From a virus (taxonomy: Duplodnaviria > Heunggongvirae > Uroviricota > Caudoviricetes): a DNA stretch of 64,000 nucleotides. Below, one piece after another: positions 1 through 64,000 of the stretch. The stretch lies in the IMG/VR virus record IMGVR_UViG_2645727901_000008; one strand, written 5' to 3'. Both the position numbers and the translations under genes were made by a program. The notes beneath the pieces were generated by a model, which worked only from the letters and a program-made list of their open reading frames with translations, was not told the DNA's origin and made no database searches. How positions within the stretch are numbered: the first letter of the stretch is position 1; every line of letters starts with the position of its first letter.

Positions 1-430
1 GCCGTAACGAGGTTTAAAGTCTTTGCACGTTTCCATCACTCGACTGCCGTCTGTGGCTGTTCGTTGCAGCGGGGGTGCCTCCCCCTGGGGATATCCCCGG
101 CCTTACCCCATTCTTTCAAGACACAATGCAAGGCCGCATCCGCATAGGTGCATTACCGCAACATTAAGGAGACTTAGGGCAAAAGGTAATCGCCACAAAA
201 AAAATCCCTATGCCTCCTTAATGTTGAGGATGTGCATTGATGATGATTCGATGCGGCGAGTCCCGTTACTCTCTGCCGGACCATCATCAATGAACATCTT
301 AAAAAGACCTTCCGTGGCTCAACATGTCTTGTCGTTTACTCCGTAAAGTGCTCTCTCTGAAACCACTTTACGCACTAAACCTGCTGAACTTTGGCTTGCT
401 CGGTGCCAAAGCGAGTCCCTGTATGTATGT

Positions 431-448
431 AATTTTCTAACACTTTAA
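431..448 (+). promoter_or_regulatory. C1-operator-like motif copy (aattttctaacactttaa)
   Basis: One of 9 intergenic copies of an asymmetric ~16-bp motif ATTTTCTAACA(C/T)AAA. Resembles the asymmetric P1 C1 operator class (shared TCTAA core); the assignment is inferred. Confidence 0.4.
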
Positions 449-586
449 TTTGTTATTTGCTGGTGGGCGAACAACAACCAATAAGTGACTATCAAGCCCA
501 GCAAGCGAAATGTGGCAACGCTCCACCAGCAAGGAAAATTCTAAGTTAAGTTACTCTCACAATCAATACGTTCGTTTAGTGAAATT

Positions 587-603
587 AGATTTCTAACATT
601 TTA
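587..603 (+). promoter_or_regulatory. C1-operator-like motif copy (agatttctaacatttta)
   Basis: Same motif family, read directly; no ORF >=60 aa follows it, so the target may be a small gene or RNA. Confidence 0.4.
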
Positions 604-1821
604 TTTCCCATAAAGATCTTCTACGCCCCCATTCTTCTTGTCCCATTCGTTAGCCCACACCCGGCAGGCATCAATAATTTCTTGACGACGGTCGCCCTGC
701 ATAAAGGGGATGCTTTCATGAAAACTACTTGGGATACAGGCCACGCTGAATACGGTATCAAACGCAGTCTGTTTGATAGCTTCCAACGTCTCTGGGCGCA
801 TTTTCAATTCATCGATCGGCGCATCCTTAGAGTCCATAATCCGGCGATGCAGGCGCGGGAAATCAGTCTCCAGGTACGCCATAATTTTATCTGCCAGGCA
901 TTCGTCTATATCGGTATTCCAGTCCGTTTCGAAGCCGGGCAGGCGATAGTAAAGCGGCGTTCCCCATACTGATGGGATCACATCCATCGTCAGCAGGCGG
1001 TTGGTTCTAATTTGTTGATGGTAATTAGCCGTCAACAGAGCTTCACCACGCTGACCAGTCTCCGCAACCAGACCATGCGGGTACTCATGGATATAGGCAA
1101 TAGCATCCACCCCGTCATACATGAGCGGGAATGTCTCTGGCCTTTGTCCCATACCACAAGCGCGGTTCAGATCATGACCAAGCTGTGAGCACTCTCGTTT
1201 CAGCGTTTCAATAATGTTCTGCGCTGTTGCTAACTTTTTACGCAGTGTGACGCCTTCGCCTTGATACTTAATGCATTGCTGATTCAGCTCTGTTAAACGC
1301 TCTTTTAGTTCCCGACGCTCTCTTTTCAGCGCACGGTTATCCTTCTCCGCAACATCCAGTCGTTTTGACAGACTGGCTGGATAGTCTTTTTTGTAACGAC
1401 TCAAATCGGCTTCTGCGGATTTGCGCAGTGTGTTTGCCTGTTCAAGACGCGCTTCCAGATTACCGATCTCACTACGCATATTCGCGGCAAATTGATTAAC
1501 AGCATTGCCAAGACTTTCAACTGTCGCTGATACGCCTGTGACTTGTGAAAAACGGATCAAGCCATCATTAACGGCTTGTTGATATCCCTCAAACTGATCC
1601 ACCAGCTTGTTGTAATCAACCGTCCCTTCCTCAAGTAGCTGGTTGATCTCCGCGACCAGGTTATCAGTAGTGGCAATGACGCTCTCATGTAACCGTCTGG
1701 ACAGGTCATCCCCCGGATTCCGCTTTTGAATAAGGGCGATCTGTGTCCGCAGCGTTTCAATCGCGGCTGAGATGATTTCCAGATTAGAAGTATCAGTTTG
1801 TTGACTCATTGCAGTTCCCAT
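601..1821 (-). CDS. hypothetical coiled-coil protein, operator-controlled
   Basis: ORF track 601..1893. The N-terminal half is heptad-like and K/E/L/Q-rich; no catalytic motif recognised. The track start lies upstream of a terminator hairpin (1892..1918) and an operator copy, so the in-frame ATG at 1821 (or 1809) is the likelier start. Confidence 0.5.
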   Translation of the reverse strand: MGTAMSQQTDTSNLEIISAAIETLRTQIALIQKRNPGDDLSRRLHESVIATTDNLVAEINQLLEEGTVDYNKLVDQFEGYQQAVNDGLIRFSQVTGVSATVESLGNAVNQFAANMRSEIGNLEARLEQANTLRKSAEADLSRYKKDYPASLSKRLDVAEKDNRALKRERRELKERLTELNQQCIKYQGEGVTLRKKLATAQNIIETLKRECSQLGHDLNRACGMGQRPETFPLMYDGVDAIAYIHEYPHGLVAETGQRGEALLTANYHQQIRTNRLLTMDVIPSVWGTPLYYRLPGFETDWNTDIDECLADKIMAYLETDFPRLHRRIMDSKDAPIDELKMRPETLEAIKQTAFDTVFSVACIPSSFHESIPFMQGDRRQEIIDACRVWANEWDKKNGGVEDLYGK

Positions 1822-1837
1822 TGTTTTTTGCAAGATT

Positions 1838-1855
1838 AGTTTTCTAACATATTTT
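1838..1855 (+). promoter_or_regulatory. C1-operator-like motif copy (agttttctaacatatttt)
   Basis: Motif copy 17 bp upstream of the proposed start of the 601..1821 gene. Confidence 0.45.
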
Positions 1856-1891
1856 ATTAGTATGAGAACAAGAGCGAAAGATGTGATAAAC

Positions 1892-1918
1892 AAAAAACCC
1901 GCTAATCGGCGGGTTTTT
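1892..1918. terminator. bidirectional intrinsic terminator
   Basis: Stem aacccgc/gcgggtt with a 6-nt loop, flanked by an A-run on one side and TTTTT on the other. Confidence 0.6.
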
Positions 1919-1924
1919 GAGCGG

Positions 1925-2239
1925 TTATTGTGTCATTGCCTGGTAGATAAAATACACGATGCATACCGGTACGATAGCCCATTGCAGCAATGAAAGCAGC
2001 CTCATGGCTGTCATGGGAGTAACTCCATCTACGTATTCCTTCTCTGACATTTTCCCTAACCAACTAACCGACAAAAGGGTCGAGTTCTCCCCCATTTCCA
2101 GCTCCCTGAGGGCTTCCCGGATTAAAGGCGCTGTTACCACCTTGCGGGCAGTGTTGAGCGTAATGCTCCGCGTCCTCCCGGCGTCATCGGCAAACGCCAG
2201 GTTCACATGATATTTTTTGCTCAATGTACAAACTCCCAA
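1925..2239 (-). CDS. hypothetical protein with C-terminal hydrophobic segment
   Basis: 104-aa ORF; the C-terminus LLSLLQWAIVPVCIVYFIY looks like a TM helix. Last gene of the VRR-NUC operon before the terminator. Confidence 0.4.
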   Translation of the reverse strand: MGVCTLSKKYHVNLAFADDAGRTRSITLNTARKVVTAPLIREALRELEMGENSTLLSVSWLGKMSEKEYVDGVTPMTAMRLLSLLQWAIVPVCIVYFIYQAMTQ

Positions 2240-2421
2240 TCATTGGCTTTCGCGCTTTCCGGGGTAATGCATACCTTGTCGCCGGTAACTATGTTTCGGG
2301 CTTCTAATGCCCCATCATCCATCTTTTTAAGCTCTATACAGAAAGAATGAGGCCATGAGCAGCGACGAGCAACAACGTTAGCACCAGCAGGGATAAGTTC
2401 AGCCACGTTAAGTAAACGCAA
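2221..2421 (-). CDS. hypothetical small protein
   Basis: 66-aa ORF between the VRR-NUC gene and the 104-aa gene; overlaps the next ORF as in a coupled operon. Confidence 0.35.
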   Translation of the reverse strand: MRLLNVAELIPAGANVVARRCSWPHSFCIELKKMDDGALEARNIVTGDKVCITPESAKANDWEFVH

Positions 2422-2435
2422 AACGATTTCTCCGT

Positions 2436-2882
2436 TTAATCAAGACAAACATATTCCGTGATAGCTTTTATGGCTTCATCGGCACTGCGCGCCTCAAAGC
2501 AGTAATAGCCTGCTTCCGTGAGGCGAGTCATCCAGACGAGCTGTTCGGGAGTCAGACGGTTTCTCCCGTGCTTCATCTCAATGCGCATTCCGTGATACCC
2601 ACCACGAGCAAGGTCAATAGAAAGGTCCGGATAGCCCTTCTTCTGACCTTCTGCCACCATCTTAATGGCTGTCCTTTTGCCTCTCAGGCCGCCGTTCGGT
2701 GTTGAGTGTGTGTGCTCATACACGTATCGCATGTTGCGATACAGCCAATCCAGAACGCGAACCTGTTCGTAATGTTCGTAATTCCGTTTTAATAAGTCAG
2801 GATTTCTTTCTAACTCTCTCAGTGCAGCAGCGTGCGGGGATATTTCAGAATACGCACTATGATGCCTGCGTCTTCGCATCAA
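2436..2882 (-). CDS. VRR-NUC domain nuclease-like protein
   Basis: Motif GYPDLSIDLARGGYHGMRIEMK fits the VRR-NUC / PD-(D/E)xK pattern (D...E.K). Operator copy sits directly upstream. Confidence 0.65.
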   Translation of the reverse strand: MMRRRRHHSAYSEISPHAAALRELERNPDLLKRNYEHYEQVRVLDWLYRNMRYVYEHTHSTPNGGLRGKRTAIKMVAEGQKKGYPDLSIDLARGGYHGMRIEMKHGRNRLTPEQLVWMTRLTEAGYYCFEARSADEAIKAITEYVCLD

Positions 2883-2896
2883 ATTTCTAACACAAA
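2879..2896 (+). promoter_or_regulatory. C1-operator-like motif copy (caaatttctaacacaaac)
   Basis: Motif overlaps the start codon region of the VRR-NUC gene. Confidence 0.45.
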
Positions 2897-3067
2897 CTTA
2901 CTGAATTCATGAACACGATAATAACAAGAGCGTTAGTTTTATCAAACCGAGGGGAATACTACTGAAGAGATAGGCGGATGCAACAGGTCGGACTTGTTTT
3001 TAGAGTAAATGGTGATGCGGGTCAACAAGCCGGGTAAATTGTATGTCATTTACCCAACTTGTTATTT

Positions 3068-3328
3068 TTAATGGTTTATTTTATCAGGTTCGTTAATTTC
3101 CGTAACCGCCTTGTCGATAGCAATCATCCATCCTTCATAGGATAAATCATCAACAAGTCCCACCAGCTTATCGTCAGTGTGCGGAAAATAAATCCATCCC
3201 CATTTCGAAGGGTTTCCTATATGCCGCAGGGTAAATACCCGCTTATAACGGTGGTATTCAAGGGCGTATCCCTTCCCTTGTGAGTACGCTTTTAAGTCGT
3301 CGATCGTAAACCTACGATTCTTCCGCAT
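3068..3328 (-). CDS. hypothetical small protein downstream of darB (P1 lxc/ulx region by synteny)
   Basis: 86-aa ORF, tightly packed after the preceding gene; no motif recognised. The P1 comparison is from memory only. Confidence 0.45.
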   Translation of the reverse strand: MRKNRRFTIDDLKAYSQGKGYALEYHRYKRVFTLRHIGNPSKWGWIYFPHTDDKLVGLVDDLSYEGWMIAIDKAVTEINEPDKINH

Positions 3329-3330
3329 GG

Positions 3331-3765
3331 CTACCCCACGATTCGATATTTCTCTATAGACTCGTCGTAACTTGTGTATACGTATGGCTCTGTATCATCA
3401 GCATAAGGCGCGACTTCCAGAGCATGAACGGGATTGTATACCGCGTCATTTTCCAGGCGATCGCTCGAATACAGATGCCCGGCTAAAACCGTAAGCGCCG
3501 GGCGACTCATTTTGTAGATTTCTGCCACATCACTATCTACAACTTGTCCAAATGATATGTCGCCACGCTCCAGCAATAACGTTTTAAGCGCAGGCCACCA
3601 CGGCCCATAAAGATGATAAAGCTGTGGATCTCTTTTCAGCCTTTCCGCCATGCCATCCAGATATGCATCCAGAAACGCCTCTTCACTCCTGCCATTGAGC
3701 GCCTGCGGCAAAATGTCCTCAAGGTAGGATTCCGTCGGTTTTACAGTGTCAATTAATGTCGTCAT
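3331..3765 (-). CDS. hypothetical protein co-transcribed with darB
   Basis: 144-aa ORF 36 bp downstream of darB on the same strand, with a short stem-loop (3770..3795) between them. Confidence 0.5.
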   Translation of the reverse strand: MTTLIDTVKPTESYLEDILPQALNGRSEEAFLDAYLDGMAERLKRDPQLYHLYGPWWPALKTLLLERGDISFGQVVDSDVAEIYKMSRPALTVLAGHLYSSDRLENDAVYNPVHALEVAPYADDTEPYVYTSYDESIEKYRIVG

Positions 3766-3801
3766 TCAAATTCGGCCCCGGTTGGGGCCGCTCCTTATCT
3801 G

Positions 3802-6800
3802 TTAGGCCGCATCGGCGATTATTTTACGCAATTCATCTACCGAGTAACGCGTAGATACCATCCATGCAGGACGGTCAAAGTTCACATCAGCAACCGGGTT
3901 TGCTTCAAAATTCCAGAAACGCCCGCCAATCTTCTTAATCGCGTCTTTGGCGTTCCGTATTGTCGAGGAACCAGGTTGGTCGGCAATGAGATAAACCGCA
4001 CCGACGTCCTCGCTGACACTCCACCAGCGCCCGCGAACACGCGCCTTAGCGCGAATCGGCTTATCATTAACCACAATGATATAGTCATCATTCGCCGCTT
4101 CATCAGCTCTGGCTTCAGCCACTGCCGCCTGCTCTTCTCTTTTGCTTTCAGCCTGTTCAAGCCTTTCCGCGATCTCTGATTCGGTGGCCCCGCCGTTTTT
4201 CAGCGATACATAGTCTTGCCACGTTGCTGATTTGAGCGCATCCGGCAACTCATTCACATAGTCACCGTCTTTCAACTCACGGGCGCGGCGGGTAGCCATT
4301 TCTACCAGGCGATTAACAGAAACAGCATCAGCAAAATCGTCCTTACTAATGTGTTTTTCATCAAATGCATTGATGACAGCCCCCACCTTAATCCACTGCG
4401 CTGCTGGCGAATCCAGAGGATTATCGGCCTGAACAATGGCTAATTTCGCTCCATCGACACCATTATTAGCCAGCTGCTCCAATGCCGACCAGCCATCGGC
4501 ATCGCTGAGTGATTTATATTGCTCAAACAATGCATCGCGCCAGGCCACCAGCGCAGCTCGTGTTTTCTCAATTTTCGCCGTAATTTTCGCGGCCTTCACC
4601 TGATTAAACATCCGTTCAATGTCATCAGTGTTGCTAAAGGCTTTCATCCTGCCCTGGAATAAACGGTATGCCACCACGGTCTTCCAGAAAGATTCCAGCC
4701 CTTCTCCGGACGGTTTACGGAACAGGCTAAGAATATCTTCAGAAGTAACTTTATTAAGTGAGCGACCGGACAAACCACGCCCTGCCATCCAGTTTTCAAA
4801 CTCCTGGGAAACATCATCCATCGTGGCCTGTGACCCCCATGCCTGCATTCCCTGGATGTAATCATATCCATACAATGCCTGGAGGAATCCCTCGCCGTCC
4901 ACGACATTCAGCGGGTTATCACTGGCTTGTATTTTTGCCACTTCACGCTTCAGCGCCTCATCGTTGCCATCAGGGTAAATCCACCGCTCAGGCGCTATAT
5001 CCGATGCTCGCCCGATTTTTTGACCTATTACGCCATCATAAGCCGATGACAGTGCAATCTGACCATCATCGGTGCGATAAGCCCAGTATTTAATAGCTGA
5101 ACCACCGCCCCATACTCTACTAGGCTTCCCGGCAGTGACATTCATTACCCCATTGCGAATAGCATCATAGAACTGATCGCGCGTAAGTGTTGTTGATAGC
5201 TGGTGGCATTGAACACCACGTGCAGCTGTTTCACGCGATTCTGCAACTCCCTCTTCAAAGGTTACCGATTCAATTATCAGGTTAAAGGGCAAAAATAATG
5301 CCGTCCCCGGAGAACGAGAGTAACGACTAGCCACATCCAGCCAGGATATGCGGCACGTACACCCGCCCCTTTCCGCATCAATGGCGGTAACACGAACAAT
5401 TGCTGTCGTATTGTGATTCTCATCGATGATCGCGCGATAATGGCTGCCCTTGTGCAACAAGATATTTTTCTCAGTGCGTACATACTCCTGTGGGTTCTGC
5501 AATACATCGGCATCAAGCTCCAGAACCCCGGCTTTAATCGCACGTTCCAGATCACCACGAGAACGTTTCATAACGGTGTCAGCGTCTTTAGCTCTGGTGA
5601 TCGCAAAGCGTAGCTCCCGCACACGTTTTCTGTAGTCTCGCAACTGTTCCAGAACATATTTCTGCCCGTTCCTGTTCGTCCCCGCTTTAATCAGGTCGTC
5701 AAGATTGCGCTGGTAATGCTCTACCTGCTCCATCGCGCTTTTCAGTTCTGTCTCCATCATGCCGATATCTTTCCCGGCAGCATTCGCCGCTTTCAGGTAG
5801 TTATCGAGAGCATTATTGGCTTCGCGTAGGGCTTTCAGTTTCAGACGTTCTTCACGCTCTTGCGCCTGACGACTCATGATTGCACGGCGTTCTTCCGGAT
5901 TTGCCGCCAGCATAATGGCGCGTTCATCTGCGTCATCCGCATCACCATTGGCGATCTCTGACATGTCGGAGGTCATCACCATATTGATCCAGTCCTTCTT
6001 ACGTTTCAGCGTATCCAGACGGAAGTCATCAAATGTGCCTTTGCCACAATAGTAGTGAACATTGACCTTTTCTTGTGGTGAGCCTACCCGAGCGCCGCGC
6101 CCATTACGTTGGTCGATACTGGCAGGAGTCCAGGGTAGTGTCAGATGGTGGATATCGGTTGTCCCGATGTGCAAGTTAATACCTACTTCAGCCTTCTTGT
6201 TACAGATTATGATGCGCGTGCGACCTTCGTTATAGTCGGCGGCAATACCTTCCATGCCCTCAAGGCCAGCATCATTTTTAGCTGAGAGATAATCCTCATA
6301 TTGGGCAAGTTTGCTGTAGTAGGTTTCCCATGCACCTTCTTTGTATTCACCGTTTTTATTTGGCGTAGGTTCAGTCGGCTTATTCACCTTCTTCAGCTTG
6401 ACGCCGCCAGCCTGGCTAACTGTCGTCGCATTGATAATGCCTATCTCCTGCTCCGGCATTTGCAGTGCACTGGCAATAATACGGCGCAGCTTCTGGTGCT
6501 GGGCTTTTTCATCAATGAAGACGATTTGTTTACCGTTCTTCAGACCTTCACGAAGGTTTTCGATCAGCGCGGCATACTTCGGCGGGATGGGGTGTGATAC
6601 CTGCTGCATATCAATACCGGCAGCCGCAATGGCCTTCAGTATTTCAGCTTCCAGTTCAATGCCAGCACGTATTTCAACATGCGACGGATGTTCGCTAAAG
6701 GTGGTCTTCACTACCTTGCTGGCACGCGTACTGACCAGCCCACCAGCGCCATCTTCTTCGGCCTCGTCTACATCATCTGCCACTTTACCGCCAGCTACTT

Positions 6801-9800
6801 TTGGCAGGGCATCAGCAATAGCTTTTACCTTGTCTGCAAGCTCAACGGGGAACTGGAATGTAATCGCACTGGCATACAGATCAGGATCTATAGCAACCTT
6901 ATCCATGTCGCGGATGATGGAGAAGATGAAATCATCCGGTTTTTCGTTTGTGATATGCCCGTTTTCATCGACCGTCAGCGCATCTTTACTACTTAACTCC
7001 TGTGCACGCTTACGAAGTTCTTCGTAAATGGCCTCTTGCTCTCCTGTCATCGGGATCTGCAAGGTATTCTCGACAATATCAGGGATTTTTACCGTCGCCC
7101 CGACGTCCGCAGCAGTCTTCAGAGTAGTCCAGCGATGGAAAATACCACGCAGACCATCCAGGTTCTGGAAGCCCACCAGTCCCTGCTTCTCTTCCACCTC
7201 ACCGGAAATTTTCTGAACCTGAACTGTGGCTGTTTTACCGAACACGCGAACGAAATCATCCGGCGTAACAATACCCATGCGCATCCACTCTTCCTGCGGA
7301 ATGACAGTAGACAGCATGTTGAAAGCATCAATCGGGCTGTTCACCAGCGGTGTTGCCGTCAGCATAACCACACCACGCCCGTTGTTGCGTTTCATCATGT
7401 ACGCAGCTTTTACAGCCATGTCGCGGGCCATTTTGGATACTGCCGGGTTAGGCAAATATGCCAGTTGCCCCGCTTCGCGCCCGGCGCTAAAGGAGTTGCG
7501 GTAGTTATGCCCTTCGTCGGCAATTACGCTATCGAAGTTCATATCCTCAAAGTACGGGATATTCTGCTTCTTCGTTGTACCGGTATTTGCGGCCTGGTCC
7601 TTAATCTTGTTCTTCTTCTGCGCGTCACGGTGTTTGCCAGATGCCAGGTCAAGACGCCCCATTTCCACAGCATTAAAGACCGCTTGCTGTGAGTTTTCCT
7701 CAATGGTTTCTTCTCGTAGCGGGATAGACGCGAATTGCTCTTTTGTCATGATGACCGTTCGCCAATTTGACGACGGGATCATGTTCATGCGCTGAACGAT
7801 AACGGCGCTGGCGGACTCTTTCACAACATTTCTGGTAAGAGCCTGCCCGTTACTGTCGAGGCGTGGTTCGCCATTTTCATCAAGCACCGGCGCGGTCAGA
7901 ATATTTCCGCTGTCATCACGAACTTCATCCAAACCGATAAACATCATATTGGCGAAGGCATCAGAACTGTAGAAACTCTGTGCCTCGTGATACCAGTTCT
8001 GATAAACCGCCTTCGGAACAACAATACACGTGCGTTTAGTGCGACCTGTTTCGAAGTTATACGCCTCAAGCGCAAGCGCGGTCGTGGTTTTACCCAGCCC
8101 GGTGCCAAATCCCATGATGCCGCGCCCATCTTCTGATAAGCGACGAACTTCTTCATTCTGATAAGTCAGAGGAATGCGCTTCCCACTAATCCCCTCCAGG
8201 CCAAGCGGTGCGTCAGAATGCGTAAACGGGATGAAGCCATTAAATGCGTCGTTATAGTCGCGGGCTATCTGATCAGCCTGCGGGTGAGTGCGTAACCAGT
8301 CGTTGAAGCTAATTTCCAGTTGAGCAATCTTATCCAGGTACTCGTTAGCGTTCTGCCCACGCGGTTTAATGCCGTTCAGGTAGTTTTCTAACTGGTTCAG
8401 GAAGCCGTCTTTATTGTTGGCCTTCTTGAACTCATTCCCGTTTTTGCCGTTTACGGTTCGTAGTTGATAGCCAGTAAATACCCCGTCCTTACCTTCGTAA
8501 TCGTCCGGAGATACCAGAATGCCGTCCTCAACCTTAAGGTCGGGTTCTGTATACTTAAACTCGTCATAGCCCTGCTCTGCCAGGAACTCTTTTATCAAGC
8601 GGCGATCCAGCCAGCGGGCGTTCAGATTAACGGTGACTTTATTTAGTGGCGTGAAAATGCGTTTCTCTTCGATTTTCGCCAACTGACGCTCAAAGTTCGC
8701 TTTCTGCTCACCTGTTGACGCATCACGCCAGCCCACCAGCAATGCTGTTTTGGTTGCAATATCGCCGCTGGTGGCGCGGTCCATCGGCAGCAGGCAGCCA
8801 TACCCATCAATAGCGATATCATCAAATTTCGCCAGGTATTCCAGAGCAGCATCGTCGTCTCCTGGCAGTTCGCCAGCAAACGCCTCACGAAAATCGTCCA
8901 GTGTGATTGGATTAAGTGCCACGTCACTGAAAAGGTGGGTTACAACTTGTTCCGGGCGTGTAAAGTCAATACCGGCAGCACCATCCGTTACATCAAGTCG
9001 TCCAGCAAGGAGGTCAGAAGCAGAGCCGTCCTGTTTCACGTTGCCAGTGAAAGTCATCCAGTTTTTAGCGCCAGCTTCAGCAATCCCATTCAGCTTAATC
9101 GCGTGCGGCGGACCATACTTCGCAATTTCGGCTTCCGCCAGGCGCGCGGCATCAGCAAGTACATCATCAACATTTTCCCCCAGATTACGCTTATCAAGCG
9201 CCTTGTTGATCAACTGCCCTATCAGTGCGCCGCGCATAACGCGTTCTCTGTCTTTTTCTCTCTGCTTGCCAGCAAAGCGAATCATTGCCGCTACTTCATC
9301 ACTGATAACCGATGGATAGTCGGACGCGATCGCCGATATCTGGTCCCATGACAACGCCAGAATGCCATTTGTTGACTGAAACGCGATCTGCAGATCACCA
9401 AACGTCGTAACACCATATCGATTTACATCAAGCGCGGAGGATTTGGTTGTCGCGTCCTTGACCCATTTCAGACCATCAAACTCATGCCAGATGCCGCCTA
9501 CAAGGCGTTTATCGCCCACTTTCGCGCCCTGCCATGCCTGAGTAGTTACGCCAAGCAAATCCCAATTAATGCGGCTTTCAAAGCGGCGCGATAGAGCGGT
9601 TTTCATCGACTCATTGGATACACGACCGTCCTTTTTCACCACCAGGGTATTGCGGAAGCTGGTACGCTCCATATCGCCGTAAACAAATCGCTTCCCTTCG
9701 GTTGTAAACCATTTTCCTTTGAGGAAGGTATCCCAAAGGACGTTTGCCGATTTGAGCGTTGCATCATCCGTGTCGGGGATCATCTCCAGGAAGGTTTCCG

Positions 9801-10641
9801 GGTGTTTACGCAATACCCATACGTCCACCACGGTATCTGTACCGGATTCGCTGAACGTACCAGAAGGCATACGATGTGCGCCCAAAAATTCCGCTTTACG
9901 GCTGACTTTATCGCGCAATTTTTTGTATTTCGTACCATCGGTCATGCCATTCGGCACCACCAATACAATTAGTCCACCAGGTTTAACCTTGTCGATCGTG
10001 CGCAACACAAAGTAATTGCCAACGTTCTTCTCGTTTGCATATGCCGGATCAAGCCCGGCAACGCCGGAACGCCCTTCACCAAACGGTACGTTACCAACAG
10101 CGTGGTCATACATTGCGTCTTTCGCCGCCAGCGCCTCAAACGCCCCGATATTCACATCGTCTTCCGGGTGCAAAAGCTGGTTTATTCGACCGGAAATCGG
10201 AGACAGTTCGGCGCTGGTCATTATCATGCCCTGCCGTTTTGTCTCCTGGAAAATACCTGTGCCCGCTGATGGTTCCAGTACGTGCCCACCATCAATACCG
10301 TAGTCAGCAAACAGATCCCATATACCTTCAGCCATAAACTGTGGCGTGTAGTATTCGTATTGGCTGCCCTCACCATCTGTCAGGCCGCCTTCACCGGTAT
10401 ACCCGGCAAGAATCTGACGTTGTTCGTCAGTTAATTTCGCCCCATCGAAGCCGGGCGGAAGGGAATTAAGAAGATTTACTGCGGCATTGTTTGCTGCCCG
10501 GCGTGTTTTCTGAATACTGACGCCATCGGCTTTCCTGACGCCAAAGGTCGCAACAGCACGTAATTTATGCAACCGACTAACAATTTCAATCAGTTCGCCT
10601 AAGCTGGAGGCTTCACTGATTGAATGAAGTAGTTTGTCCAA
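3802..10641 (-). CDS. darB: DarB-like antirestriction protein (N-terminal methyltransferase + helicase domains)
   Basis: 2279-aa ORF. SAM-binding-like VLEPSAGTGIF, Walker A GLGKTTTALA and DExH box VIADEGHNYRN are present. Size and architecture match P1 DarB (about 2255 aa, from memory). Start is TTG with SD gaggggg. Confidence 0.8.
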   Translation of the reverse strand: MDKLLHSISEASSLGELIEIVSRLHKLRAVATFGVRKADGVSIQKTRRAANNAAVNLLNSLPPGFDGAKLTDEQRQILAGYTGEGGLTDGEGSQYEYYTPQFMAEGIWDLFADYGIDGGHVLEPSAGTGIFQETKRQGMIMTSAELSPISGRINQLLHPEDDVNIGAFEALAAKDAMYDHAVGNVPFGEGRSGVAGLDPAYANEKNVGNYFVLRTIDKVKPGGLIVLVVPNGMTDGTKYKKLRDKVSRKAEFLGAHRMPSGTFSESGTDTVVDVWVLRKHPETFLEMIPDTDDATLKSANVLWDTFLKGKWFTTEGKRFVYGDMERTSFRNTLVVKKDGRVSNESMKTALSRRFESRINWDLLGVTTQAWQGAKVGDKRLVGGIWHEFDGLKWVKDATTKSSALDVNRYGVTTFGDLQIAFQSTNGILALSWDQISAIASDYPSVISDEVAAMIRFAGKQREKDRERVMRGALIGQLINKALDKRNLGENVDDVLADAARLAEAEIAKYGPPHAIKLNGIAEAGAKNWMTFTGNVKQDGSASDLLAGRLDVTDGAAGIDFTRPEQVVTHLFSDVALNPITLDDFREAFAGELPGDDDAALEYLAKFDDIAIDGYGCLLPMDRATSGDIATKTALLVGWRDASTGEQKANFERQLAKIEEKRIFTPLNKVTVNLNARWLDRRLIKEFLAEQGYDEFKYTEPDLKVEDGILVSPDDYEGKDGVFTGYQLRTVNGKNGNEFKKANNKDGFLNQLENYLNGIKPRGQNANEYLDKIAQLEISFNDWLRTHPQADQIARDYNDAFNGFIPFTHSDAPLGLEGISGKRIPLTYQNEEVRRLSEDGRGIMGFGTGLGKTTTALALEAYNFETGRTKRTCIVVPKAVYQNWYHEAQSFYSSDAFANMMFIGLDEVRDDSGNILTAPVLDENGEPRLDSNGQALTRNVVKESASAVIVQRMNMIPSSNWRTVIMTKEQFASIPLREETIEENSQQAVFNAVEMGRLDLASGKHRDAQKKNKIKDQAANTGTTKKQNIPYFEDMNFDSVIADEGHNYRNSFSAGREAGQLAYLPNPAVSKMARDMAVKAAYMMKRNNGRGVVMLTATPLVNSPIDAFNMLSTVIPQEEWMRMGIVTPDDFVRVFGKTATVQVQKISGEVEEKQGLVGFQNLDGLRGIFHRWTTLKTAADVGATVKIPDIVENTLQIPMTGEQEAIYEELRKRAQELSSKDALTVDENGHITNEKPDDFIFSIIRDMDKVAIDPDLYASAITFQFPVELADKVKAIADALPKVAGGKVADDVDEAEEDGAGGLVSTRASKVVKTTFSEHPSHVEIRAGIELEAEILKAIAAAGIDMQQVSHPIPPKYAALIENLREGLKNGKQIVFIDEKAQHQKLRRIIASALQMPEQEIGIINATTVSQAGGVKLKKVNKPTEPTPNKNGEYKEGAWETYYSKLAQYEDYLSAKNDAGLEGMEGIAADYNEGRTRIIICNKKAEVGINLHIGTTDIHHLTLPWTPASIDQRNGRGARVGSPQEKVNVHYYCGKGTFDDFRLDTLKRKKDWINMVMTSDMSEIANGDADDADERAIMLAANPEERRAIMSRQAQEREERLKLKALREANNALDNYLKAANAAGKDIGMMETELKSAMEQVEHYQRNLDDLIKAGTNRNGQKYVLEQLRDYRKRVRELRFAITRAKDADTVMKRSRGDLERAIKAGVLELDADVLQNPQEYVRTEKNILLHKGSHYRAIIDENHNTTAIVRVTAIDAERGGCTCRISWLDVASRYSRSPGTALFLPFNLIIESVTFEEGVAESRETAARGVQCHQLSTTLTRDQFYDAIRNGVMNVTAGKPSRVWGGGSAIKYWAYRTDDGQIALSSAYDGVIGQKIGRASDIAPERWIYPDGNDEALKREVAKIQASDNPLNVVDGEGFLQALYGYDYIQGMQAWGSQATMDDVSQEFENWMAGRGLSGRSLNKVTSEDILSLFRKPSGEGLESFWKTVVAYRLFQGRMKAFSNTDDIERMFNQVKAAKITAKIEKTRAALVAWRDALFEQYKSLSDADGWSALEQLANNGVDGAKLAIVQADNPLDSPAAQWIKVGAVINAFDEKHISKDDFADAVSVNRLVEMATRRARELKDGDYVNELPDALKSATWQDYVSLKNGGATESEIAERLEQAESKREEQAAVAEARADEAANDDYIIVVNDKPIRAKARVRGRWWSVSEDVGAVYLIADQPGSSTIRNAKDAIKKIGGRFWNFEANPVADVNFDRPAWMVSTRYSVDELRKIIADAA

Positions 10642-10736
10642 AGGATTTCCCCCTCTAAACCGTAAAAAATTCCGCTATGCGGTACGGTTGAGAGGGTATG
10701 GAGAATGTTATTTTCAGGGGGACGATACTACCGTCA

Positions 10737-10751
10737 AAATCACATACTCCC
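10737..10751 (+). promoter_or_regulatory. late-promoter-like motif (aaaatcacatactcc)
   Basis: Copy of the conserved motif (sense AAATCACAnACTG), 42-56 bp upstream of the CHAP gene ATG. Confidence 0.4.
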
Positions 10752-10792
10752 CATAGTTTGCCTACTTATTAACCCATGACCGGGAGAAAAAT

Positions 10793-11278
10793 ATGGCAAA
10801 CATTGAACCTCGCTGGCTAATTGAAGCCCGTAAGCACATTGGCCTGACTGAAATAAAAGGCGCTAAACACAACCCTGAAATCGTTCAGTTCTGGCGCGAC
10901 ATCAAGCGCGGCGGAATTAAAGACGATGAAACGCCGTGGTGCGCAGCATTTGTCGGTGCAATGCTGGAACGTGTAGGCATCCGCTCAACAAGATTTGAGT
11001 CGGCAAAATCCTATCTGGATTGGGGCGAGAAATTAGATACACCGGCATACGGATGTATCGTTGTATTTACCCGCGTAGGCGGTGGGCACGTAGGCTTCGT
11101 TGTCGGACGCCGTGCCAATGGCGATCTGCTTGTCCTGGGTGGGAACCAGGGGGATGCTGTTAATATTCGCGCATTCCCAACATCAAGAGTGTCTGGCTAT
11201 CGCTGGCCTGCTGGCGAACCACGCAATACCGCTCTGTTACCAGTCGGAGACGCAGCAACCTCAACTAATGAGGCATGA
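10793..11278 (+). CDS. CHAP/NlpC-P60-like peptidoglycan hydrolase (candidate endolysin)
   Basis: 161 aa with a Cys...His arrangement (TPWCAAFV ... GGGHVGFVV) typical of CHAP-like hydrolases. Good SD; late-type motif upstream. Confidence 0.55.
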   Translation: MANIEPRWLIEARKHIGLTEIKGAKHNPEIVQFWRDIKRGGIKDDETPWCAAFVGAMLERVGIRSTRFESAKSYLDWGEKLDTPAYGCIVVFTRVGGGHVGFVVGRRANGDLLVLGGNQGDAVNIRAFPTSRVSGYRWPAGEPRNTALLPVGDAATSTNEA

Positions 11279-11280
11279 AA

Positions 11281-11302
11281 AAAGCCCCGGCCAGGCCGGG
11301 GC
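11281..11302 (-). terminator. intrinsic terminator ending the immI-like operon
   Basis: Hairpin gccccgg/ccggggc; the U-run follows it only in the minus-strand orientation. Confidence 0.5.
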
Positions 11303-11310
11303 ATCACGCT

Positions 11311-11511
11311 TCAATTCACGATCCAATCATTACCGACTATATCAGCCGTCGATAAATCAACTTCCCGGATCTGGAGTCCATTAATACAAAACCATCCGGT
11401 AGTAGAGTAATTATCAGGCCAGGCCCATACACCAACACTCCATGCTTTACGGCGGCACACTTCAGCCTGTCCTTCCCTGATTTTTTTTACCGCCTGCATG
11501 ATGTCCATCAC
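11311..11511 (-). CDS. hypothetical small protein
   Basis: 66-aa ORF whose start overlaps the stop of the Rha-like gene; followed by the terminator. Confidence 0.3.
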   Translation of the reverse strand: MMDIMQAVKKIREGQAEVCRRKAWSVGVWAWPDNYSTTGWFCINGLQIREVDLSTADIVGNDWIVN

Positions 11512-12215
11512 TCACCTCCCCAACCGATCACCTGGAATTGCCCCATTTTGGGGTGATACCAGCGTTTTCCTCGGTGTTCAGCCTCCGACATCATCCGGTT
11601 AAAAGCATTCATGAAGGGAGATAAGGCCACGATGGAACGACGCGACAATACCCCCTCTGGAGTTAAAAACTCATGTGTATCGGTGGGGATCCGGTAAGCG
11701 TTAACCAGGTTGCGACATTTGGCTTCGGTCAGGCCGCATTTTGCCGCCAGCTGGCGGTAGCCAATGTAACCTTCCGGCATGTTGCCCTTCTTGATTTGCT
11801 CGACGGTTTCTACCACCTGGCTAACCTTTGACTCAACAACATGAAGCCGCTTTTGCTGCTGAACTGCATTTGCAGCCATTGCGGCGATCATCTCTATTTC
11901 GGTCAACGGCTGGCGTGCTTGTTCTTCCAGTTCGCGCCAGCGGTCCACCAGCCGGGCGGTGAATTCGGGAGAGAGCTGCGCGACGACGATAATGCTATCG
12001 CGCTTGCCTTGCTCGCCTTCGAAGACGTAAGCCTCAACACTACGTCGTAGTCCTAAGTTATTGATTTTTTCGAAAACCTCAATTTGAGGACGAACAATAA
12101 CGCCACCTTTGTCTAATGTCTCAATAGTGCGTTTCACATTGTCATGACGTTTTCCCACCAGCTCCGCGATCTCAATGCTGGTCATTGATGGCTTTTCGAG
12201 AATGCAGATATCCAT
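11508..12215 (-). CDS. Rha-family phage regulatory protein / antirepressor-like
   Basis: N-terminus MTSIEIAELVGKRHDNVKRTIETL matches the Rha/antirepressor N-terminal pattern. Sits in an operator - leader - small ORF - ant-like arrangement. Confidence 0.6.
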   Translation of the reverse strand: MDICILEKPSMTSIEIAELVGKRHDNVKRTIETLDKGGVIVRPQIEVFEKINNLGLRRSVEAYVFEGEQGKRDSIIVVAQLSPEFTARLVDRWRELEEQARQPLTEIEMIAAMAANAVQQQKRLHVVESKVSQVVETVEQIKKGNMPEGYIGYRQLAAKCGLTEAKCRNLVNAYRIPTDTHEFLTPEGVLSRRSIVALSPFMNAFNRMMSEAEHRGKRWYHPKMGQFQVIGWGGE

Positions 12216-12439
12216 CAGTGAGCCTCCGCAATGCCGGGATTGGTAATATTGCGATACCAGGGATTGGTGTTTGGTTGTGGGGAAGTGGAGAAACGACCAG
12301 TGAGAACGCCATACTGATCAGGGATCAGAGAACGGGCTTCTTTTTCAGTTGCGGCAATTGCGAAGTGATCGCAGTGTTTTTGCAGGGAGTGAAAACGCCA
12401 GATGAATTCTGGACGTGAGCAAGGATTGGCATTAACCAT
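12215..12439 (-). CDS. hypothetical small protein (icd-like position)
   Basis: 74-aa ORF whose stop overlaps the start of the Rha-like gene. The position resembles P1 icd upstream of ant; no sequence motif supports this. Confidence 0.3.
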   Translation of the reverse strand: MVNANPCSRPEFIWRFHSLQKHCDHFAIAATEKEARSLIPDQYGVLTGRFSTSPQPNTNPWYRNITNPGIAEAH

Positions 12440-12787
12440 AGTTACGGCCTCACTAACAGGTTTAACAACCTGCTACCCGCTGCTAAACAGGTGGCAGGAC
12501 GTGACGGGGTTAGCAGACTGGCGTTAGTGAAACCAGCAGGCCGAAGCCTCCCCATCACGCCCCACCATAATTTGGGCGTAACGCGGTTTTACGGACACAA
12601 AAATACCGCAATATCGGATATCTGCGGTTGTCCGCACTAACATTCAGGCTGCTAAACCCGGTCGCAGAATTTGCTACGACGACATGAATATAAGCCTGAA
12701 AACATGGAAGATCAACTAAAAATTTCAGCAATAGATGACTTCAGTCGATGATGCAGATCATACATTCCGATTTAGAAACGGCAAATT

Positions 12788-12805
12788 AATTTTCTAACAC
12801 AAAAT
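12788..12805 (+). promoter_or_regulatory. C1-operator-like motif copy (aattttctaacacaaaat)
   Basis: Motif at the head of the about 350-bp leader preceding the small ORF and Rha-like gene. Confidence 0.45.
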
Positions 12806-12853
12806 GTCGAGCGAGCATTTTCCGATCATTGGGATGTTTTGTAGACGCACAGG

Positions 12854-13816
12854 TCACCCCCTAAAGCCAGCCGGGATTGACCAATCCTCACGGTCAAATT
12901 CAGACCGATAGCCACGCTGTTTCATCAGGTCAAAGGCTTCACCAATGGTTGCACACCCCTGGGAGCCAGAATAATCCATTGAGAAATCCAGGGCACTGGA
13001 TTGTTTAGGCTTATTCACTGCGGTAGCGGCACTACGTATCCATGCAAATTTTTTTGCCAGCTTTTCAGCGGTACGATACAGAGCCTGCCGTTTTGTGTGC
13101 CCCTCGTCTGAACGACGCTTTGCAGCTCTCGCTTTTGCCGCCGCCAGGCAGTGGTTGGTCTGTTCTTCCCTGATTACTGTTTTTTTATCCAGCACCCCGT
13201 TATCCGTTTGAGAACTATCTGCTGGTGAAGCCTTTGGCTGAACCGCGCATGATCTTTCTCTTCTTTTGGCTATAGAGTGACTCTTATTTTCTATTGGCTG
13301 TTCATTTTGAACATGGGGGGACTTGTTCAATTTGAACAGGGGGTTCCCAGTTTCAAAAAAATAACGAACCTTTGAAATCAACTGCTTAACCAGTTTTGTG
13401 GCGTTGGCAAATTTGATGCCCTGCTTACCCCCTATCTCCATTGCTACATGAATGAAGTGGAGAAATTGTGTCGTAAACCGATATACGTTACACACCTGGG
13501 CATTGTTATTCGCTACCTGATGTTGCTTAACAAGCATTCCGCACTTCGTCGCTTCAGCAAATGCCCGGCGTACAGTAGAAATACTGCGTCCTGTAATCTC
13601 GGACATATCAGCATATGAGCGACGGATCATGTATTCATCGGTAGACCCTGCCAGGTTGGCGAACTCGGCAATAATGGCGCTATGTGAAGGGGAAAGAAGA
13701 CCGCTATGACGAGCAAAAAAACTCAACTGATGACCTTTGATTTTTTTGTGGTATTCAGTGTTGTTTTTATACTCAGAAGTGTTGAAAGTTACTGAAACTG
13801 AATTTAAAATATTCAT
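12854..13816 (-). CDS. HTH DNA-binding protein (RepL-like or regulator)
   Basis: 320 aa with a helix-turn-helix-like segment MSEITGRSISTVRRAFAEATKCGMLVKQ and a basic C-terminal half; function not resolved. Confidence 0.5.
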   Translation of the reverse strand: MNILNSVSVTFNTSEYKNNTEYHKKIKGHQLSFFARHSGLLSPSHSAIIAEFANLAGSTDEYMIRRSYADMSEITGRSISTVRRAFAEATKCGMLVKQHQVANNNAQVCNVYRFTTQFLHFIHVAMEIGGKQGIKFANATKLVKQLISKVRYFFETGNPLFKLNKSPHVQNEQPIENKSHSIAKRRERSCAVQPKASPADSSQTDNGVLDKKTVIREEQTNHCLAAAKARAAKRRSDEGHTKRQALYRTAEKLAKKFAWIRSAATAVNKPKQSSALDFSMDYSGSQGCATIGEAFDLMKQRGYRSEFDREDWSIPAGFRG

Positions 13817-13876
13817 CAGATAGTTCCGTGCAAAAATCTATCTACCGTATAAATCTATGCCAGTGGATTTATACAC

Positions 13877-13911
13877 CAAAAAGCCGCTTCTCAGCGGCTT
13901 TTGCTTTTTTT
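13877..13911. terminator. bidirectional intrinsic terminator
   Basis: Hairpin aagccgc-ttctca-gcggctt followed by ttgcttttttt, with an A-run upstream. Confidence 0.6.
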
Positions 13912-13985
13912 GGCAGTCGCTACCGGAGCAGTGACCGCGATCCTACTCAATCACATCGGACAGGATCAACAGTGTATATAAATAC

Positions 13986-14005
13986 ACTATGTTAGAAATT
14001 TAATT
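13986..14005 (-). promoter_or_regulatory. C1-operator-like motif copy (reverse orientation)
   Basis: Reverse complement reads aaatttctaacatagt; adjacent to the palindrome agtgta-tataaa-tacact. Confidence 0.4.
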
Positions 14006-14016
14006 TCATGCAGCGG

Positions 14017-15015
14017 TTATCCCCGTCGCGAAACGAAGAGTAATGGGGTAGTATTTTTGCTCTCCTTCGGCGATAACTCCGGCTCTTTCTTGCCTGATAT
14101 CGGCAAGCCATAAGTCGCATTTGCCCCCAGAGATTCAAGCATCGCAGCCACTATGCGAGCATCATCTTCAGACTGCATACGGCAGAGCGCCCGACGCTGT
14201 TCTGCGCTGATAAAAACAGGCAGCTCCTGGATAGCATCACGCAAAATCCTACGGCATTTCTTCGCATCTTCGCCCTGGCTTTCCATCATTGCGGCCTGGT
14301 TGCGTAATTCGTCGCGAAGTTGCATATTTTCCACTTCAAGGAGCATCAATTCTGACTCAAGGGCTTCACGCTGTGCTGACTCGAAAATAGCCTGCTGATT
14401 CTTCATTGCTGAAAAGTGGTGAACAAGATCCGTAGCCGCGTTATCGGTAAAACCTTGTTCGATAAGTGCCGCATGAATAGCCGCGTCGCGCTCTTCTGCT
14501 GATTCCAGCATCAGACTTTTCTTGTCGAGGCTGATATAGTTAGGCACAGTTACGTAATCAAAGCCGTGGAAAGACTTTACCAGGGATACCGATGAATCTG
14601 GACCAGATGTAGCCCACGACCAACCACCAGCACCAGAGTTAATCATGCCCTGAACAATACGCCCGGTGTCTGTATCCAGTATTTCCTGCGTATGAGTAAC
14701 AATGCCGTTGTCGTCAATCGAAATGTCGATAGTCCTGTTTGACGGCACGTTCTCCAATACAACAGGCTTCCCATCTACCATCACAACAGAGACTTCCGGC
14801 AAGTTCAGGCTTTTCGTTTTGTTATAGTGCATCGCCCGGCGACCATGACCGTAATAACCATACATCTCACCCAGCGCGATACGCTCTTTTGTTTCTGGCG
14901 AGTTGAATGTGTCTCGTACCGACTGAATGACGTAATTTCGGTTGTTCTGCGGTGTGTGTTTGCGGATTTTCTCTACCAGGGAGAAGCGATCCGTAACAGT
15001 ATTCAGTGATTGCAT
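14017..15015 (-). CDS. putative head morphogenesis protein (prohead protease/scaffold-like)
   Basis: 332 aa with a C-terminal coiled-coil segment, immediately downstream of the putative portal gene. Assignment by position and composition only. Confidence 0.4.
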   Translation of the reverse strand: MQSLNTVTDRFSLVEKIRKHTPQNNRNYVIQSVRDTFNSPETKERIALGEMYGYYGHGRRAMHYNKTKSLNLPEVSVVMVDGKPVVLENVPSNRTIDISIDDNGIVTHTQEILDTDTGRIVQGMINSGAGGWSWATSGPDSSVSLVKSFHGFDYVTVPNYISLDKKSLMLESAEERDAAIHAALIEQGFTDNAATDLVHHFSAMKNQQAIFESAQREALESELMLLEVENMQLRDELRNQAAMMESQGEDAKKCRRILRDAIQELPVFISAEQRRALCRMQSEDDARIVAAMLESLGANATYGLPISGKKEPELSPKESKNTTPLLFVSRRG

Positions 15016-15028
15016 TATTTCCCTCCGG

Positions 15029-16711
15029 TTAATTGCTCATCACAAATTTTGCAAAGTTTATTAACTGTTCTGGCGTCCAGTTTTCCGGATCGTCACCGGA
15101 CGACAACGGCGCGGATTCGTACATACCATGCTCGTTGTTTTGCTCTGATTCATTCGCCTTAAACTCTTTGATCATGGTGTTGAGAGTGTCATCGTCGATG
15201 TGCAACTGCTCAGTGAACAGATAACGCATAAACGCGTCGCTACCAGCCAGTTTCGGGTTGTTCTGGATCTGGTCCATAATTTGGGAGATGACAGCAACAA
15301 AGTTGGCGCGTGCATCCAGTTCTCGGTTTTCCTCTTCCTGGATAGCAGTGTTCATTGAGTTGAATTGCACGTCATAAGGGCGGTTTGTTTCGGTGTAAAC
15401 CTTGCCGTATTTATAAGCGAGGTGAATGTCCAGAAGCCGATAAATAGTTCGCTGGGCGGCCTGTCTGATCCAGTTCGCACGCAATGCAGCCTGGATAGCA
15501 GTTTGCTGCCAGCCGCCTTCTCCAAGCCCTCCGCTCATCTGATCAGCCCAGCCAAGCATTGTTGCGTCAATGCCGAGGCTTGCAGCAAGCTGCCGGAGGT
15601 GAAACATAACGTCTTCGATACCACTGATATCTGCGGGTATGGATTGCGTATCAATGGTGATGCCGTTCTTCCCGTCTCCCATAACAGGTATCAGATGGTT
15701 AAGCACAGTCGGAATAGCGTTGGCATTAATCGACCTTTGCGCCACCAGGTCACTATGACGCTTCAATGCCTGGCTGACGCCACGCGTATAGTTCGCCGCA
15801 TTAACCGGGTCCAGTGTGTTCGTCGTAAGAGCAATCAGGCGGTCAATTTTGGCTGCATTATTTCGCGTTGATTTCAGCGCGGCGAGCGAAGCACATAAAT
15901 TAAGGTAAGGTTCATAGCTGTATTCCAGGAATGAAGTTCCGTAATTCTGCGTCTCCATTAACGGCTTATCAGCCTGATCACTTAACAGTGAATACCCTTT
16001 TGTACCGTAGCTAACCGGAATAACCTTATGCTGCGGCGTCCAATACGGGTTTTTCATGGAAACAAGATTCCACGGTTCGGTTATTACCCTGCGCAAACTA
16101 TGCGTATCCAGAATGTAATCACCACTAAAACCGACCAGCTGGCTACCGCGATAAAATTCCTGGACGAAGTGTGGAAGAGTGTAATAACTGGATTCAATGC
16201 CAGTTATCCCTCTGCCCTGTTCAGCATAAGGTCGGACATAAGACACCCCAAAGATCGCCATAATCATGGCCCATGAAGGAAGTCCGTCATTAATCATTGC
16301 CCCCAAATCAGCTGTTAACTCTTCACACCTACTTACCGCCTCGGCATCGGAACCATCTTTTGGCGAAAGCATGAATGCCAGCCCGGTTTTCTTTGAAGGC
16401 GCAAGCGCATGTGCAATATGAATGTTTAAAGCCGTTGAGATAGTCGGGCTTTTAGCCATCGTTTCCAGGATGTTGTACTTTTGCAGGCGCTCGCCGGGCA
16501 GTTCAGCGGATAAAGAAATTGAATCTGCTGCACTCGTCATGCCATCGCTGTTGCTACCCAGGATGCCTGGACGTAAAGCGGACAGGCCGGAACGAGCAAC
16601 GACACTATGCCCGCTCGTAAAAACGACCGGATCGGCGGGCGTAACATCACCACCGTTGAAGGCTTTCTTCAATGCCGACAGAAAGCCTTTGTTTTTGTCT
16701 TTCGTTGCCAT
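15029..16711 (-). CDS. putative portal protein
   Basis: 560 aa, first gene of an operon with a late-type motif upstream. Size and position fit a myovirus portal; no diagnostic motif. Confidence 0.45.
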   Translation of the reverse strand: MATKDKNKGFLSALKKAFNGGDVTPADPVVFTSGHSVVARSGLSALRPGILGSNSDGMTSAADSISLSAELPGERLQKYNILETMAKSPTISTALNIHIAHALAPSKKTGLAFMLSPKDGSDAEAVSRCEELTADLGAMINDGLPSWAMIMAIFGVSYVRPYAEQGRGITGIESSYYTLPHFVQEFYRGSQLVGFSGDYILDTHSLRRVITEPWNLVSMKNPYWTPQHKVIPVSYGTKGYSLLSDQADKPLMETQNYGTSFLEYSYEPYLNLCASLAALKSTRNNAAKIDRLIALTTNTLDPVNAANYTRGVSQALKRHSDLVAQRSINANAIPTVLNHLIPVMGDGKNGITIDTQSIPADISGIEDVMFHLRQLAASLGIDATMLGWADQMSGGLGEGGWQQTAIQAALRANWIRQAAQRTIYRLLDIHLAYKYGKVYTETNRPYDVQFNSMNTAIQEEENRELDARANFVAVISQIMDQIQNNPKLAGSDAFMRYLFTEQLHIDDDTLNTMIKEFKANESEQNNEHGMYESAPLSSGDDPENWTPEQLINFAKFVMSN

Positions 16712-16751
16712 GAATCACCGCGAATTGTTTCCAGTTTCGCGGCAGCATAAT

Positions 16752-16765
16752 CAGTATGTGATTTG
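16752..16765 (-). promoter_or_regulatory. late-promoter-like motif (cagtatgtgatttg)
   Basis: Motif 41-55 bp upstream of the portal-like gene start. Confidence 0.4.
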
Positions 16766-16795
16766 ATAGGAGAGTTTTATTGGTGCTGTTAATGA

Positions 16796-17128
16796 TTACT
16801 TACACGCTTCCCTGCCCACATAGTCAGCGATGGAACCACTTACAATCCCCCCCATTTTGGGATCAGGTTTTGAATTTTTCATCTGTTCAAGCGTCTCCCC
16901 AGAACCAAGATACTTCACTTCATTTGTCATGCAATTATATATTCTCTTCGAATATGCTGTCCCAGATGGGCCTTCCCTTTTTGTAATGATAGTTTTATAT
17001 TCACCTTCACGACCAATATCCAGCACTGTATAAGTAGCTTTTGGATCAGAAGGGATTTTTATCTTATAGGGCGCAGCACAAACTGATGCAGAAGCTAATA
17101 AAGCACAAACCAGGATTATATTTCTCAT
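16796..17128 (-). CDS. secreted small protein (signal peptide), cargo
   Basis: 110 aa; N-terminus MRNIILVCALLASASVCA is a signal peptide with an AxA-type cleavage site. Lies in an AT-rich islet. Confidence 0.5.
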   Translation of the reverse strand: MRNIILVCALLASASVCAAPYKIKIPSDPKATYTVLDIGREGEYKTIITKREGPSGTAYSKRIYNCMTNEVKYLGSGETLEQMKNSKPDPKMGGIVSGSIADYVGREACK

Positions 17129-17172
17129 AACTATACTCCATGTTATAAATTATCAAAGCTAAGTAAGTAAAA

Positions 17173-17730
17173 CTAATCTGGATCAACAATAAGTTGTGAA
17201 ACCTTCGCTGCAAGTCTTATATAGCGTTCAGCTTCATTTCTGGTGATTTCAAAATCCAGAAAGTGCGCGGCTTCATTTCTTAGCGAGCGAAGCCGTTTTA
17301 ACAGCAAAGCAGCGGAATCTTCAAGTTTTCCTTCTTGAATCAACCAGTCAATGAATAGTTCTGGATTCCGTTTCGGCTTTAACCCTCCCTGTATAAAACC
17401 AGAGCGCCCGGCAGCCTCCTCTACCATCAACCATGACTCCATAATAGCAGCTCTAGGTGAAAAATCAGCAATTCTCTCTAATTGTGCGATTTTATTTATA
17501 TATTCAGAGTTATTATTACCATTGTTAATATTTTTATTCCCAACTGATGCATCTGTTGCTAATACTTCTGCTGCGGTTAGTCCCGCATTAAACTCAGCTT
17601 CAGCTGCTCCAATCTTGAATCTACTCAGACGTACTATTAACTCCTTAATATCAACCCCATACTTATTAACAAACCACACAAACACCAATGGCCATGCAAG
17701 AGCTGAAACCAAATCTGTAAATGATGACAT
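17173..17730 (-). CDS. membrane-anchored HEPN-like protein (Rx4H motif), cargo
   Basis: 185 aa; N-terminal hydrophobic helix SALAWPLVFVWFV and C-terminal LRSLRNEAAHF (R-x4-H, HEPN-type). AT-rich, with no late motif upstream. Confidence 0.5.
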   Translation of the reverse strand: MSSFTDLVSALAWPLVFVWFVNKYGVDIKELIVRLSRFKIGAAEAEFNAGLTAAEVLATDASVGNKNINNGNNNSEYINKIAQLERIADFSPRAAIMESWLMVEEAAGRSGFIQGGLKPKRNPELFIDWLIQEGKLEDSAALLLKRLRSLRNEAAHFLDFEITRNEAERYIRLAAKVSQLIVDPD

Positions 17731-17855
17731 CGGTTATCCTCATTCATTATATTCTCAGCTAGTTTACATATTATTAAACAGGAACAAAAATGAATTATGC
17801 GCCCATCTTCAGATATGTTATGAACGCACAGAAAGAGCATTAAGTTACATTGATG

Positions 17856-19232
17856 TTACCCAACAGAGGTTGACTCAAACATAGAAAAAATTAACCCTTT
17901 ACCTTCGCCAAACTCAGTCTCAATTTCATCAGAAACGGCAGATAAAATGCTACGCAGATCGACATCTCCGCCGCCGAACATATCGCCTAACGCTTGTTGT
18001 TGGTGAATAAGTTCATCGTTAATTTTTTGCGCCAGTTTCTTGAAAGCGGCCCCCATTCGCTTAGCGCTTCGGTTGTTGGCAACAATAAACAGAGCAAGCG
18101 CTTCTGCTTCCGGAGTGCTATCTCCAAACAATCCACGCTGTGCGATCACCTCTTCTACTGCCTGACCGTTATCTTTTGCTTCACGAACAAGGTTAATTGC
18201 TTCCTGGAGTGCTGCTATCGCCTGTGTATCCAGGCCATTAACCTGCTCTATACCGTCCACTAAGCCTGTTACTGCGTCATGGTGAGCGTCGCCAGACAGC
18301 GACTGCATTTGCGCAAAATCGCTGGCTGCCGTATTTAATGCGGTCAGGATATTACGCATTTCCGGATCTGGCTCTTCCGACACTAGCCGAACAAGCCTTT
18401 CATCCTTGTACGCTTTGGCAAAAATTGCATTCTGGATGCGATCGATAAGCTGTTTCGTGGGACGCCCATCGGCAGTAAGCAAGCCTGCCGTCGCTGTATC
18501 GCCAATTTCGCGCAAAAACGCACGAATAAACGCATCATTGGACCGCGCCAGCAGATTTCCATCATCTGAAGGATTAAATAGCGCCATGACGCTCTCAGTG
18601 AGAAATTGCGCATCCGCATACGCTTTTTCACTTGCTGCCATCTCTTGCAGATCGCTAATGTTTGAATCGCGGGCAAATTGAGCGCGGTCTACATCTGTGA
18701 GTCTTTCTCGCACTAGTACGGGCATAGACATTTGCGAAATTTCGTCAGGATTCAGACCAAACTCTTTCGCATGGTCGATCAGGTACTGGCGATACTCATC
18801 CGCCTGTCCTTGCTCATAGGCACGCCAGATACCCATACTCCTTCCGTTGCCGGATTCAACAACGTTGTCCGGACCAACTATCGGCGCTCCGTGGCTGCTC
18901 ATACCGGAATCCGTTAATTGTGCCGGGCGTAAATTGGAGGCAATACGGTTAACCTGGAGTTTGCTGGATAGCCGGGTACGATCTCGTGGTTGGAGTTCTT
19001 CCGGGAAGGCCGGGTTAATCATACCGTCAAGGTTGTTCGAAATGATCAGACTGCTGGCATCAACGACCTTAAAAGCCGTCTTTACCTCTGCACCTTTGCT
19101 GGTGACTACGTAGCTACTTCGCCCCAGGCGTGTTTCTTTCCTCTCTAATGAAGAAACCAGAGCAATGACGCTGTTAATATCTGCGGCCTCGGAAAGCGCA
19201 GAAGTAACTGATTTGTTCAAAATACACTCCAA
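17856..19232 (-). CDS. hypothetical virion-associated protein (Dar-operon neighbourhood)
   Basis: 458-aa acidic protein with its own late-type motif upstream; position suggests a head internal protein. Confidence 0.45.
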   Translation of the reverse strand: MECILNKSVTSALSEAADINSVIALVSSLERKETRLGRSSYVVTSKGAEVKTAFKVVDASSLIISNNLDGMINPAFPEELQPRDRTRLSSKLQVNRIASNLRPAQLTDSGMSSHGAPIVGPDNVVESGNGRSMGIWRAYEQGQADEYRQYLIDHAKEFGLNPDEISQMSMPVLVRERLTDVDRAQFARDSNISDLQEMAASEKAYADAQFLTESVMALFNPSDDGNLLARSNDAFIRAFLREIGDTATAGLLTADGRPTKQLIDRIQNAIFAKAYKDERLVRLVSEEPDPEMRNILTALNTAASDFAQMQSLSGDAHHDAVTGLVDGIEQVNGLDTQAIAALQEAINLVREAKDNGQAVEEVIAQRGLFGDSTPEAEALALFIVANNRSAKRMGAAFKKLAQKINDELIHQQQALGDMFGGGDVDLRSILSAVSDEIETEFGEGKGLIFSMFESTSVG

Positions 19233-19260
19233 CTATAGAGAAAGCTGTGAGTGTAAAAAG

Positions 19261-19271
19261 AGTGTGATTTA
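19261..19271 (-). promoter_or_regulatory. late-promoter-like motif (agtgtgattta)
   Basis: Core GTGATTT 29-39 bp upstream of the 458-aa gene start. Confidence 0.35.
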
Positions 19272-19314
19272 TGTGAGAACAGAGAAGTGAAAGGGGCATT
19301 TCGCCCCCTTTTGA

Positions 19315-19683
19315 TTACCCGGCATAACCGTTGGCTTTCACCCAGCTTATGGTCTGTTCTTTAGCCTGCTCCAACGTAAGGAACTCGCCAACATAGTTTG
19401 AGATCCCACGCAGCGCATCAATAAATTCCATTTGTGTGGACTTTGTGAACACACCGCCCAGGAAGTCAGTCACTATCTTAGGGACTTCATCTACAACAGG
19501 ATCAGTCTGTTGTTGCGGTTCCGCTGCCGGTTGCGCGGCAGTCCCCAGGCCCAATTTCAGCATCACATCAACAATCTGCTTACCAATGGTGACGCGTTGC
19601 AATACTGGCGCAGTTTTCTGCGCCTGCATTAGATCTGATAGCTCTTTACCTAATTTCAGGCGGTCTAAAACAGAGATGGTCAT
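19315..19683 (-). CDS. hypothetical protein
   Basis: 122-aa ORF whose start overlaps the stop of the 654-aa gene. Confidence 0.45.
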   Translation of the reverse strand: MTISVLDRLKLGKELSDLMQAQKTAPVLQRVTIGKQIVDVMLKLGLGTAAQPAAEPQQQTDPVVDEVPKIVTDFLGGVFTKSTQMEFIDALRGISNYVGEFLTLEQAKEQTISWVKANGYAG

Positions 19684-21614
19684 TAAGCACCTCCCTGCTG
19701 AATTTCAGCCAGAATGTTGATCAGGTAGTCAACTGCTGCACCCACAGTGGCTTCGTTCTCGTCGTATCGACCTGCACTGATTAGAGCATTTGCTGCTTCC
19801 TGTACATGATCAAGTTCAGTACTGATGACCGTCAGATCGCGGGGTGTAAACTGCTCCGGAACGGATTTCAGGTACTCCAGCGCTTTATCTGCCTCCTGAT
19901 CAGCTTCACTTGCTGATTCACCAGCTTCTTCTGGCTCCGGCTCCTGTTCTGTTGCTGGTTGTGGTTGTGATTCCGGATCAACCACATGCTCTGTTTTTAC
20001 TTCGATTGAATGATTTTGAAGGGCGTTATACACGTCCATAATGAAAAGGTTCTCCCCATCACCAAGTGGATACGCCACGTTTGGAAACGCTTTGCGGAAA
20101 AGAATTTTCACTTGCGCCTTGAATGTTTTCAGGTCACTGCCAAACAGGTCTACATAGCCATCAATATGTTTCGACATGCTGGACACAACCAATTGGCCTG
20201 CAAAATCTTTCAGCTCATCTTCATCAGGAAGATAGAGCAACTCGTACTGGCTGACTTCTTCATCTGTCAGTTTACGGTCATACGTAATGATACCGTGACG
20301 AGCATATTCGTAATACTGATCAGCCTGGTCAGGACGATCAATCACGGCTTTATTTCCATCCGGCACAGCACCAACACCAGCCGGGCGAGATTGAAGTGCA
20401 TAGTGGTATTTACCTACATCCTGGCTCTCTTGTTGTGATACTGGGTTCGTCTCGGGGTCTGTCTGTGGTGGTTCGGAGTCTTCCTGCTGGCCTGGTAACA
20501 CATCAACTTTATATTTATCTGCGTTATGCTCTCGGTAGGCTTTAAGTAATTTGGTTGCAGCATCTGCCAAACTGCCTCCTTTGACAGCACTGGCATCAAT
20601 ACTGAATTTACCTTCAGGTGCTACTATCGTAACGAAATTGTCACTGCCGGACGTGACATAATTAACTTCAGCGCCATTATCCAGCACTGTTTTTCCGTCA
20701 ATGGCAAGATTATGTTTTACATGTCGCAGCTGGTCACTAAACGCTCGCTCTTTCGTTTTTTCACCTTTAGCAGACAACAATTTATCGCGTTTTGCTTGTA
20801 ATTCCTCGTTGATGGCTTTCTGGGCATCAAGTTTTTTTTGCATCTCCGTAAGAGCAGCACGCTTTTCAGTCAGCCCACGTTGCGCAACTTCCACCTGATC
20901 AATCATTATTGACCGTTCTTCTGCCAGTTTATCTGCTTCATTGAGATAACTCTCAATATCTGCCTTCATTTTGTCCTGGCGCTCTTTTGCTTTCTTAAAT
21001 TTTTCGCTGTTACGCTCAATCAAATTAGATAGCGCCTGGCATACCTGGCTTAAAGAAACATCTCTCCCACCAATCGGGGCGACAACGTGAGTTACGTTAC
21101 GTTTATTAAGTAAAAACTGAAATGCAACAAGCTCGTCGTTACTCTTTATTTTTGCCCCGTCAGATGTTGGAGAGTGGAAAATTATGCTTGTACTCTGCCC
21201 GTCAGTAAGCGGTATCTGCGCGGTCAAAACAGGGATATTAGCTACCCGACGTACACGACCGATAATCGCACCACCAATACAATTACGTCCATTTTCATCG
21301 GCCCCGGCTTCATCAGTCCCTGCCATAATATTCGTACCATTCAGGCCACGATTCAGCGCACGGACGAAAGCTCGCATTGTTTGAGCTAACCGAATTCTGG
21401 TTGTAGTTATGGACTCAAACATAGCTTCGTCAGACACAACCAGAATTTCATTGCCCATATAGGCAAGCTCAATATCTTCTAAGGTCGCCGCCTCAAAAAT
21501 CAGGTCATCTTCGCTTAATTCTTCTGAAGACCAGCGACTTGGCATATAGCCGGGGATCGTATCAGCAAAAGTAGACTGAATATTAATTCGTAAAGGATTG
21601 TTAATCATGCTCAT
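19683..21614 (-). CDS. large acidic virion protein, DarA-like by size and position
   Basis: About 640 aa from ATG 21614; long coiled-coil and acidic segments; sits after the holin pair as darA does in P1 (from memory). No diagnostic motif. Confidence 0.4.
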   Translation of the reverse strand: MSMINNPLRINIQSTFADTIPGYMPSRWSSEELSEDDLIFEAATLEDIELAYMGNEILVVSDEAMFESITTTRIRLAQTMRAFVRALNRGLNGTNIMAGTDEAGADENGRNCIGGAIIGRVRRVANIPVLTAQIPLTDGQSTSIIFHSPTSDGAKIKSNDELVAFQFLLNKRNVTHVVAPIGGRDVSLSQVCQALSNLIERNSEKFKKAKERQDKMKADIESYLNEADKLAEERSIMIDQVEVAQRGLTEKRAALTEMQKKLDAQKAINEELQAKRDKLLSAKGEKTKERAFSDQLRHVKHNLAIDGKTVLDNGAEVNYVTSGSDNFVTIVAPEGKFSIDASAVKGGSLADAATKLLKAYREHNADKYKVDVLPGQQEDSEPPQTDPETNPVSQQESQDVGKYHYALQSRPAGVGAVPDGNKAVIDRPDQADQYYEYARHGIITYDRKLTDEEVSQYELLYLPDEDELKDFAGQLVVSSMSKHIDGYVDLFGSDLKTFKAQVKILFRKAFPNVAYPLGDGENLFIMDVYNALQNHSIEVKTEHVVDPESQPQPATEQEPEPEEAGESASEADQEADKALEYLKSVPEQFTPRDLTVISTELDHVQEAANALISAGRYDENEATVGAAVDYLINILAEIQQGGA

Positions 21615-22221
21615 CCTCCAGGCGCGCGATTTCTTCTTTAAGAGCACGTGTCTTAGCTACTTCCTGAGACAAGGCAGCTTTAACGTTACCCGTATCTTGC
21701 ATTACTTTGTCTGACTTGCTCTGGAGTTTAGACAGTTTGTCGTTAGCATTAGCGATATCTTCACGGAGTGCATCACGTGATTCTTTCGCTTCAGCTAATT
21801 TCTGAGCGTTAGATTTAACTCCCTGCCGCTTCTTATTTCCGTCATCAATATTTTTTGCTGCACGAGCAAGTTTTCGAGCTAATGACTTCTGGAAAGAAGT
21901 TGCTCCGCGATTAAATAAAGCCGCAAGAGATTGCCCCAAAGCCGACATTGTTTTTACTGGCTTGAACGGTACTGTTTTACCATTCAGTTTGATCCCAGAT
22001 ATATCACCGGTATCGTTAACCTGAACTTCCATTGTCTGTTCATCAATACCAATAAGGGTAAACGTGCGCGTCATGATCCCATCTTTCTTCCTGCCATTAC
22101 TTGCAGGGATCACCCTCGCTATCTTGTAACCACCTTTGCTGATTTCTTTGACGAGTTTTGCCAGCCCCTTTTCGTTTAACTCATCATAATTAAGAAGAAC
22201 ATAATTATTCTTATTTGACAT
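21601..22221 (-). CDS. hypothetical lysine-rich protein
   Basis: About 206 aa from ATG 22221, K/A-rich with a coiled-coil C-terminus; overlaps both neighbouring genes. Confidence 0.45.
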   Translation of the reverse strand: MSNKNNYVLLNYDELNEKGLAKLVKEISKGGYKIARVIPASNGRKKDGIMTRTFTLIGIDEQTMEVQVNDTGDISGIKLNGKTVPFKPVKTMSALGQSLAALFNRGATSFQKSLARKLARAAKNIDDGNKKRQGVKSNAQKLAEAKESRDALREDIANANDKLSKLQSKSDKVMQDTGNVKAALSQEVAKTRALKEEIARLEDEHD

Positions 22222-22657
22222 CCCAGTCTCCTTCACGCTTTTCGATCGTAAACTGGCGCTCTATGCAGTCATTGATAGGGAAAATGCGATAAAGCGGATT
22301 CAGTCGACAGTTACCGTTAGTCAATGTGACTTTCAGATCCCACTTCGTTGGCTCAAGATATTTCGTATCGATGAGCAAATACTCTTCTCTCTCACCGCGT
22401 TTTGAGGCGTCAACTGGTCGCGTTTTCCCTGAAATAACCACAGATGGATTTTTCAGGTCTTGCAACCAATATTCGATTTGAGCATTGCTGACCCAGCTTC
22501 GCTTAACACGTAGCGAAACAGGAAATGCTATAGCGGATTCTTTCACTACAGCGTCACCAATACTCAAAATCTCAACACTCTTGCGACGAAAAATGAAACG
22601 GTCAATGATGGCAACAAATGCCATGATAAAAATGAAATAATTTCCAAAGTTACCCAT
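22211..22657 (-). CDS. membrane protein, antiholin-like (LydB position)
   Basis: 148 aa with N-terminal TM helix YFIFIMAFVAIIDRFIF; second gene of the late operon after a holin-like gene. Confidence 0.4.
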   Translation of the reverse strand: MGNFGNYFIFIMAFVAIIDRFIFRRKSVEILSIGDAVVKESAIAFPVSLRVKRSWVSNAQIEYWLQDLKNPSVVISGKTRPVDASKRGEREEYLLIDTKYLEPTKWDLKVTLTNGNCRLNPLYRIFPINDCIERQFTIEKREGDWDVK

Positions 22658-22983
22658 TATTTCTCTCCACCTTTTCCCCCATTCGCTATTACGCTTAAGA
22701 GATTCAAGACGTTACTAGCTCTGGACTTCAAGCCCTGTAAAATTTCACTACCGTTGTTACTGGCAATCAGAACAACGCAGAAAATGATACCTTCAGGCCA
22801 TTCTTGGCTAACCGCCACCCCATACCCCGCAAGCCCGGCTGTTACCGCAGTAAACAATTCACTCGCAAGATTGAGCAGGGACGCAGAAATGCGCCCGTCT
22901 CTAACTCCGAGAAGGAATACGCCGGTTCCACTTAGTAGGGATGTTATGACTACTACAGCCAGATTTTCATAATCTGCAAACAT
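22657..22983 (-). CDS. holin-like membrane protein (LydA position)
   Basis: 108 aa with two or three hydrophobic helices; SD ggagggg; first gene after a late-type motif. Confidence 0.45.
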   Translation of the reverse strand: MFADYENLAVVVITSLLSGTGVFLLGVRDGRISASLLNLASELFTAVTAGLAGYGVAVSQEWPEGIIFCVVLIASNNGSEILQGLKSRASNVLNLLSVIANGGKGGEK

Positions 22984-23023
22984 ACCCCTCCAGAAATAAC
23001 ATCTAATGCGCCACTAACTTAGT

Positions 23024-23038
23024 CAGTTTGTTATTTCC
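23024..23038 (-). promoter_or_regulatory. late-promoter-like motif (cagtttgttatttcc)
   Basis: 14 of 15 identical to the copies at 28729 and 60401; 41-55 bp upstream of the holin-like gene. Confidence 0.45.
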
Positions 23039-23061
23039 TTACAGGACATCTTCTAGAATCT

Positions 23062-23084
23062 CCCCCCTTAACATACAAGGGGGG
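23062..23084 (+). promoter_or_regulatory. stem-loop sequestering the cin Shine-Dalgarno
   Basis: Perfect 8-bp stem cccccctt/aagggggg with a 7-nt loop; the 3' arm is the G-rich SD 4 nt before the cin ATG at 23089. Confidence 0.45.
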
Positions 23085-23088
23085 ACAT

Positions 23089-23649
23089 ATGCTTATTGGA
23101 TACATTCGCGTATCAACTAATGACCAAAACACCGCTTTACAACGAAACGCCCTTGAAAGCGCAGGATGTGAGCTAATTTTTGAGGATAAGGCGAGCGGCA
23201 AAAAGGCTGAACGCCCAGGGTTAAAAAAGGTTCTGCGTATTCTTTCCAGAGGTGACACCCTGGTCGTATGGAAGTTAGATCGTCTTGGGCGCAGCATGCG
23301 TCACTTGGTTGTGCTGGTGGAAGAGCTGCGTGACAGAGGCATTAACTTCCGGAGTCTCACTGACTCCATCGACACCAGTACACCAATGGGGCGCTTTTTC
23401 TTTCACGTAATGGGGGCGCTGGCAGAAATGGAACGTGAGCTTATCATTGAACGTACACGCGCTGGACTTGATGCAGCTCGCGCAGAAGGTCGTATAGGTG
23501 GGCGTCGGCCTAAATACCAAGAAGAAACATGGCAGCAAATGCGGCGATTGCTGGAGAAGGGCATCCCTCGTAAGCAAGTTGCAATCATCTATGATGTGGC
23601 TGTTTCCACGCTTTATAAGAAGTTTCCGGCATCATCATTTCAATCCTAA
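23089..23649 (+). CDS. cin: serine DNA invertase (Cin/Gin/Pin/Hin family)
   Basis: 186 aa; MLIGYIRVSTNDQNT ... VVWKLDRLGRSM ... FFFHVMGALAEMERELIIERT is near-identical in pattern to P1 Cin and e14 Pin as recalled; lies next to the invertible segment. Confidence 0.92.
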   Translation: MLIGYIRVSTNDQNTALQRNALESAGCELIFEDKASGKKAERPGLKKVLRILSRGDTLVVWKLDRLGRSMRHLVVLVEELRDRGINFRSLTDSIDTSTPMGRFFFHVMGALAEMERELIIERTRAGLDAARAEGRIGGRRPKYQEETWQQMRRLLEKGIPRKQVAIIYDVAVSTLYKKFPASSFQS

Positions 23650-23666
23650 ACCTTGGTTTAAGAGAA
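23641..23666. other. cix-like crossover site (left)
   Basis: 26-bp site caatcctaaaccttggtttaagagaa matches 19 of 26 positions of the hix/gix consensus as recalled; straddles the outer edge of the left inverted repeat. Confidence 0.6.
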
Positions 23667-23834
23667 CTCGGTACCAGCGGTGAAAAGATCCCCCTGTTGA
23701 GTACGGCTAACACATGGAGTGCGCGCCAGACTTTCAACGGCGGGATCACCGGGGCGCTGACAGGGAACGCCGACACCGCGACGAAATTGAAAACAGCTCG
23801 AACAATCAACGGGGTGGGATTTGATGGTTCTAAA
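23650..23834 (+). repeat. left 185-bp inverted repeat of the invertible segment
   Basis: Reverse complement of 26839..27023, identical by direct reading. Confidence 0.85.
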
Positions 23835-24761
23835 GATATTACACTGACTCCTGAAAATCTTGGCTTGACGGATATCGTGTCTCAAGCTGGTAACGCCGTT
23901 CAGCGTTCCGGCGATAAAATGACCGGAGAACTGAAAATTGGTACGGTGAATGCGCTTCGGATATTTGATGAAGCATTCGGTCTTATTTTCCGTCGTTCAG
24001 AAGATTTTCTTCATTTCATTCCGACGGCTGAAGGACAAGGCGAAAACGGTGATATCGGCCCATTAAGGCCATTCGCTATAAATCTGAGAACAGGTGCTAT
24101 ATCTGTCAGCCACGGGGCCAAAATTGAAGGAGGTCTAGCTATTGGTGCTACTGATAACGCACTGGGTGAAAACTCCATTGTTCTGGGAGATAACGACACC
24201 GGATTTAGGCAAGATGGAGATGGTATTATTAGCTTCTATTCAAATGGTTCGCGCATCGGACATATTGATGGGTTAGGATTATATCTTTATAAAGATATTG
24301 AATCTAATGGCAGCAATTTTAGATTAAAAAGTAATTACCGCCACCACATTACATTCGCCAACGAAGACGGAAGTATTCGTATGTTTTTGTGGAAAGATAA
24401 CGGTGGTGATGGTGTTCATATTAATAACGGTTCAGATGGTGGTGGTGACTTCATCTTTAAAAGGGATGGCGGTTTCACTCTGGGAAGTGGTGCGCAAGTC
24501 GCGTCTAGTGGCGATATTTATGGTTCAGTGTGGGAAAACAACTGGTTAAGCACATGGCTGCATAATCATGTCGTTCGGGATATTCGTCTTGGCAGCATTG
24601 AACATAAAAACGTATGGCGCGACTACGGCTTTGGCGATGCGTCAGGTTATGTTTTAACAGCCGCAATTAACAGCAATGCGGATGATATTGTCGACACTGT
24701 TGCCAGAAGGCCAATTCAGAAATTGATTGGGGGAATATGGTACAACGTGGGGAGTGTTTAA
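23650..24761 (+). CDS. alternative tail-fibre C-terminal segment (Sv'), silent in this orientation
   Basis: In-frame coding starts at the repeat edge with no own start; shares [22 protein letters not shown]... with the expressed fibre and ends in the fibre-tip motif [16 protein letters not shown]. Confidence 0.75.
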
Positions 24762-24762
24762 G

Positions 24763-25290
24763 ATGATGCACCTGAAAAATATTAAGGCCGGGAATCCGAA
24801 AACACCGGAACAATACCAGCTAACTAAAAAAGCGGGCGTGGTATGGCTCTTTTGCGAAGATGGCAAGAACTGGTATGAGGAACAAAAGAATTTTCAGCCA
24901 GACACCATAAAAATTGCTTACGATGAGAACAACATCATCGTTGCTGTCAGTAAAGACGTTTCAACTATTAATCCTGAAGGGCTAAGCATAGTTGAAGTTC
25001 CTGATATTACGGCAAATCGTCGCGCAGACAATAACGGAAAATGGATGTTTCTGGATGGTAAAGTAGTAAAGAGGGAATATACAGAACAGGAACTGCAACA
25101 ACAGGCCGAATCACAAAAGGCCGCGTTACTTTCCGAAGCAGAAAGCGTTATTCAGCCACTGGAACGCGCCGTCAGGCTGAATATGGCGACGGATGAGGAA
25201 CGCGCACGACTGGAGTCATGGGAACGCTACAGTGTTCTGGTCAGCCGTGTGGATACGGCAAATCCTGAATGGCCACAAAAGCCTGAATAA
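24763..25290 (+). CDS. tail-fibre assembly protein (U'), alternative copy
   Basis: [23 protein letters not shown]... parallels the minus-strand assembly gene; start overlaps the Sv' stop. Confidence 0.8.
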
Positions 25291-25298
25291 AAATTAAG

Positions 25299-25318
25299 GC
25301 CCGATATCGGGCCTTGTC
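25299..25318. terminator. bidirectional terminator between convergent assembly genes
   Basis: Palindrome aaggcccgatatcgggcctt flanked by A/T runs. Confidence 0.6.
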
Positions 25319-25852
25319 TCATTCAGGTTGTTCGGGAAACGTTACTGGCAGGCAGGAGGTGTCTGTGGATTCGACTTTCTGCGCATAGAGCATCCACTCT
25401 GTTAATTTTTGTTTATTCTCGTCGGAAATGATGCCCAGCCGTAGCTGTGAGTCCCATAGCTGGGTTTTATCCCTGACGAGCTGTAGCAGGCTTTGCTTTT
25501 CATTTTCCGCCTGCTGCCTCTGCTCTTCCTCGGTATAAGTTCGCTTTACCACTACGCCATCTTTGAACATCCATTTACCAGAAATATCAGCCCGGCGATT
25601 TGCTGTAATATCAGGAACCTCAACGACGCTTGCGCCTTCTGGATTAATTGCTGAAACATCCTTTTCAATACAAATAATAACGCCGTTGTGGTCATAGACC
25701 ATTTTCAACGTATCAGACTGGAAATTCTTTTGTTCCTCATACCAGTTTTTTCCATCCTCTGTATAAAGCCATTTGATGTTAAATTGTTTCGTTAGCTGGT
25801 ATTGCTCTTTTGTTTTAGGGTTGCCCGCTGTAATATTTTTTAAGTGCATCAT
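25319..25852 (-). CDS. tail-fibre assembly protein (U), expressed copy
   Basis: 177 aa, MMHLKNITAGNPKTKEQYQLTKQ...; directly downstream of the fibre gene. Confidence 0.85.
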   Translation of the reverse strand: MMHLKNITAGNPKTKEQYQLTKQFNIKWLYTEDGKNWYEEQKNFQSDTLKMVYDHNGVIICIEKDVSAINPEGASVVEVPDITANRRADISGKWMFKDGVVVKRTYTEEEQRQQAENEKQSLLQLVRDKTQLWDSQLRLGIISDENKQKLTEWMLYAQKVESTDTSCLPVTFPEQPE

Positions 25853-25854
25853 AA

Positions 25855-28239
25855 TTAAATGCTCCCCGCGTTATACCACGTCCCATTAATACAATACTGA
25901 ATTGGCCTTGCCTGTGTTGTATCAATTAATTCATCACGGTTTCCATTAACTGAACCCGTAACGACATAACCTGACCTGTCAGACCAGCCGGGACCATTCC
26001 ATGTCTGAACAGATGACAGACCGCCCAGGCGAATACCTGTAATAAACCTTGAGTTACATTCTGCCTGTGTATATGCACCAACATCCCCCGCAGAGGGTTT
26101 GCGGGTTGTGGTGTAAAACTCTGACCAGTTAGCTTCAAAGCCATAACCATCACGCGCTGAACGATAAAAGATACCGCCGTTCTTATAATTCACGCGGAAC
26201 TGTACAGCAGGGCAACTCCCCGCATTCATATTAAAGTGGAGGATTAATGTCGATGCACCACTGATATCTGCATCATAAACGCCGCTATTCCAGTTCCAGC
26301 CAACAGCTTTATCATGTGCAACCCTGCTTCCTGTTTGCCCTAAAGCAAATGCAGGCTGCTGGTTTTTCGTATTGTAGTCTCTTCGCCAGCCAGGAGCATA
26401 AGCATCACCATGATTAATATAAGTGAATTGAGCGTTAGTGATTCCGCCGCCGCTGGACGTACTCGGAGTAGTAACGCGTATGGTCATTGCGCCGCGAGTG
26501 CCAATAACTTCCACCACAGCACCTGCAAGACAAATATTTCCGCAACCTGTATCTGTAATGACCTTATTATTTGCATAAGCCCATGAGCCTTTGCACATCC
26601 AGTAAGGATGGTTAAATGCCCCCTGACTCTCCAGCCACGAAATAAATTGCGCAGTTGTCCAGATCTGACTATCGCCACCAATATCCACCCATGCGCTATA
26701 TGCGCGGCAGGCACCAATATTTTTGGTGAAGGTATCTTTTCCCGGAATATCTGCGCCGTTCTGGTTTTTCTGTAATGCTCCTGCGGCTAATTCTACGGTT
26801 TGTTCAAGATTTAAATCTTCCGCCGTTAGCTCAATGTTTTTAGAACCATCAAATCCCACCCCGTTGATTGTTCGAGCTGTTTTCAATTTCGTCGCGGTGT
26901 CGGCGTTCCCTGTCAGCGCCCCGGTGATCCCGCCGTTGAAAGTCTGGCGCGCACTCCATGTGTTAGCCGTACTCAACAGGGGGATCTTTTCACCGCTGGT
27001 ACCGAGTTCTCTTAAACCAAGGTATTGGATAACGGCCAGTGTGCTTGTTTTAGCCAGAATATCGCGACCGACTGACGTTAAATCAGTCTGCGCTACCGTA
27101 TCCTTATCAATGAAATAAGGCAGTTTGTTTGCACCAGTCGCAAGACCAGCAAGCGCGGTTAAAGTTGCATCCAGAGGCTGTTTGCCTGCCAGCGCATTTG
27201 TCATTGTTGTCGCAAAGTTCGGGTCATTGCCCAGTGCTGCTGCAAGCTCATTCAGGGTATCAAGAGCTTCAGGTGATGAGCCGATCAATGCAGAGATAGC
27301 AGCTCTTACATAAGCGGTCGTAGCAATCTGCGTGTTATTCGTACCCTGTGCAGCGGTAGGCGCAGTAGGTATTCCCGTTAATGCAGGGCTTGCTAAAGGC
27401 GCTTTGAGAGCCAGGGCATTGTTGATAGTTGTGCTGAAATTCGGGTCGTTATTGATCGCAGCCGCTATTTCTTTCAGCGTGTCCATCGTTCCCGGAGCAC
27501 CATTGATAAGCGCATTTATAGCAGCATAGACAAAGGCCGCATTTGCGATCTGTGTGTTGTTTGTACCGGGTTCAGGTGTTGGCGAAGTCGGCGTACCTGA
27601 CAGATGCGGACTATCGAGCGGAGCTTTTGTATCAACCAAATCATGGAGAGTTTTGACAGCCAGAGGTGTAGCCGCTTTTCTTTCTTCTGTACTGCTTATT
27701 TCATTAGAGAATTCGACACCAACAGCACGGTTAACTCGGTATTTAAGCACAATCATTTCTTTAGTCACAGCCGTTGCGCCGCTAGGCACGATAACTCGAC
27801 ATAATTCAATTTGATTCTGCCCAATAGTATTGTCCGTACGCACGTAAATTCTTGCAGCGCTGACAGAAGATGCGCTATCTACCTGTGTCGTTTTTACACC
27901 ATGTTCAAAATTGGCTTCCAGCACAATAATGTTGGTAGCCCCAGCCTTTACCGAGACAGTCACATCTTCTATTTGCTGAACGGATATCTGAACATTATTT
28001 ACATCTACTGAAGCAGCCCCTTTACCTTCTGAGTTTTCAGAAGTTATACGGACGCTCAACCCTGTGCCGGGAACTGGTTCAAATCCACAGTAAAAGCCAG
28101 GCAAAACAATATTTTTAAGTTTTCTGTTAAGAGCCGAACTACTATAGAGTTCGAAATATTGAACATCAGCAAGCAACGGCTGTGAGACACCAGAGGATAG
28201 TGTCATTATGTTGTTCGTTTTATCAGCCCCCATAATCAA
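25855..28239 (-). CDS. tail fibre protein (constant part + current variable part)
   Basis: 794 aa with repeated PALTGIPTAPTAAQGTNNTQIATTAYV-type fibre motifs and C-terminal tip ARPIQYCINGTWYNAGSI. The 3' third (25855..26838) lies inside the invertible segment. Confidence 0.9.
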   Translation of the reverse strand: MIMGADKTNNIMTLSSGVSQPLLADVQYFELYSSSALNRKLKNIVLPGFYCGFEPVPGTGLSVRITSENSEGKGAASVDVNNVQISVQQIEDVTVSVKAGATNIIVLEANFEHGVKTTQVDSASSVSAARIYVRTDNTIGQNQIELCRVIVPSGATAVTKEMIVLKYRVNRAVGVEFSNEISSTEERKAATPLAVKTLHDLVDTKAPLDSPHLSGTPTSPTPEPGTNNTQIANAAFVYAAINALINGAPGTMDTLKEIAAAINNDPNFSTTINNALALKAPLASPALTGIPTAPTAAQGTNNTQIATTAYVRAAISALIGSSPEALDTLNELAAALGNDPNFATTMTNALAGKQPLDATLTALAGLATGANKLPYFIDKDTVAQTDLTSVGRDILAKTSTLAVIQYLGLRELGTSGEKIPLLSTANTWSARQTFNGGITGALTGNADTATKLKTARTINGVGFDGSKNIELTAEDLNLEQTVELAAGALQKNQNGADIPGKDTFTKNIGACRAYSAWVDIGGDSQIWTTAQFISWLESQGAFNHPYWMCKGSWAYANNKVITDTGCGNICLAGAVVEVIGTRGAMTIRVTTPSTSSGGGITNAQFTYINHGDAYAPGWRRDYNTKNQQPAFALGQTGSRVAHDKAVGWNWNSGVYDADISGASTLILHFNMNAGSCPAVQFRVNYKNGGIFYRSARDGYGFEANWSEFYTTTRKPSAGDVGAYTQAECNSRFITGIRLGGLSSVQTWNGPGWSDRSGYVVTGSVNGNRDELIDTTQARPIQYCINGTWYNAGSI
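26839..27023 (-). repeat. right 185-bp inverted repeat of the invertible segment
   Basis: Identical to the reverse complement of 23650..23834; encodes residues about 406-467 of the fibre. Confidence 0.85.
27009..27034. other. cix-like crossover site (right)
   Basis: ttctcttaaaccaaggtattggataa matches 21 of 26 positions of the hixL consensus as recalled. Confidence 0.6.
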
Positions 28240-28682
28240 CCCTCAACTTGCTCGATTGTCATGAGAATACTGTAACGTTTACCTTTATAGAGGGTATCTT
28301 GCTGGGTGCAAAGCACACCAAAAGCCTGTTCCTCAGCATCAACAAGCACAAGCGTGTTAAAGTCGTAAGGCGTGTTATCCGGCATTCTTTCTTGAGGGAA
28401 GGCTGCATTGATAGTGATAATCCCATCCACACTGGACAATATCAGATCGGACACTGCAAACTGTTGAGCATCACTCAATTTAAAATCGAGTGGAATGTCA
28501 GCTATATTCCAGCCTCCTGCACCATTAGCAGTTACCAGACTAGATTTGCACCAATACGCCTTAGAGATAACAAAACGCGCACCTTTGCCGATCGCCGACT
28601 CAGCGCGGCGTGAATAATAGTAGGAAAGCAATTGCGCCTTATACAGGCGGTTACCATCTCTTGCCTTTAAATTTTCAGCCAT
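28236..28682 (-). CDS. tail protein upstream of the fibre gene (P1 R-like position)
   Basis: 148-aa ORF whose stop overlaps the fibre start; late-type motif upstream. Confidence 0.45.
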   Translation of the reverse strand: MAENLKARDGNRLYKAQLLSYYYSRRAESAIGKGARFVISKAYWCKSSLVTANGAGGWNIADIPLDFKLSDAQQFAVSDLILSSVDGIITINAAFPQERMPDNTPYDFNTLVLVDAEEQAFGVLCTQQDTLYKGKRYSILMTIEQVEG

Positions 28683-28728
28683 ACGAACATAGCCCCTTCA
28701 TAAGCAATGAACCAAAGGAGAGTATGCT

Positions 28729-28743
28729 CAGTTTGTGATTTCC
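28729..28743 (-). promoter_or_regulatory. late-promoter-like motif (cagtttgtgatttcc)
   Basis: 15-mer identical to 60401..60415; 47 bp upstream of the R-like gene start, with a -10-like CATACT 2 bp downstream in sense orientation. Confidence 0.5.
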
Positions 28744-28776
28744 GTTGTTCTTCCCCCAAATGCGGGGGAAGAATTA

Positions 28777-29622
28777 TTAAACAGGTTGAAGGTGGTAATC
28801 CAAAGGCCACGCATCGAGTGGGGTTACATCAAGATGTAATTGCTTTTCTGCCGTTCGGTTCGGTATGGCGTTAAGAGAAATATTGTCTACCTGGCAGGAG
28901 GTATCACTACGGGATAGCATATCAGCCATACTCTCAGTAACATAAACACCTTCAATTACCGAAACATCCGTAGACAAGCAATTTAGTATTTCTGCCACTT
29001 CAGGGAATACAGCACTAAGCCGAAACGAGACGCCATCAAAAACAATATGCAATGGCAACAAAGGGGCTATTACTGTTTCGAAGTCAGATAACAATTTCTG
29101 CACAGCGGCTTCTTTATCCTGCTCTCCATATGAGCGATATAGCTTGTTCTGATCAACAACGACCAGCCCCCTTGATGTCAGGAAGAACTCACCGAATTGA
29201 GCCTGTGCCGTAGGTATTTCTATTTCGGTCGCAAAATATGAACCATAGGGGTGTTTTTCTATATTTACAGGTGCATATAGCGGTTCCCAACTAACAGGAA
29301 TACAACCGAATTCACGCCAGAATGTCTGCTCAATAGGCAAGATAGTGCCTTTAAAGTGCACTTCATCTAAACGTTGCGCCAGCAGCATTGGCCTACGGGC
29401 CTTATCTTTTTCAGTGATAACGAAAAAACGCCCGTATTCAGCAATGCGGGCATCCATATCCTCACTGTCCATAGTGAAGAAGGATTTTCTGTTACTTATT
29501 CTTGTTAATATTGGTTCTACTGCCTCATTCCAGACATCTTGCAAAGCGTCTATAAAGGCACTCCAGAGATGGGAATCCTGTTTTACTTTAGTTAATCGTT
29601 CCTTAAGCCAATTATCTTTCAT
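28777..29622 (-). CDS. baseplate/tail protein (gpI-like position)
   Basis: 281 aa, last in a W-J-I gene order typical of P2/Mu baseplate modules. Position-based. Confidence 0.4.
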   Translation of the reverse strand: MKDNWLKERLTKVKQDSHLWSAFIDALQDVWNEAVEPILTRISNRKSFFTMDSEDMDARIAEYGRFFVITEKDKARRPMLLAQRLDEVHFKGTILPIEQTFWREFGCIPVSWEPLYAPVNIEKHPYGSYFATEIEIPTAQAQFGEFFLTSRGLVVVDQNKLYRSYGEQDKEAAVQKLLSDFETVIAPLLPLHIVFDGVSFRLSAVFPEVAEILNCLSTDVSVIEGVYVTESMADMLSRSDTSCQVDNISLNAIPNRTAEKQLHLDVTPLDAWPLDYHLQPV

Positions 29623-29632
29623 GCTAACCTCA

Positions 29633-31063
29633 TTACGGGTAAGAAATGCTGAACGTTGAAGATTTCACGTCAAGATAAATGAAGTCATTAAAGTAAACAG
29701 CATCTTTCATATTTTGTATTGTTATGTCGTAAGACAGAAACATGTCCAGAGACTCTATTACTCGCCAAATATCTTTAACTTTTACCTGTGCATAACATTG
29801 CTGGGAATCATCATCACTCTGTAGTAATAAACTGAATGATGACGAATCACGGCCAAAATTATCTTCCAACGCTGCTTTAATAGCATTTTGAGCATCGTCT
29901 ATCAGAACATTTTTACGTGCAATACCTATAAAATTTATAGTAAATGGCTGTTCATTTGTATCTACATACTCGAACCGCTTGTTCAACTCATTTGGAACAT
30001 TCTCTAGAGCTTTCAGTATTTCTGATTTTAGCTGAGCCTGGCTTACACCCGGCTTATGTCCGCAAAAGAAAATTTTGTTGATGTTTCGAACGTCAAACCC
30101 AGTTATTTTCTCTTGTAACGCTTCGCCCCAAACGTTCAACCATGAAGTTCCATGAACAACATTCTGAATGAATTGGCGATAATCACCGCCCCATATCACT
30201 TGTTCATCGTATGCAACATAATACTGAGCACGATTTCGAGTTTCTTCTGTAGTTTCCATACCACTACCACCGGTAATGATCGAATCTGTTTTAAACTCTA
30301 GTGACTCCACATATTGAGCGATATTTCCAGCCGGTTCTAACTTTTGTCCTTCAGCCAAAGTATAGTCGCCAAGGCTAGCCATAACATCGATTCGAACCTG
30401 ACAGCCTGCTGGAGGCATCATACCCATAGAACCATCACCAAACTTGACTCCAAGTTGTTCTGTAGGTTTATATGCCAATGAATAGTGCTTACTCTTGTCT
30501 CTGGACATTCTAAATAATGGGTTATATGTCCATTTTTCTTCTACGCCATCTGTAATAATATAAACATCCAGGCTAGAGACTTCTTTTGTTAACTCTCTGG
30601 AAAGCAACAATGTCAGAAATAAAGTTTCCTTCTCAATATCAAATGTAACGCTAACAGCTTCATGCTGTTTAGTTTCTACGCCAGAAACAGTTCCTCCAGC
30701 AGGAATTACAACACTGTTAATAATTGCCAAAGGTGTTTGGTCATTGGCAAGCAATTCAGCCCCGGCTGGCAACGTAATATCCCGATCAGTTTTATTGGTT
30801 ATAGACGTTGTTCCGTATGAAGCACTAACAAATCGCCCTACGTAGCTACGGTCTTCAGCAACCGCTAAAATACTTGAGCGGCGCGTAGCCGTTGAAATAA
30901 GTCCCTCAGTGAGGCCGCGGCTTGCAAATGTACGGGCAATATAAATAAGCTGTGATCCGAATATAGCGTGCATCTGCACAAACTGACTATTTACAAATCG
31001 TGACCACCATGTGTTTTCATTTAACTTGGCATTAAATTTGTCCAGTAATTCTGTAATCGTCAC
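29633..31063 (-). CDS. baseplate J-like protein
   Basis: 476 aa following a gp25/W-like gene; size and order as in Mu gp47 / P2 gpJ. Confidence 0.45.
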   Translation of the reverse strand: MTITELLDKFNAKLNENTWWSRFVNSQFVQMHAIFGSQLIYIARTFASRGLTEGLISTATRRSSILAVAEDRSYVGRFVSASYGTTSITNKTDRDITLPAGAELLANDQTPLAIINSVVIPAGGTVSGVETKQHEAVSVTFDIEKETLFLTLLLSRELTKEVSSLDVYIITDGVEEKWTYNPLFRMSRDKSKHYSLAYKPTEQLGVKFGDGSMGMMPPAGCQVRIDVMASLGDYTLAEGQKLEPAGNIAQYVESLEFKTDSIITGGSGMETTEETRNRAQYYVAYDEQVIWGGDYRQFIQNVVHGTSWLNVWGEALQEKITGFDVRNINKIFFCGHKPGVSQAQLKSEILKALENVPNELNKRFEYVDTNEQPFTINFIGIARKNVLIDDAQNAIKAALEDNFGRDSSSFSLLLQSDDDSQQCYAQVKVKDIWRVIESLDMFLSYDITIQNMKDAVYFNDFIYLDVKSSTFSISYP

Positions 31064-31434
31064 GCGCCCACCCCACTTGATTTCTGCATAACAATATCCA
31101 TGCTCCCACCTTTCGCATAAAAACTAATTAATAAAGAATCTTCAGAAATTGATGTGCAACGAATCCCCTGCACATCCAAACCTGGCAAGTCTTGTCGTAG
31201 TTTTTTCATCATTCTCCCTTCAATAGCCACTTCAACTATGTGCGAAGTTTCAGAGCCGAATGGTTCATGCTTAAATTCTTCCATTGGATTCCCCCAAGAG
31301 GGTAAACCATAAACACTCCCTTCAGGGGTTCGTAGCCACTCGTCAAGTCGGGCCATCCATGCTGCGGTACTTCCTTCTGCAATAATGACACCGCTCTCAT
31401 TCGTTTGAAGTCTTGCGTCTATTTCATAAAGCAT
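31060..31434 (-). CDS. baseplate wedge protein (gp25/W-like)
   Basis: 124 aa, overlaps the J-like gene; size and sequence flavour of GPW/gp25-type subunits. Confidence 0.45.
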   Translation of the reverse strand: MLYEIDARLQTNESGVIIAEGSTAAWMARLDEWLRTPEGSVYGLPSWGNPMEEFKHEPFGSETSHIVEVAIEGRMMKKLRQDLPGLDVQGIRCTSISEDSLLISFYAKGGSMDIVMQKSSGVGA

Positions 31435-31439
31435 CTGTA

Positions 31440-34400
31440 TTAATCCTCAAGCAGAGCATCCAGCGACGGGTCATTAATAGTTGTGCTAGCACGTGGTCGC
31501 GGTTGCGGCTGCGATGTTTTGACAACCTTATCCGGATCGCCTTTTGTATTGTTCTTGTTCACATTCAGAAGATCGTTCAGGATAGAGCAGATGTTATCCA
31601 GCGCCTTCAACATAGCAGGATCGTTATTTATAGTGTCAGTAGTTAATGGTTGTCTTATTCCGCTTCGTGCGAGATCTGTTACAGTAGGAAGCTGTGGTGG
31701 CAAAGCAAGAAAAGGTTCTTGCACGGCTGACGCAGAGCCAAATATGGCATTATTGGCTTCGTTTGATATACCTCTAATGCTATCTGCGGTTTGTTGAATA
31801 CCATTATTCAGCCAACTACCGGCGCTCTTGGTAAGCGGGCTAATAGCCCTGGCAATTGTTGAGTTCTGCCCAGTAGCCTGATAAACCAAATCATTAACAA
31901 TACCTGTGCCATCTACCCCACCAATAAGTTGTGAAACGTTATCGCCAATTGCAGGTAACACAGCAGAGCTAATACGTTTCAGACCTGTTAATGACGAGTC
32001 AAACAAAGAGCCAAGCACCCCCTTATCTTCACCATCAATTACCTTGTATCCATTGTCATAAACTGGAATCCCCCTTGAGTTTACAGAGATTTTTTCACTC
32101 TCACTTGCCGAAGAAACACCGGAGAGAAGATCCACTGAAGGCATATCGCGTTCAGCTTTTGGTCTTTTTTGTAAAGCGTCTCTTATATCAGTTACCTGGC
32201 TTGCTTTTTGAAATCCAAAAGATTTACCGGTTAAGCTGGATATCTTTTCAGTAAGAGCCTGATCCATTCCTTTCGCTTTTTCGGAAAGCGAAGATATGGA
32301 ACCAAACGAAGTCGCCGACGCAAAATCCTTAATCAGGCCAAGGTTTGTACCAGCAAGGCTGGTAGCCGCACCTCCAAATAAATTACCTACCCCGCTGTCA
32401 TTTATAGCGATTAATCTCTCAAGCAGACTTGATGGCGAGCCAGTATTAACATCAACAATCTCTGGATTAATCGGTTGCGATTGATTGCCTGTTTTTTGTG
32501 GCTTTTTGACTGCCTGGGCATGTTGTGCAACCTCAATTGGCTGTTGTGTTGCTGTCGGAACGGCATTCAAAACTGGTTGAGCTGGAGATTTTCCATTAGC
32601 ATATTTTACCTTGCGACCAACACTATATTGCGAATCGCGGGCAATTAGCTGACCACCATTTTCTTTCTGAATTTTATTAATCCGCGCCAATGTTTCGTCA
32701 GAGAATTGTCCCTCCCATCGACCAGTGTTAGTGTTAAATGCTCCAAGTGCATTCTTAATGAACTCATTATTAACTGCCGGATTTCCGCCTTCTTTCGTCG
32801 CAATTGCACGAACTAATTGCGTCATAACCTCTGGGTTGCTGACATCTATTTTTTCATTAGGCGATACACCAAGATATTTACTGACGTTATCAATATATTG
32901 GTTAGTATTGTTCTCATTTGGCGGTGCCCATTTTGAAATGATGCTGGATACCGTCTGTAACTTCTGATATCCCGCTGCAGCACTGGTGCCGTTGTAATAG
33001 CTGGAAACCTGGTTTGCCAGTGCCCTGATCCCTTCTTCAGGTGTGTTAAATCGCGCAAAACGTTGTTCACCCTTTGCATTTGGCGATTCCAGCGTCGCCC
33101 CTTCCTGGTTGGCAAAAACAAGATTACCGAGATTATTATTTCGGTAATTGCGGTTTTTAGCGTTGCTGCCGCCAATATTCAGATCCGCTGCAATGGTGTT
33201 GTTGGCAGGTGCACTAAATTCAGTTGGAGAAGTATACCCGTGCTCACCAACTCCATCCTCGCCATTACGCCCACCTTGTAATTGTTCACCTAGAGAATGA
33301 ATCGCATCGACAGTTTTTTTGGTGCCGTCTTCAACAGCTTTTTTTACTTGTTTCGTGTTTTCGTCAGTGGATAAAAATGTATCCTTAAGGCTACCAAAAA
33401 CAGATTTGGTGATATCTACCGCGCCGTTAACACCACGAGCAATATCTCCGGTATCAAAATTCTGAAGTTTTTCACCTGCTCTTTCAAATCCTAGCGCAGA
33501 AATTCCTTTCCCTATCAAGTTCGTTGCGCCCGACACCAAGCCACCCATATCGAGCACATTAGCTGTTGCGTAAGCCGTTTTTTGCTGTTCGGATACAGCA
33601 TCATCGTCACTTAAACCAAAGGCTGCCTTTTGCGCCTCTGTATCTGTGTAACCATCTATGGCGTCATATCCAGCCATTGCCAGCGAACCGATGATAGGGA
33701 CCGCTCTTGCCGCTGTGGATGCTGCTGATTTAACACCTATTTTTGCTGCACTTTTGAGGGCTACAGATTCAGTTTTTTTCTTTGCAATGACTTCGCCGGT
33801 TTTAATGGTGGCATCTTCAGCCACAACACCAGCTGACTTCACGGCCTTAGCAGTATTTTTTGTTTCCTTTGCAATCCCCTTTGATGTATCGCTGATAGTG
33901 CTTACATCTTTGGGTTTGCTGATCTTATTTTTAACTACTTTTGCTGCTCCGACACCAGTGCCAGCCGCAGCGCTACCGGCAGCAACTTTTTCGCCAGCGG
34001 AGAGTGCTTTTTTCCCAAGATTGCGGCCTTTCCTTTTCGATTTGTTCCGTTTATTTTTTCCCGTCTGATCACCAATATTGATTTTATTTCTTCTGCTTGC
34101 TCGATTTTTCCAGAGATCACTTAAGCCGAACTTATTTCCAGAAGACACTGATTTCCGAAGCTTAACTATCTCGTCAGAAACATTTTCCAGACCATCAATT
34201 ATTTTGTTGTCATTGGTCTGAAGGATTTTGGTTTGCTCTTCTACTGCTTGTGCGGATTTTGTCTCAACAGCGTTATTGAATGCTTTTGCAGATGTTGCTT
34301 TTTGAGAATTCACCGCCGCCGGATAAGTAATTACTGGTGATATCGCTTTCGAGGTTGATGTTTCTTTTTTCCCCTTTTCTACCAATTCTTTAAGAGATTC

Positions 34401-35222
34401 TGCTTTACCTGTGATCTCTTTAGTTATGTCGTACATGCCACGAGCCGCCATCCATAACGGCCCACCAGCACCGACACCAGCTGCATTTGTTAAAGACTCT
34501 TCACTGGAAGACTGATTGCCATCTACCCCCATAATGGAACCTAGCTTTCTGAGAAAGCCAGCTTGTAATTTTGCGTCGGCTTTACGTGCGTTCTGCAATT
34601 CTTTTTTTCTGGCTACATCCTCATTGCTTTTTTGGGATACAAAACGTCCATTACTATCCCGCAGCGGGCCTTTTAGACTTTGGGGGGATTGTGGTTCAAG
34701 AGGGGCTGAATTAGCAGCTACCGGTATAAAACCGTCCGATTTTCGGATGGTCTGACGTGATTGCACGGAGCGAACACTTTCTTGTGTGTTCGTTGCAACG
34801 ATAGAGCGGTCCACGGTTTGGTTTATCGGTGCCCTTTCCTTTTTAGCAGGGAGACGTTTTTTATATGGGTTAGTTTGGACATCTCTAACGCTATCAGATG
34901 TACTTTGCTCGTAGTCTTTACGCCTGCGTGATAGTCTGTTGCTAACTCTGCCTTGCCTTTCGTCCTGTTGAGTTATGGTGCTTGCCCCAGAAAGAATGGC
35001 GTCTTTTACCTCAGCAAGAGCTTTAAGTTCGTTTGTGCTCGCCTCCTGAATAGCGTCAATTATTGCGATACGGTTTTTATTCTCTTTCAAAATAACCTCT
35101 CTTTTACCAGCGCGATCAACGTTTCCCGGCTTGAGCTTTGTATTTTTCTTCCAGGGCTTTTGACATATGGAGTGCTCGCCATTGCGGTAATTGTTCAACG
35201 TCGCTAACGGGCTGATATCCAT
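31440..35222 (-). CDS. tail tape-measure / injection protein (Sit-like)
   Basis: 1260 aa, K/A/G/S-rich with long low-complexity stretches and no Cys-rich motifs; immediately upstream of the baseplate genes. Confidence 0.55.
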   Translation of the reverse strand: MDISPLATLNNYRNGEHSICQKPWKKNTKLKPGNVDRAGKREVILKENKNRIAIIDAIQEASTNELKALAEVKDAILSGASTITQQDERQGRVSNRLSRRRKDYEQSTSDSVRDVQTNPYKKRLPAKKERAPINQTVDRSIVATNTQESVRSVQSRQTIRKSDGFIPVAANSAPLEPQSPQSLKGPLRDSNGRFVSQKSNEDVARKKELQNARKADAKLQAGFLRKLGSIMGVDGNQSSSEESLTNAAGVGAGGPLWMAARGMYDITKEITGKAESLKELVEKGKKETSTSKAISPVITYPAAVNSQKATSAKAFNNAVETKSAQAVEEQTKILQTNDNKIIDGLENVSDEIVKLRKSVSSGNKFGLSDLWKNRASRRNKINIGDQTGKNKRNKSKRKGRNLGKKALSAGEKVAAGSAAAGTGVGAAKVVKNKISKPKDVSTISDTSKGIAKETKNTAKAVKSAGVVAEDATIKTGEVIAKKKTESVALKSAAKIGVKSAASTAARAVPIIGSLAMAGYDAIDGYTDTEAQKAAFGLSDDDAVSEQQKTAYATANVLDMGGLVSGATNLIGKGISALGFERAGEKLQNFDTGDIARGVNGAVDITKSVFGSLKDTFLSTDENTKQVKKAVEDGTKKTVDAIHSLGEQLQGGRNGEDGVGEHGYTSPTEFSAPANNTIAADLNIGGSNAKNRNYRNNNLGNLVFANQEGATLESPNAKGEQRFARFNTPEEGIRALANQVSSYYNGTSAAAGYQKLQTVSSIISKWAPPNENNTNQYIDNVSKYLGVSPNEKIDVSNPEVMTQLVRAIATKEGGNPAVNNEFIKNALGAFNTNTGRWEGQFSDETLARINKIQKENGGQLIARDSQYSVGRKVKYANGKSPAQPVLNAVPTATQQPIEVAQHAQAVKKPQKTGNQSQPINPEIVDVNTGSPSSLLERLIAINDSGVGNLFGGAATSLAGTNLGLIKDFASATSFGSISSLSEKAKGMDQALTEKISSLTGKSFGFQKASQVTDIRDALQKRPKAERDMPSVDLLSGVSSASESEKISVNSRGIPVYDNGYKVIDGEDKGVLGSLFDSSLTGLKRISSAVLPAIGDNVSQLIGGVDGTGIVNDLVYQATGQNSTIARAISPLTKSAGSWLNNGIQQTADSIRGISNEANNAIFGSASAVQEPFLALPPQLPTVTDLARSGIRQPLTTDTINNDPAMLKALDNICSILNDLLNVNKNNTKGDPDKVVKTSQPQPRPRASTTINDPSLDALLED

Positions 35223-35236
35223 ATAGAGTCAGGTTG

Positions 35237-36058
35237 TTAATAATGGTTAGCCATCCATTCAGATCTAATTGATGGGATAAACTCTCTATTGAGAAAGGGG
35301 ACGTACAGTGTGGTTGTCACATCTGCACCCTCCTTAGCGTTTTTGCAATGTTGCGGAGGCAGGATCAGTCGGCTTGTGCCTCTCTCAATAGACATTTTCA
35401 GGCCGTGGCGTAGGTCTTTTTGCATAAGCTGTATGCGAGCCACAAGCGGTGTAAACTCGGTTTCAAGCGCCATGCTTTCAATGATGTCGAAGCGTCGGTT
35501 AGCTGCTTGAGTGAAGTCTTCCGGATCGTCGTCCAGTGCTGTGCATAAAGCGAGTTCTGCAATGCGCATACGGGCCACGCCTGCACTGTATTCAGGGCTT
35601 TTCATATCAGGAAGTGACGCACGCATACGTTCAAGGAGTTCCGCGCCTTTCCCGGTTAATGGTTTAAGTATCCAGTCAGTTGGTACGCCGTTTACCGGTA
35701 CGTTGGTTTTTACGTAAGGCGGTACAGTGAGTATCTCTACTGTTTGAGCCAGATCGCTCAGGTTTATATCGGCGTGATGCGTATTACCGCAGTGACTGCA
35801 CTCATAGGAGTAGGTCATTACTGCATCGGGGCGCGAATTAACAAATATCCACCAAAGAGCAGTTCTGCGATCCTGAACTGTCCAGTTAGCACTGTCGTTA
35901 ATTTCACCATCCTGCATAGAGTTAAGGTACTCTGTAGTAGTTGCCTCATCTTCTGCCGGGTTCAGGTCAGAATATTTCAGCGCATCCTTCACGGTAGGGG
36001 CGTGGAACTGAATTTCTGTCTCAGGACGGGAAGGCAATGGGAATTTTGGAATGTTCAA
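35237..36058 (-). CDS. tail morphogenesis protein (hypothetical)
   Basis: 273-aa ORF leading the operon that includes the tape-measure gene; late-type motif upstream. Confidence 0.5.
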   Translation of the reverse strand: MNIPKFPLPSRPETEIQFHAPTVKDALKYSDLNPAEDEATTTEYLNSMQDGEINDSANWTVQDRRTALWWIFVNSRPDAVMTYSYECSHCGNTHHADINLSDLAQTVEILTVPPYVKTNVPVNGVPTDWILKPLTGKGAELLERMRASLPDMKSPEYSAGVARMRIAELALCTALDDDPEDFTQAANRRFDIIESMALETEFTPLVARIQLMQKDLRHGLKMSIERGTSRLILPPQHCKNAKEGADVTTTLYVPFLNREFIPSIRSEWMANHY

Positions 36059-36105
36059 TTATTCCTCCGAAAAGCAGGTATCTGTTCATTTTCCAGAGGA
36101 TAGGG

Positions 36106-36119
36106 AGTGTGTGATTTGC
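36106..36119 (-). promoter_or_regulatory. late-promoter-like motif (agtgtgtgatttgc)
   Basis: Core TGTGATTT 48-61 bp upstream of the 273-aa gene. Confidence 0.4.
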
Positions 36120-36163
36120 GATGGGGATTGAATGAAGATCTTTGCTAGTCGAGAAGCGATTAT

Positions 36164-36422
36164 TGAGGGTGATTTTTACACCTTAAGTGACGCTACTCAC
36201 ATATCCACAGAGTATTTTTATAAACCTTTTTCCATTTTTAATCCTTTTTAGATCCTTTTTAGGCGTCGCTGGAGCCAGTAGTGGCGCGGGCTGTAGAGGA
36301 GGCTGGTGTAAGATTTGCCCTCAATTAAATACGATCGGTGTAAGATTCGCCCTCAAAAGGTGTAAGATTTGCCCTCAAAAGGTGTAGTAATTGCCCTCAA
36401 AGTGATGTAAAAATTGCCCTCA
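36164..36422 (+). other. plasmid origin region (oriV): inverted iteron, DnaA box, AT-rich tract, five direct iterons
   Basis: Inverted iteron 36164..36182; DnaA-box-like aTATCCACA at 36201..36209; AT-rich 36211..36262 with repeated cctttttag; five iterons on a 21-22 bp period. Confidence 0.7.
36305..36422 (+). repeat. five direct iterons (GGTGTAAGATTTGCCCTCAA)
   Basis: Copies start at 36305, 36337, 36359, 36381 and 36402. Confidence 0.85.
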
Positions 36423-36446
36423 CCATTCGAAGGAACACACAGGGTT

Positions 36447-37202
36447 ATGAACAGAGCGGAATTAACAGCAAAAGCCGTCAGCCTGATTGAGTCAGCGACA
36501 CCTATTAGTCGTAGTTTGGCACAAGCCAATGAGATCACGGAGGCTGCTTATCACCTGACTCGCGACCAAAAGCGACTGTTGTTTATTGTGGTGGGAAGAC
36601 TTCGCTATGCTTCTAAGGATGGCGTTCTTGGTTCAGGTGCCTGTGAGTTGACGGTCAACGAATATGCAGAGATGTATAATTTGCCCTCTGCTGAAGCCAG
36701 CAAGGATATTCGTAAGGCCATTTCAGGGCTTAGCGAGAAGAAAGTTACGATATATAACCCTGATGAATCGACCGAATCAGAAGACAGTTATGAGTCTTAT
36801 CCTTGGATGATTAAGGATGCCTATTCACCACGGCGCGGGACTTACATTATTCATCTTAATCCATATCTCATGCCGTTTTTTACTCTGCTTGATAAGAGAT
36901 TCACGAGGCTGAATTTTACCGAAGTATCTCGCCTTACAAATCCTTATTCTATGCGGCTTTATGAGTCCTTATGCCAGTACAGGAAGGATGATGGAAGCGG
37001 CTTTGCCATACTTGGCGTCGAATGGATGCGGGAGCGTTATGGGTTACCAAAAAGCTATCAGCGGTATGCCGAATTTAAGAGAAGTTTTTTAACGAAGGCT
37101 GTAGCAGAGATTGAAAAAAATACAAAAATGAAAATAGTCTTCTCAGAGGTGACGGAAGGCGGAAAAGTTACCAGGATAAAATTTACCTATCAGCAGTCTT
37201 AA
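36447..37202 (+). CDS. repA: iteron-binding replication initiator RepA (Rep_3 / RepE-like)
   Basis: Starts MNRAELTAKAV...; the pattern EVSRLTNPYSMRLYESLCQYR...ERYGLPKSYQRYAEFKRSFLTKAVAEIEKNT is typical of Rep_3 initiators; flanked by iteron arrays. Confidence 0.85.
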   Translation: MNRAELTAKAVSLIESATPISRSLAQANEITEAAYHLTRDQKRLLFIVVGRLRYASKDGVLGSGACELTVNEYAEMYNLPSAEASKDIRKAISGLSEKKVTIYNPDESTESEDSYESYPWMIKDAYSPRRGTYIIHLNPYLMPFFTLLDKRFTRLNFTEVSRLTNPYSMRLYESLCQYRKDDGSGFAILGVEWMRERYGLPKSYQRYAEFKRSFLTKAVAEIEKNTKMKIVFSEVTEGGKVTRIKFTYQQS

Positions 37203-37531
37203 GGGCAATTTTTACACCCTTCTCAAGGTGTAGAATTTGCCCTTAACGATCGGCAATTGAGGGCAATTTTTACATCTTAATTGCATGTATCTTGTTATTA
37301 GCAAGTTGTGTTTTTATATAACGTATTGATATGTAAGGATTATGTAAAAATCACCCTCAACCAATATCGTGCGTATCGTGCATTCTTATTGCGCTTTTTT
37401 ATTATCATTCACTGTGTTAACTGATTGATATTATTGAAATGTGTAAAGAATGCCTTCATTACAGATGAATTGATGATGTAAAAAATGCCCTCAAAATTGC
37501 GCTACCTTCCCTACCCGCTATCGTTGAGGGC
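37201..37531. repeat. downstream iteron cluster in mixed orientation (copy-control-like)
   Basis: Iteron-like copies at 37201 (rc), 37228, 37257 (rc), 37339, 37471 and 37524 (rc, partial), with an AT-rich tract between. Confidence 0.7.
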
Positions 37532-37583
37532 GTGGGTGCTGACGGGAAATGAGCAACCCTCCAGCACACATAATTAAAGCGCT

Positions 37584-38291
37584 TCAGAATTTAATCACTC
37601 CACTCACAGCTCCCTTTAACGCACTTGTAGCCATGCCTGCGGCACCGTTGACCAAAGCAGAAACACCTGAGCCTGCGGATGTGTATTTCTGGAAAGTGAT
37701 TGGGTATGACAAGAACTCTGACACCTGATCACGTGAGCGAGTGATTTCCCCAAGTTGTGTAGGAAATACGCGCATTTCTTCTTCCAGTTCTTTTCCGCCG
37801 TCCTGAGTCACCCGGTAGACACGGATTTTCATCAGATATTCAGGAGGAAGGTTTATTGTTCCATCAGGGTTTGTTACACGAGAACGACGCTCTTTGAACC
37901 AGTCCATGATCTTGCCATCTTCGGTATCCCTCACGGTCATAGTGACCGGTCCGGCGCTAACATAGGTTGGCTTGCTGAATTCTACGCTGCCGATCACCTT
38001 GCTTTCTGTCTCAATGTTTCCACTGCTGTAGGTGATATCCTTCACGAACATATCGAAGCCGTTCAGGCCATCCACTTCAACGGTCCACTGCCACCCCTGG
38101 GCGTAACGGATACGCATAGCGGCAGCAACAATATTTTTCCCGTAGGCAATATCGCTACTGTAATTCCCGCTTACCCCGCCGCCTGATATGGCTTTATCAA
38201 GAATGTCGCTAATGAGGTTGCTGGTGAATGATTTCGTGTTAAATGACAATGCGGTGGTCAACGTTCTACCAACGCTGCTGAAAATACTCAC
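37584..38291 (-). CDS. tail/baseplate structural protein (hypothetical)
   Basis: 235-aa ORF in the contiguous late operon running from the capsid gene. Confidence 0.45.
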   Translation of the reverse strand: MSIFSSVGRTLTTALSFNTKSFTSNLISDILDKAISGGGVSGNYSSDIAYGKNIVAAAMRIRYAQGWQWTVEVDGLNGFDMFVKDITYSSGNIETESKVIGSVEFSKPTYVSAGPVTMTVRDTEDGKIMDWFKERRSRVTNPDGTINLPPEYLMKIRVYRVTQDGGKELEEEMRVFPTQLGEITRSRDQVSEFLSYPITFQKYTSAGSGVSALVNGAAGMATSALKGAVSGVIKF

Positions 38292-38306
38292 TCTGCGCCT
38301 CCAGCG

Positions 38307-38897
38307 TTAAAAAATGGTAGCCCCCGGAATAATGGCCCGGTTTGAGGACATTTTTTCCTCTATCTCCTGCACTCGGGCATATAGCGTGGCTTCATCGGGC
38401 AGATCGGAGTAGTCAAATTTCCCGTCGATGGACGCTCTACGCTGCCGGGCGACATTTCTGACATTGATAAGCGCCTCCAGATATTCCTCCAGCATTCCAA
38501 TGATTGCAGGAGGCACTTGCCATTCATCCAGCTTTCTGTCGCGTAGATTAACCAGATAGAGCATCCGAAAAGGCCAGCGTTCTGAACCTGTTAGCTCTAA
38601 TTCAATAAAGCCGGATAATTCATCCGAATAGACCAACAGGCCATTGTTGTCGGTAACATGAACCAGAGAGAGATAATCTTCTGGCAATGGAATTGCAGTA
38701 CCACCAGCTTTTTCAAGTTTTAACGTTTTCACTACCCCTGCCCTGTCCTGATACGTGGTCAGAGCTTTGATCAGGAAGGCTTTCAGCGTTTCTTCTTCAC
38801 GCACAAGCAGTGGATTAAATCGTGCTTTAACGCTTTCTAATAATTCGGTTGGTGTCATCGTGCCTACAACTCCAAAACAAAGATGTTCCCGCCACAA
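38307..38897 (-). CDS. tail structural protein (hypothetical)
   Basis: 196-aa ORF, tightly packed in the late operon. Confidence 0.45.
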   Translation of the reverse strand: MWREHLCFGVVGTMTPTELLESVKARFNPLLVREEETLKAFLIKALTTYQDRAGVVKTLKLEKAGGTAIPLPEDYLSLVHVTDNNGLLVYSDELSGFIELELTGSERWPFRMLYLVNLRDRKLDEWQVPPAIIGMLEEYLEALINVRNVARQRRASIDGKFDYSDLPDEATLYARVQEIEEKMSSNRAIIPGATIF

Positions 38898-38912
38898 GGG
38901 CGGGAGCGGGGA

Positions 38913-39404
38913 TTATTCTGCCCAGTTGTAAACAATACGCAGAGAAGGTTTAACAACAGCCGTTACGTCTTCGGAAGAGAAGTCCACGGCGTCGGAATAC
39001 ACTTTGCAGTGAGAATATGTGCGGATCAGACCTTTATGGTTACCGCTATTCGATTCAGCCGCCGCCTGTAAGGTAATTTCCAGATATTCTTTTCCGTATA
39101 CCATCTGTTTTACAGCGGCGAGAACTGCGCCTTCGATAGTTTCCGCGCATGTGACCTGAAATTCACCAGAGTTGCGTAATGGTCCGTGCTGGTTGAATTT
39201 CATGCCACCAGGGGCGTAATCCTCCACATCTTCACGTGTCATTTCTGGTAACTGAGCTGTACGAACTAGTACAGACAGATGTTCGTAACCCTTAATGGTC
39301 ATCCAATATTCAGAACCAATAAGTTTTTCGCCTGCAGCCAGGTTTTTATTAAACCGGGATTTTAGAAAGGCCATATCGGCTTTTGTATTTGCAAAACCGG
39401 ACAT
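38913..39404 (-). CDS. putative tail tube protein
   Basis: 163 aa, downstream of the sheath gene as in contractile-tail modules. Position and size only. Confidence 0.4.
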   Translation of the reverse strand: MSGFANTKADMAFLKSRFNKNLAAGEKLIGSEYWMTIKGYEHLSVLVRTAQLPEMTREDVEDYAPGGMKFNQHGPLRNSGEFQVTCAETIEGAVLAAVKQMVYGKEYLEITLQAAAESNSGNHKGLIRTYSHCKVYSDAVDFSSEDVTAVVKPSLRIVYNWAE

Positions 39405-39412
39405 AAATACTC

Positions 39413-40003
39413 CTACACAAAAACAGATGAGATATTGCTACGGTTGATCGATGTGTTACCGCTGCATTGCAGGGTTACCGTGTTATGAGTGAAATAGCCT
39501 TCCGGTGTGCGCGGGGCGTCCAGTTGGTAACTCACGCTTTTGATAACAACGTCGGTAAGGGCTATGTTCCTACCTATGTTTAACGTTACTGTCTCCGGGC
39601 GACGACCGAATGGCGCTACATTGTTCAGTTCCGGCGATTCCATCTTCAGCAATGCTGTAATGGCTGCGTTCACTTCAAGTTGCGCATTCACTGTCGCCAT
39701 GAAATCAATTACCAGATTAAATTCAGGCGGTTGCTGACCTTCCCAAACAAGCATTGAGTTGAAGAGGGTTTTTGTTGTTACGCCGGTTGCGGTCTGAAGC
39801 GTATCTGCAAGAGAGCCAGCCGCAGCGCTAATACCGCCAAGCAAACCTCCTACTGACTGGTTTTCAAATGGTGATTGCCACATTGATGACAGTTCTGCGG
39901 TAGATCCTTCACCGATATAACCGACGACCATATCCTCTGAAGAGAGGATATAAACCTTCATTAACGGACTTATTCCGTCAGGCATTATCGCGCCGCAAAT
40001 CAA
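39413..40003 (-). CDS. tail structural protein (hypothetical)
   Basis: 196-aa ORF in the late operon. Confidence 0.45.
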   Translation of the reverse strand: MICGAIMPDGISPLMKVYILSSEDMVVGYIGEGSTAELSSMWQSPFENQSVGGLLGGISAAAGSLADTLQTATGVTTKTLFNSMLVWEGQQPPEFNLVIDFMATVNAQLEVNAAITALLKMESPELNNVAPFGRRPETVTLNIGRNIALTDVVIKSVSYQLDAPRTPEGYFTHNTVTLQCSGNTSINRSNISSVFV

Positions 40004-40052
40004 ACGCTATTTCTCCCAGGTAGAGGCCACCTTTGCAGGCGGCCTGTGTCAC

Positions 40053-40793
40053 TTACAAACCGCGTTTTTTGCGAATGCGCATTGATTTTTTGCGGTTAAT
40101 ATTCGCTACGGATGTATGTGCTTTGCGGCGTGCTTTTTTCAGCGCCTGTTTTTGCAATGACGTCATGCGGCGAGGACGCGGGCGTTTACGGATGATGGTA
40201 ACCTTGCCATCACGAACCACTTTTTTACGTACCGCTTCCAGCATTGCGCTATCACCACCAGCAACGGTGTAAATGGCAATAGCTGTTTCCATCATGTCGG
40301 TGTCGCTTTCGGAAAGAGCGTCATAAACACGTTCGGCAGCTGAGTCATCTTCATCGTCGATCATTTCGGTTACATCGTCCTGATCAGCGCCAAGCGCAAC
40401 AGCTGCATCAGCAAGAGCTGCGAGAGCATCGTTATAAGCATCGATTTGCTCATCGGTGAAATCGGTGTCTTCATCGATATCAGCCAGGCCAGCCATAGTG
40501 ATTGCTAATGCATCAAATGAGTCAGCCTCCGGATCACCATCTTCAACCCAACCAGCAAGCATGGAAGCTGCCAGGCTACGCATATCACCTTGTGCACGGG
40601 ATTCAACCGCTTCCATCATCGCGGTTTCAATGTCGTCTTTGGGCTTTGGTTGAGTGTCCTTTCCTTTCTGTCCTGCGCTTTCCAGCATGGCGTTATCATT
40701 ATTGTCCTGCGTGGATTTATCACCGCTTTCAAAGCAGCCAGAACCGAAAATCGCACGCATAAAAGGATCAGCAGTATAATTTTTCATATTCAA
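40053..40793 (-). CDS. acidic protein with a basic C-terminal tail
   Basis: 246 aa; D/E-rich body and a K/R-rich last ~50 residues (…IIRKRPRPRRMTSLQKQALKKARRKAH…), suggesting a DNA- or RNA-binding tail. Confidence 0.45.
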   Translation of the reverse strand: MNMKNYTADPFMRAIFGSGCFESGDKSTQDNNDNAMLESAGQKGKDTQPKPKDDIETAMMEAVESRAQGDMRSLAASMLAGWVEDGDPEADSFDALAITMAGLADIDEDTDFTDEQIDAYNDALAALADAAVALGADQDDVTEMIDDEDDSAAERVYDALSESDTDMMETAIAIYTVAGGDSAMLEAVRKKVVRDGKVTIIRKRPRPRRMTSLQKQALKKARRKAHTSVANINRKKSMRIRKKRGL

Positions 40794-40832
40794 ACCTCTC
40801 TCCCCCGCATCATTTAGCGGGGGGGTTATAAA

Positions 40833-42491
40833 TCAGCGCATCAGAATTGGCTTACCGACGATTCGGCGAGCTGTACCGGTCGGACAAACAGACCAGGACA
40901 CTTCCCACAGATCGATGTCCTTTTGGACAACCTGAACAACATATGGATCTTCGCCCTGGGACTTGTCACGTGGAGTAACCAGCGCACCGGCTGCAACGTA
41001 ACGGTCAAGCAATTCAGTCATTGCTTTCATTAGCGTTTCTTTAGTAATGCCATCTGGTTCATGCTTAATTGTCTGAGCAACTTCATAGAAATTGCGGGCA
41101 ATAGCATTCATCAGAGACGAAACGTGCTGGAATCGCAGGTAGTTGTTTTTACTGAAAGTAGTTAAAGAGTCGTCGATGTAGACAGAACCATCAGCAGCAA
41201 CAGAAACTGGATTAATGCGCGCAAGAACGAACGCTTCACGATCAACTGCACCGATATTTGGAATTCGGGCAATGTTCTGTCGATCAATAATCGCGCGTGA
41301 TATACCTGCCGGTGCGTAATGCCAACCACCAACATCCGGTACCAGCGCCACTCCTTTTGCCTTCGCTACGAATGCGTCGCAGCTAATGCCATAGACGACA
41401 TTCATTCCAGTGAAAGTATCTCGGCAGGAGAGTGGGAAGTAGTAACGGCTTGGTTGATGTGAGCCGCCAAAACTATGGCTTTTCGCTTCTGAAATAGCGT
41501 TTTCAGGTGTCTGGTTGCCCTTCAGGTCATAGAACATGTCTACGCGAACATCTTCAGCCAGCTTTTTGATTGCGGCTAAGGCGGATGCGTCATAACAGCC
41601 AAGTGACAGCAATGCGGTGTAATTAACCTCTGAAGCTTCGAGAACCTTTAATGCTTCCAGATAGTCTGCAGCGTTAATTTCGGACAGATTTCCATCAGTA
41701 CCACCTTCAAAAGCTACATCCTCAAAAATGAGTTGAGCAGCGGATGCTTCTGCATTATCTGCCAGTACGGCACCAATGCGAGAGGACTGGCTTTCAAGCA
41801 GTGTCGGAATCCATGCTGGTTGGCCCATGTCGTTGGTGCCTTCTGGATTGAAAGACACTTGGTGACTTTCCAGCACCTCAATGGACCCATCGGTTTGTTT
41901 TTCTTTCAGCGTCAGCGTAAAGAGTTCGCTTTCTTCATCATCGCGAGTTAGTGATAACGTGCGATTTTGAGATGCATCACCATCTTTGATGAAGAATAAT
42001 GCCTTCTCTCCACTTTTAATCTGGGGCGTCTCTTTGGGTGTGAAGGTCACTGATTGAGTCGTTGCAGTTGAAGCAACACCAACGCTTAATGTGTCACCTG
42101 GATTTACTGTGGTTTCAGTAGGTTCAACGGAAAGTTCTTTGCTCGCCTTTGCCGCTTTTGCTTTGCCCACAACGGAAACAGAAATACCCGGCACCTTCAT
42201 GTCTTTAGCGCAAACTCGAACGACATATCCAGAGCCGCCTTTTACTGCACGCTCCACGTGGCGATATGGTTCAAATGCCGCGCCCTGGCGAGGGTGAATC
42301 GGTGAACCTAATACGCTTTGATAAGTCGTATCGTCAACTTTCAGTACCTTACCCGGTGCGCCACGACGCGATATTACAAGCCCAGCAAAGACGGATGCGC
42401 CACCGCTGGTATTGGTGAGGGTAGCGTCAGCATTTACTGACATTACAGCAACGCCAGCTGCCTGCCCTACCGAAAAACTAATCTTATTCAT
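40833..42491 (-). CDS. tail sheath protein
   Basis: 552 aa; size and C-terminal region consistent with contractile sheath proteins; adjacent to the capsid gene as P1 genes 22/23 are (from memory). Confidence 0.6.
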   Translation of the reverse strand: MNKISFSVGQAAGVAVMSVNADATLTNTSGGASVFAGLVISRRGAPGKVLKVDDTTYQSVLGSPIHPRQGAAFEPYRHVERAVKGGSGYVVRVCAKDMKVPGISVSVVGKAKAAKASKELSVEPTETTVNPGDTLSVGVASTATTQSVTFTPKETPQIKSGEKALFFIKDGDASQNRTLSLTRDDEESELFTLTLKEKQTDGSIEVLESHQVSFNPEGTNDMGQPAWIPTLLESQSSRIGAVLADNAEASAAQLIFEDVAFEGGTDGNLSEINAADYLEALKVLEASEVNYTALLSLGCYDASALAAIKKLAEDVRVDMFYDLKGNQTPENAISEAKSHSFGGSHQPSRYYFPLSCRDTFTGMNVVYGISCDAFVAKAKGVALVPDVGGWHYAPAGISRAIIDRQNIARIPNIGAVDREAFVLARINPVSVAADGSVYIDDSLTTFSKNNYLRFQHVSSLMNAIARNFYEVAQTIKHEPDGITKETLMKAMTELLDRYVAAGALVTPRDKSQGEDPYVVQVVQKDIDLWEVSWSVCPTGTARRIVGKPILMR

Positions 42492-42558
42492 GCTGGTTCT
42501 TATCCTCTAAAGCGAGAGAACGAGGCAAGGCTACCCACGGTTAATGGGCAGCCTCTGA

Positions 42559-42837
42559 TCAGGATTGGCTTACCGTGAAGTTATCGCCTACGGTTACTTC
42601 TTTCGTAGTTGGTTCAACACTGACGGTGCTTACGCTTTTATGTGCCTCCCTAACAGTGACTGTGCACTGTGCGGTTTTATTGCCGTCATTTGTTTTGATT
42701 GTCAGCACTGCCTGCCCGGCCTTAAGAGCGGTACATGTAGTGCCATCAACCCGGACAATATCAGGGTGATCTGACTCAACAGTGAAAGATTTGTCTGTTG
42801 CGTCAGATGGCGTGATAGTTACTTGAATGTTTGCCAT
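42559..42837 (-). CDS. Ig-like domain protein (possible decoration protein)
   Basis: 92 aa, Thr/Val-rich beta-strand pattern typical of bacterial Ig-like domains; SD aggag. Confidence 0.5.
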   Translation of the reverse strand: MANIQVTITPSDATDKSFTVESDHPDIVRVDGTTCTALKAGQAVLTIKTNDGNKTAQCTVTVREAHKSVSTVSVEPTTKEVTVGDNFTVSQS

Positions 42838-42983
42838 TTTTTCTCCTGAACGCCCCTTAATCAGGGGCGTGTTTTTGCCTTACTTCTGCTTTGTTTTTTT
42901 CTGTGCCTTTGAAGTGTTCGCGGCGATAGTTTCACCTTCATCTACGTCAAGTGACGTTGGTGATACCGACACGTTCGCCACCA

Positions 42984-44681
42984 TCACTTTTTTTCGTTAA
43001 CCTTGCCTGTCAGCATGTCGATAGCACCTTCTTTGGCACGAGTCAGACGCAGGCGGGTGAAGTAGTTTTCACCGTTGCGAGGATGTACTTCGTTGATGGC
43101 ACTGCCCCAGAGAGTGGTACGGTTAACGAGAGACGGATTGGTTTCGTGAACGTAAGGGATTGCTGGGACTGCATCACCAGCAATCAGACCGGCTTTACCA
43201 ATGCCTTCGCCACGCCCATAGAAGAAGATGTCATCCAGCCCGAAGTCATATCCCTGTGCCTGGAATTGCTCACAGACAGGTTGCGGCACTTCGTAAATAC
43301 GAATCGTGCCAAACAGGGTGCCGATGTACTGTACATACGGCGACTGAACGTAACCTGGTGCGATCTGGAAGTGCTGTGGAGGCAGAGAGCGCAGGAAGTT
43401 CGCGGCGTCACCACCAGCAAAGCCGCCACGAATACCCGTTGTCAGGGTACGATTTGCCATTTCTTGAGACAGAGCGTTTACTACGTGACGCAGGAGGCCG
43501 ACCCAGGACTCATAGTTTTGAGCTTCCGGCAGAGCCACATCAAATTCACGACCATAAACGGTATGGAATACCAGGGTGCGCAGACGCATGATGTCGGTTT
43601 CATGGGAGATCCAGTTACGCATCGCGGAGAACTGAAGTGCCGCTAATTCAAGGCCGTGCTCACGGCTTAAATCGGATGCGGACATTACCGTGTGTTCGGA
43701 AGCAATTACGTACTGGGACGGACGAACTTCGTACTTACGCATAGCCTGGTTGATCACCGGAATCAGGCTTGGATTGCGCTCGATGTTAATTTCGACCTGA
43801 ACAGCAATTTCAGTCCCTTCTGCTGGCGCTTGAGTGAAGGTAATGTCGATGACACCAGTGTCATAGGCAACTTTGGCAGTCGCTGAGAAAGCATTACCTT
43901 TGCTGTCTTTAGCATTGAAATAAAGGTTGCCATCGCCGTCGTCAACTTTGGACGGTTTGCGGTTGATCAGCAGTTTGTTATAACCAGCGCGAAGCGGGCA
44001 GGATTGTCCCTCAAAATTTTGGATGTCGAACTGGAAGGTTTTGGTGCTGCCATCCCCTTTAGTGGAAAGGGTATACAGGCGCTTCATTTGAGAATAAACA
44101 CCAGCTGACTGCATATTCAGTTCGTCACCTTGTTTGAAGGTGCCGAATTTTGTGCCTGCTACGTTGACCAGTTCATAAATATTTGACTCGTCACGATCAC
44201 AAGGAACAAAAGTACAGGCATCACTGGTAGCAGCGCCCAGAGAGGCAGGCAGAATTAGAGCAGCATATTGAGCAACTTTCATTACGCCGTCAGAGCTACG
44301 CATTGATTGCGCGACAGACTCAAACATTGCCTTACCCGTGCCTTCATGGGTATCACTGGCACATTCAGTCATCAGGCGTTCAAGAGCCATGTGTGCGTTC
44401 GCCAGGATGTCACTTGCCGGGTAATGACCATGTTGACGTTTATACTCATGCAGAGACATAGCCCACCCACCAGTGATCTGACGAGCGACCTCTGGATTTA
44501 CGCCTTCAAACATAGGCACTTTCTGGATTGCTTTATCCAGGTTTTCCATCATTACTGCCTGGTCAGCAATCATGTTGCCTGCTGCATCGGTGGTCGGATC
44601 GACGGTCATAGCCATGACGCTTGCCGCCCGATTCATAATCTCGCGCTCGCGATCACGAGCTGGCTGAATGTTTTTATTCAC
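42984..44681 (-). CDS. putative major capsid protein
   Basis: 565 aa, first gene after a late-type motif and followed by a stem-loop and the sheath gene. Confidence 0.55.
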   Translation of the reverse strand: MNKNIQPARDREREIMNRAASVMAMTVDPTTDAAGNMIADQAVMMENLDKAIQKVPMFEGVNPEVARQITGGWAMSLHEYKRQHGHYPASDILANAHMALERLMTECASDTHEGTGKAMFESVAQSMRSSDGVMKVAQYAALILPASLGAATSDACTFVPCDRDESNIYELVNVAGTKFGTFKQGDELNMQSAGVYSQMKRLYTLSTKGDGSTKTFQFDIQNFEGQSCPLRAGYNKLLINRKPSKVDDGDGNLYFNAKDSKGNAFSATAKVAYDTGVIDITFTQAPAEGTEIAVQVEINIERNPSLIPVINQAMRKYEVRPSQYVIASEHTVMSASDLSREHGLELAALQFSAMRNWISHETDIMRLRTLVFHTVYGREFDVALPEAQNYESWVGLLRHVVNALSQEMANRTLTTGIRGGFAGGDAANFLRSLPPQHFQIAPGYVQSPYVQYIGTLFGTIRIYEVPQPVCEQFQAQGYDFGLDDIFFYGRGEGIGKAGLIAGDAVPAIPYVHETNPSLVNRTTLWGSAINEVHPRNGENYFTRLRLTRAKEGAIDMLTGKVNEKK

Positions 44682-44739
44682 GGTTAAGCCCTAAATTCGG
44701 GCGCGGCGTGAAGGTTCTTTTGACGGGCTAACAATACCT

Positions 44740-44753
44740 ACTTTGTGATTTAG
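44740..44753 (-). promoter_or_regulatory. late-promoter-like motif (actttgtgatttag)
   Basis: Core TTTGTGATTT 59-72 bp upstream of the capsid gene start. Confidence 0.4.
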
Positions 44754-44812
44754 TCAATAGGTTTAGTAAAATAAAATCTATTAACACTCATGTTGTTATG
44801 TGGTTTAATTTT

Positions 44813-44830
44813 AGTTTTCTAACACAAATC
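44813..44830 (+). promoter_or_regulatory. C1-operator-like motif copy (agttttctaacacaaatc)
   Basis: Motif 10 bp upstream of the ATG at 44840 of a plus-strand gene pair. Confidence 0.45.
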
Positions 44831-44839
44831 ATTAGAGTT

Positions 44840-45232
44840 ATGGCGTATCGAATCTTTGTTTCGTATAAAAATGGCGCTAAGAGCCACTCTCTGAACACAA
44901 CAAGTCGCTTTCTTGTTGAGGCGCAGTTGGCATCAATTCTTGCCGAAAGTGAGATACTCTCGCTCGCTGAACGGATCGTTATCCAGTTTTCTGGTAGAGA
45001 TATACTCAATGTCCCCGCCCTCACCCCGGCCTCCGAAGTTATGGAATCAATTAAATGGCCTGTATGCGGATGTCCTGCCAGGGTTGAAGAGCCGGTAACA
45101 GCAACGCTCTACATGCCGAAAGCAGTAAGAGATTGGCTTGCTATGGTTGGTAATGGGAAAGTCAGTGCTGGACTTCGCAAGTTAATTGAAATGGCAGATA
45201 TTCCTGAGTTAAAAAACGCATGGCGACAATGA
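44840..45232 (+). CDS. hypothetical protein (operator-controlled early gene)
   Basis: 130 aa from ATG 44840 (the track start at 44798 is an alternative codon inside the operator region). Confidence 0.45.
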   Translation: MAYRIFVSYKNGAKSHSLNTTSRFLVEAQLASILAESEILSLAERIVIQFSGRDILNVPALTPASEVMESIKWPVCGCPARVEEPVTATLYMPKAVRDWLAMVGNGKVSAGLRKLIEMADIPELKNAWRQ

Positions 45233-45248
45233 GTAAACAAGGGACAAA

Positions 45249-45707
45249 ATGAGCCACGTTAACCCATCAAAAACACAATATCGCTTAATGCTGGCGATCG
45301 CGTCAGCTATACCAACCAGCCTGAATCCCCCGGCAGGCTATCCCGCTGTTGTTGATGATTGTTTTCAGTATTACGGAGAAGACATCCTGAGCCAGTCCAA
45401 AGCGCTCAAGCAGTTATGTAAGGCAGGTATTCTTCACTGTATCGGAGATCCGGACGATTTTGTTGTTATGCTGGCGGATCGTGACTCTTTTCTACTGTCC
45501 TGGAAAGCCGGTGCGCGCGAAGCACGTTTGGGGAATGGTATTGGTTACATAGACTATAGTGATTGTCCGCTGGCATTTGCTGGTGGATATATGCATTGGC
45601 ATGAGCGAAATAGAGGCCGTCAGCGTCAGTATCGCTTGAGTGACTTTAACGTCTGTCACGGTTTCGAAGAAGCTGACAGCCAGGACATCTGGCTTCAGGA
45701 GCCTTGA
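45249..45707 (+). CDS. hypothetical protein
   Basis: 152-aa ORF with SD aaggga, 16 bp after the previous gene. Confidence 0.45.
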   Translation: MSHVNPSKTQYRLMLAIASAIPTSLNPPAGYPAVVDDCFQYYGEDILSQSKALKQLCKAGILHCIGDPDDFVVMLADRDSFLLSWKAGAREARLGNGIGYIDYSDCPLAFAGGYMHWHERNRGRQRQYRLSDFNVCHGFEEADSQDIWLQEP

Positions 45708-46027
45708 TCCCCCTTCCCTTCCCAAATCTCCCTGTTTCTTTGGTTATTCAGTGCGTTTCGTTGGTTGCATTCGTCGATCGTGCTGAATAACTGTTCAGCG
45801 TATGTCGGATACTTGTTTAACAGCACTGGCGTGTCCTCTGGCACTAAACAAGGGGAGTAATCAATCAGATTTGCCTGCGGCTTGCTGGTGGCTTCTACGG
45901 TAATTTTCACTGGCACGCTGGTTGATGGCTTTTGCCCGTTCCCGCTGCATCCTGATAACGTCATCAGGCACACGCACATCGTTAATCCCAGCACGGCGTA
46001 ACGCATTTTCAAGGCGAGTGATTTCAT
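45695..46027 (-). CDS. o-spanin (Rz1-like outer-membrane lipoprotein)
   Basis: Lipobox LMTLSGCS after a hydrophobic signal, Pro-rich mature part; start lies inside the Rz-like gene in another frame. Confidence 0.55.
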   Translation of the reverse strand: MKSLALKMRYAVLGLTMCVCLMTLSGCSGNGQKPSTSVPVKITVEATSKPQANLIDYSPCLVPEDTPVLLNKYPTYAEQLFSTIDECNQRNALNNQRNREIWEGKGDQGS

Positions 46028-46334
46028 TCTGGCTTTCCTCTCGTTGTTTGATTAGGTTGGCATTCAGTTCTGCTGTTTTGCGCTGGTACTCCTTTTCCAG
46101 TGCTTTAATTCTTTCGTTTTCGGTCAGCATGGCTGAGCGAGCGTTCTCACTTAACTGTAATGCGGTAGAAAGCGTGTTGTTCGTGCTTTCCAGTTGTGAT
46201 TTTGAGTCTTCAAGCGATCGGACATACCTGATGTGTTCGATAACTGCCGTCGTTGTTCGGTAAATTCCAGAAATGGCTAAAAGCGCAATTACAATCAAAA
46301 TTATCTTTTTCAAAACCATCCTCTCCAGGTTCAT
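45861..46334 (-). CDS. i-spanin (Rz-like)
   Basis: 157 aa; N-terminal TM KKIILIVIALLAISGIY followed by a long coiled coil. Confidence 0.65.
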   Translation of the reverse strand: MNLERMVLKKIILIVIALLAISGIYRTTTAVIEHIRYVRSLEDSKSQLESTNNTLSTALQLSENARSAMLTENERIKALEKEYQRKTAELNANLIKQREESQNEITRLENALRRAGINDVRVPDDVIRMQRERAKAINQRASENYRRSHQQAAGKSD

Positions 46335-46389
46335 TTTTGGTGTTAAACATGTACCAATTTACATCCTTTTGTGTGCCTAAGTGGTGTTT

Positions 46390-47196
46390 CTATGGTTCCT
46401 TTTTGGTGTTCTTTTGGAGCGCATCGATAACGCCTTGTGGCATGATTAAACTGATTGCCGGACTCATTACTGCATCATCCAGTAGAGAACCAGTTAACGT
46501 GATGGCGACAGCGTTCTCTAAACCTCTGGTTGCCTGAGTGGTTGACGTTTTAATGCGACCTGTAAGGGCTACGACACCCTCACTTGCTGAGTTAATTTCG
46601 GAGAGTAAAACTTCGGCGGCTGTCACTGCTTCCCGTAAAGCATCAATTTCATCCTGAGTAATGACTGGAGCCTGAGCGCCCCCAGCACCACCCTGTCCAC
46701 CATTGCTTTCACCACCACCAGCACTTCCGGTAGCTTCAATTTTTGCGTTAATGGCGTTCATGGCGGTTTTCAGAGCATCAAGTTTTAGCGCCGTCAATGC
46801 GTCCGTCAGAGATTGCGGAATGGAAACATTCCCCATTCCCTCAACAAGGGCGAAAGCAGGTATGGGGGTCAGCTCGTTACCTTTTGCGTAGCATTCCCAG
46901 CCAATCTTCATCTGTAACAGCTCTGATGGTTTGGTGTATGGGGAAAGAGAATCAGCCAGTAATGAAGACGCTTTGCTGGCCTCATTGAGCTGTTCAGAAA
47001 AGCCAAGCAATTGAGTAGTCCAGGCCGAAACAGAATCAGGATAGGTTTTATCGGCGTGAACTATTCCCTGTATGGCGCTGGCGAGCGATGAGGCTTTTAC
47101 AGAAGCTGCCCGGCTTATGGTTATAGATTCTGGTGTAGAGATACCGGCATCTGACAGAATTTTGAAGGCTTTAACTTCACCTATTGAATCAAGCAT
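46390..47196 (-). CDS. hypothetical protein downstream of the PAAR gene
   Basis: About 268 aa from ATG 47196, which overlaps the PAAR stop by 1 nt; Ala/Ser/Gly-rich middle region. Confidence 0.45.
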   Translation of the reverse strand: MLDSIGEVKAFKILSDAGISTPESITISRAASVKASSLASAIQGIVHADKTYPDSVSAWTTQLLGFSEQLNEASKASSLLADSLSPYTKPSELLQMKIGWECYAKGNELTPIPAFALVEGMGNVSIPQSLTDALTALKLDALKTAMNAINAKIEATGSAGGGESNGGQGGAGGAQAPVITQDEIDALREAVTAAEVLLSEINSASEGVVALTGRIKTSTTQATRGLENAVAITLTGSLLDDAVMSPAISLIMPQGVIDALQKNTKKEP

Positions 47197-47480
47197 TATG
47201 CAACCTGAAAAATATCCTCGCCGTTGGCGATAACAGAACCACAAGAAAGCGGATCGCCTACACAGACAACTCCCTTTCCACCTATCGAAAACCATACTCG
47301 CGTCGATACAGCTGCCCCTGGATGTGCACTGTTACCGTCAGTGTGACTGGGAAACATGGCACCATCTACAACAACTGGCTTACCGTTAACGGTGAACCAG
47401 GGAACGGTTTCAGCTACCAGTCGCGGCGGAAATCCTCCGTGACCAGAACAAAGGGTGTCGCTGGTGGCTATTGCGCTCAT
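47196..47480 (-). CDS. PAAR-like spike-tip protein
   Basis: 94 aa with Cys/His/Gly pattern (…LCSGHGG…NGKPVVVDGAMFPSH…GDPLSCGS…) as in PAAR proteins. Confidence 0.6.
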   Translation of the reverse strand: MSAIATSDTLCSGHGGFPPRLVAETVPWFTVNGKPVVVDGAMFPSHTDGNSAHPGAAVSTRVWFSIGGKGVVCVGDPLSCGSVIANGEDIFQVA

Positions 47481-47513
47481 TCTTCACCTCCTGGTTATCC
47501 TCCTATTGTCATC

Positions 47514-47528
47514 ACTTTGTTATTTCGT
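47514..47528 (-). promoter_or_regulatory. late-promoter-like motif (cactttgttatttcg)
   Basis: Motif 34-48 bp upstream of the PAAR gene start. Confidence 0.4.
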
Positions 47529-47559
47529 CATTCAAACGGAGAGTTAAATTTCGGAATAT

Positions 47560-47735
47560 TTTTGTATTCTCAATTCGTTCTCAAATAAATCTCACTGTCA
47601 GACCATCATTCGGTGGGTGATTAAGATATTCTCAAAATAAACTCAACAATCGCTCTTTTTATCTCGTTTGGTGTGGATTTTTGGGTGCTTCTCTTTTAAA
47701 ATTACATTTTGGTTCTCAAATGTGTCTCAGAAGTG
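47560..47735 (+). repeat. parC-like centromere repeats upstream of parM
   Basis: Repeated TTCTCAA(A/T) elements at about 47567, 47578, 47629 and 47714. Confidence 0.5.
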
Positions 47736-47745
47736 GAGCAAGAAG

Positions 47746-48702
47746 ATGCGCATTTTTATCGATGATGGTTCAACCAATATCAAAATGCTGTGGGAGCACG
47801 ACGGGGAAACTCGCACTCACATCAGCCCTAACAGCTTTAAGCGCGGATGGTCAGCAACATTTGGTGCTGGCAAGCCATTTAACTATGTCATTGACGACGA
47901 AAAGTATTCGTATGATTTGATCTCGCCAGATGTTCTGCCGACGAATAACGTGGAATGGCAATACAGCCCGCTTAACGTCCTGGCTGTTCACCATGCCCTG
48001 CTGACAAGTGGCATTGAGCCGCAGGAAGTAGAAATTGTGGTTACGCTGCCACTGGCGGAGTTTTACGACGACGACGCGCAATACAATCTCGATAACATCG
48101 AGCGCAAGAAAGCCAGCCTTATGCGCCCCGTCACGCTGAATAAAGGCAATGTATTCACGATTAAGAAAGTTACGGTACGCCCGGAGTCTATTCCGGCAGG
48201 AATTGGTCTGTGCGACAATCTGAACCCTGCCCACTCTGTTCTTATCGTCGATTTGGGTGGAACTACCCTTGATGTTTCAATGGTCGCCGGGCAAATGACG
48301 GCAGTTTCCCGTGTTTTTGGCGATTCGAATCTTGGTGTATCACTGGTCACCAGGGAAGTAAGGCAAGCACTTGCCAGAGCCAATACCGAAACGTCAAATT
48401 ACAATGTCGATCAGCTCATTATTAACCGCCACGATGAAGATTATCTGAACGACAATATCAATGACCCATCAGCGGTTGGTGATGTGAAAAAGGCCATTGC
48501 CGCAAGCATTGACCGTCTGCGTACCCGCGTTCTTGATGTGATTGGCGACTTTAAAGGATATACGCATGTCATGGTGATCGGTGGTGGCGCACCGCTGGTG
48601 GCAGATGCAATTCGCGAGCAAGTTAATATTCGTGATGACCGTTTCTTCGTGGCGGATGACCCGCAACTTGCTCTTGTTCATGGCCTGAAAGCAATCGGTT
48701 AA
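47746..48702 (+). CDS. parM: plasmid segregation actin-like ATPase ParM
   Basis: MRIFIDDGSTNIK…ISPNSFKR…DLGGTTLD…GYTHVMVIGGGA is highly similar to R1 ParM as recalled. Confidence 0.9.
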   Translation: MRIFIDDGSTNIKMLWEHDGETRTHISPNSFKRGWSATFGAGKPFNYVIDDEKYSYDLISPDVLPTNNVEWQYSPLNVLAVHHALLTSGIEPQEVEIVVTLPLAEFYDDDAQYNLDNIERKKASLMRPVTLNKGNVFTIKKVTVRPESIPAGIGLCDNLNPAHSVLIVDLGGTTLDVSMVAGQMTAVSRVFGDSNLGVSLVTREVRQALARANTETSNYNVDQLIINRHDEDYLNDNINDPSAVGDVKKAIAASIDRLRTRVLDVIGDFKGYTHVMVIGGGAPLVADAIREQVNIRDDRFFVADDPQLALVHGLKAIG

Positions 48703-48709
48703 CGAGGTA

Positions 48710-49054
48710 ATGTCCATGTCTCAGGAACGTAAGAAAGTGATGATTTATCTTCGCCCAGAGGCTTATGCCAATGAAAAGGCGGCGAGCGAGAAGATAAAAA
48801 AACATAGCGATATGGCAAGAACCGCATTGTTGGCAGGGCTTGCGCTGGGAGAAGTCGATAGCAGGCTTCCAGGATTACTGGCTTCCCTGCTGACCGAAGA
48901 CAATAACCCGGAGCTGATCCGAAAAATGCTGGCATCCTTCCTGGAACTACCAGCTGCGGTTGAGGAGCGCCCTGCCTCCATTGAGCCAGTGAAGGAGCAA
49001 GTTGTTGCCAAAAGCGCGTCGGCGCGTAATCTTGCTGATTCTCTACCTGATTGA
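48710..49054 (+). CDS. parR: ParR-like centromere-binding adaptor
   Basis: 114-aa ORF 7 bp after parM, matching the R1 parMR order; followed by a terminator. Confidence 0.55.
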   Translation: MSMSQERKKVMIYLRPEAYANEKAASEKIKKHSDMARTALLAGLALGEVDSRLPGLLASLLTEDNNPELIRKMLASFLELPAAVEERPASIEPVKEQVVAKSASARNLADSLPD

Positions 49055-49073
49055 TGGTCAAAACTCTATTTTA

Positions 49074-49097
49074 AGGCTGCAAATTGCAGCCTTTTTT
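49074..49097 (+). terminator. intrinsic terminator after parR
   Basis: Hairpin ggctgc-aaatt-gcagcc followed by ttttttg. Confidence 0.6.
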
Positions 49098-49098
49098 G

Positions 49099-49320
49099 TT
49101 CCTTTTTGGTGTTAAAATGGCATCAAAGCGACACCAAATGGGAGTCGTTAATGTACTGGTGCATACTTGGTGCTAATTTAGTGCTATTCAGGCGCAAAAC
49201 GTGTACCAGTATCCATCGGATTTGATGTTATACTTCCGGCATTAAGAATGGTGCTATTGCTGTACCGTTGATGTGTAAATGTGGTGCTGTTTTAGTGTAA
49301 AAATAGAGCCAAAATAAAGC
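49099..49320 (+). repeat. centromere-like repeat region upstream of parA
   Basis: Dense (T)GGTGC(T) and GTACCAG-type repeats, including acttggtgctaatttagtgctatt, aatggtgctattgctgtacc and tgtggtgctgttttagtg. Confidence 0.5.
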
Positions 49321-49326
49321 CGAGGT

Positions 49327-49974
49327 ATGGACATGATTATCCTGGTAGCAAGTCAAAAGGGAGGCTGTGGCAAGTCAACCACCAGCGTCAATATTTGTGC
49401 CGAGCTGGCCCGAAAAAACAAAGATGTCGTCTTGATTGATGCTGATAAGCAGGGAACGGCAGCTCGATGGGCGTCAGACCGTAATTCGTCCGAAGTGACA
49501 CCAGTTATTCATTGCGTCCAGAAGTTTGGAAATATTCGAGAAACTCTGCTCGATCTTAACAATCGATATGAATACGTGGTTGTTGATACCGCAGGTCGTG
49601 ATAGTAAAGAGATGCGCACAGGTATAACGGCGGCGGATATTCTATTGGTTCCATTCAGGCCGTCTCAGCCAGATTTGGACACGCTGGCACACTTTGTTGA
49701 GGTGTTTGAAGAGGCTTTGGATCTGATGCCTAATCCCAATATTAAGGCGTGCGCAGTCTTAACTATGGCCCCGTCAAATCCGGTTGTGAATGAAGCAAAT
49801 GAGGCCAAAGAGTATCTGGCAGAATATCCGCAACTGAAATTGCTGAAAACCATTATTCGCGATCGCAAGGTTTACCGCGACTGCATGGCTGAAGGAAAGG
49901 GTGTTGTTGAGATGGATAACGGTAAGGCGAAAGGTGAAATTCAGATGTTAGTTAAGGAGTTGCTAAGTGATTAA
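49327..49974 (+). CDS. parA: small ParA/ParF-type partition ATPase
   Basis: Deviant Walker A (KGGCGKST) in VASQKGGCGKSTTSVN and a VVDTAGRD segment; 215 aa. Confidence 0.8.
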   Translation: MDMIILVASQKGGCGKSTTSVNICAELARKNKDVVLIDADKQGTAARWASDRNSSEVTPVIHCVQKFGNIRETLLDLNNRYEYVVVDTAGRDSKEMRTGITAADILLVPFRPSQPDLDTLAHFVEVFEEALDLMPNPNIKACAVLTMAPSNPVVNEANEAKEYLAEYPQLKLLKTIIRDRKVYRDCMAEGKGVVEMDNGKAKGEIQMLVKELLSD

Positions 49975-50251
49975 ACGTCGAGAACCAGCTAAAGCGCCTA
50001 AGGCTACTGATCCGGAACTTGAGCGAAGAATTGAAGAGTTCGCCAGCAAAGCGGATTTAATCCCGGATGAAATTACAACGGGGAAGGTGCTTGATAAAGA
50101 TGCGCCGCGCGACTTTAAATCCATACGCGTGAGCTTTAATGAATATGAGTACGGGGTGCTCGATGCGTTAAGCAAAAAGCTTAACCGCAGCAAATTGAAC
50201 CTGATTCGACATGCCATCCTCATGCTTGCTGAGTCAGAGGATGCTAAATGA
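49967..50251 (+). CDS. ParG-like small centromere-binding protein
   Basis: 94-aa ORF overlapping the parA stop; C-terminus IRVSFNEYEYGVLDALSKKLNRSKLNLIRHAI is compatible with a ribbon-helix-helix fold. Confidence 0.55.
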   Translation: MIKRREPAKAPKATDPELERRIEEFASKADLIPDEITTGKVLDKDAPRDFKSIRVSFNEYEYGVLDALSKKLNRSKLNLIRHAILMLAESEDAK

Positions 50252-50370
50252 TACCGATTTGATGCCTTATTGGCGTCTATCGTGTACCAGTGCAATAATG
50301 TGTCAAAGTGGTGCCATAATGGTGTTAATATACAGCCATATTGATATCAAATTGACACTGTATCGGCATC

Positions 50371-50396
50371 AAAAAGCCCCAGGCGGGGCTTTTTCT
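50371..50396. terminator. bidirectional intrinsic terminator
   Basis: aaaaagcccc-aggc-ggggctttttc between the parA/G locus and the convergent dam gene. Confidence 0.65.
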
Positions 50397-51300
50397 ATTT
50401 GAGCGTTGCAATGATATCGTTAGCGACTATTCGCGTGGATGCTTTGCATGACACGGACCGTCTGGCTGGCATGTGGTACAGCTTAAAACCGTTTCTTTCG
50501 TACAATTCGCGAATTTTTGGCGCGCCACTGTTTGTTATTACTATCTTTGCACCGCGCTGGTGGGCCGCCACCAACAGTGATACAAGCCGTTTTTGTTCAT
50601 CGAAAAGGAAGCTATTTCCTGAATAGCTGGTAAATCCCTCTGTATCTGGCAGCGGCTCATACGGCGGGTCACAAAAAATCACATCGTCTTTACCAGCCGC
50701 CTCGATGACACCAGCAAAGTCACCTGATACAAAGGAAGTGTTTTTGAGTACGTCATCAGCCAAAAATGCCTTCATCTCTGCATGTGGGAAGTAGGGCGCT
50801 TTGTATTTGCCATACCCCACGTTGAACTCGCCATTTTGGTTGTACCGCGTTACGCCATTAAAACAGTGACGATTAAGGTACAAAAATGCGGCAGCATGAT
50901 GTAGTTGGTCATACTTTCCTCTGTTAAATGCCTCACGCACTTCGAGGTAAGCGTCAGCGTTGTTGTAATTTTTGAAAAAACTATATGACAGCGTGACGAG
51001 CGAATGTCCTTCTCGCTGCAATGTCTGATAGAAGTTAATCAGGTCACCGTTAATATCATTAAGCAGGTTGTGGCGAAATCCTGCATTCGTAAATACGGAA
51101 CCGCCACCAACGAATGGTTCTATTAACCGCTTACCGTGTGGTAGATGCTCAAGCACTGTAGGCAATTCTGAGAATTTACCACCTACCCATTTGAATATCG
51201 GACGCTCATATTCATCCGGAGTCCGAATGGTGCGCATATAGCTAATTTCAGCCATCGTATCCTGTTTTTCTATGGCTATGCTTGCTATAGATTTACTCAT
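50395..51300 (-). CDS. dam: DNA adenine methyltransferase (Dam family)
   Basis: KWVGGK…EPFVGGGSVF…FLYLNRHCFNG…FCDPPYEP matches Dam motifs; ATG 51300 has SD aaggggg. Confidence 0.85.
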   Translation of the reverse strand: MSKSIASIAIEKQDTMAEISYMRTIRTPDEYERPIFKWVGGKFSELPTVLEHLPHGKRLIEPFVGGGSVFTNAGFRHNLLNDINGDLINFYQTLQREGHSLVTLSYSFFKNYNNADAYLEVREAFNRGKYDQLHHAAAFLYLNRHCFNGVTRYNQNGEFNVGYGKYKAPYFPHAEMKAFLADDVLKNTSFVSGDFAGVIEAAGKDDVIFCDPPYEPLPDTEGFTSYSGNSFLFDEQKRLVSLLVAAHQRGAKIVITNSGAPKIRELYERNGFKLYHMPARRSVSCKASTRIVANDIIATLK

Positions 51301-51913
51301 AGAGCACCCCCTTATTCGCTTCGAAAACTGCCTTTGCGAATCCATGTGGAGTAGCACTTCGAAAATTAGCCCTGTCAGGCCCTGGTGGCGCGGCATGGAT
51401 TCTGTTATCTGGCTTGCCTAATGATTCGTCCATTAGGGCATCAGGCATGACAAAGCCCTGGCCGCTCCAGAGGCATGTTTTTTTTGTGTAGTTATCTTCC
51501 TGACAATATGCAGTGAAGAAGTAAGGGTGAAAGATGTGATCTGGCTTACGCCAGAATGTCGATATTTTGCTGACCGGATTTTCAATCATGTACGGACAAC
51601 CGATCATCTTTGCAATGTCATAACACTGCCAGACAACCTGCATTGCTTTGAACTGGAAAACCGGATCTTTATTAGCCTTGTCCGAAAACCAGCGCGCGCC
51701 GGAAACAGCCAGGTCAGTACACGGTGGGAACCCGGCCAGAAACACGATGCGCTGCAAATTCTTACGGAGAAAAGCGTATACTTCATCGCTATCGATGATC
51801 GCACTAATACGCGTCAGAACGGCACCTGATTGCATCCGCTCGTCACTGGTCGATAAGTGCTGTGGATCGACGATAGCGGCATCGACACCGTATTCCAGCC
51901 AGGGGGCAACCAT
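51293..51913 (-). CDS. C5-cytosine-methyltransferase-like protein lacking an evident motif I
   Basis: Motif IV-like FLAGFPPCTDLAVSG and motif VI-like CPYMIENP are present. The track start at 52045 would overlap rdgC by about 88 nt; ATG 51913 has a strong SD (acggggg). No FxGxG seen in either version. Confidence 0.45.
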   Translation of the reverse strand: MVAPWLEYGVDAAIVDPQHLSTSDERMQSGAVLTRISAIIDSDEVYAFLRKNLQRIVFLAGFPPCTDLAVSGARWFSDKANKDPVFQFKAMQVVWQCYDIAKMIGCPYMIENPVSKISTFWRKPDHIFHPYFFTAYCQEDNYTKKTCLWSGQGFVMPDALMDESLGKPDNRIHAAPPGPDRANFRSATPHGFAKAVFEANKGVLYE

Positions 51914-51956
51914 TGCCCCCGTAAAATCACAAAGACTCACAACAAGCTGTCGGTTA

Positions 51957-52862
51957 TTATCGTTCTGCTTCACCGCCAATGGCCTCCACCAGCGCGTTAA
52001 ACAGTGCAGATAATTCGCCCGTAAAGAGCACGAAATCAGCATCAAATCGTTGTGCTACATCCTCCCGGTCGATATCGTCGTTCTGGTCATAGAGATCATC
52101 ACAGAATGTCAGGGCTTTGATACTCATATCATCGTTGACTCTGAACGACGCACGGTCCATCCAGTTAATTGCAACGGTCGTAGCTACTTTCCCCGCCTCA
52201 ATGTGAGACATAATCTCGTCGGACTGTAGATCAACTTTGTTGCAGCGAACGGCACCACCATTATCGAGCAGACCCTTTAATGTGGCGTCTTCACCTGCTG
52301 TAAATCCGGCAGGGAAGCCGCTTTTAAACCACTCGGTCATTGTAATTTCCAGCGGTTCGCGTGGTGTGAATGGAATGACAGGCAGGCTGCCGAGCGACTT
52401 TCGCAATAAAGCCAGCTGGTCCTCTGCCTTTTTGGCGCTGCTTGCCTCAACGAATACCAGATGGTTGCTGCGGTCGATCAGGATTTTGGCGAGTGATTTT
52501 CTCGTGAACGCGCGAGGCAAAAGTGAATGCAGGACTTCATCTTTAAGACTGTCTCTTTCCGTTTTCTTCAGCTTGCGGGCTTGCTCTTCTTCGAGTTTCA
52601 GGACTTTTTTCTGCAACTCTTCCTTGAGCACCTGCGAGGGGAGAATTTTTTCTTCTCGCTTATGCTGTATTAGCAGAAAACCCTGGTATTCATGGGTGAG
52701 GTTGTCACCAAGAACAGGTGTCCAACCGACTTTAGCTGTGTCCTGAGAACCGCAAGGAGTAAACACGAATTTGCTAAGAGCATCGGATACTTCTGCGGCA
52801 CTCCAGTTAACTTCACGTGAAAGACGATAGATGAAGATGTTTTTGAAAGCGACTGATCTCAT
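51957..52862 (-). CDS. rdgC: recombination-associated protein RdgC (P1 HrdC-like)
   Basis: …VYRLSR…FTPCGSQD…EEKILPS…[22 protein letters not shown]…[13 protein letters not shown]… is collinear with E. coli RdgC as recalled. Confidence 0.9.
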
Positions 52863-52871
52863 GTTTCACCA

Positions 52872-52910
52872 ATTGTGTTAGAAAATTCTATTCAATTATC
52901 TAACACAATT
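52872..52910. promoter_or_regulatory. palindromic pair of C1-operator-like motifs
   Basis: ccaattgtgttagaaaatt…aattatctaacacaattgg: two motif copies in inverted orientation directly upstream of the rdgC start. Confidence 0.5.
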
Positions 52911-52921
52911 GGATGTGTTTT

Positions 52922-53575
52922 CTATCCCTTCTTGAAATCAAAGTTGCTTGCGATGGCCTGGAAGGTGCCTCCAGCCTTGAAATCAATATTTTCGTCGGCT
53001 GTCACAGTAATGTTTTTGCCATTAACGCTGATGTTATCGGCTGATTTGACGTTAACACTCCCTCCCGCATTCACTACTACATCAGCCGGACCAATGATGT
53101 ATATCTGCCCTGATTCATTCATTCCAATCCTTGAGCCTGCTGCCGTATTCGCTATTTCATATCCACCGCCAGCCGTTCGCACTTCGAGCACATTGTTGCG
53201 GTGAATCACGAAATCTTTTGTCGCCGAAAATTGCGGGCGGGGAGGCGCTCCGTCTACTTCTGGTGGCGTCCAGCCGCTACCATTGCCTGACGCCTCCGGC
53301 GCGACGTTTGGTACTCCTCCAGGCGCATCCTGAGCTGCGCCAACTATCATTGGGCGTCTGGTATCAATTCGACCATTAACATCCAGATAAGGAAACTCTA
53401 CCCATACCAGGTCGCCTTTTACTGTAGGTACAAACGCGTTACCTATGGGTAACAGGTATTCTGCCCAGGGTAGATCGTCATCAGGAACGCCATTCCAGTC
53501 TGGTAAAACACGGACCTGAGCACGCATAAGCCCTGCCGGGTGCACAGTTCCAACAATTTGCGCTCTACGCTTCAT
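52922..53575 (-). CDS. baseplate spike/hub protein (gpV-like)
   Basis: The N-terminus resembles the gpV-type baseplate spike domain, followed by a repetitive beta-helix-like C-terminus (…VVNAGGSVNVKSADNISVNGKNITV…). Confidence 0.45.
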   Translation of the reverse strand: MKRRAQIVGTVHPAGLMRAQVRVLPDWNGVPDDDLPWAEYLLPIGNAFVPTVKGDLVWVEFPYLDVNGRIDTRRPMIVGAAQDAPGGVPNVAPEASGNGSGWTPPEVDGAPPRPQFSATKDFVIHRNNVLEVRTAGGGYEIANTAAGSRIGMNESGQIYIIGPADVVVNAGGSVNVKSADNISVNGKNITVTADENIDFKAGGTFQAIASNFDFKKG

Positions 53576-54552
53576 TTGTTCGGCACTCCTAATATCATTC
53601 GTGTTGTGTAGCCTACGCGGTCTTCAAAGTGCGCAACATTTTTTACTATCAGCTTGCGGGGCATTGATTCATCAATGCGGTTTTCCTGGTCATAGCGGTA
53701 TACGATAATCTCTATTACCATTCCCGGTTTTATATCCGGATTGCCTGCGACTTCTATATCCATTTTGGGGACGAGAGACAGCTGCATATTGCGAAGAGTT
53801 TCCATATCAGAATCGGATATATAACGCACTGGGAGTGAGCTATCGCCATATTCGACGTAGCCATCGGTCATGGAATACCCAACAAAACGATATTGATTCT
53901 TTGCTGTTGTCGCATGTTCCTGTTGGAGTAGGCGCATTTTGGACAAAGTGTATTCTGCTTTAGGGTTATTCCCCTCGTAGGTAAATGATGGCGTTTGCTT
54001 CATCAGATCAGCCAGGGTGTAAAAGTTAAATTCCCCACGGCATACCCAACATAATGCACCTTTGTCTCGCGCTATCTGCGAGAGCATTTTTGACGGTTTG
54101 TCACCGGCATTCAGATGATATGTAACTGCGCGTTTTAGCACGCTGCTGGTAATTTTAAGCTTGCCGGAATATGCCTTGAATATAGCGTCTGGTGTTTTGT
54201 TGGTATGTAAATTTGTGCGCGGGGAGGGGATCTTAAACCTGCGCACGTCTTCACTGACAGCAATAACGGTAACAACATCACCAGCCAGCATTGCAGACGT
54301 AACAAAGAAGTCTGTTTTAAAAGTGCCTGCATTACCGTTTGGATCGCCCATTTCAGCCACCAGCGATGCACCGTATTTGGCTTTCCAGTCATCAATTACG
54401 GTGCCGGTAGCGTCATGAATTTCCAGTTTTAGCAAAGGGGCTTTGAGGCTGGTTTTTTCTACATATACTGCGGTAAAAATCCAGTCTCGTGGCACTTTGT
54501 TATCGTTAATGAGCACTGACTGTAGAAAATATTGTTGTAACTCCTGGGCCAC
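53572..54552 (-). CDS. putative baseplate hub protein (gpD-like), hypothetical
   Basis: 326-aa ORF immediately upstream of and overlapping the gpV-like gene. Position-based. Confidence 0.35.
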   Translation of the reverse strand: MAQELQQYFLQSVLINDNKVPRDWIFTAVYVEKTSLKAPLLKLEIHDATGTVIDDWKAKYGASLVAEMGDPNGNAGTFKTDFFVTSAMLAGDVVTVIAVSEDVRRFKIPSPRTNLHTNKTPDAIFKAYSGKLKITSSVLKRAVTYHLNAGDKPSKMLSQIARDKGALCWVCRGEFNFYTLADLMKQTPSFTYEGNNPKAEYTLSKMRLLQQEHATTAKNQYRFVGYSMTDGYVEYGDSSLPVRYISDSDMETLRNMQLSLVPKMDIEVAGNPDIKPGMVIEIIVYRYDQENRIDESMPRKLIVKNVAHFEDRVGYTTRMILGVPNK

Positions 54553-54555
54553 TTA

Positions 54556-55323
54556 TCACCCCATAGATATCGAGGTTTCGGTAATAATACGTTTTGCGTC
54601 CAACTCCCATGCTGTGATCACGTCTGCAATCACACTTATCGGCGCTTGTGTGGCATAAATACGCTCTTCTCCAATTGGTGCCGAAACATCCGTAAATCCG
54701 ACTTCTTTGGCATCCTGTATCGAGCAAATCAGCGGGACCGGGACACGAACAAGGTGAGTGGTTGCTTCAAATTGTGTACCTGTCATCAGGCGAAGCCGTG
54801 CGCCCAGCGAATTACACATCAGACTCATGGTCGCTTTATCAGTTGACATTAACGTAACGTCATACGTCAGAATGGCCTGGGTGTATTCCAGTTCTGCTAA
54901 AGGCATTCCGGTATCCGGTTCGCAAAAACTGGCTACTTTTTTGCGGTCAATCTGCTGATCATCGTTGATATAATTGATATCCATAGTGCGTGAGATATTG
55001 ACCAGGGGGAGAGCATCCCGGTTAATGTTCTGGTTTTCAGGTTTTCTCCCTTGCCCGGCATTTGCGCGACGAACTGCTTTAAGAAACTCGATCGCATTGT
55101 CGAAACGGGCCACATAGACACGCTCTGCTGGTGGACGATTCAGGAATGACGCAAAGCGTTTTTCTTCCGGCGCGGGGGCCACCAGTAAGATATCAGAAAA
55201 GATATTGCTGATTAGCGTAGCAAACGCGTTATCCACGTTTTCAAAGCCCGTGGTCTGGAATTTCCCTGTGCGTGAGGTTTGCCATTCACCTGTTCGCGCC
55301 AGGAGGGTTTTATTTGAAGTCAT
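54556..55323 (-). CDS. hypothetical structural protein
   Basis: 255-aa ORF in the same late operon. Confidence 0.4.
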   Translation of the reverse strand: MTSNKTLLARTGEWQTSRTGKFQTTGFENVDNAFATLISNIFSDILLVAPAPEEKRFASFLNRPPAERVYVARFDNAIEFLKAVRRANAGQGRKPENQNINRDALPLVNISRTMDINYINDDQQIDRKKVASFCEPDTGMPLAELEYTQAILTYDVTLMSTDKATMSLMCNSLGARLRLMTGTQFEATTHLVRVPVPLICSIQDAKEVGFTDVSAPIGEERIYATQAPISVIADVITAWELDAKRIITETSISMG

Positions 55324-56111
55324 TCGATCACTCCGTTTTGAGTCGTATCAAAATTCCTGGCAGGTATGCAGTAGTAAAGCGAACCAACATGCTGTGTGCC
55401 GTAGCTAAAAATACGGTGCACGTACCACCAGCGGCGGGCTACGCCGTTTACCATCTCTTCATTCCATTCAAGAATTGATCCGACGGGGACGTTATTTGCT
55501 GCAATACGCAGAATCAGAACATCATCGGTTAAGCCATCCTGCTCACCGTCTGCGTCAATCGCATGGAAAGAGTCACGCCCGTCCGGGTTATCCAGCACAT
55601 AAACGATTTCAGGTTCCTGGTAAGTCAGTTCGCGCTGGTTGTTATCCAGTTCAGTGAATGACTCTTCTCCTGTTTCGTCGCTGACTACCCCATATGTGCC
55701 AACATCTGGTCGATATAAGAGAGCCTGAAACGCGTCTGGGCTGGATTCAATAATCAGCATCCAGTCTGCGCGGATTTGGTCGTTAAAGGCTTTATGCCCG
55801 TTATAGCGTGCTTTTAGCTGTGGAGTTGGTTCTCTGCCAGCCAGGGAAGGTGGAAGTATGGCTATATCTGATTCGGCAGCATCCGGAGTAAGGCCAGCGT
55901 TGCTATCAGCAAAATTATCATGGCTATCAGCTTTGGCGGCGGGTTGCTCTTCCAGAATGCTGAATGAATCCGAACCGGTATTGCCATGTTCCGGCGCGCC
56001 TCCTGCATTCGCTTCAATCGGCGCTGGCGTTTCTCTCTGCGTGCTGTCATGTTCTGACTCATTACTTGCCAGGTTTGCATCGTCAGCAAACCATTCGTCA
56101 AAACGGCCCAT
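55320..56111 (-). CDS. hypothetical acidic protein
   Basis: Track ORF 55320..56153; ATG 56111 (MGRFDEW…) has SD gagg at good spacing and sits 52-62 bp from the late-type motif. Confidence 0.4.
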   Translation of the reverse strand: MGRFDEWFADDANLASNESEHDSTQRETPAPIEANAGGAPEHGNTGSDSFSILEEQPAAKADSHDNFADSNAGLTPDAAESDIAILPPSLAGREPTPQLKARYNGHKAFNDQIRADWMLIIESSPDAFQALLYRPDVGTYGVVSDETGEESFTELDNNQRELTYQEPEIVYVLDNPDGRDSFHAIDADGEQDGLTDDVLILRIAANNVPVGSILEWNEEMVNGVARRWWYVHRIFSYGTQHVGSLYYCIPARNFDTTQNGVIE

Positions 56112-56162
56112 AAGCATCCTCAAAGGTCGATTTATCAGGTATCGAGGGTGCATTGTCTGGAG

Positions 56163-56173
56163 ATTGTGATTTC
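56163..56173 (-). promoter_or_regulatory. late-promoter-like motif (attgtgatttc)
   Basis: Core TTGTGATTTC upstream of the 55320..56111 operon. Confidence 0.35.
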
Positions 56174-56181
56174 AATTCATA

Positions 56182-56226
56182 TCCCAACATGGGACTAAAG
56201 TGCTTTACATTGTCCCATATTGGGAC
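56182..56226 (+). promoter_or_regulatory. two palindromic operators in the higBA promoter
   Basis: TCCCA-ACA-TGGGA (56182..56194) and GTCCCA-TAT-TGGGAC (56212..56226), with a -10-like TATACT at 56231..56236. Confidence 0.5.
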
Positions 56227-56256
56227 TACTATACTTTCAGAGAGAAGGAATCTGTG

Positions 56257-56559
56257 ATGAAAATAATTTCGGTAAAAACACTAAGGGATTTCTGGGCGAA
56301 GAATCCCGATGCAGAACAGCCATTAAAGGCATGGGTTGATGAAGCAACAAAGGCTGACTGGAAAAATCCGGCTGAGATCAAAGAACAGTACCGGACAGCC
56401 AGCATCCTTAAAAACAGGCGCGTGGTGTTCAATATTAAGGGAAATGATTACAGGTTAATTGTCGCAATTGCTTATCAGCGAGGATGGATGTTCGTTAAGT
56501 TTATTGGAACACATAAGGAATACGATGCCATTGAAGCGGATACAATAGAACTGGAGTAA
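56257..56559 (+). CDS. higB: HigB toxin (RelE/ParE superfamily)
   Basis: MKIISVKTLRDFWAKNPDAEQ…VVFNIKGNDYRLIVAIAYQRGWMFVKFIGTHKEYD; the THKEYD motif and fold pattern match E. coli HigB as recalled; SD gaagga. Confidence 0.85.
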   Translation: MKIISVKTLRDFWAKNPDAEQPLKAWVDEATKADWKNPAEIKEQYRTASILKNRRVVFNIKGNDYRLIVAIAYQRGWMFVKFIGTHKEYDAIEADTIELE

Positions 56560-56562
56560 ATC

Positions 56563-56922
56563 ATGAACATTAAACCTATCCGTACAGAACAAGATTATGA
56601 GGCCGCACTGCGTGCGGTCGAACCGATGTTCGATAACGAACCGGAAATGAACACACCGGAAGGCGATTTCTTTGAAGTAATGTGCCTGCTCATTGAAGAG
56701 TACGAGAAAAAGCATTACCCAATTGAGCCACCATCACCTATTGAAGCCATTAAATTCCGTATGGAACAGCAAGGGCTGACCGTGAAGGATCTGGAACCGG
56801 CGATTGGTAAGTCAAATCGAGTTTACGAAGTGCTTAATGGGACACGAAATTTGACGTTACCTATGATTCGTCGTTTACATGCCCAGTTTGGTATTCCACT
56901 GGAAAGTCTGGTTGGTGTTTAA
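56563..56922 (+). CDS. higA: HigA antitoxin (HTH)
   Basis: 119 aa, 3 bp after higB; C-terminal HTH-like segment LTVKDLEPAIGKSNRVYEVLNG. Confidence 0.8.
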   Translation: MNIKPIRTEQDYEAALRAVEPMFDNEPEMNTPEGDFFEVMCLLIEEYEKKHYPIEPPSPIEAIKFRMEQQGLTVKDLEPAIGKSNRVYEVLNGTRNLTLPMIRRLHAQFGIPLESLVGV

Positions 56923-56984
56923 GTTTGGCGGTCTGGAGGACCGCTTTTTATCTAAAATAAAAATTAGAAGGTTTGATAGCTTGT

Positions 56985-57722
56985 ATGGGCAAAAATTCAT
57001 CAACAGAAAACACATCTACAATTGACTCAATCAAGGGCACAATGGATGAAGCCATAAAAGATAAATTATTTAATAAATTATTTGCATATGTGGTGGTTTC
57101 ATTTTTTGTCGTTAATTGGCAAGAAATACTAATTTTGTTTAAATCTAAATATGATATATACACAACACTGTCTATAGTATGGGTAGGGGATAAATATCAA
57201 ATCCCTTATTTTGGAACCTTCATTGTATCTCCGTTTTTAGCTCACTTTGTGATGCCGTTTATATATGGCACTATTGCGTCCATAGTGATGCCTTATATTA
57301 CTATGCGTATATCAAAACTCACTGGTAGAAATTATGCGCAAATAAGATACATTGACCATGAATTTGACTCAGAAGAGAAAGCAAGAGTAAAGGCGTTGCT
57401 GAGAAACCTAAAGAAAAAAGAGGAAGAGCTTTTAAAATTAGAGGAACAAATAGAAGGTCAACAAAAAATACTGAATACAATCGAAGAAAAGAAGAGAGAG
57501 ATTGAGAGTGCCAGAGTGGCTCTGTATCACGGTATAAAAGTAATTGTTGATATATATAAAGCAAAAGATAAAAGGATTTCCACCAAAGAAGATTTTGCCG
57601 ATTTATTAAAAGCAATTGAAGAAAGTGATTTTTATAAAGACACTGGGTTGTGGGGTATTAATAAATTAATAGATGACGTGGAGACAATATATGAGTCTCA
57701 ATCGACATCAAAGGACAAGTAA
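56985..57722 (+). CDS. membrane protein with C-terminal coiled coil (cargo)
   Basis: Very AT-rich; hydrophobic helices FAYVVVSFFVVNW and FIVSPFLAHFVMPFIYGTIASIVMPYI, then a K/E-rich coiled coil. Start codon uncertain. Confidence 0.5.
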   Translation: MGKNSSTENTSTIDSIKGTMDEAIKDKLFNKLFAYVVVSFFVVNWQEILILFKSKYDIYTTLSIVWVGDKYQIPYFGTFIVSPFLAHFVMPFIYGTIASIVMPYITMRISKLTGRNYAQIRYIDHEFDSEEKARVKALLRNLKKKEEELLKLEEQIEGQQKILNTIEEKKREIESARVALYHGIKVIVDIYKAKDKRISTKEDFADLLKAIEESDFYKDTGLWGINKLIDDVETIYESQSTSKDK

Positions 57723-57726
57723 TATA

Positions 57727-57752
57727 AAAGGCGGGATAACCGCCTTTGTTGT
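57727..57752. terminator. bidirectional intrinsic terminator
   Basis: aaaggcgg-gataa-ccgccttt between convergent genes. Confidence 0.55.
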
Positions 57753-57755
57753 AAA

Positions 57756-58952
57756 TTAAGAACCTTTCTTCACATACTCCATGAACATTTTTTCAGCTTG
57801 TGCAGGTGGTGTTCCTGCCATGACCAGCGCATCAATGAACGCCTGCTTCTTCAGTGCGAACTGATCGGCCAGGCGTTGCTGAAGCTCCTTGTTTTTCTGT
57901 TTCTCACGTTGCAACGCCGCTTCTTTTGCTGCCGCCCGTTTTTTCTGTGCGTCTGACAACTTTCTGGCCTTGGTCAGTTGGTCACGTAGCTTGTCAATCT
58001 TGCCGTTGTCCTTTGCCAGTTTTGTGCTTAAAGCGGCCTGGCGCTTCTGATAGAGCCTCCATTCGCGCTTGGCAGCGTCAACGTTTGTTTTACTGTTGCG
58101 ATTGCGATTAAACTCCCTCTCGTCTTCTTTTGAGAAGTGTTTGGTTGTACGGCGGCGATCGTCACCAAATGCAATTTGCGTTGCGGCCTTTTGTAACGCA
58201 CGAGCAATACTCATTTGCCAACTAGCGGACTGTAACCGCGTCATTGAGTGGATCACGTGTTTACAGGCGACGCCTTGTAGCTTAGGGTTACGAACTTTTG
58301 GATAGGCGTATTCTTTTGGCGGGGCCAGGGCAAAGTTACCCGCAGTAGCGATGTAACGATACCAGTATTGATGACGACCACAGTCACAATCGAAAGACAC
58401 CCGCCCGGCGCACAGTGATTTAGTGATTTTCAGAGCTGATTTATCGTCTTCTGCGATGTCATCGACCATCTGATCCCATTCTTCAAAGCGTATCCGGACG
58501 ATATGGTGCTGGTGGACGGATATATCCGATGCTTCTACGCGGATATGAATCACGTTGTGGCGAAGAGATACGGGTGTAGCTCTTTTGATACCAGATCCGT
58601 CATCCACGGCGTTATTTGCACGCTTAATATCGATTGCCTGGCTGGATGCCACCAGCTGGGCGTATGTGATGCCAGCCGTCTTGCTGTCATATTTTTCGCG
58701 TGTTTTACTCCGTAGCTTTTCGAAACCTTTCAGGTCGTCTCGCGTGAAGAACGTGCCGCCTTTTTTCTTCCCTAACTTGAGAATATCTTCGGCGGATTTG
58801 TTCCTCAGTCTACCTGGCGTCAGCGTCCGGTGAGCTTGTCGGCGCTTACGGGTTTGTTCTTTCCTGATAAGGTCGAATAAACGCGTGAAGTCCTTAGAGG
58901 ACAGGCCGTCAGTGATATAGCGCCCGTCCTGGTTTTTCAGGAAATCAGGCAT
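57756..58952 (-). CDS. Cys/His-motif protein with lysine-rich coiled-coil C-terminus
   Basis: 398 aa with FDCDCGRH…CKHVIH, a possible zinc-binding motif, and a K/A/Q-rich coiled coil; start overlaps the upstream gene by 8 nt. Confidence 0.5.
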   Translation of the reverse strand: MPDFLKNQDGRYITDGLSSKDFTRLFDLIRKEQTRKRRQAHRTLTPGRLRNKSAEDILKLGKKKGGTFFTRDDLKGFEKLRSKTREKYDSKTAGITYAQLVASSQAIDIKRANNAVDDGSGIKRATPVSLRHNVIHIRVEASDISVHQHHIVRIRFEEWDQMVDDIAEDDKSALKITKSLCAGRVSFDCDCGRHQYWYRYIATAGNFALAPPKEYAYPKVRNPKLQGVACKHVIHSMTRLQSASWQMSIARALQKAATQIAFGDDRRRTTKHFSKEDEREFNRNRNSKTNVDAAKREWRLYQKRQAALSTKLAKDNGKIDKLRDQLTKARKLSDAQKKRAAAKEAALQREKQKNKELQQRLADQFALKKQAFIDALVMAGTPPAQAEKMFMEYVKKGS

Positions 58953-59274
58953 TTTCTATCTCCGGTTCCGCGCTCGCGTAATCACGGATCTTGTTCCTCA
59001 GCCATGCCACATCAGGAAGAGTTAACGTGGTCCCGGCGGGCATTTCTTCCATTTCTGACTCATGGCCCACCAGCACCCGGAATACCCAGCGCAAATCTGC
59101 ATTGCCATACGCCCTGTAGGCTGCAAGGTCTGAACGATATACTTCATCAATCTTTATCGTGTACTGGAAATTATCAGAGTGATACTCCGATACCCGCTTA
59201 ATCATTTCCTGGTGAAACAGCGCACGAAAAATATCGTCTTCAATGTACCTATCGTCGAGTCTGCTATAGCCCAT
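58945..59274 (-). CDS. hypothetical protein
   Basis: 109-aa ORF translationally coupled to the 398-aa gene. Confidence 0.45.
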   Translation of the reverse strand: MGYSRLDDRYIEDDIFRALFHQEMIKRVSEYHSDNFQYTIKIDEVYRSDLAAYRAYGNADLRWVFRVLVGHESEMEEMPAGTTLTLPDVAWLRNKIRDYASAEPEIENA

Positions 59275-59467
59275 AACAAAGCCTCTCAGTCATAACATGG
59301 GGGAAACTGTATGCAGGGTGTGAAATGCGAGAAACAGACAGGCCACCAGTTCAGGGGGATGTGGTTCATAAATCCCCTCACTGGTGACAAGTGACTTTCA
59401 TTAATCTTTATGCGGGGGCCAGCTTCATTTGCTGGCATTAGATTAAAAATTAAACGGAGTGAATGAC

Positions 59468-59601
59468 ATGGATGTTATTCTAGAATTGTTAAAGCTTATT
59501 GATCTGTTTATGAACGCCTCATTGACCACTCAAATACTGGCGTCAATATTTTTGTTACTCTTCTACCTGGTATTGAGGGAGTTAACAAAGCTACTAATGT
59601 G
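59468..59601 (+). CDS. unannotated small hydrophobic peptide (44 aa)
   Basis: Below the ORF-track cutoff. ATG 59468 with SD ggag; encodes MDVILELLKLIDLFMNASLTTQILASIFLLLFYLVLRELTKLLM, one predicted TM helix; the stop abuts a convergent gene. Confidence 0.3.
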
Positions 59602-59602
59602 A

Positions 59603-60256
59603 TCAAAGTATCACGGTATCTTCATCAACTTCTTTCCCAGCCAGTGACTTTGGCTGGGAGGTGCCTGCTTTAACTTTTTCATGCCCAATAATGGAAAGGA
59701 ACGAAGCGAGTATGCCTGTTTTTTGCTCTTTCTCGACTGTACCGGTCATCTGCTCTACATAATCTGCACTGGCAACGTTGTGGTATACGGTCGCGTAGCA
59801 ACACAGGATCATCAGAATATGCTCCGGCCTGATATCCTGCCAGTTCACCCTGTAGACTTCTTCTCCGTTACCGTTGTATTCGGTATCAACGATAGAGTCG
59901 GGGATTTCGAAAGCACCTTTGTTATTTTGCGGCAGGGATAATAGTTTCTGGAGTTTTAACTCTCTGTATCTTTCCATCCCGACGATGATTGCTGCTCTTC
60001 CATCGGCATGACGGGTCTTGAGAGTCACCTGACTTGCTCCGGTGCCAGCGGAGATCGTTGGCGTAATTTCGTCTACCAGTACCTTAAATTTGCTTTTCCG
60101 CAGGGCTGCTATAGCTGGAGGAATTTTTTGCTTTTGCTCCAATGCTGACGCGGGAAGGGGTTTTACTTCGTTAATAATGAGAGCACCGTCTTTCAGTATT
60201 GCAGTGAGCATTTGAGGCTTGCTGGTGGTCAGGCTGAATATTGCGATCTTTTCCAT
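59603..60256 (-). CDS. hypothetical protein
   Basis: About 218 aa from ATG 60256 (MEKIAIF…) with strong SD ggaggaagg; a 15-mer late-type motif lies 145 bp upstream. Confidence 0.5.
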   Translation of the reverse strand: MEKIAIFSLTTSKPQMLTAILKDGALIINEVKPLPASALEQKQKIPPAIAALRKSKFKVLVDEITPTISAGTGASQVTLKTRHADGRAAIIVGMERYRELKLQKLLSLPQNNKGAFEIPDSIVDTEYNGNGEEVYRVNWQDIRPEHILMILCCYATVYHNVASADYVEQMTGTVEKEQKTGILASFLSIIGHEKVKAGTSQPKSLAGKEVDEDTVIL

Positions 60257-60400
60257 TGTCCTTCCTCCACGGATGACGGATACAAAAAAAGGCCGCACAT
60301 GGCGGCCTGCTTTGGCGTTATGACTCCCTACCGCGCTTCGGCTGAAAGTTAATCGTCAAAAGAACCTTCAACGGGAGCCGTTAGCGCGATGGATTATGTG

Positions 60401-60415
60401 CAGTTTGTGATTTCC
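60401..60415 (-). promoter_or_regulatory. late-promoter-like motif (cagtttgtgatttcc)
   Basis: Identical 15-mer to 28729..28743; CATAAT follows 4 bp downstream in sense orientation. Confidence 0.45.
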
Positions 60416-60524
60416 AAAATAGTGTCAACCACTTTTTGTGGATTTTATTTTTTGACCGAAATTTGGCCTAAATCATGTTGATGTAGTTAATTGTTTTTAT
60501 AACATAAAACTTCATTTTGTTTAC

Positions 60525-61148
60525 ATGAAGGATGGTGTAGTGAAGTTAAGGGTTTTAGGGGCCGCGCTCGCGGCTATGTTGGGATGCGTATCTGCTAATA
60601 CTGCCAATGCAACTGCGTTACCTGCACAATTCAGGGCAGGGCAGCAGGTTATGAATAATGCTGGTGGGGATCATTCACAAGCGGCCATTATGGACTTTTG
60701 CAAGAGGGAGGGCATTCCATTACGGCCTGTTGGAACTCAGTTTATTGGTAAAACTGACTTTTGCGTTTTTGCATATACAGCATATCTGACGGACAAAGCT
60801 ATAACAAAAACAGGTTATTCAACCAAAGATACTCTTTCCAGATTAAGTCAGGGATGGCAGCAATTCGAAGTGTATCGCCAGCAAGGATTAGGTGAGTTAT
60901 TGCAACCACTTTTTATGCTTGCGTTGGTGCCCGAGGGGCAGCAATTTTTGGTTAAAAAGGGAATGCTTCGCCAAAGTGATATTGCCGGGTTCGATAGCAT
61001 GATGGCTTATGAGCGCAAACTAACCGAGCAGCGAAATAAAAAACCATCTGCTTCATGTGTGCAAAGTAAAACAGCAGAATACAGTGCAGTAGCCGGGCCT
61101 TTAGCCAAACAAATGGCAGAGCAATGGTGTAAAAAATACGGGCAATAA
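60525..61148 (+). CDS. secreted/periplasmic protein (signal peptide)
   Basis: Signal peptide KLRVLGAALAAMLGCVSANTANA; likely GTG start at 60540 with SD aagga; possible lipobox MLGC. Confidence 0.5.
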   Translation: MKDGVVKLRVLGAALAAMLGCVSANTANATALPAQFRAGQQVMNNAGGDHSQAAIMDFCKREGIPLRPVGTQFIGKTDFCVFAYTAYLTDKAITKTGYSTKDTLSRLSQGWQQFEVYRQQGLGELLQPLFMLALVPEGQQFLVKKGMLRQSDIAGFDSMMAYERKLTEQRNKKPSASCVQSKTAEYSAVAGPLAKQMAEQWCKKYGQ

Positions 61149-61168
61149 GTTACGCAGCGGAGGCAGAA

Positions 61169-61561
61169 TTGAAAAGATTGACTATTGCTTTACTGGCGTC
61201 TTTCCCTTTGATCGCGAGCGCCGGAAATTTACAAGTTAAGTGCGGTCGGTTTGATATAAAAATCTATCCAGATGCCATATTTCTGAATGGGAATAAGGTT
61301 GATAACGTACACCGAAAAACTAAATCTGACGTAATGAGCTATGTGTTCCAGGAGTATGCGGAGATGGGGGGAACTTACACGCTGTACTCGCTGGATGTTC
61401 CTTCTCGCGGTGATATGACATTATCCCATCAATGGCAGAACGCCGATGGCGAAGCTCTGCGCGAAGTTAAAACAGAAAAATGCGGCACTTTCCATTCTTT
61501 TAAAGGGAAAGTGCCAAATGTTAAATCTGTGCTTGAAAAACAGCGCGCAGGTGATTTTTAA
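61169..61561 (+). CDS. secreted small protein (signal peptide)
   Basis: MKRLTIALLASFPLIASA signal peptide; 130 aa; followed by a terminator. Confidence 0.5.
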   Translation: MKRLTIALLASFPLIASAGNLQVKCGRFDIKIYPDAIFLNGNKVDNVHRKTKSDVMSYVFQEYAEMGGTYTLYSLDVPSRGDMTLSHQWQNADGEALREVKTEKCGTFHSFKGKVPNVKSVLEKQRAGDF

Positions 61562-61583
61562 ACTGCGTTAGCACTTTGAACAT

Positions 61584-61628
61584 GGCGACAACACATCTTG
61601 GTGGCTGCGTTGTCGCTGTATGTTTTTA
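61584..61628 (+). terminator. intrinsic terminator
   Basis: Stem ggcgacaac/gttgtcgc followed by tgtatgtttttat. Confidence 0.55.
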
Positions 61629-61649
61629 TAATATAAAGCATTAAAGTTT

Positions 61650-62279
61650 TCATTTTTGTCGGATCTTTTCCAGCATATTTAATTCATTATCACTTTCTGC
61701 TGCTGAGACGGTTGGCCTCACATTTCCGAAATATTTCCTGTGAGACTCATGACTTATGTATTCACCGACAGTTTCATTCTTGAATATACGAATTTGACAT
61801 ATGCGAGATCCAACAATAAGTTCTACAGGGCTATTCCCATGATTAAATAACTCTAAAGATATACAGCCTCTGTACCCTGGTTGTATCATGGTATTTAATG
61901 AAAGACCAAGCCTTGTATAGCTGCTTCTGGACAATACATCAGCGTAGCAATCTGGTGGCAAACAAACATATTCTAATGTTGTTGCCAGTACCACTTGATT
62001 CGGGTAAACAATGAATCTATCCCCAAGATCTCTCCTTGTTTCCTGGAAAAATGTTCTGATTGGTTGATGAGTATCATTGTTTTTTGATGGAATTAACTCT
62101 ATTGACGGCTTCCTTGTCATAATAGACACTAAAAAATCGTAACCAAGTCTAAGGTCTATGGTGAAGTTCCCAATTTGGTTTTTATTTAGAAGAGGTTCAA
62201 TGAACAACGACTCAGGTTCTTCTGATTCATAATATTGCAGCAATTCAGCTTTGCTTAGGAGATTCATTGTGCACTCCAT
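61650..62279 (-). CDS. dCTP deaminase family (Dcd / dUTPase-fold) protein
   Basis: IDLRLGYDF…LSRSSYTRLGLSL…IQPGYRGCISLELFNHGNSPVELIVGSRICQIRIF is collinear with E. coli Dcd motifs as recalled, including the S/R and E catalytic positions. Last gene of a coupled operon; AT-rich. Confidence 0.75.
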   Translation of the reverse strand: MECTMNLLSKAELLQYYESEEPESLFIEPLLNKNQIGNFTIDLRLGYDFLVSIMTRKPSIELIPSKNNDTHQPIRTFFQETRRDLGDRFIVYPNQVVLATTLEYVCLPPDCYADVLSRSSYTRLGLSLNTMIQPGYRGCISLELFNHGNSPVELIVGSRICQIRIFKNETVGEYISHESHRKYFGNVRPTVSAAESDNELNMLEKIRQK

Positions 62280-63337
62280 TTTTCAAGAATCATTACGTTT
62301 CGAATCGATTTTTCAACCAAATCATTTATAGTTTTTTCTATGGCTTCTTGTGACAACCCAGACCATATACCCGTAGGTTTTTCCCATTCAGAGCATAAGT
62401 ACTGCCAGCTGCTGTTAATAAAAGCATGCATTTCATTGTGGTCGCGAATAACAAAAGGACGCACATTATCAAAAGCTGATTTCACATCAAGCAAAGGTGT
62501 CGGCAATGTCAAACAAGGAGAAATAATCTGCCCACCATTATGTAAGGCTGATATCACAGCATTGAACATGCCAACAACTGGATTTTCCACTTTGTTCAAA
62601 AAGTCGCTTACAATTTTAACTCTATCTTCTGTGGATGGGTGAGTATAGCTTGCAGGATGAGAGCCAGCTAATTTGTATAAGAAATCTACCCCACTTTTTC
62701 CAATAAATTGGGCACTAAATAGATCTGCAAAATATTCTCTGCAATGATTTATCCAAATAACATCAGGTAGATTACTCCATTCTGGTCCAGGAAGTGTGCC
62801 TTTGTCCTTGGAACGATAGTTAAGACAGGCAAGCTCAGAAATACCTTTGCTAATATCAACGAAATGTCCCAATTCGTGATATAAAGGTATAGAGCATAAT
62901 GGTCGTCTTCTGTACATTTCAGGTAATGAAATCTGAATTAATTCGACATCGAATTTGACATTTAAAACTTCGTCAAATAAAGAATACAAATTCTTGTTTA
63001 CAGACTTAAAATAAAACCCATGCATATCTGGAGATAGGGCTGTGGTTATAAGTGTTTTTTCACTTATCCATTTTTTACAGGCATCATTTAAGCAATAGAC
63101 AATCTCGTAGGGAATTTTCTTTGTAGTACTGCCAGTGAAAAAATTAACTGCATCGGTGATAAAAAAAGTACAATCCGCAATTATTTTATCAGCAACATTC
63201 ACATGGTTTTCATAGAGCTTATCCACCGCTTCTTGTAGAACAGCAAGATATTCATGCATGTCTTTAGAAAAATAGGGAGATTCTGATATCTCCCTTAGCT
63301 TATTTCGAACTAATGTAAGTTGTGTAAATGCAAGCAT
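62264..63337 (-). CDS. HExxH zinc-metallopeptidase-like protein (ImmA/IrrE-like core)
   Basis: 357 aa with LYHELGHFVD and a downstream HCREYFADLF element resembling the ImmA/IrrE E..A..FA motif; start and stop overlap the neighbouring genes. Confidence 0.6.
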   Translation of the reverse strand: MLAFTQLTLVRNKLREISESPYFSKDMHEYLAVLQEAVDKLYENHVNVADKIIADCTFFITDAVNFFTGSTTKKIPYEIVYCLNDACKKWISEKTLITTALSPDMHGFYFKSVNKNLYSLFDEVLNVKFDVELIQISLPEMYRRRPLCSIPLYHELGHFVDISKGISELACLNYRSKDKGTLPGPEWSNLPDVIWINHCREYFADLFSAQFIGKSGVDFLYKLAGSHPASYTHPSTEDRVKIVSDFLNKVENPVVGMFNAVISALHNGGQIISPCLTLPTPLLDVKSAFDNVRPFVIRDHNEMHAFINSSWQYLCSEWEKPTGIWSGLSQEAIEKTINDLVEKSIRNVMILEKWSAQ

Positions 63338-63642
63338 TAAATGTACTCTAATACATTCCGGGCCATTACGGGTTCTAACATATCTTCGCTAGTTACTTTG
63401 GTTAGCACCTGGGCGAGCGCCTTAGTGTGGCGTATCTCTACCGCGAGCGAGATGGACTCTCTGTGAGAAGGAATCTGTAATTGATCACCTTTATCTACAC
63501 TTAAGTTTGAGGCTTCTCTGATCACCTCATAAACCCGTAACTTTAACTGCTGTGACACTTCTTGTTGAGATGCTATAAGCTGAAGTACAGTCTTGATCAA
63601 CTTCAAAGAATCAGAAGCTTGCTGAGGAACCGCATAGAGCAT
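63337..63642 (-). CDS. small protein, first gene of the peptidase-Dcd operon
   Basis: 101 aa with strong SD aaggagg; its stop overlaps the peptidase ATG by 1 nt; no motif recognised. Confidence 0.5.
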   Translation of the reverse strand: MLYAVPQQASDSLKLIKTVLQLIASQQEVSQQLKLRVYEVIREASNLSVDKGDQLQIPSHRESISLAVEIRHTKALAQVLTKVTSEDMLEPVMARNVLEYI

Positions 63643-63779
63643 AACCCCTCCTTTCCCTTATCTATAACCGCTTTCTTTTTTCTGTGTATGTTAAAAGTAG
63701 AAGCGGTTTTTACCTTTTGTAATATATATAGTGTCTAAAACTAACTTTGGCACTATATATGGCATGATATCTATGTTTT

Positions 63780-63821
63780 AAAGACACAAAAGCTCTGTTA
63801 AAACAGAGCTTTTGTGTCTTT
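63780..63821. repeat. 42-bp perfect palindrome upstream of the peptidase-Dcd operon
   Basis: aaagacacaaaagctctgtt-aa-aacagagcttttgtgtcttt with 20-bp arms, flanked by T/A runs; terminator or operator. Confidence 0.6.
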
Positions 63822-64000
63822 AACTTGATCATTTTCTCGCTGAAGTGTATGTCAGGCTTAGCTCATAATCAAGTTGCTTCCAAGCTAAAAATGAGCTAGC
63901 TCCCTGAAACACTAAGAGCGGGGTGTTTCATTTATTAGCGTTGGGCCTGACGGTGTGTAGGTGAATTTTAGCTCATTACTCGATAACGACGGGGAATGGA

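Follow-up and report, generated by a model that had tools for sequence, protein, structure and literature searches.

The minus strand of positions 11281..12805 in a viral DNA of 64,000 nucleotides (IMG/VR record IMGVR_UViG_2645727901_000008; this whole stretch is referred to as the window) raises the question of whether its likeness to the immI region of phage P1 reflects common descent and a working immunity switch. The original prediction, made from the letters alone, had likened the succession of an operator, a long leader with a possible antisense RNA, a small ORF, a Rha-type antirepressor gene and a terminator to P1 immI. This analogy turns out to be true homology, with ~91% DNA identity, matches to Rfam families and an Icd protein 61% identical to that of P1. 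The locus is the immI region of a D6-like plasmid prophage of Escherichia coli, of the kind known from P1 and P7; the original call stands, and the feature is an ordinary and already known one. This immI homologue is very probably functional and under the control of C4 RNA. Its parts are listed in Table 1.

Table 1. Features of the immI region in the window, in the order of transcription
Feature	Position	Strand	Basis and remarks
C1-type operator-like site ATTTTGTGTTAGAAAATT	12788..12805	-	3 nt upstream of first promoter -35; position of P1 Op51
Promoter-like TTGCCG-16-TATGAT	12757..12784	-	consensus scan; by position analogous to P1 P51a/P2c4
Promoter-like TTGATC-17-TATATT	12687..12715	-	consensus scan; homologous to P1 P51b/P1c4
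a1b1 leader element, two hairpins	12635..12693	-	a1 TTAGCAG 12649-12655; b1 GTTAGTG 12635-12641
Hairpin and U-run (CCGCA...UGCGG UAUUUUU) between a1b1 and C4	12599..12627	-	terminator-like
C4 antisense RNA gene	12487..12572	-	Rfam RF01695, 70 bits, gathering score 45, E 9e-13
Downstream C4 targets a2 and b2	12448..12486	-	a2 TTAGCAG 12480-12486; b2 GTTAGTG 12451-12457; annotated a2/b2 positions of P1
icd, 74-aa cell-division inhibitor homologue	12215..12439	-	61% identical to P1 Icd, E 8e-27
Rha-domain, Roi-like protein, 235 aa, putative antirepressor	11508..12215	-	PF09669; phrog_63
65-aa ORF (D6 orf17), coupled to ant (TGATG)	11311..11508	-	phrog_7385, 164.7 bits, unknown function
Intrinsic terminator	11278..11302	-	8 G-C pairs, 3-nt loop, T6; fold -18.2 kcal/mol

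Relatives of the locus and its upstream control region

In P1 and P7, immI runs Op51 - P51a/b - a1 b1 - c4 - a2 b2 - icd - ant1/ant2, and the window follows this order through icd. As in these phages, b2 covers the ribosome-binding site of icd, whose end overlaps the next gene, and DNA identity to both P1 and P7 is ~91% across the leader and the 5′ part of icd. Three features of immI are present, namely a C4 gene in the leader, complementarity of its a′ and b′ sites to targets that include b2 over the ribosome-binding site of icd, and the icd overlap. Behind icd, in place of Ant1/Ant2 with their KilAC domain, the window encodes an unrelated 235-aa protein of the Rha/Roi type, and the extra coupled 65-aa ORF follows; furthermore, the window lacks kilA, and its repL is located upstream of the module rather than downstream as in P1. 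Gene order and orientation are those of phage D6 (NC_050154), that is, repL - icd (orf19) - ant (orf18) - orf17. Synteny in relatives, on which the original prediction depended, holds in D6 and in 110 plasmid records. Over the window, DNA identity is 93.5% to D6 and 99.3% to E. coli plasmids of ~92.5 kb, and many plasmids of ~90 kb, as well as the infectious phage D6, have the module itself at 95-99% identity. Of 5,426 complete E. coli genomes, 767 carry parts of the region and 96 the full module. For the D6-like plasmid pYU39_89, a region related to immI that includes c4, icd and an antirepressor has already been published (PMC6799933). Both icd and ant are annotated in the GenBank record of D6; across GenBank, RefSeq and PLSDB, annotation at the region is confined to the protein-coding genes and leaves out the RNA parts.

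The operator copy that had been called at 12788 is present, as ATTTTGTGTTAGAAAATT at 12788-12805. The window holds four copies of this sequence with up to 3 mismatches (0.10 expected) and eight copies of its core, TGTGTTAGAAA, with up to 1 mismatch (1.36 expected). In the complete plasmid NZ_CP032875, which is 99% identical, copies of the motif precede the c1 homologue, ref, repL and c4, a placement resembling the C1 regulon of P1. By analogy with P1 work, the site is a putative operator for the C1-type repressor of this phage. When aligned by eye with the P1 operator 17-mer, 11 of 17 positions are equal, and the core differs from that of P1 immI (ATTGCTCTAATAAATTT), which fits the low identity, 21%, between the C1 of this phage group and P1 C1. 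This c1 homologue is encoded at 59351-60388 of NZ_CP032875, outside the window, and tblastn queries with P1 C1 and Coi found no match within the window.

Promoter-like sites in general are not enriched over shuffled sequence (3 found, 2.2 expected). The stretch with the first one is unalignable with P1, so that its assignment to P51a/P2c4 is by position only. The second aligns column for column with the annotated P1c4 of P1 (TTGACC...TATAGT); of the two, it is the one supported as a promoter, by homology to P1. The terminator scan gave no terminator between repL and the operator, and read-through from the repL promoter may therefore also feed the operon.

The leader RNA and the C4 code

The leader had been described as free of ORFs of 60 aa or more, and indeed the longest ORF within 12440-12787 is 58 aa. 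It has instead the RNA architecture of P1. Rfam RF03163 (c4-a1b1) matches at 12641-12693 with 51.5 bits (gathering score 46.7), and by alignment the six pairing elements (a1, b1, b′, a′, a2, b2) fall on the sites annotated in P1. Homology covers the RNA and DNA parts and icd. The hairpin between a1b1 and C4, whose sequence is nearly invariant among P1, P7 and D6, looks like a terminator and would yield an IsrK-like short RNA of ~80 nt. It is missing from the output of the simple terminator scan because its loop is long. The Rfam model of IsrK itself (RF01394) scores 46 bits at 12599-12680, below its gathering score of 50.

Alignment to the annotated c4 of P1 predicts a mature C4 of 77 nt at 12490-12566, with b′ (CACTAAC, 12523-12529) and a′ (CUGCUAA, 12510-12516) as its pairing loops. 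By eye, 74 of the 77 bases equal those of P1 c4 and 75 of 77 those of P7 c4; the acceptor-like stem and CCACC 3′-end are as in P1 except for one G-U to G-C change. RNA folding, which had been proposed as a check, gives C4 -40.7 kcal/mol (z -4.24), a stability reached by 0 of 200 shuffles. In P1, C4 is processed by RNase P, and ant is subject to Rho-dependent polarity; the same may hold here. Downstream of C4, b2 overlaps the Shine-Dalgarno sequence of icd (GAGG, 12448-12451).

The original prediction had also pointed out complementary elements in the leader. These are real and are the C4-system sites a1, a2 and a′, although two of their coordinates need a small correction: GCTGCTAAAC is found at 12479 and at 12648 (not 12641), two copies against 0.10 expected, and the TTAGCAG inside C4 is at 12510-12516 (not 12508). 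A second complementary set had been overlooked, in which GTTAGTG at 12451 and 12635 faces CACTAAC at 12523-12529. Thus a′ and b′ are exact complements of a1/b1 and a2/b2, and all six pairing sites are exact. The covariance analysis suggested at the outset bears this out. Among 116 related loci in IMG/VR (68 distinct sequence contexts; 8 b-types and 2 a-types), changes in the loops are matched at both target pairs in 116/116, each locus having exact complements of both loops upstream and downstream, in 14 loop combinations altogether. Non-cognate targets on both sides were found in 0 of 812 comparisons for b and 0 of 116 for a.

The code of this C4 is mixed, with a as in P7 and b as in P1. At the 18 leader positions that distinguish P1 from P7, the sequence is P7-like at 11 and P1-like at exactly the six b1/b′/b2 bases plus one more, near b1. 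Compared with D6 (a = TTGACAG, of the P1 type; b = ACTTACG), both parts of the code (a = TTAGCAG; b = GTTAGTG) differ, the six sites having changed in a matching way, and heteroimmunity between the two elements at immI is therefore predicted. Five codes occur together with a Rha-type ant, and all five are also seen with a P1-type ant. The mixed code and a code pool common to P1-like and D6-like elements are mildly new.

The whole-window Rfam scan found one C4 and one a1b1 and no second C4. A second locus of the c4/isrK/icd type, known from relatives (38989-39481 of NZ_CP032875; C4 77 bits, isrK 62.7 bits), is absent from the window. It matches the cI region of phage P4 with 72.5% identity. Its loops differ, and cross-talk with the C4 described here is therefore predicted to be absent.

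The coupled genes and the identity of the ant product

The 74-aa ORF that had been noted to overlap the start of the Rha gene does so by base 12215, common to both (TGATG). It is icd: besides its similarity to P1 Icd it matches phrog_1426 (132.9 bits) and is annotated as Icd-like in D6 and plasmids. In P1 Icd, residues 12-51 are the FtsZ-targeting core (PMC11897509). The last ORF of the operon is likewise present as predicted, with 66 aa when read from a GTG (11311-11511) or 65 aa from the ATG of the D6 annotation, and is 98% identical to D6 orf17. It accompanies the Rha-type ant in all loci with full flanks (9/9) and is fused to Ant in protein P0122. The Tad2-like/DUF2829 family (PF11195) matches over the full length with 15.0 and 16.5 bits, under the cutoff of 25. 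However, hhalign gives a probability of 2%, BLAST finds no similarity to a protein of this plasmid family that has a genuine Tad2-like domain, a profile search of PDB sequences returned nothing relevant, and the structure model is poor (pLDDT 69) with no Foldseek match in the PDB. The homologue search yielded 3 clusters only, too few for a deep alignment; a Tad2-like anti-Thoeris protein is a lead here, not a finding. Behind this ORF, the intrinsic terminator that had been noted is present, with 8 G-C pairs and a T-run at 11284-11302. The terminator is common, tail to tail, to the operon and a convergent gene for a CHAP-domain protein (10793-11278, plus strand).

The product encoded behind icd is the part of the module on which explanations diverge. 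The Rha-type gene had been taken as the counterpart of P1 ant. It does occupy the same slot after icd, but there is no homology to P1 Ant1/2: BLASTP against P1 Ant1 shows no similarity (E 0.3), and the ANT/KilAC domain (PF03374), for which P1 Ant1 scores 106.5 bits, is missing, with no Pfam match for a hidden KilAC in the C-terminal domain even at E up to 10. By sequence, the ant slot is thus filled by a gene non-orthologous to ant1/ant2. The protein belongs to the Rha family by its N-terminal pRha winged-helix domain (PF09669 Phage_pRha over residues 11-98, 36.8 bits; cutoff 29.9), also has winged-helix matches, and is 91% identical to D6 gp109. Its AlphaFold2 model (mean pLDDT 85.9) has two winged-helix-like modules with a long helix between them; Foldseek against the PDB gave no match at E up to 0.001 and, beyond that, weak winged-helix matches of the MarR type. 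RefSeq calls such proteins 'Rha family transcriptional regulator' or 'DNA-binding protein', and the D6 record notes similarity of ant (orf18) to Roi of HK97. Roi and Rha, relatives of the protein, are DNA-binding proteins. All this agrees with a reading in which the RNA control is as described and the protein either binds DNA as a regulator or acts on the host as an effector in the lytic phase, on the model of Roi of HK022/HK97 or Rha of phi80/P22, so that the output of immI would differ from that of P1. We hold such a role to be possible though doubtful. Against it, 19 loci have a Rha-type protein exactly in the ant slot that follows c4-icd, and the best PHROG families are annotated as anti-repressor (phrog_63 'anti-repressor Ant', 165.5 bits). 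The C-terminal domain of the protein also follows KilA-N, Bro-N or ORF6N domains elsewhere and, in protein P0153, the N-terminal region of P1 Ant1 (39% identical to Ant1 104-210). In phage ANT/KilAC regulators the N-terminal domain can be exchanged, and the set of exchangeable domains includes pRha and Bro-N (PMC9043618). Position and domain shuffling thus incline us slightly towards antirepressor activity, and from its position the protein may inactivate the D6-type C1.

Two further explanations concern the module as a whole. It might serve mainly in competition between elements, with C4 silencing icd-ant of incoming P1-like or D6-like phages that match it fully or by half, and with the element's own switch being secondary. 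The use of the same codes by P1-type and D6-type operons, the strict co-variation at three sites in each of the 14 code combinations and the P7-like leader with P1-like b sites can be cited in favour, as can the attribution of P1/P7 heteroimmunity to small immI differences (PMC6906374). We regard this as improbable as the main function, since cis control is intact, a2/b2 matching the element's own C4; it complements control of the element's own operon rather than excluding it. A second possibility, that the plasmid carries the module as a defunct relic, would accord with a c1 gene outside the window and with the damaged immI regions of many P1-like plasmids (PMC6906374). However, its three ORFs are intact, both promoter-like sites, the operator-like site and the terminator are in place, the six pairing sites are all exact, the high identity extends to many plasmids and to infectious D6, and the nearly identical complete plasmid does have a c1 homologue. 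Decay is therefore very improbable, and a working immI under C4 control is the preferred reading.

Proposed working and meaning for phage-plasmids

On the P1 model, whose mechanism has been summarised (PMC8198154), transcription would start at two sigma-70 promoters, the upstream one adjoining the putative operator of the C1-type repressor. The transcript would carry, in order, the a1/b1 sites, a leaky terminator-like hairpin and the C4 precursor, from which the 77-nt RNA would be released. The b′ site, in a hairpin loop, and the a′ site, in a single-stranded joint, would pair with the a2 and b2 sites, either of the same transcript or of a sister one, and pairing at b2 would cover the icd ribosome-binding site and leave icd untranslated. 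In the lysogen, ant and the 65-aa ORF would also be off, because ant is translationally coupled to icd (in P1, Rho polarity also contributes). If C4 were outrun, or titrated by an a1b1 decoy RNA or by an infecting phage with a different code, the operon would come on; Icd would block FtsZ, and the Rha-type protein would be made and counteract C1. A decoy role for a1b1 has been proposed in the supplement to PMC2864571 and may apply here by analogy. Control of icd and the downstream genes by C4 is highly probable in our judgement.

Similar arrangements occur in other prophages. Phage P4 CI immunity RNA is like C4 in being a small RNA, processed from the leader of its own operon, that controls the genes downstream through pairing with repeated complementary sites. 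It acts by premature transcription termination and is not known to come with an icd/ant pair. Phage N15 immA is a leader-derived processed immunity RNA akin to P4 CI. The isrK - orf45 - anrP region of Gifsy-1 in Salmonella has, as proposed for the window, a short self-terminated leader RNA complementary to a processed downstream RNA, and a small ORF translationally coupled to an anti-repressor-like gene (PMC4825925). The mechanism published for IsrK, unlike that proposed here, is activation by the short RNA, and C4 and P1 are not mentioned (PMC4825925).

The immI region sets the quiet versus lytic state of the plasmid prophage and determines which related phages face immunity, in D6-like and P1-like phage-plasmids that are common in E. 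coli and Salmonella. Its biology is textbook P1 immunity. The practical value lies in exact coordinates for unannotated RNA parts, in C4 codes that are combinatorial and common to P1-like and D6-like elements, and in a clean natural set of RNA-RNA pairing co-variation (116/116 cognate, 0 non-cognate on both sides). Tentatively, C4 specificity may be a two-part code drawn from one pool, of at least 8 b-types and 2 a-types, that is common to otherwise heteroimmune prophages, P1-like ones with a KilAC Ant and D6-like ones with a Rha-type Ant, and links them in a cross-immunity network. If so, codes would evolve by coordinated replacement at three sites, and this RNA-based network would reach across unrelated repressor systems. 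If pairing at one site is enough to repress in part, a D6-like element already in the cell would influence the lysis-lysogeny switch of P1/P7 relatives that enter, and vice versa.

Identity and leader of the module

The minus-strand module at 11281-12805 is a homologue of the P1 secondary-immunity operon immI, in line with the original prediction: Rfam recognizes both the C4 antisense RNA and its a1/b1 target element, DNA identity to P1 and P7 is ~91% across the leader and the 5′ part of icd, and the 74-aa ORF encodes a protein with 61% identity to P1 Icd. The stretch 11200-12900 is 93.5% identical to Escherichia phage D6 with its entire length covered, and 99.3% identical to ~92.5 kb E. coli plasmids such as NZ_CP032875. 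The equivalent stretch of the D6 record contains repL, an icd-like gene (orf19), orf18, annotated as 'anti-repressor Ant, similar to HK97 Roi', and orf17, followed by a convergent peptidoglycan hydrolase gene and darB. By these identities and annotations, the window belongs to a D6-like plasmid prophage. Among 5,426 complete E. coli genomes, 96 carry the entire module and 767 have parts of it. Immediately after the convergent CHAP-domain hydrolase gene (10793-11278), on its downstream side, comes a 2279-aa ORF (3802-10641, minus strand), similar to P1 darB in the D6 annotation and an SNF2-related protein in RefSeq.

As predicted, the ~350 bp leader is free of ORFs of at least 60 aa. The antisense RNA suspected there is matched by C4 (70 bits, where the gathering score is 45; E 9e-13), its loop complements co-vary among relatives, and the a1/b1 element scores 51.5 bits against 46.7. 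Positions of the individual parts were set by alignment to the fully annotated P1 record. The predicted fold of C4 has the expected long stem and two inner hairpins, is stable (-40.7 kcal/mol, z -4.24), and was equalled by none of 200 shuffles. The repeat GCTGCTAAAC noticed earlier is real (2 copies versus 0.10 expected) and its copy at 12479 was correctly placed, but the second copy lies at 12648, not 12641; likewise, TTAGCAG is present at 12510, not 12508. A second complementary set, GTTAGTG/CACTAAC, had been overlooked.

Parts of the immI-like module and their positions in the window
Feature	Position	Strand	Remarks
Operator copy ATTTTGTGTTAGAAAATT	12788-12805	-	
Promoter P51b/P1c4	12687-12715	-	TTGATC-17-TATATT; P1 alignment
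a1/b1 target element	12641-12693	-	Rfam
a1	12649-12655	-	P1 alignment
b1	12635-12641	-	P1 alignment
Conserved hairpin and U-run	12599-12627	-	after a1/b1
C4 antisense RNA	12487-12572	-	Rfam
Mature C4, 77 nt	12490-12566	-	P1 alignment
b′	12523-12529	-	P1 alignment
a′	12510-12516	-	P1 alignment
a2	12480-12486	-	P1 alignment
b2	12451-12457	-	P1 alignment; overlaps icd Shine-Dalgarno GAGG, 12448-12451
74-aa ORF (icd)	12215-12439	-	base 12215 common to 235-aa ORF
235-aa Rha-domain ORF	11508-12215	-	Phage_pRha, 36.8 bits against Pfam cutoff 29.9
65-aa ORF	11311-11508	-	ATG used in D6
Intrinsic terminator	11284-11302	-	eight G-C pairs and T-run

The C4 code and its co-variation

The C4 code consists of a TTGACAG and b GTTAGTG in P1, a TTAGCAG and b GATTGTG in P7, and a TTGACAG and b ACTTACG in D6; that of the window is mixed, joining the P7 a-type (TTAGCAG) to the P1 b-type (GTTAGTG). 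P1 and P7 differ at 18 leader positions. Of these, 11 are P7-like in the window, and the P1-like ones are exactly the six b1/b′/b2 bases and one base near b1; the window therefore has a P7-like backbone with a coordinated three-site change. The same combination occurs in 10 of the IMG/VR loci described below, so the window code is not unique.

A pattern search of IMG/VR, in which the C4 stems were fixed and both loops left free, yielded 120 loci, which combine eight b′ types and two a′ types in 14 ways. Flanks are complete for 116 of them, representing 68 distinct sequence contexts, and every one of these 116 has exact complements of a′ and b′ both upstream (a1, b1) and downstream (a2, b2). 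Complements of the non-cognate a-type were absent (0/116), and those of non-cognate b-types were found on both sides in 0/812 cases and upstream only in 21. This covariance analysis, like the folding one of the checks proposed with the original prediction, shows strong natural co-variation for the C4 RNA-RNA interaction. The b-types, eight of which are seen, are far more varied than the a-types. The base adjoining a′ (window 12506, CCCC versus CCCT) tracks the a-type in four aligned sequences, being C with the CT type (window, P7) and T with the TC type (P1, D6), and this agreement suggests two a lineages.

Genes downstream of C4

The 74-aa ORF overlaps the Rha-family gene as predicted. In P1, the target of Icd is FtsZ, and its active core comprises residues 12-51 (PMC11897509). 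The Rha assignment holds, with the Phage_pRha domain above the Pfam cutoff. Alignment with P1 c4/icd/ant showed homology of c4 and icd, but the gene in the ant slot is unrelated to P1 Ant1/2 (BLASTP E 0.3), and a Pfam search found no ANT/KilAC domain in the 235-aa protein, whereas P1 Ant1 matches at 106.5 bits. Among relatives, c4-icd is followed by P1-type Ant in 67 loci and by the Rha type in 19, each with several C4 codes. The two layouts are fixed, c4-icd-ant1-kilA-repL and repL-c4-icd-antRha-orf65; repL lies downstream of ant1-kilA in the former, whereas in the latter, that of the window, it lies upstream of c4 and orf65 comes last.

The best PHROG family of the 235-aa protein is 'anti-repressor Ant' (165.5 bits). 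Its C-terminal domain (~residues 105-235) occurs in distant homologues behind pRha, ORF6N, KilA-N and Bro-N, and in one of them (P0153) behind a stretch that shares 39% identity with residues 104-210 of P1 Ant1; phage ANT/KilAC regulators are reported to have exchangeable N-terminal domains, pRha and Bro-N among them (PMC9043618). In an AlphaFold2 model (pLDDT 85.9), a long helix connects two winged-helix-like modules, and a Foldseek search of this model against the PDB gave nothing significant. Position and domain architecture thus suggest a putative antirepressor activity.

The small ORF predicted to follow at 66 aa is present, with 65 aa from the D6 start, as is the terminator. The start of this ORF overlaps the ant stop, and its product is 98% identical to D6 orf17. 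The ORF is a constant companion of Rha-type ant, and a natural fusion of the two is seen in P0122, which argues for a functional link between them. Its full-length match to the Tad2-like (DUF2829, anti-Thoeris) Pfam domain is sub-threshold (15-16.5 bits).

Putative operators, probable C4 control and IsrK

The putative operator copy of the original prediction is present. With up to 3 mismatches allowed, the window contains 4 copies of its sequence (0.10 expected); with up to 1 allowed, it contains 8 of the core TGTGTTAGAAA (1.36 expected). Compared by eye, the motif agrees with the P1 C1 operator in 11 of 17 positions, yet it is distinct, which fits the c1 homologue of this phage group, located outside the window, being only 21% identical to P1 C1. 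The 99%-identical complete plasmid has 14 copies, some of them upstream of the c1 homologue (at a distance of 30 bp), ref, repL and c4; these putative operators occupy the regulon positions of P1 Op99, Op2, Op53 and Op51. In the window, an operator-like core (13988-13998, plus strand) upstream of the repL homologue (12854-13816) is at the position of Op53. No terminator-like site was seen in 12806-12853, the interval between the repL stop and the immI operator, so read-through into c4-icd-ant is possible. Two operator-like cores that point towards each other, 52874-52884 (plus) and 52897-52907 (minus), are 12 bp apart and resemble a P1-type bivalent C1 operator; they are flanked by an rdgC-like gene (51957-52862) on one side and by a baseplate-like gene (52922-53575) on the other.

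In P1, the operon is repressed by C1, and full silencing of ant requires C4, which stops translation of icd, on which ant expression relies (PMC8198154). Under the same model, C1 repression and the C4 block of icd would keep ant of the window silent. a1/b1 have been proposed as competitors of a2/b2 for C4 (supplement to PMC2864571). The Rfam isrK model spans a1b1 and the hairpin behind it (12599-12680, minus strand) at 46 bits, just below its gathering score, and a short a1b1 RNA may act as a C4 decoy. The short IsrK RNA of Gifsy-1 acts in trans to activate the coupled orf45-anrP and shows complementarity to STnc1160, a processed RNA encoded downstream of it (PMC4825925), behaviour that by analogy is consistent with a decoy role; C4 and P1 are nowhere mentioned in that paper. 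On plasmid NZ_CP032875, an isrK match of 62.7 bits (39390-39468, minus strand) is directly followed by C4 (77 bits). Given the isrK model on a1b1 and the hairpin, C4 next to it and the STnc1160 complementarity, IsrK appears to correspond to the a1b1 half of a C4 system; isrK and C4 RNAs are already annotated adjacent in some Stx-phage records. D6-like plasmids have this second isrK/C4/icd-like locus, with different loops, outside the window (38989-39481 in NZ_CP032875, locus L124); a RefSeq 39-aa 'ash family protein' CDS there (39223-39342) lies mostly inside the C4 RNA (39259-39346), which makes it a probable annotation error.

The feature is already known: an immI-related region (c4, icd, antirepressor) and a second c4/icd copy have been described in the D6-like plasmid pYU39_89 (PMC6799933), icd and ant are annotated in the D6 record, and C4-related RNA families have been known since 2010 (PMC2864571). 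The present additions are modest: the RNA parts are placed at exact coordinates, the code is seen to mix P7 and P1 types, and P1-like and D6-like elements draw on a common combinatorial pool of codes.

Follow-up and report, generated by a model that had tools for sequence, protein, structure and literature searches.

A cargo insertion of a D6-type phage-plasmid holds genes for a predicted membrane-anchored HEPN protein and an unrelated, predicted secreted protein

Two small genes lie side by side on the minus strand of a stretch of viral DNA of 64,000 nucleotides (the window), in an AT-rich segment next to the portal gene. The first-pass annotation suggested that they could be one defence or superinfection-exclusion unit, a membrane-tethered HEPN nuclease accompanied by a secreted partner. 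Are the two genes indeed parts of one system, or separate passengers of the phage, and what might each of them do?

The locus and its insertion

The 6 kb around the two genes share 96.9% identity with Escherichia phage D6, a P1-like plasmid prophage, and by its sequence the window is a close relative of this phage, that is, a D6-type (P1-like) phage-plasmid. The gene of 185 aa (17173..17730, minus strand) corresponds to D6 orf24, called 'DUF4145 domain-containing protein' in RefSeq, and its product is 98.4% identical to that of orf24. The gene of 110 aa (16796..17128, minus strand) corresponds to orf23, a 'hypothetical protein'. Both start with an ATG preceded by a Shine-Dalgarno-like sequence (AGGA at 6 nt for the former, GGAG at 8 nt for the latter), and 44 nt separate them. 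Homology searches returned 95 homologous clusters for the 185-aa protein and 108 for the 110-aa protein; given these clusters and the identity with orf24 and orf23, both ORFs are real genes. Antisense to the HEPN gene there is a 177-aa ORF (17351-17884, plus strand), which is probably spurious, as homology and conservation favour the minus-strand frame. An Rfam scan gave no match in the region of the two genes. Elsewhere in the window, it detected a C4 antisense RNA (12487-12572, minus strand, 70 bits) and its a1/b1 target sites (12641-12693, minus strand, 51.5 bits), which make up the P1-type immI region upstream of icd/ant.

On the upstream flank lies a ddrB-like gene (17856-19232; PF18763, ddrB-ParB, E 1.9e-42), and on the other flank the portal gene (15029-16711; phrog_1497 in a PHROG scan). 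The order in D6 is the dar antirestriction operon, lydA-lydB-hdf-darA-ddrA-ddrB, then orf24 and orf23, then the portal and protease genes, and DarA_N/DarA_C matches found among the flanking ORFs by a Pfam scan agree with the D6 annotation. The two genes had initially been placed between head genes, with the portal operon on one side and the next late operon on the other. Their coordinates, strand and portal flank proved exact, but upstream they adjoin the end of the dar antirestriction late operon, whose last gene is no classical head gene.

A search for shared intergenic words yielded a recurrent element, AAATCACAAACTG. With up to 2 mismatches allowed, 10 copies are found in the window, compared to 2.7 +/- 1.6 in shuffled sequences, and none of 100 shuffles reached 10. 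The copy at 10737 is on the plus strand and the other nine (16752, 23024, 28729, 34559, 36105, 44739, 47513, 56160 and 60401) are on the minus strand; they lie mostly upstream of operons, the one at 23024 preceding lydA. In most copies, including all the intergenic ones, a -10-like hexamer (CATAAT, CATACT or TATGCT) follows 2-3 nt after the element, a layout that we take to resemble that of P1-type late promoters. Element and hexamer together are probably a D6-type late promoter. For the portal operon, this late-promoter-like element (16752..16764, minus strand) reads AAATCACATACTG then attatgct, 41 nt before the portal ATG.

Both genes are held in an insertion of about 1.1 kb (about 16765..17874), delimited by alignment with the empty site of plasmid pPSS-10_3: homology stops at 16764 and restarts at 17875, which sets the boundaries at 16764/16765 and about 17874/17875. 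On the left, the insert directly adjoins the late-promoter-like element of the portal operon, itself part of the 53 nt common to the empty-site plasmids. Repeats flanking the insert, sought as a clue to the insertion route, were not found at its ends. GC content, in 300-nt windows, is 36-41% across 16650-18000 against 46-53% in the flanks. For the insert as a whole it is 38.4%, against a median of 46.8% in the window, which ranks it 27th lowest among 630 windows of the same size.

The whole 1.1 kb is present in 14 D6-type plasmids of E. coli and Salmonella in PLSDB (12 reliable, and 2 that are poor assemblies), as well as in 9 of 5,426 complete E. coli genomes, each time on a plasmid of about 90 kb. 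With 11 other P1/D6-like plasmids of PLSDB, the match is confined to the 53 nt adjoining the portal gene. Four of these were inspected (two from E. coli, one from S. dysenteriae and one from E. fergusonii), and all four have an empty site, with 64-81 nt between ddrB and the portal gene. Because related D6-type plasmids have an empty site, the two genes are, as judged from these alignments, accessory cargo rather than a structural component conserved among related phages. The initial description of the region as a visibly AT-rich moron therefore fits both the empty sites and the low GC content.

The same description stated that the region has no late-type motif, and indeed none of the 10 copies of AAATCACAAACTG falls inside the insert in a scan with up to 2 mismatches. 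That scan took in the AT-rich spacer of 125 nt that separates the 185-aa gene from the ddrB stop (17731..17855, minus strand) and has a possible promoter of its own, ATAACA-16-CATAAT, at 17821..17794. A consensus scan of 16500-18100 gave 5 sigma-70-like sites compared to 3.6 +/- 1.8 in shuffles, which is not above chance, and no terminator-like site was detected in the same interval between the dar operon and the two genes. The two genes may thus also be expressed late, by read-through from the dar operon, seeing that no sigma-70-like site stands out from chance and that this operon is followed by no terminator-like site.

The insert (16765-17855) is 99.45% identical to that of D6, with zero synonymous changes in both genes, whereas the adjacent portal gene (15029-16711) is 97.9% identical, with 32 synonymous differences. 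This contrast suggests either a recent spread of the cassette or recombinational exchange. A dN/dS comparison between the window and D6 was dropped, as just 3 and 1 codons differ. In plasmids pSa1423-90k and pSa1423-160k (L186 and L187), the cassette has 91-95% identity, and every gene there, the portal gene included, is split into small ORFs. This divergence is probably an indel-rich assembly error and not real, and these fragmented, error-rich records were discarded as material for selection analysis. With respect to the empty-site plasmid pPSS-10_3, identity is about 80% in the 3′ part of ddrB (17875-18200) and 98.9% on the portal side; by this comparison, the junction has a divergent allele on its dar side.

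Anchor, HEPN domain and relatives of the 185-aa protein

The 185-aa protein is predicted to consist of a transmembrane anchor with a Trp-Pro (WP) signature, a helical stalk, a linker and a DUF4145-type HEPN domain. In an AlphaFold2 model (pLDDT 81), a long helix (residues 2-60) and a disordered, Asn-rich linker (61-73) are followed by a helical domain, whose best full-domain fold matches are HEPN domains. The modelled domain, codons 74-182 (17185..17511, minus strand), comprises helices 74-90, 92-113, 138-156 and 164-182, with an insert at 123-132. HEPN domains are defined by a four-helix bundle, an Rx4-6H motif closing helix 3, a polar N, D or H after the arginine, and a conserved acid in helix 2 (PMC3710099). 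In the model, the four-helix bundle is present, with the insert between helices 2 and 3. The motif R-N-E-A-A-H (codons 151-156; 17263..17280, minus strand), predicted to be catalytic, closes helix 138-156, with the polar N152 after the arginine, and helix 92-113 holds the acidic residues E98 and E104, both invariant (38/38). The typical Ex3[KR] form is kept partly, as E105-x3-R/K109 in a subset of sequences.

Residue conservation was counted in an alignment of 38 sequences, 37 of which have the N-terminal segment. The Rx4H motif lies within LRSLRNEAAHF, the stretch that had first called attention to a HEPN RNase, and it is strongly conserved: R151 and A154 are present in 38/38 sequences, H156 in 35/38 and N152 in 34/38 (D in 2). 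The invariant positions of the C-terminal half are S91-P-R-A-A95, E98, W100, E104, L130, R151, A154 and Y170. Conserved in the N-terminal half are W13-P14 (37/37), then K39, E44, F47 and L51 in the motif RLSxxKYKxxEAEF. The protein has zero cysteines.

Pfam DUF4145 (PF13643) aligned to the 185-aa protein with 20.0 bits (E 7.3e-4), the curated gathering cut-off being 23.1 bits. It matches 31 of the 38 relatives (best E 3.4e-7), and a precomputed PF13643 match exists for most homologs. PADLOC models gave no match to the 185-aa protein at E ≤1, and scans with PADLOC and NCBIfam gave no useful match for either protein. A sequence-profile search of the PDB with the HEPN family returned a single marginal match, HepS (E 0.16), limited to the Rx4H helix. 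Since the Rx4H motif is conserved and placed at the end of helix 3, the best fold matches are HEPN domains, and DUF4145 is recognised in 31/38 relatives, we conclude from sequence and model that the 185-aa protein is a HEPN protein, as had been proposed.

The helix that would anchor it (L7-V21, codons 7-21; 17668..17712, minus strand) bears the W13-P14 signature. A single N-terminal transmembrane helix had been noted from the start; the hydrophobic segment is there, and anchoring is predicted, although it is short and of borderline hydropathy, its 19-residue Kyte-Doolittle mean of 1.63 being at the usual threshold (15-residue mean, 2.2). The rest of the protein has no second hydrophobic segment (19-residue maximum, 0.68). 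Lysines and arginines number 0 before the helix and 3 after it, so that by the positive-inside rule an N-out/C-in topology is predicted, with about 6 residues outside and the HEPN domain in the cytoplasm. In two distant relatives, P0211 and P0315, the WP helix is preceded by a typical signal peptide and then by ∼70 residues that include cysteine. Such a layout is understandable only with a WP helix that spans the membrane, which would bring the HEPN domain back into the cytoplasm, and the extracytoplasmic segment of these two proteins may serve as an external sensor. Other fusions were sought by a profile search with just the N-terminal WP module, which returned nothing but fragments and was uninformative.

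The 95 homologous clusters are mostly of 185-200 aa, and come from Enterobacterales chromosomes, at 53-59% identity, and from more distant bacteria. An exhaustive search with the family profile collected 7,224 cluster representatives at E ≤1e-3, and 4,043 at E ≤1e-10. The best 150 of the 7,224 matches are nearly all about 180-210 aa long and all align end to end. The taxonomic range of the WP-helix HEPN family is very broad, covering many phyla. Its architecture has been known since 2013: a WP transmembrane helix with a DUF4145-type HEPN domain constitutes the first group of 'membrane-associated HEPN domains' of Anantharaman et al. (2013; section 15, PMC3710099), and the RefSeq label DUF4145 was already on the gene. 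The 185-aa protein agrees with this group in every respect tested (N-terminal helix with an invariant Trp-Pro, C-terminal Rx4H HEPN domain, predicted cytoplasmic location). The description of the group is purely computational, and the 185-aa gene differs from it in being cargo of a P1-like phage-plasmid, not in structure. No experimental work on the WP-helix HEPN family was found in the literature.

Candidate roles of the 185-aa protein

Immediate neighbours of genes of the HEPN family include integrases, CBASS cyclases (SMODS), TIR, NACHT, AbiTii, GIY-YIG, IS200 transposases and further DUF4145 genes. The closest chromosomal or viral homologs (53-58% identity; L090, L091, L092-L094) are found just after a D5-type primase-helicase gene, or beside an AbiTii or a HepT-like gene, and some of the closest homologs adjoin integrases. 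Such positions resemble known defence hot spots of satellites, a D5-type primase indicating a satellite-like element. Two positions away from the HEPN homologs, genes are a mixture of prophage, plasmid and housekeeping functions. BLAST clustering of 512 neighbour ORFs, up to 3 genes on either side, brought out no gene that recurs near the HEPN gene, except within near-identical elements. We conclude that the family occurs as a solo gene, often on mobile elements near Abi-type genes, and that its association with defence islands, by neighbour listing, is moderate. The HEPN-MNT pair (HepT-MntA) needs an adjacent minimal nucleotidyltransferase antitoxin; the 185-aa gene adjoins instead ddrB and the 110-aa secreted gene, and nucleotidyltransferase (MNT) families are absent from the listed neighbours of this gene and its relatives.

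Several characterised HEPN proteins offer points of comparison. RAZR (PD-T7-4) combines a zinc finger with a DUF4145 domain; phage portal rings activate it, whereupon it cleaves RNA and aborts the infection, the R and the H being needed (PMC13017515). The 185-aa protein is likewise a DUF4145-type HEPN and would form a single-protein system, but RAZR is soluble, has an N-terminal Cys4 zinc-ribbon sensor and has its R146 and H154 further apart, whereas the 185-aa protein is devoid of cysteine and has a predicted membrane anchor. HepS, from the Salmonella prophage Gifsy-1, is a solo HEPN acting as both sensor and effector, an inactive oligomer at rest that a phage protein triggers (PMC13043305). 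It is comparable as a solo HEPN gene, accessory to a prophage and without partner or inhibitor; it differs as a soluble tetramer belonging to another family, the similarity being confined to the Rx4H helix. Two further DUF4145-type HEPN proteins have been shown to be active, BxaP against T4 and Ishtar (Ishtar1) against plasmids (PMC10799925; bioRxiv 10.64898/2026.07.06.735840). Their HEPN domain, in contrast, is N-terminal and fused to C-terminal domains, without a membrane anchor. Finally, the PICI-encoded 'HEPN-TM' immune system (Fillol-Salom et al. 2022, as mentioned in PMC12948488) joins a HEPN domain with a transmembrane element, on a mobile element. The 185-aa protein is likened to it by description only. 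HEPN-TM is reportedly a two-gene system, made of a HEPN protein and a TM protein.

By analogy with RAZR, BxaP, Ishtar and HepS, we favour the following reading. A segment of 1.1 kb, situated after the ddrB stop and ahead of the portal operon's late promoter, would have been acquired horizontally, bringing in two functionally independent morons. The 185-aa protein would sit in the inner membrane as an inactive oligomer, like other solo HEPN defence proteins, until a foreign phage or plasmid invades the cell. An event close to the membrane would at that point rearrange the HEPN domains, so that a composite active site forms at the dimer. The obvious candidates for sensing or oligomerisation would be the WP helix and the juxtamembrane motif RLSxxKYKxxEAEF. 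Metal-independent cleavage of cellular RNA (tRNA, rRNA or mRNA), an activity that we infer from the analogy, as we do the trigger, the defence role and the timing of expression, would then stop translation and abort the infection, so that sibling cells with the phage-plasmid would be protected. A role in defence or exclusion is plausible, and we give somewhat better than even chances to the proposal as a whole, namely a cargo insertion with two independent morons, one of them a solo membrane-tethered HEPN RNase serving abortive infection or competition between mobile elements.

A non-immune role would make the protein a membrane-linked signalling RNase, adjusting RNA stability to envelope or surface stimuli, and thus a factor of host physiology or fitness. 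This is the sole published proposal for the architecture (Anantharaman et al. 2013, PMC3710099), and it agrees with the many homologs found beside housekeeping genes and with the very broad range of the family. We nevertheless consider it unlikely, given the patchy distribution, with integrases, Abi-type, CBASS, TIR and NACHT genes as frequent neighbours and with members in prophages or satellite-like elements, and given that the characterised DUF4145 proteins function in defence.

Improbable, to a greater degree, is a function in the phage's own lytic cycle, in which the RNase, expressed late by read-through from dar, would shut off host RNA or tune the timing of lysis at the membrane. The position of the gene, on the same strand and just downstream of the late dar operon, with neither a terminator-like site nor an above-chance promoter in between, would suit such a function, all the more as this operon opens with the holin genes lydA and lydB. 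However, the two genes are dispensable, since they are absent from related D6-type phage-plasmids, and homologs of the HEPN gene occur mainly in non-phage contexts.

Two separate genes, and the wider HEPN family

In favour of a single module for superinfection exclusion, in which a periplasmic partner would regulate the membrane HEPN nuclease or act together with it (as a sensor and effector, or in a toxin-antitoxin-like manner), are the adjacency of the two genes on a common strand and the short gap between them. To this can be added their acquisition in one insert and the fact that they are always together in D6-type elements (the PLSDB plasmids and E. coli genomes counted above). Reciprocal co-occurrence gave a different answer. 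HEPN relatives were collected at 98 loci (80 from species-representative genomes, 13 viral contigs, 4 Salmonella contigs and D6), and a relative of the 110-aa gene was present at 3 of them, all D6-type. Conversely, 86 loci with a 110-aa relative included 2 with a HEPN relative, tblastn and HMM searches agreeing, and both are D6-type contigs. All co-occurring loci are thus D6-type, at 98% identity or more, while each family is widely spread by itself. In the Klebsiella phages that carry the 110-aa gene, tblastn found no match to the HEPN gene. Moreover, as the predicted topology leaves about 6 residues of the HEPN protein outside, there would be almost nothing for a periplasmic protein to contact. 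The distributions largely refute the module, which we rejected on these grounds and now regard as very improbable. The 185-aa and 110-aa genes, with separate distributions and separate typical contexts, are unrelated accessory genes and not a conserved pair. Least probable of all is an addiction toxin stabilising the plasmid prophage, or a catalytically dead remnant: HEPN domains are commonly toxins of toxin-antitoxin systems and D6 is kept as a plasmid, but no MNT-type or other conserved antitoxin neighbours the gene, the periplasmic neighbour would be unable to neutralise a cytoplasmic domain, and the catalytic residues are conserved.

What, then, is the 110-aa protein? It is predicted to be a small secreted beta-sheet protein with two invariant cysteines. 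Codons 1-18 (17075..17128, minus strand) encode a typical Sec signal peptide, with a basic n-region, a hydrophobic h-region (Kyte-Doolittle 2.7-3.0) and an AxA-like end where cleavage likely occurs at V-C-A / A, a site deduced from the pattern; the cleavable signal peptide of the first-pass annotation is thus retained. These features are kept in kind across the family, and nearly all aligned relatives have a Sec signal peptide. Three members have instead a Cys-containing, lipobox-like end, which fits the strict pattern in two of them. In the structural model, pLDDT is low at residues 1-20. The modelled fold resembles that of Protein E of H. influenzae (PDB 3zh5), at about 10% identity, so that the likeness is one of fold only; furthermore, the signal peptide of the 110-aa protein is an ordinary one, while Protein E is a lipoprotein, an adhesin of the cell surface. 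Pfam gave no match for the protein, and its profiles placed it neither in Protein E nor in DUF2511. A sequence-profile search of the PDB with the 110-aa family returned nothing real. The DUF2511/YebY identity given by one database name was not reproduced.

Relatives of the 110-aa gene (L180-L183, at 5001-5333; L184-L185, at 5001-5348; L102-L179) are located directly after a CI-type repressor gene in Pseudomonas prophages, whereas many siphovirus-type prophages have them immediately ahead of the tape-measure gene, and toxin genes (YafO, HicA) are often adjacent. For a secreted protein, this recurrent position ahead of the tape-measure gene is striking. From sequence and model together, we consider the 110-aa protein to be a prophage moron in its own right, secreted and with a fold like that of Protein E. 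It would be exported by Sec and act alone in the cell envelope as a small sheet-plus-helix domain, stabilised by a putative C66-C109 disulfide. Because its relatives occupy classic moron positions in many prophages, lysogenic conversion or exclusion would be its most likely role.

The HEPN gene raises a broader possibility, that the solo WP-helix HEPN proteins (more than 7,000 clusters) represent an unrecognised, widespread single-gene immune system, sensing invasion at the inner membrane through the WP helix and juxtamembrane motif and cleaving RNA in response. DNA injection, insertion of a holin or another pore, depolarisation or conjugative entry could then be the cue. We put forward this generalisation tentatively, with chances slightly short of even. 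Were it true, the D6 copy would offer a convenient E. coli model, that of a phage-plasmid arming its host against rival phages or plasmids.

What results at present is a well-founded annotation and a gene that is a candidate for experiments, rather than a new kind of system, since the architecture was described in 2013 and DUF4145-type HEPN effectors have been proven in three other architectures. The 185-aa protein is a predicted RNase of a large family that probably serves defence. If it is a defence gene, a large, taxonomically broad and experimentally untouched family would join the single-protein abortive-infection systems, E. coli and D6 would provide a tractable model of an RNase switched on from the membrane, and phage-plasmids would offer another case of immunity carried as cargo.

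Follow-up and report, generated by a model that had tools for sequence, protein, structure and literature searches.

We analysed a 64,000-nucleotide stretch of viral DNA (hereafter the window) and found that it very probably carries the functional Cin/cix C-segment of a plasmid prophage that resembles phage D6, a member of the P1 family. All elements of a Cin-type invertible tail-fibre segment are present in the sequence and match the P1/P7/D6 system, as the initial annotation had proposed. Over the 24.7 kb compared, the window is 97.8% identical in nucleotide sequence to D6 (MF356679), and by this measure the element is D6-like and not P1 proper. The sequence parts, the in-frame fusion of the fibre and both orientations of the segment among public records were observed directly. 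Judged from its parts, the switch looks functional, yet ordinary. The Cin/cix C-segment of P1-family phage-plasmids is already known, the D6 record already carries annotations for cixL, cixR and cin, and the switching mechanism of such fibre switches has been textbook knowledge since the 1980s. Two aspects are mildly new. In deposited phage genomes, no relative of the silent fibre tip exceeds 45% identity, although enterobacterial prophages commonly carry it, and the segment is, relative to D6, the variant found in IncY P1-like plasmids.

Invertase, enhancer and crossover sites

Adjacent to the segment lies cin (23089–23649, plus strand), which has an intact reading frame and encodes a serine DNA invertase of 186 residues. 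The protein combines a resolvase domain (Pfam Resolvase, E = 5e-51), the active-site serine (Ser9) and a C-terminal HTH domain (HTH_7, E = 3e-18), and it is 97.8%, 96.2% and 77% identical to P1 Cin, P7 Cin and Mu Gin, respectively. Its best match among solved structures is Gin (3uj3; E = 4e-89), and residues 1–182 align to Gin structures. The 5′ part of cin also contains a predicted sis-like recombinational enhancer (23107–23178) at the position of the annotated P1 enhancer. This stretch agrees with P1 at 68 of 72 positions, with P7 at 67 and with Mu at 54, and all four differences from P1 fall at third codon positions. Two Fis-like 15-mers of the form G-N13-C occupy enhancer positions 4–18 and 53–67, as in Mu. 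Such conservation suggests that this part of cin contains a cis-acting enhancer and that the two 15-mers may be Fis sites.

The segment is bounded by inverted repeats at 23650–23834 (left arm) and 26839–27023 (right arm). Alignment bore out the claim that these arms are perfect: they are identical over 185 bp, with the first mismatch at offset 185, and an extended repeat of 216 bp is 94% identical. The left arm encodes a 61-residue stretch that is common to both fibre forms. Between the crossover dinucleotides (23653/54 and 27019/20) lie 3,366 bp, in agreement with the 3.37 kb given earlier for the segment.

The left crossover site, cixL (23641–23666, plus strand; CAATCCTAAACCTTGGTTTAAGAGAA), has its central TT at 23653–23654, and the right site, cixR (27007–27032, minus strand; TTATCCAATACCTTGGTTTAAGAGAA), is centred on 27019–27020. 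The initial annotation had described these 26-bp sites as hix/gix-like and had proposed aligning them with cix and gix. Using the Mu record, we reproduced its counts of matches to gix (19/26 for cixL and 21/26 for cixR), but the sites proved to be true cix sites, identical at 26/26 positions to the cixL and cixR of P1, P7 and D6. Against hixL, the two sites match at 19–21 of 26 positions, a comparison to which we attach no weight. The cin gene had been thought to abut the left site; instead it overlaps cixL, with its TAA stop codon (23647–23649) falling inside the site, as in P1 and P7.

A scan of the window for the site core recovered the two border sites at 0 and 1 mismatches. The other three matches with one mismatch are distant (39351, 40057 and 52678), and the total of 30 core-motif matches is at chance level (33.7 expected), so there is no credible crossover site beyond the two borders. 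Multiple inversion of the Min/mix type, known from plasmid p15B as a shufflon-like system with six crossover sites and several segment arrangements, was ruled out, as only two good cix-core sites are present in or near the segment and there are two tips. Shufflons of the R64 type were likewise ruled out: their recombinase, Rci, belongs to the tyrosine family and uses 19-bp sfx repeats, whereas the window has a serine resolvase/invertase and 26-bp cix sites. Two further inverted repeats are not recombination sites. One (24763–24831/25784–25852) arises from the homology of the two chaperone genes at their 5′ ends, and the other (24707–24761/25855–25909) from that of the two tips at their 3′ ends.

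Fibre tips, chaperones and the fibre operon

The ORF map and homologies confirmed two convergent sets of tip and assembly genes inside the segment, with the constant 5′ part of the fibre gene outside it. The complete S gene runs on the minus strand from an ATG at 28233 (start context GAGGG-N6-ATG) to 25855 and encodes 792 residues, so the fibre is currently fused to the tip that ends at 25855, as previously noted. A protein identical to this 792-residue product is deposited as WP_072132716.1. Its constant N-terminal part, Sc (27020–28233, minus strand), is 89.6% identical to that of pLD93-1 but only about 60% identical in amino acid sequence to the Sc of P1 and P7. Sc lies within a region (26833–29500) whose nucleotide sequence is 97.6% identical to that of D6.

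The expressed C-terminal tip, Sv (25855–27019, minus strand), is of the Mu S′ type. Residues 68–388 match the structure of the Mu tail fibre S/S′ (PDB 8ju3; E = 4e-210), and identity is 93.6% to P7 Sv, 85% to Mu S′ and 68% to P1 Sv′. Its chaperone gene, U (25319–25852, minus strand; Pfam Caudo_TAP, E = 9e-37), encodes a product that is 97.7% identical to Mu U′ and 96% identical to P1 U′.

The silent alternative tip, Sv′ (23655–24761, plus strand), lacks its own start, reads in frame with the repeat and is open from the crossover point onward. It contains a gp37_trimer domain (Pfam, E = 5e-7), and its last 67 residues resemble the C termini of Mu S′ and S. The unique part of Sv′ is 100% identical to the tips of pL9-1, pFORC64.1 and pLD93-1. 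The tip is 93–98% identical to many prophage proteins of E. coli, Salmonella and Shigella; in deposited phage genomes, the best identity is at most 44%. The middle of this tip had been called AT-rich, which holds in a modest form, with a GC content of 35.5–39% at approximately 24150–24450 against a window mean of 46.4%. The accompanying assembly chaperone, U′ (24763–25290, plus strand; Pfam Caudo_TAP, E = 1e-36), is 84% identical to the U proteins of P1 and Mu and 58% identical to the other chaperone of the segment.

Between the convergent chaperone genes lies a palindromic, terminator-like hairpin (25296–25315; AAGGCCCGATATCGGGCCTT) with eight pairs, bordered on either side by A/T runs. Phage D108 has annotated terminators at the matching place, and the hairpin may serve the same function here. 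The first gene of the fibre operon is a homologue of R (28236–28682, minus strand), predicted to act in tail-fibre structure or assembly. An identical gene has a precomputed Pfam match to Phage_P1_tail_fiber_R, and the gene corresponds to D6_36, described as ‘similar to P1 gene R’.

The P1 late-promoter box, AAGTTACTT-N-TACAAT, is absent upstream of R; a different, recurring motif is found there, outside the segment. This candidate late-promoter box (28728–28741, minus strand; AAATCACAAACTGA) occupies the position of the late promoter LPs of P1 and P7. A second copy of the motif (23023–23036) precedes the holin gene, at the position of LPdar in P1. The window has seven copies, every one on the minus strand, where 2.7 would be expected, and the degenerate form of the motif upstream of R and the holin gene is AAAT[A/C]ACAAACTGA. 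Its position and recurrence suggest a role as a late promoter. Elsewhere in the neighbourhood, a search of the large ORFs against Pfam yielded only one ORF, of 2,279 residues, with SNF2/helicase domains, and no tRNA genes were found in the window.

Both orientations in public records and their explanation

Inverting the segment in silico at the central TT fuses Sc in frame to Sv′, as the initial annotation had anticipated, and gives a fibre of 773 residues; both fusions are thus in frame. This flipped S′ protein exactly matches a GenBank entry, HCN8041310.1, which is encoded on an E. coli contig (GCA_025292635.1). The contig is collinear with the flipped window without gaps over 10,030 bp (98.75% identity), whereas its alignment to the unflipped window breaks at the repeat. 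Among plasmid records, the segment is in the orientation of the window in CP047663, CP023732 and CP100671 (98.8–99.8% identity at the junction) and in CP043260 (95.2%), and it is flipped in CP142045, CP114131 and CP148548 (at least 99.0%), in all three of which PGAP annotates an intact Sc–Sv′ fibre. Given the exact flipped protein and the occurrence of this one segment in both orientations, these sequence comparisons make switching in nature well supported.

We consider it very unlikely that the switch is a fossil or is locked, with all parts present but inversion negligible (for example, because cin is silent from a D6-type upstream region) and with the silent tip a relic. The region upstream of cin differs from that of P1 and P7 and is unrelated to the annotated P1 cin promoters, and a promoter scan found no strong σ70 match directly upstream of cin. 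Impaired switches have also been reported for some P1-like plasmids (PMC6906374). However, phage D6 has an identical sequence upstream of cin, and the invertase, its enhancer and the pair of cix sites are all intact. Neither the silent tip nor U′ contains a frameshift or stop codon, and the exact flipped fusion protein is present in another near-identical element.

More improbable still is that inversion proceeds mainly by RecA-dependent homologous recombination between the 185-bp repeats, rather than by Cin acting at cix. A perfect repeat of this length suffices for RecA-dependent exchange. Crossover anywhere in the identical arms would also produce the same sequence as crossover at cix, so the orientations found in databases cannot discriminate between the two routes or prove Cin to be the agent. 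Against the RecA route, the element has kept a dedicated invertase together with exact cix sites and an enhancer that is conserved, and inversion in P1 and Mu is known to require Cin or Gin (Iida et al. 1982, cited in PMC6906374). Moreover, P7, D6 and pLD93-1 maintain the architecture despite imperfect arms with 5–8 mismatches. That an assembler created the orientation of the window, or the repeat itself, is scarcely credible: short-read assemblies often break at such repeats and the flipped contig (L009) terminates inside the second tip, but the whole region is 100% identical in a 178.7-kb contig, and phages P1, P7 and D6, as well as several complete plasmid records, show the same architecture.

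We favour a working Cin/cix switch, for which Cin activity, dependence on Fis and the enhancer, promoter use and the effect on host range are proposed by analogy with the systems of P1, Mu and Hin. A fixed promoter to the right of the segment would drive minus-strand transcription of the fibre operon, in which R precedes S. Translation of S would begin in Sc, pass through cixR and the 185-bp repeat and enter whichever tip faces Sc, at present Sv followed by the chaperone U. Cin would bind the two inverted cix sites and, together with the Fis-bound enhancer inside cin, exchange strands at the central TT/AA, inverting the 3,366 bp. Sc would then be fused to Sv′, followed by U′, yielding the 773-residue fibre. 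With its different receptor-binding tip, this fibre would give some of the phage progeny a different host range. Read-through into the antisense set would be blocked by the hairpin that separates the chaperone genes.

Relationship to known segments and implications for host range

D6 shares with the window the gene order cin–cixL–S′–U′–U–S–cixR–R, exact cixL and cixR sites and repeat arms of similar length (approximately 170–190 bp), and both flanks of the segment are 97–99% identical. The segments themselves differ. That of D6 measures 4,265 bp, its arms carry eight mismatches where those of the window are perfect, its expressed tip has no counterpart here, and the silent tip of the window is missing from it. 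The Mu S′-type tip set is 87% identical between the two but adjoins cin and is silent in the D6 record.

P1 and P7 (AF234172 and AF503408) share the exact cix sites, a closely similar Cin and enhancer, and the arrangement of a constant Sc with two invertible tip/chaperone sets. In addition to their divergent Sc and cin upstream regions, they differ from the window in the flanking lysis genes. The repeats of P1 are about 600 bp long and its segment 4,256 bp, and the arms of P7 are about 145 bp long with five mismatches. The G segment of Mu (Gin/gix) follows the same mechanism and gene logic, and the tip and chaperone expressed here are of its S′/U′ type. It differs in its invertase and crossover sequences and in the placement of the invertase, which lies on the opposite side with respect to the fibre operon. 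The repeats of Mu are 34 bp.

The IncY P1-like plasmids pL9-1 (CP142045), CP114131 and CP148548 contain the segment of the window at 99.0–99.8% identity over all 3,388 bp and at the same 3,366-bp length, and the arms of pL9-1 are near-perfect. The backbone of all three is of the P1 type, and their segment is inverted relative to that of the window, joining Sc to the Sv′ tip. For pL9-1, which was mapped in detail, the segment was flipped in silico before comparison because its deposited orientation is inverted. Near-identity to the window extends from approximately 23400 to approximately 27200; similarity falls to about 95% in cin and about 91% in Sc, and D6-like identity resumes from approximately 27300. 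A cassette exchange exactly at the cix sites was ruled out, as the left joint includes cixL and the right joint lies 200–300 bp outside cixR. This pattern fits ordinary homologous recombination and not a clean Cin-mediated swap.

We see an even chance that Sv′ (unique part, 23835–24761) is a receptor-binding tip absent from characterised phages and that the whole C-segment has moved as a cassette between the IncY P1 and D6 lineages, through recombination in or next to conserved sequences near cix. If this is true, Sv′ would make the host range of D6-like and P1-like phage-plasmids not predictable from the S/S′ of P1 or Mu. The switch would set which bacteria the phage-plasmid can inject. Phage-plasmids of the P1 and D6 types are frequent in E. 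coli and Salmonella and can carry resistance genes, so knowledge of their alternating tips would aid prediction of their spread.

Components of the invertible segment

The initial annotation had proposed a Cin-type invertible tail-fibre segment, a claim that is correct and well supported. The system and its phage family are both already known, however, and near-identical copies are present in public records. The sequence at 23650-23834 is the exact reverse complement of 26839-27023 over all 185 bp, as annotated, with the first mismatch at offset 185; an inverted-repeat search extended these arms to 216 bp at 94%. The ORF map bore out two convergent sets of tip and assembly genes. On the plus strand, cin (23089-23649) precedes an open frame that extends from the left arm into the silent tip (to 24761) and the gene for the silent-tip chaperone (24763-25290); on the minus strand lie the convergent chaperone gene (25319-25852) and the long fibre gene S, which ends at 25855. 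A palindromic hairpin (putative terminator) at 25296-25315 separates the two chaperone genes. S likely starts at the ATG at 28233, which is preceded by GAGGG, giving a 792-aa product. The reported AT-rich middle of the silent tip exists as a dip, although a modest one (35.5-39% GC versus a window mean of 46.4%).

Both 26-bp crossover sites (cixL, 23641-23666; cixR, 27007-27032) match the annotated cixL and cixR of phages P1 (AF234172), P7 (AF503408) and D6 (MF356679) at 26/26 positions. Aligned with gix from the phage Mu record they score 19/26 and 21/26, the same figures previously given against the consensus. A scan with the site core found no further sites near the segment, returning just cixL and cixR at 0-1 mismatches in or near it; the total of 30 core matches was at chance level (33.7 expected). 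The stop codon of cin falls within cixL, so the gene overlaps the left site rather than abutting it, as had been stated.

The encoded Cin carries Resolvase and HTH_7 domains (Pfam) and is 97.8%, 96.2% and 77% identical at the amino acid level to P1 Cin, P7 Cin and the Mu invertase Gin, respectively. Gin crystal structures align to Cin residues 1-182, with Ser in Cin where the crystallised mutant has Ala9. The stretch of cin equivalent to the inversion enhancer annotated in P1 matches at 68/72 positions, every difference being at a third codon position. Upstream of cin, the sequence resembles that of D6 and is unrelated to that of P1 or P7. We consider it highly probable that the segment is a classical Cin/cix switch. 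By analogy with P1, Mu and Hin, strand exchange would be catalysed at the central dinucleotide of the cix sites, inversion would depend on Fis and the enhancer, the fibre would be expressed from a promoter outside the segment, and inversion may alter host range. In P1, the C-segment has been described as a host-range switch inverted by Cin (PMC6906374).

Orientation in public records

Reversing 23654-27019 in silico joined the constant fibre part in frame to the silent tip, giving 773 aa from the ATG, as expected from the earlier proposal that inversion fuses the two. Exact-sequence look-up in public data identified the present 792-aa protein as WP_072132716.1 and the predicted flipped 773-aa protein as HCN8041310.1. 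The latter is encoded on a contig of another E. coli assembly, GCA_025292635.1, in the order gp16, R, S' (the flipped fibre gene), U', then a convergent U and Mu S'-type tip. This contig aligned gap-free with the flipped window across all 10,030 bp (98.75%), whereas its alignment with the unflipped window was interrupted at the repeat. Searching a plasmid collection with junction-specific sequences for each orientation revealed the window orientation in CP047663, CP023732 and CP100671 (98.8-99.8%) and CP043260 (95.2%), and the flipped orientation in CP142045, CP114131 and CP148548 (each at least 99.0%). The PGAP annotation of CP142045 shows an intact flipped fibre followed by U'.

Thus, both states of the segment occur in nature, with breakpoints at the cix-bounded repeat; all sequence components of the switch, its reading frames and this natural polymorphism in orientation are seen directly in the sequences. 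RecA-mediated exchange within the perfect repeat would leave the same sequence as Cin inversion, so these records do not prove that Cin made the two orientations, nor does their occurrence prove switching by this particular copy.

Relatives and genomic neighbourhood

Window positions 28300-53000 align with Escherichia phage D6 across 95% of their length at 97.8% identity, and the segment flanks match D6 at 97-99%. This phage is a plasmid prophage of the P1 family, and its record already has annotations for cin, cixL, cixR, S, U, U' and S', arranged as they are here. Inside the segment, pL9-1 (CP142045), one of several IncY P1-like plasmids, is 99.8-99.9% identical to the window, and the D6-type segment has been replaced here by the variant of these plasmids. 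With recombination joints near 23400-23700 and 27200-27300, the replacement is a case of ordinary mosaicism, and a clean swap at cixL and cixR was rejected.

The window and pL9-1 share 3366 bp between crossovers, with perfect arms of 185 and 183 bp. The corresponding distances are 4265 bp in D6 (arms of ~170-190 bp, 8 mismatches), 4005 bp in pLD93-1 (~155-185 bp, 6 mismatches), 4007 bp in P7 (~145 bp, 5 mismatches) and 4256 bp in P1 (~600 bp); the arms of D6, P1 and P7 carry 5-8 mismatches between themselves. In the window, as in pL9-1, one arm is identical to the other, but both diverge by ~9-10% from those of D6, P1 and P7, which points to recent gene conversion between the two arms or to a segment variant that arose recently.

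E. coli contig JHTE01000033.1 carries, around S, a 14.4-kb stretch with 100% identity to window 19855-34233. This contig measures 178.7 kb, roughly double a D6-like genome (~90 kb); since S is reported on it once, a simple dimer is unlikely, and it could be a cointegrate or larger replicon.

The genes to the left of cin encode homologues of the holin LydA, of LydB and of DarA, together with a short protein that has a DarA_N domain; R and gp16 homologues lie to the right of the segment. A DarA_N domain is present in each of two adjacent minus-strand ORFs: one of 211 aa (21601-22236), the counterpart of a D6 gene whose annotation notes similarity to P1 hdf, and one of 654 aa (19683-21647), the homologue of DarA. 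Upstream of these genes, a 2279-aa ORF (3802-10641, minus strand) has SNF2-related and helicase C-terminal domains and, by size and position, is a candidate P1 DarB-type anti-restriction protein. A C4 antisense RNA (12487-12572; Rfam, 70 bits) and its a1/b1 target (12641-12693; 51.5 bits), both on the minus strand, mark a P1-type ImmI immunity region.

The motif AAAT[A/C]ACAAACTGA occurs seven times in the window, always on the minus strand (2.7 copies expected by chance). The copies upstream of the holin gene (23023-23036) and R (28728-28741) match the P1/P7 late-promoter positions LPdar and LPs, respectively; others lie at 16751, 47512, 60400, 445 and 34558. The P1 late box AAGTTACTT was not found upstream of R, and the motif may be the D6-type late-promoter (Lpa) box.

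Fibre tips and chaperones

The expressed tip belongs to the Mu S' type (PDB 8ju3, E = 4e-210), with 93.6% identity to P7 Sv and 85% to Mu S'; the accompanying chaperone shares 97.7% identity with Mu U'. For the silent-tip chaperone, identity is 84% to U of both P1 and Mu. The unique part of the silent tip matches gp37_trimer, and its last 67 aa resemble the C-termini of Mu S' and S. No entry among 50,697 phage records exceeds 44% identity to this part; many prophage "phage tail proteins" from E. coli, Salmonella and Shigella match it at 93-98%.

Follow-up and report, generated by a model that had tools for sequence, protein, structure and literature searches.

The 64-kb window (the whole stretch of viral DNA analyzed here, 64,000 nucleotides) carries, between minus-strand homologues of the P1 late gene pmgB and of the tail tube gene tub, a plus-strand gene for a Rep_3 initiator, repA, together with repeated sequence elements (Table 1). 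Read from left to right, the span 36163-37494 holds an inverted iteron, a pair of DnaA-box-like sites, an A+T-rich tract, five direct iterons, repA, and six downstream iterons. The first-pass annotation of this DNA had listed the same set of elements (with a single DnaA-box-like site), and all of them are present where, or close to where, it placed them. Its right end at 37531 was not upheld: this boundary rests on a half-site, TTGAGGGC (~37517), and since the half-site (~37517-37531) is not conserved in related lineages, we let the replicon end at 37494.

Table 1. Features of the repA locus and its flanks (positions in the window; fractions and percentages in the last column are invariant alignment columns)
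Feature	Position	Strand	Description	Basis or conservation
pmgB homologue, left flank, late gene	35237-36058	-	TTG start, GGAGG before start	ORF list; D6 annotation "similar to P1 gene pmgB"
Late-promoter-like motif	36097-36117	-	AAATCACA-N7-TATCCT, 39 bp upstream of pmgB	21/21 across lineages
Single inverted iteron	36163-36182	-	TTGAGGGTGATTTTTACACC, left of DnaA boxes	20/20
Tandem DnaA-box-like sites	36193-36209	+	CTACTCACA (7/9) abutting ATATCCACA (8/9)	15/17
A+T-rich tract	36210-36258		CCTTTTT-type repeats, one GATC	46/49; aligns with F ori2 A+T block
G+C-rich spacer	36259-36304		65% G+C, ends in GTAGAGGAGG (F counterpart CTAGAGAAGG)	
Five direct iterons	36305-36423	+	36305-36324, 36337-36356, 36359-36378, 36381-36400, 36404-36423	90-100%
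repA	36447-37202	+	251-aa Rep_3 initiator (WH1+WH2), RepE-like	Pfam, PDB, identity, dN/dS
Iteron-like site within repA	36671-36689	+	GATGTATAATTTGCCCTCT, 2 mismatches	19/20, but coding
First three downstream iterons, tight cluster	37199-37276		37199-37218 (-), 37227-37246 (+), 37257-37276 (-)	75-90%
IHF-consensus site	37319-37331	-	TATCAATACGTTA, 9 bp 5' of iteron 37341	Conserved or one mismatch in three lineages
Downstream iteron	37341-37360	+	TATGTAAAAATCACCCTCAA	17/20; surrounding spacers 16-24%
IHF-consensus site	37418-37430	-	TATCAATCAGTTA, 9 bp 5' of iteron 37440	Consensus kept in all lineages, N4 positions vary
Degenerate downstream iteron	37440-37459	+	TGTGTAAAGAATGCCTTCAT	17/20
Last downstream iteron, replicon right end	37475-37494	+	GATGTAAAAAATGCCCTCAA	15/20
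tub (tail tube) homologue, right flank	37584-38291	-		ORF list; D6 annotation

Initiator, origin, and iteron arrays

RepA matches both Rep_3 domains in Pfam past the cutoffs (Rep3_N, PF01051, 2.9e-29; Rep3_C, PF21205, 9e-16) and the solved RepE structures 1rep and 2z9o in the PDB (E ~1e-73). Given that it is 50% identical to the F-type RepE and that it scores 280.6 bits with the NCBIfam RepE equivalog NF010305, under the cutoff of 342, RepA is not RepE proper but rather a member of a sister lineage. More than 100 plasmids carry an intact copy of the gene, and its dN/dS of 0.003 to 0.018 at a dS of ~0.5 to 0.7 indicates very strong purifying selection.

We searched the whole window for iterons with the 19-mer GRTGTAARATTTGCCCTCA, allowing up to three mismatches. 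This search returned 11 matches against 0.09 expected by chance, all inside 36164-37493 (1.33 kb), a number that none of 100 shuffled sequences reached. They comprise the inverted copy on the left, the five direct copies, the one within repA, and four downstream copies (37200-, 37227+, 37258-, and 37475+), to which two weaker, conserved direct copies (37341-37360 and 37440-37459) are added, giving a downstream cluster of mixed orientation (two inverted, four direct). The copy within repA shows no significant extra constraint, its third codon positions being invariant in 6/7 cases versus 149/251 in the gene overall. The direct iterons are 19 to 20 bp long, lie 32, 22, 22, and 23 bp apart, and leave 23 nt to the repA ATG, a gap too short for a repA promoter that does not overlap them. 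A promoter scan of 35900-37750 gave no convincing σ70 consensus for repA, and the 23 nt contain no inverted half-iteron operator of the F type. On the other side of the gene, the first downstream iteron overlaps the repA TAA stop codon and forms with the second a 20-nt inverted repeat, whose arms are 8 nt apart (37199-37246). An Rfam scan of 35900-37800 returned nothing at E values up to 1, and 37203-37583 holds no conserved small ORF.

Left of the direct iterons, the DnaA box at 36201-36209 and the weaker site directly adjoining it line up with the DnaA box pair of F-type ori2. By itself, a DnaA box is not above chance in the window (58 found versus 61 expected); it carries weight here through where it lies and how well it is conserved. 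The neighboring A+T tract (78% A+T versus 54% for the window) is presumed to be the DNA-unwinding element. Rep_3 replicons are recognized by an initiator with two winged-helix domains (WH1 and WH2), by at least three direct repeats of ~17 to 22 bp in helical spacing beside rep, and by an A+T-rich unwinding tract and one or more DnaA boxes adjacent to the iterons; each of these is found here, and the boxes and the tract are both conserved and alignable with F ori2.

Conservation and relation to D6, F, P1, and p0111

Conservation was counted across three lineages (dS 0.47 to 0.67), with pSa1423-90k excluded on account of the many homopolymer and frameshift errors in its sequence. Invariant positions make up 210 of 236 iteron columns (89%) versus 209 of 474 other noncoding columns (44%; Fisher P = 3e-33), and values are as low as 17% in the spacer 36325-36336 between direct iterons and 13% in the tail 37495-37583 past the last one. 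Looking at the same locus in related phage-plasmids, as had been proposed at first pass, we found the architecture retained. It is also kept in distant relatives with RepA identities of 78% and 71%, each of which has its own iteron variants; one relative (L018) carries three inverted iterons at the relative position of the single one here.

Phage D6 (NC_050154) has the locus between the same genes, at 99.3% nucleotide identity over 1501 bp, and for its orf42 (YP_009914719) the annotation gives a putative initiator of plasmid replication. The best plasmid match of the window is Salmonella pGMI14-002_2 (99.7%), and its plasmid matches are typed as MOB-suite rep_cluster_1704, i.e., as the D6-type replicon. 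The locus is thus already known, being annotated in D6 and described in the literature as repB with iterons: the published D6-like plasmid pYU39_89 has a "repB associated with iteron sequences" (PMC6799933), and D6 repB serves as a screening marker in a 2025 preprint, according to which D6 rep is missing from typing databases (bioRxiv 10.1101/2025.09.12.675607). There is no material difference between the window and D6 orf42 or pYU39_89 repB, which makes the window another member of this lineage. The literature searched, which did not include the D6 genome paper, yielded no experimental demonstration that the fragment replicates autonomously. Replicons of this type are present in 129 PLSDB plasmids and in 88 of 5426 complete Escherichia coli genomes, where they are confined to plasmids and absent from the chromosome, and the plasmids that carry them are of ~90 kb only. 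A 36.5-kb record with an identical RepA was considered as a natural mini-replicon, but this linear contig covers a D6-like element incompletely and is uninformative in this respect.

The closest well-studied system is mini-F (RepFIA), whose initiator likewise has 251 aa and whose elements follow the same order: DnaA boxes, A+T-rich block, G+C spacer, direct 19-bp iterons, rep, and a second iteron cluster. The DNA of F-type ori2 can be aligned with the origin in the window, including TATCCAC, TATTTTTATAA, and TAGAG(G/A)AGG, and the iterons share the 3' core ATTGCCCTCA, whereas their 5' halves differ (GGTGTAAG here, TGTGACAA in F). Both downstream clusters start with an inverted copy, F incC 2 nt past the repE stop and the cluster described here on the stop codon itself. 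There are several departures from the F plan. Five origin iterons stand here against two in the pSFO157 copy that we inspected and four in F; the inverted half-iterons TGTGACAAT-N7-ATTGTCACA that precede repE in the F-type copy are missing; the downstream iterons, all inverted in that copy, are mixed in orientation and joined by two IHF-consensus sites; an extra inverted iteron lies left of the DnaA boxes; and in place of the sopABC genes that follow the F replicon, partition genes (ParM/StbA-like and ParA-like) are found ~10 kb away. This part-for-part correspondence, along with the WH1 and WH2 domains, the RepE structure matches, the iteron footprint, and the purifying selection on repA, substantiates the earlier view that this is a theta-type iteron replicon, complete and served by a Rep_3 initiator.

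In P1, a related phage-plasmid, the same role falls to oriR/repA/incC/incA (IncY). The claim that the window replicon is not of the P1 RepA type held in pairwise BLASTP, where the match to P1 RepA was not significant (E = 0.057); neither of the marks of P1 RepA/IncY membership, initiator homology and a place beside parAB-parS, is found. The iteron sequences differ as well, and the P1 replicon adjoins parAB/parS beyond gene 23, whereas the present one lies between tub and pmgB. The two share the number of origin iterons (five) and a downstream array that starts at the rep stop codon and, in P1, controls copy number; the P1 rep promoter is embedded in the origin iterons (P1 annotation), as is likely here.

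P1-like elements are described in papers as IncY or p0111. We initially expected the PlasmidFinder type p0111, likewise an iteron replicon of P1-family phage-plasmids, and dropped it, because the pO111_2 Rep (AP010962/NC_013370; 294 aa) is unrelated to RepA (BLASTP E = 0.027), the iterons differ (ATGTTGACTATACACGAT in p0111), and MOB-suite places the two in separate clusters (rep_cluster_2164 versus rep_cluster_1704). The D6 replicon is accordingly not p0111 and is missed by common typing databases. The two types do meet in a rare variant, CP042620.1, in which the same pmgB-tub slot holds, in the same orientation, a p0111-like cassette whose Rep is 85% identical to the reference; the RepE-like origin and repA are replaced, yet four D6-type iterons are kept as apparent orphans.

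Taken together, these comparisons make it very probable that 36163-37494, a theta replicon under iteron control with homology to mini-F ori2/repE/incC, is what maintains a D6-type phage-plasmid of the P1 family as a plasmid prophage. As judged from its sequence, it would keep the prophage as a low-copy plasmid, a well-conserved and ordinary arrangement. What is new here is the 50% identity of RepA to F RepE with an origin whose sequence aligns with F ori2/incC, the conservation figures for iterons and repA, the tub-pmgB setting, and the p0111-like cassette in the same slot of a rare variant. This carries little weight as a discovery; its value lies in clarifications for phage-plasmid typing and for D6-based vectors. 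In particular, the D6 replicon and F RepE/ori2-incC are sister systems, and half of the iteron sequence is common to F, which makes IncFIA plasmids candidates for cross-talk or incompatibility.

Proposed replication and copy control

By analogy with F RepE, P1 RepA, and other Rep_3 initiators, RepA monomers would bind the five direct iterons and, with host DnaA at the adjoining boxes, open the A+T tract and recruit the host replisome. RepA bound to the promoter-overlapping iterons would repress its own gene, as in P1. The six downstream iterons would titrate RepA and handcuff with the origin iterons, resulting in a low copy number; the upstream inverted iteron probably takes part, and the two IHF-consensus sites may aid looping.

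A handcuffing role of the downstream iterons can reasonably be inferred from F incC and P1 incA, which are established copy-control and incompatibility loci. Alternatively, the cluster might primarily be a roadblock or insulator between the converging tub transcript and repA, a second origin, or a 3' operator of repA whose head-to-head pair 37199-37246 is occupied by RepA dimers. Late transcripts running out of tub would indeed reach the replicon precisely at this cluster and be antisense to repA, and tub is followed by no conserved intrinsic terminator (a scan of 35900-37750 found weak terminator-like hairpins only, which are not conserved). Moreover, the inverted repeat formed by the first two iterons of the cluster is a type of site that Rep_3 dimers bind in other systems, and its mixed orientation is unlike F incC, where all copies point one way. 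Nevertheless, we regard these functions as unlikely to be the primary ones: the place directly 3' of rep and the iteron number parallel F incC and P1 incA, and a relative at another genomic locus, away from tub, has seven alternating downstream iterons, which argues that the array travels with the replicon and not with the late-operon context.

That the whole module is a relic, the prophage now being maintained by repL or by an unrecognized origin, appears highly improbable. D6-like elements do carry a repL homologue as well, and the orphan iterons of CP042620.1 show that leftover iterons can persist. Against this, repA is intact and under strong constraint, and the iterons, DnaA boxes, and A+T tract are nearly invariant although the spacers have diverged. 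In D6, the lytic repL is the sole other annotated replication gene, with no second Rep-family gene annotated, and P1 repL is repressed by C1 in lysogens (its operator is part of the P1 annotation). Finally, the variant that lost the D6-type repA acquired a different, complete replicon at that position, from which we argue that a replicon is needed there. Single DnaA and IHF consensus matches are common, but the notion that chance or low complexity accounts for the repeats, and that the ORF is spurious, is refuted by the shuffles, the Pfam and RepE-structure homology, the iteron conservation, and the dN/dS of repA.

The tub-pmgB slot and late transcription

The first-pass annotation had placed the replicon between two minus-strand late operons and outside any dedicated plasmid-maintenance block. 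For the D6 lineage, the former is correct, a late-promoter-like motif lying directly upstream of pmgB; in P1, tub and pmgB are 14 bp apart within the single LPsit late operon (P1 GenBank annotation). The latter is also correct, the ParM/StbA, StbB-like, and ParA-like genes being at 47668-49974, ~10 kb off. The motif, derived from the window's own regions upstream of late operons, has 11 matches versus 1.8 expected, 10 of them located 18 to 95 bp upstream of a same-strand ORF. The P1 late-promoter consensus (from LPdar, LPs, LPsit, and LP23) has one match in the window versus 0.6 expected and none near the replicon; D6-type elements evidently use a different late-promoter motif. The copy at 36097-36117 marks the left boundary of the locus and lies outside the replicon proper.

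It is tempting to speculate that the pmgB-tub gap is a dedicated slot for exchangeable replicons whose position is itself functional. Late read-through from tub would then run antisense through repA and the iteron arrays and switch off plasmid-mode replication in lytic growth, while in lysogeny the arrays would insulate the origin. We consider this a long shot; if true, the slot would be no mere insertion site but a transcription-replication switch built into the element, toggling it between plasmid and phage modes. P1-family elements move and swap replicon cassettes among at least three genomic positions. Either replicon found in the slot, RepE-like or p0111-like, points against late transcription and has directly after it a putative late promoter from which the tail operon would restart, and such a promoter stands after every interruption of the tail-gene array.

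Identity and architecture of the replicon

The region at 36100-37600 is 99.3% identical to positions 45494-46994 of Escherichia phage D6 (NC_050154) and reaches 99.7% identity with ~90-kb non-mobilizable plasmids from E. coli, Salmonella, and Shigella; the window therefore belongs to a D6-type member of the P1 phage-plasmid family. A distant search of PLSDB returned 129 records matching the region, 103 of them with at least 80% query coverage, and among 5426 complete E. coli genomes it occurs in 88, plasmid-borne in every case. The locus is already known: the D6 repA ORF (orf42, also called repB), located between a pmgB homologue and tub, the gene for the tail tube, is annotated as [quoted passage not shown], and repB serves as a surveillance marker in a 2025 preprint, according to which the D6 replicon is missing from typing databases (bioRxiv 10.1101/2025.09.12.675607). 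The repB of the published D6-like plasmid pYU39_89 has likewise been described as "associated with iteron sequences" (PMC6799933). Our analysis makes four additions, all incremental: kinship with F ori2/RepE/incC, distinction from p0111, a conservation footprint marking out 12-13 RepA sites, and a reusable slot trailed by a late-promoter-like motif.

Searching the whole 64-kb window with the 19-mer consensus GRTGTAARATTTGCCCTCA at up to three mismatches gave 11 matches, all inside 36164-37493, against a chance expectation of 0.09. Every replicon part named by the first-pass annotation (iterons, DnaA-box-like site, A+T tract, and Rep_3-type repA) was found at the locus. Its right end at 37531, which rests on a half-site near 37517, has to be moved, since this half-site is not conserved in relatives and the replicon thus ends at 37494. 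In three plasmids (NZ_CP095127.1, NZ_CP061103.1, and NZ_LT906557.1) the match ends at query ~1369-1378, window ~37468-37477, just ahead of the last downstream iteron, and resumes elsewhere in the record, which suggests an insertion or rearrangement within their downstream iteron region.

Features of the replicon and late-promoter-like sites in the window
Feature	Position	Strand	Remarks
Inverted iteron	36164-36182	-	GRTGTAARATTTGCCCTCA match
DnaA-box-like pair CTACTCACA/ATATCCACA	36193-36209		between inverted iteron and direct array
A+T tract			49 bp, 78% A+T (window mean 54%); between inverted iteron and direct array
G+C spacer			65% G+C; between inverted iteron and direct array
Five direct iterons	starts 36305, 36337, 36359, 36381, 36404	+	start-to-start 32, 22, 22, 23 bp
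repA	36447-37202	+	251 aa; Pfam Rep3_N 2.9e-29, Rep3_C 9e-16
Iteron-like 19-mer within repA	36671-36689	+	2 mismatches; codons for EMYNLPS
Downstream iterons	37200(-), 37227(+), 37258(-), 37475(+)	mixed	GRTGTAARATTTGCCCTCA matches
Two weaker downstream direct iterons	37341-37360, 37440-37459	+	from repeat analysis
IHF-consensus sites	37319-37331, 37418-37430	-	perfect matches to WATCAANNNNTTR, each 9 bp 5' of a downstream iteron
AAATCACA-N7-TANNNT sites	10693-10713, 16744-16764, 19250-19270, 23016-23036, 28721-28741, 36097-36117, 44731-44751, 56152-56172, 60393-60413	-
AAATCACA-N7-TANNNT site	10737-10757	+

Kinship with F and distinction from P1 and p0111

RepA hits solved F-plasmid RepE structures (1rep and 2z9o among them) at E ~1e-73. 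Its identity to an F-type RepE is 50% over 228 residues and its score with the NCBIfam RepE equivalog is 280.6 bits, below the 342-bit cut-off, which places it in a sister lineage of RepE rather than in RepE proper. In PLSDB, its homologues form a tight cluster of 108 records with at least 95% identity, separated by a gap from the RepE crowd at ~50%. The kinship extends to the DNA, as the origin can be aligned with F-type ori2: both contain DnaA boxes, the A+T block TATTTTTATAA...TTTTTAGATC, a G+C spacer with TAGAG(G/A)AGG at its end, and the iteron 3' core ATTGCCCTCA (F iteron, TGTGACAAATTGCCCTCAG), and in both, as in F incC, a second iteron cluster starts at the stop codon in inverted orientation. 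Unlike F, the window has downstream iterons of mixed orientation, an additional inverted iteron to the left of the DnaA boxes, and no sop genes after the replicon. It also lacks the inverted half-iteron operator between iterons and start codon, and because this gap is only 23 nt, the repA promoter must overlap the iterons, an arrangement that resembles P1, where PrepA is annotated as overlapping them.

The earlier claim that the initiator is not of the P1 RepA type is borne out, P1 RepA having no detectable similarity to it (BLASTP E 0.057). An identity with p0111 was rejected as well, given that the Rep of the reference pO111_2 (NC_013370 = AP010962) is unrelated to RepA. Thus, despite the literature classing P1-like elements as "IncY or p0111", the D6 replicon is, by sequence comparison, neither.

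A replicon slot among the late genes

According to the P1 annotation, LPsit drives pmgC-tub-pmgB-sit-pmgA-bplA-16 as a single operon, and tub and pmgB are 14 bp apart in P1 and likewise in pO111_2. It is precisely this junction that the 1.5-kb replicon occupies in D6-type elements, with repA facing against the late genes. A search with the P1 late-promoter consensus found nothing at the replicon, and its -22 box AAGTKACTT is absent from the window. A different motif derived here from the window, AAATCACA-N7-TANNNT, recurs ahead of the late operons (darB, portal, lydA, R, pmgB, gene 23, gene 7, mat, and others). It has 11 matches against 1.8 expected, a count reached in none of 100 shuffles, and all but one of these matches have a same-strand ORF 18-95 bp downstream. 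This motif is probably a D6-type Lpa-dependent late promoter, for which we propose it as a candidate. One copy (36097-36117) precedes pmgB by 39 bp and is invariant across lineages at 21 of 21 positions, and therefore the first-pass placement of the replicon between two late operons seems right for the D6-type lineage: the upstream late unit, with its probable start at the motif ahead of gene 23 (44731-44751), seems to end at tub, and a new one to begin at pmgB. P1 offers a parallel in its sim/immI/repL block, inserted between bplB and pmgC with LPsit immediately after. Between these two genes, the window carries a G+C-rich hairpin (CCCGCC...GGCGGG) with a T-rich run after it (38859-38912, minus strand), inside the presumed single long late unit and at the site of the P1 immI/repL insertion and LPsit.

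The replicon also lies outside a maintenance block, as had been proposed, since the partition genes (ParM/StbA, StbB-like, and ParA-like) are found ~10 kb away at 47668-49974. Two differing partition-type modules adjoin there on the plus strand, ParM/StbA with the StbB-like gene and, after it, a short ParA-like ATPase plus a small ORF.

The same slot can hold another replicon. In the rare variant CP042620.1, whose own pmgB-tub interval (L013 2520-4010 in our locus set, corresponding to window 36116-37254) is covered to at least 80% by just two PLSDB records, CP042620.1 included, it contains a complete p0111-like replicon in the same orientation, comprising a DnaA box, a tract rich in GATC, iterons of the ATGTTGACT type, and a Rep of 294 aa with 85% identity to that of pO111_2. 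Homology with the window ends at ~36115, at the late-promoter-like motif, and resumes at ~37255, so that four D6-type iterons are kept without D6 RepA. More distant RepA relatives drawn from a large protein collection keep the same architecture, each with its own iteron variants. A 78%-identical RepA (L016 5001-5756) on an 87-kb P1-like metagenomic contig is accompanied by two DnaA boxes, an A+T tract, five direct iterons, and, downstream, seven more in alternating orientation; a 71%-identical one (L018 5001-5759) on a 104-kb contig has three upstream inverted iterons, the ATATCCACA box as in the window, five direct iterons, and an inverted one that overlaps the stop codon; and a 57% relative is found on an ordinary Nissabacter plasmid. 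Since the first two lie away from pmgB-tub, one beside a HigB/HTH pair near a darB-like gene and the other upstream of capsid-like and sheath-like genes, the replicon family has at least three different locations among P1-family elements. Together with CP042620.1, this shows that replicon cassettes are traded, and change position, within the P1 family, in agreement with the published view of plasmid functions as the variable component of phage-plasmids (PMC7969092; PMC10879196).

Conservation and mode of control

An alignment of the pmgB-tub interval covered the window and three diverged lineages (two E. fergusonii plasmids, and E. coli MINF_7C together with E. marmotae), whose nucleotide identity to the window is 83.8-85.5%. 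For repA, dS is 0.47-0.67 and dN 0.002-0.009 (dN/dS 0.003-0.018). Invariant columns make up 210/236 of the iterons versus 209/474 of other non-coding DNA (Fisher p 3e-33); the upstream inverted iteron (20/20) and the A+T tract (46/49) are similarly constrained, with only 13-24% of columns invariant in the downstream spacers. The site within repA is invariant in all lineages compared, although the excess at its third positions (6/7 versus 59% overall) is not significant, and no iteron exists at the equivalent position of F repE. No paper showing autonomous replication of a D6-type replicon was found, and the D6 annotation lists a lytic repL homologue as the only other replication gene. Taken together, selection, conservation, the relatives' architecture, and repL as the sole other annotated gene argue that this is a live maintenance replicon.

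Very probably, by analogy with F and P1, it is under iteron control. RepA monomers on the five origin iterons would, with DnaA, melt the A+T tract, RepA on the iterons overlapping its own promoter would repress repA, and the downstream array, perhaps also the upstream inverted copy, would limit copy number by titration and handcuffing. The two IHF-consensus sites could bend the DNA for looping; that at 37418-37430 keeps its consensus in every lineage while the N4 positions vary, but as the consensus is not enriched window-wide (5 found versus 3.9 expected), these sites are only a lead. Alternatively, the downstream array might have a role other than copy control, for example shielding the replicon from converging late transcription or acting as a dimer operator, which we consider improbable and which is weakened by the array accompanying the replicon to other loci. 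That the replicon is a relic is contradicted by selection and conservation and is very improbable indeed. Finally, pSa1423-90k (NZ_MK356557.1, L012 1449-2939) shows many single-base homopolymer indels that disrupt repA and the genes beside it, and the record has few annotated CDS; its appearance suggests uncorrected long-read errors, not biology.
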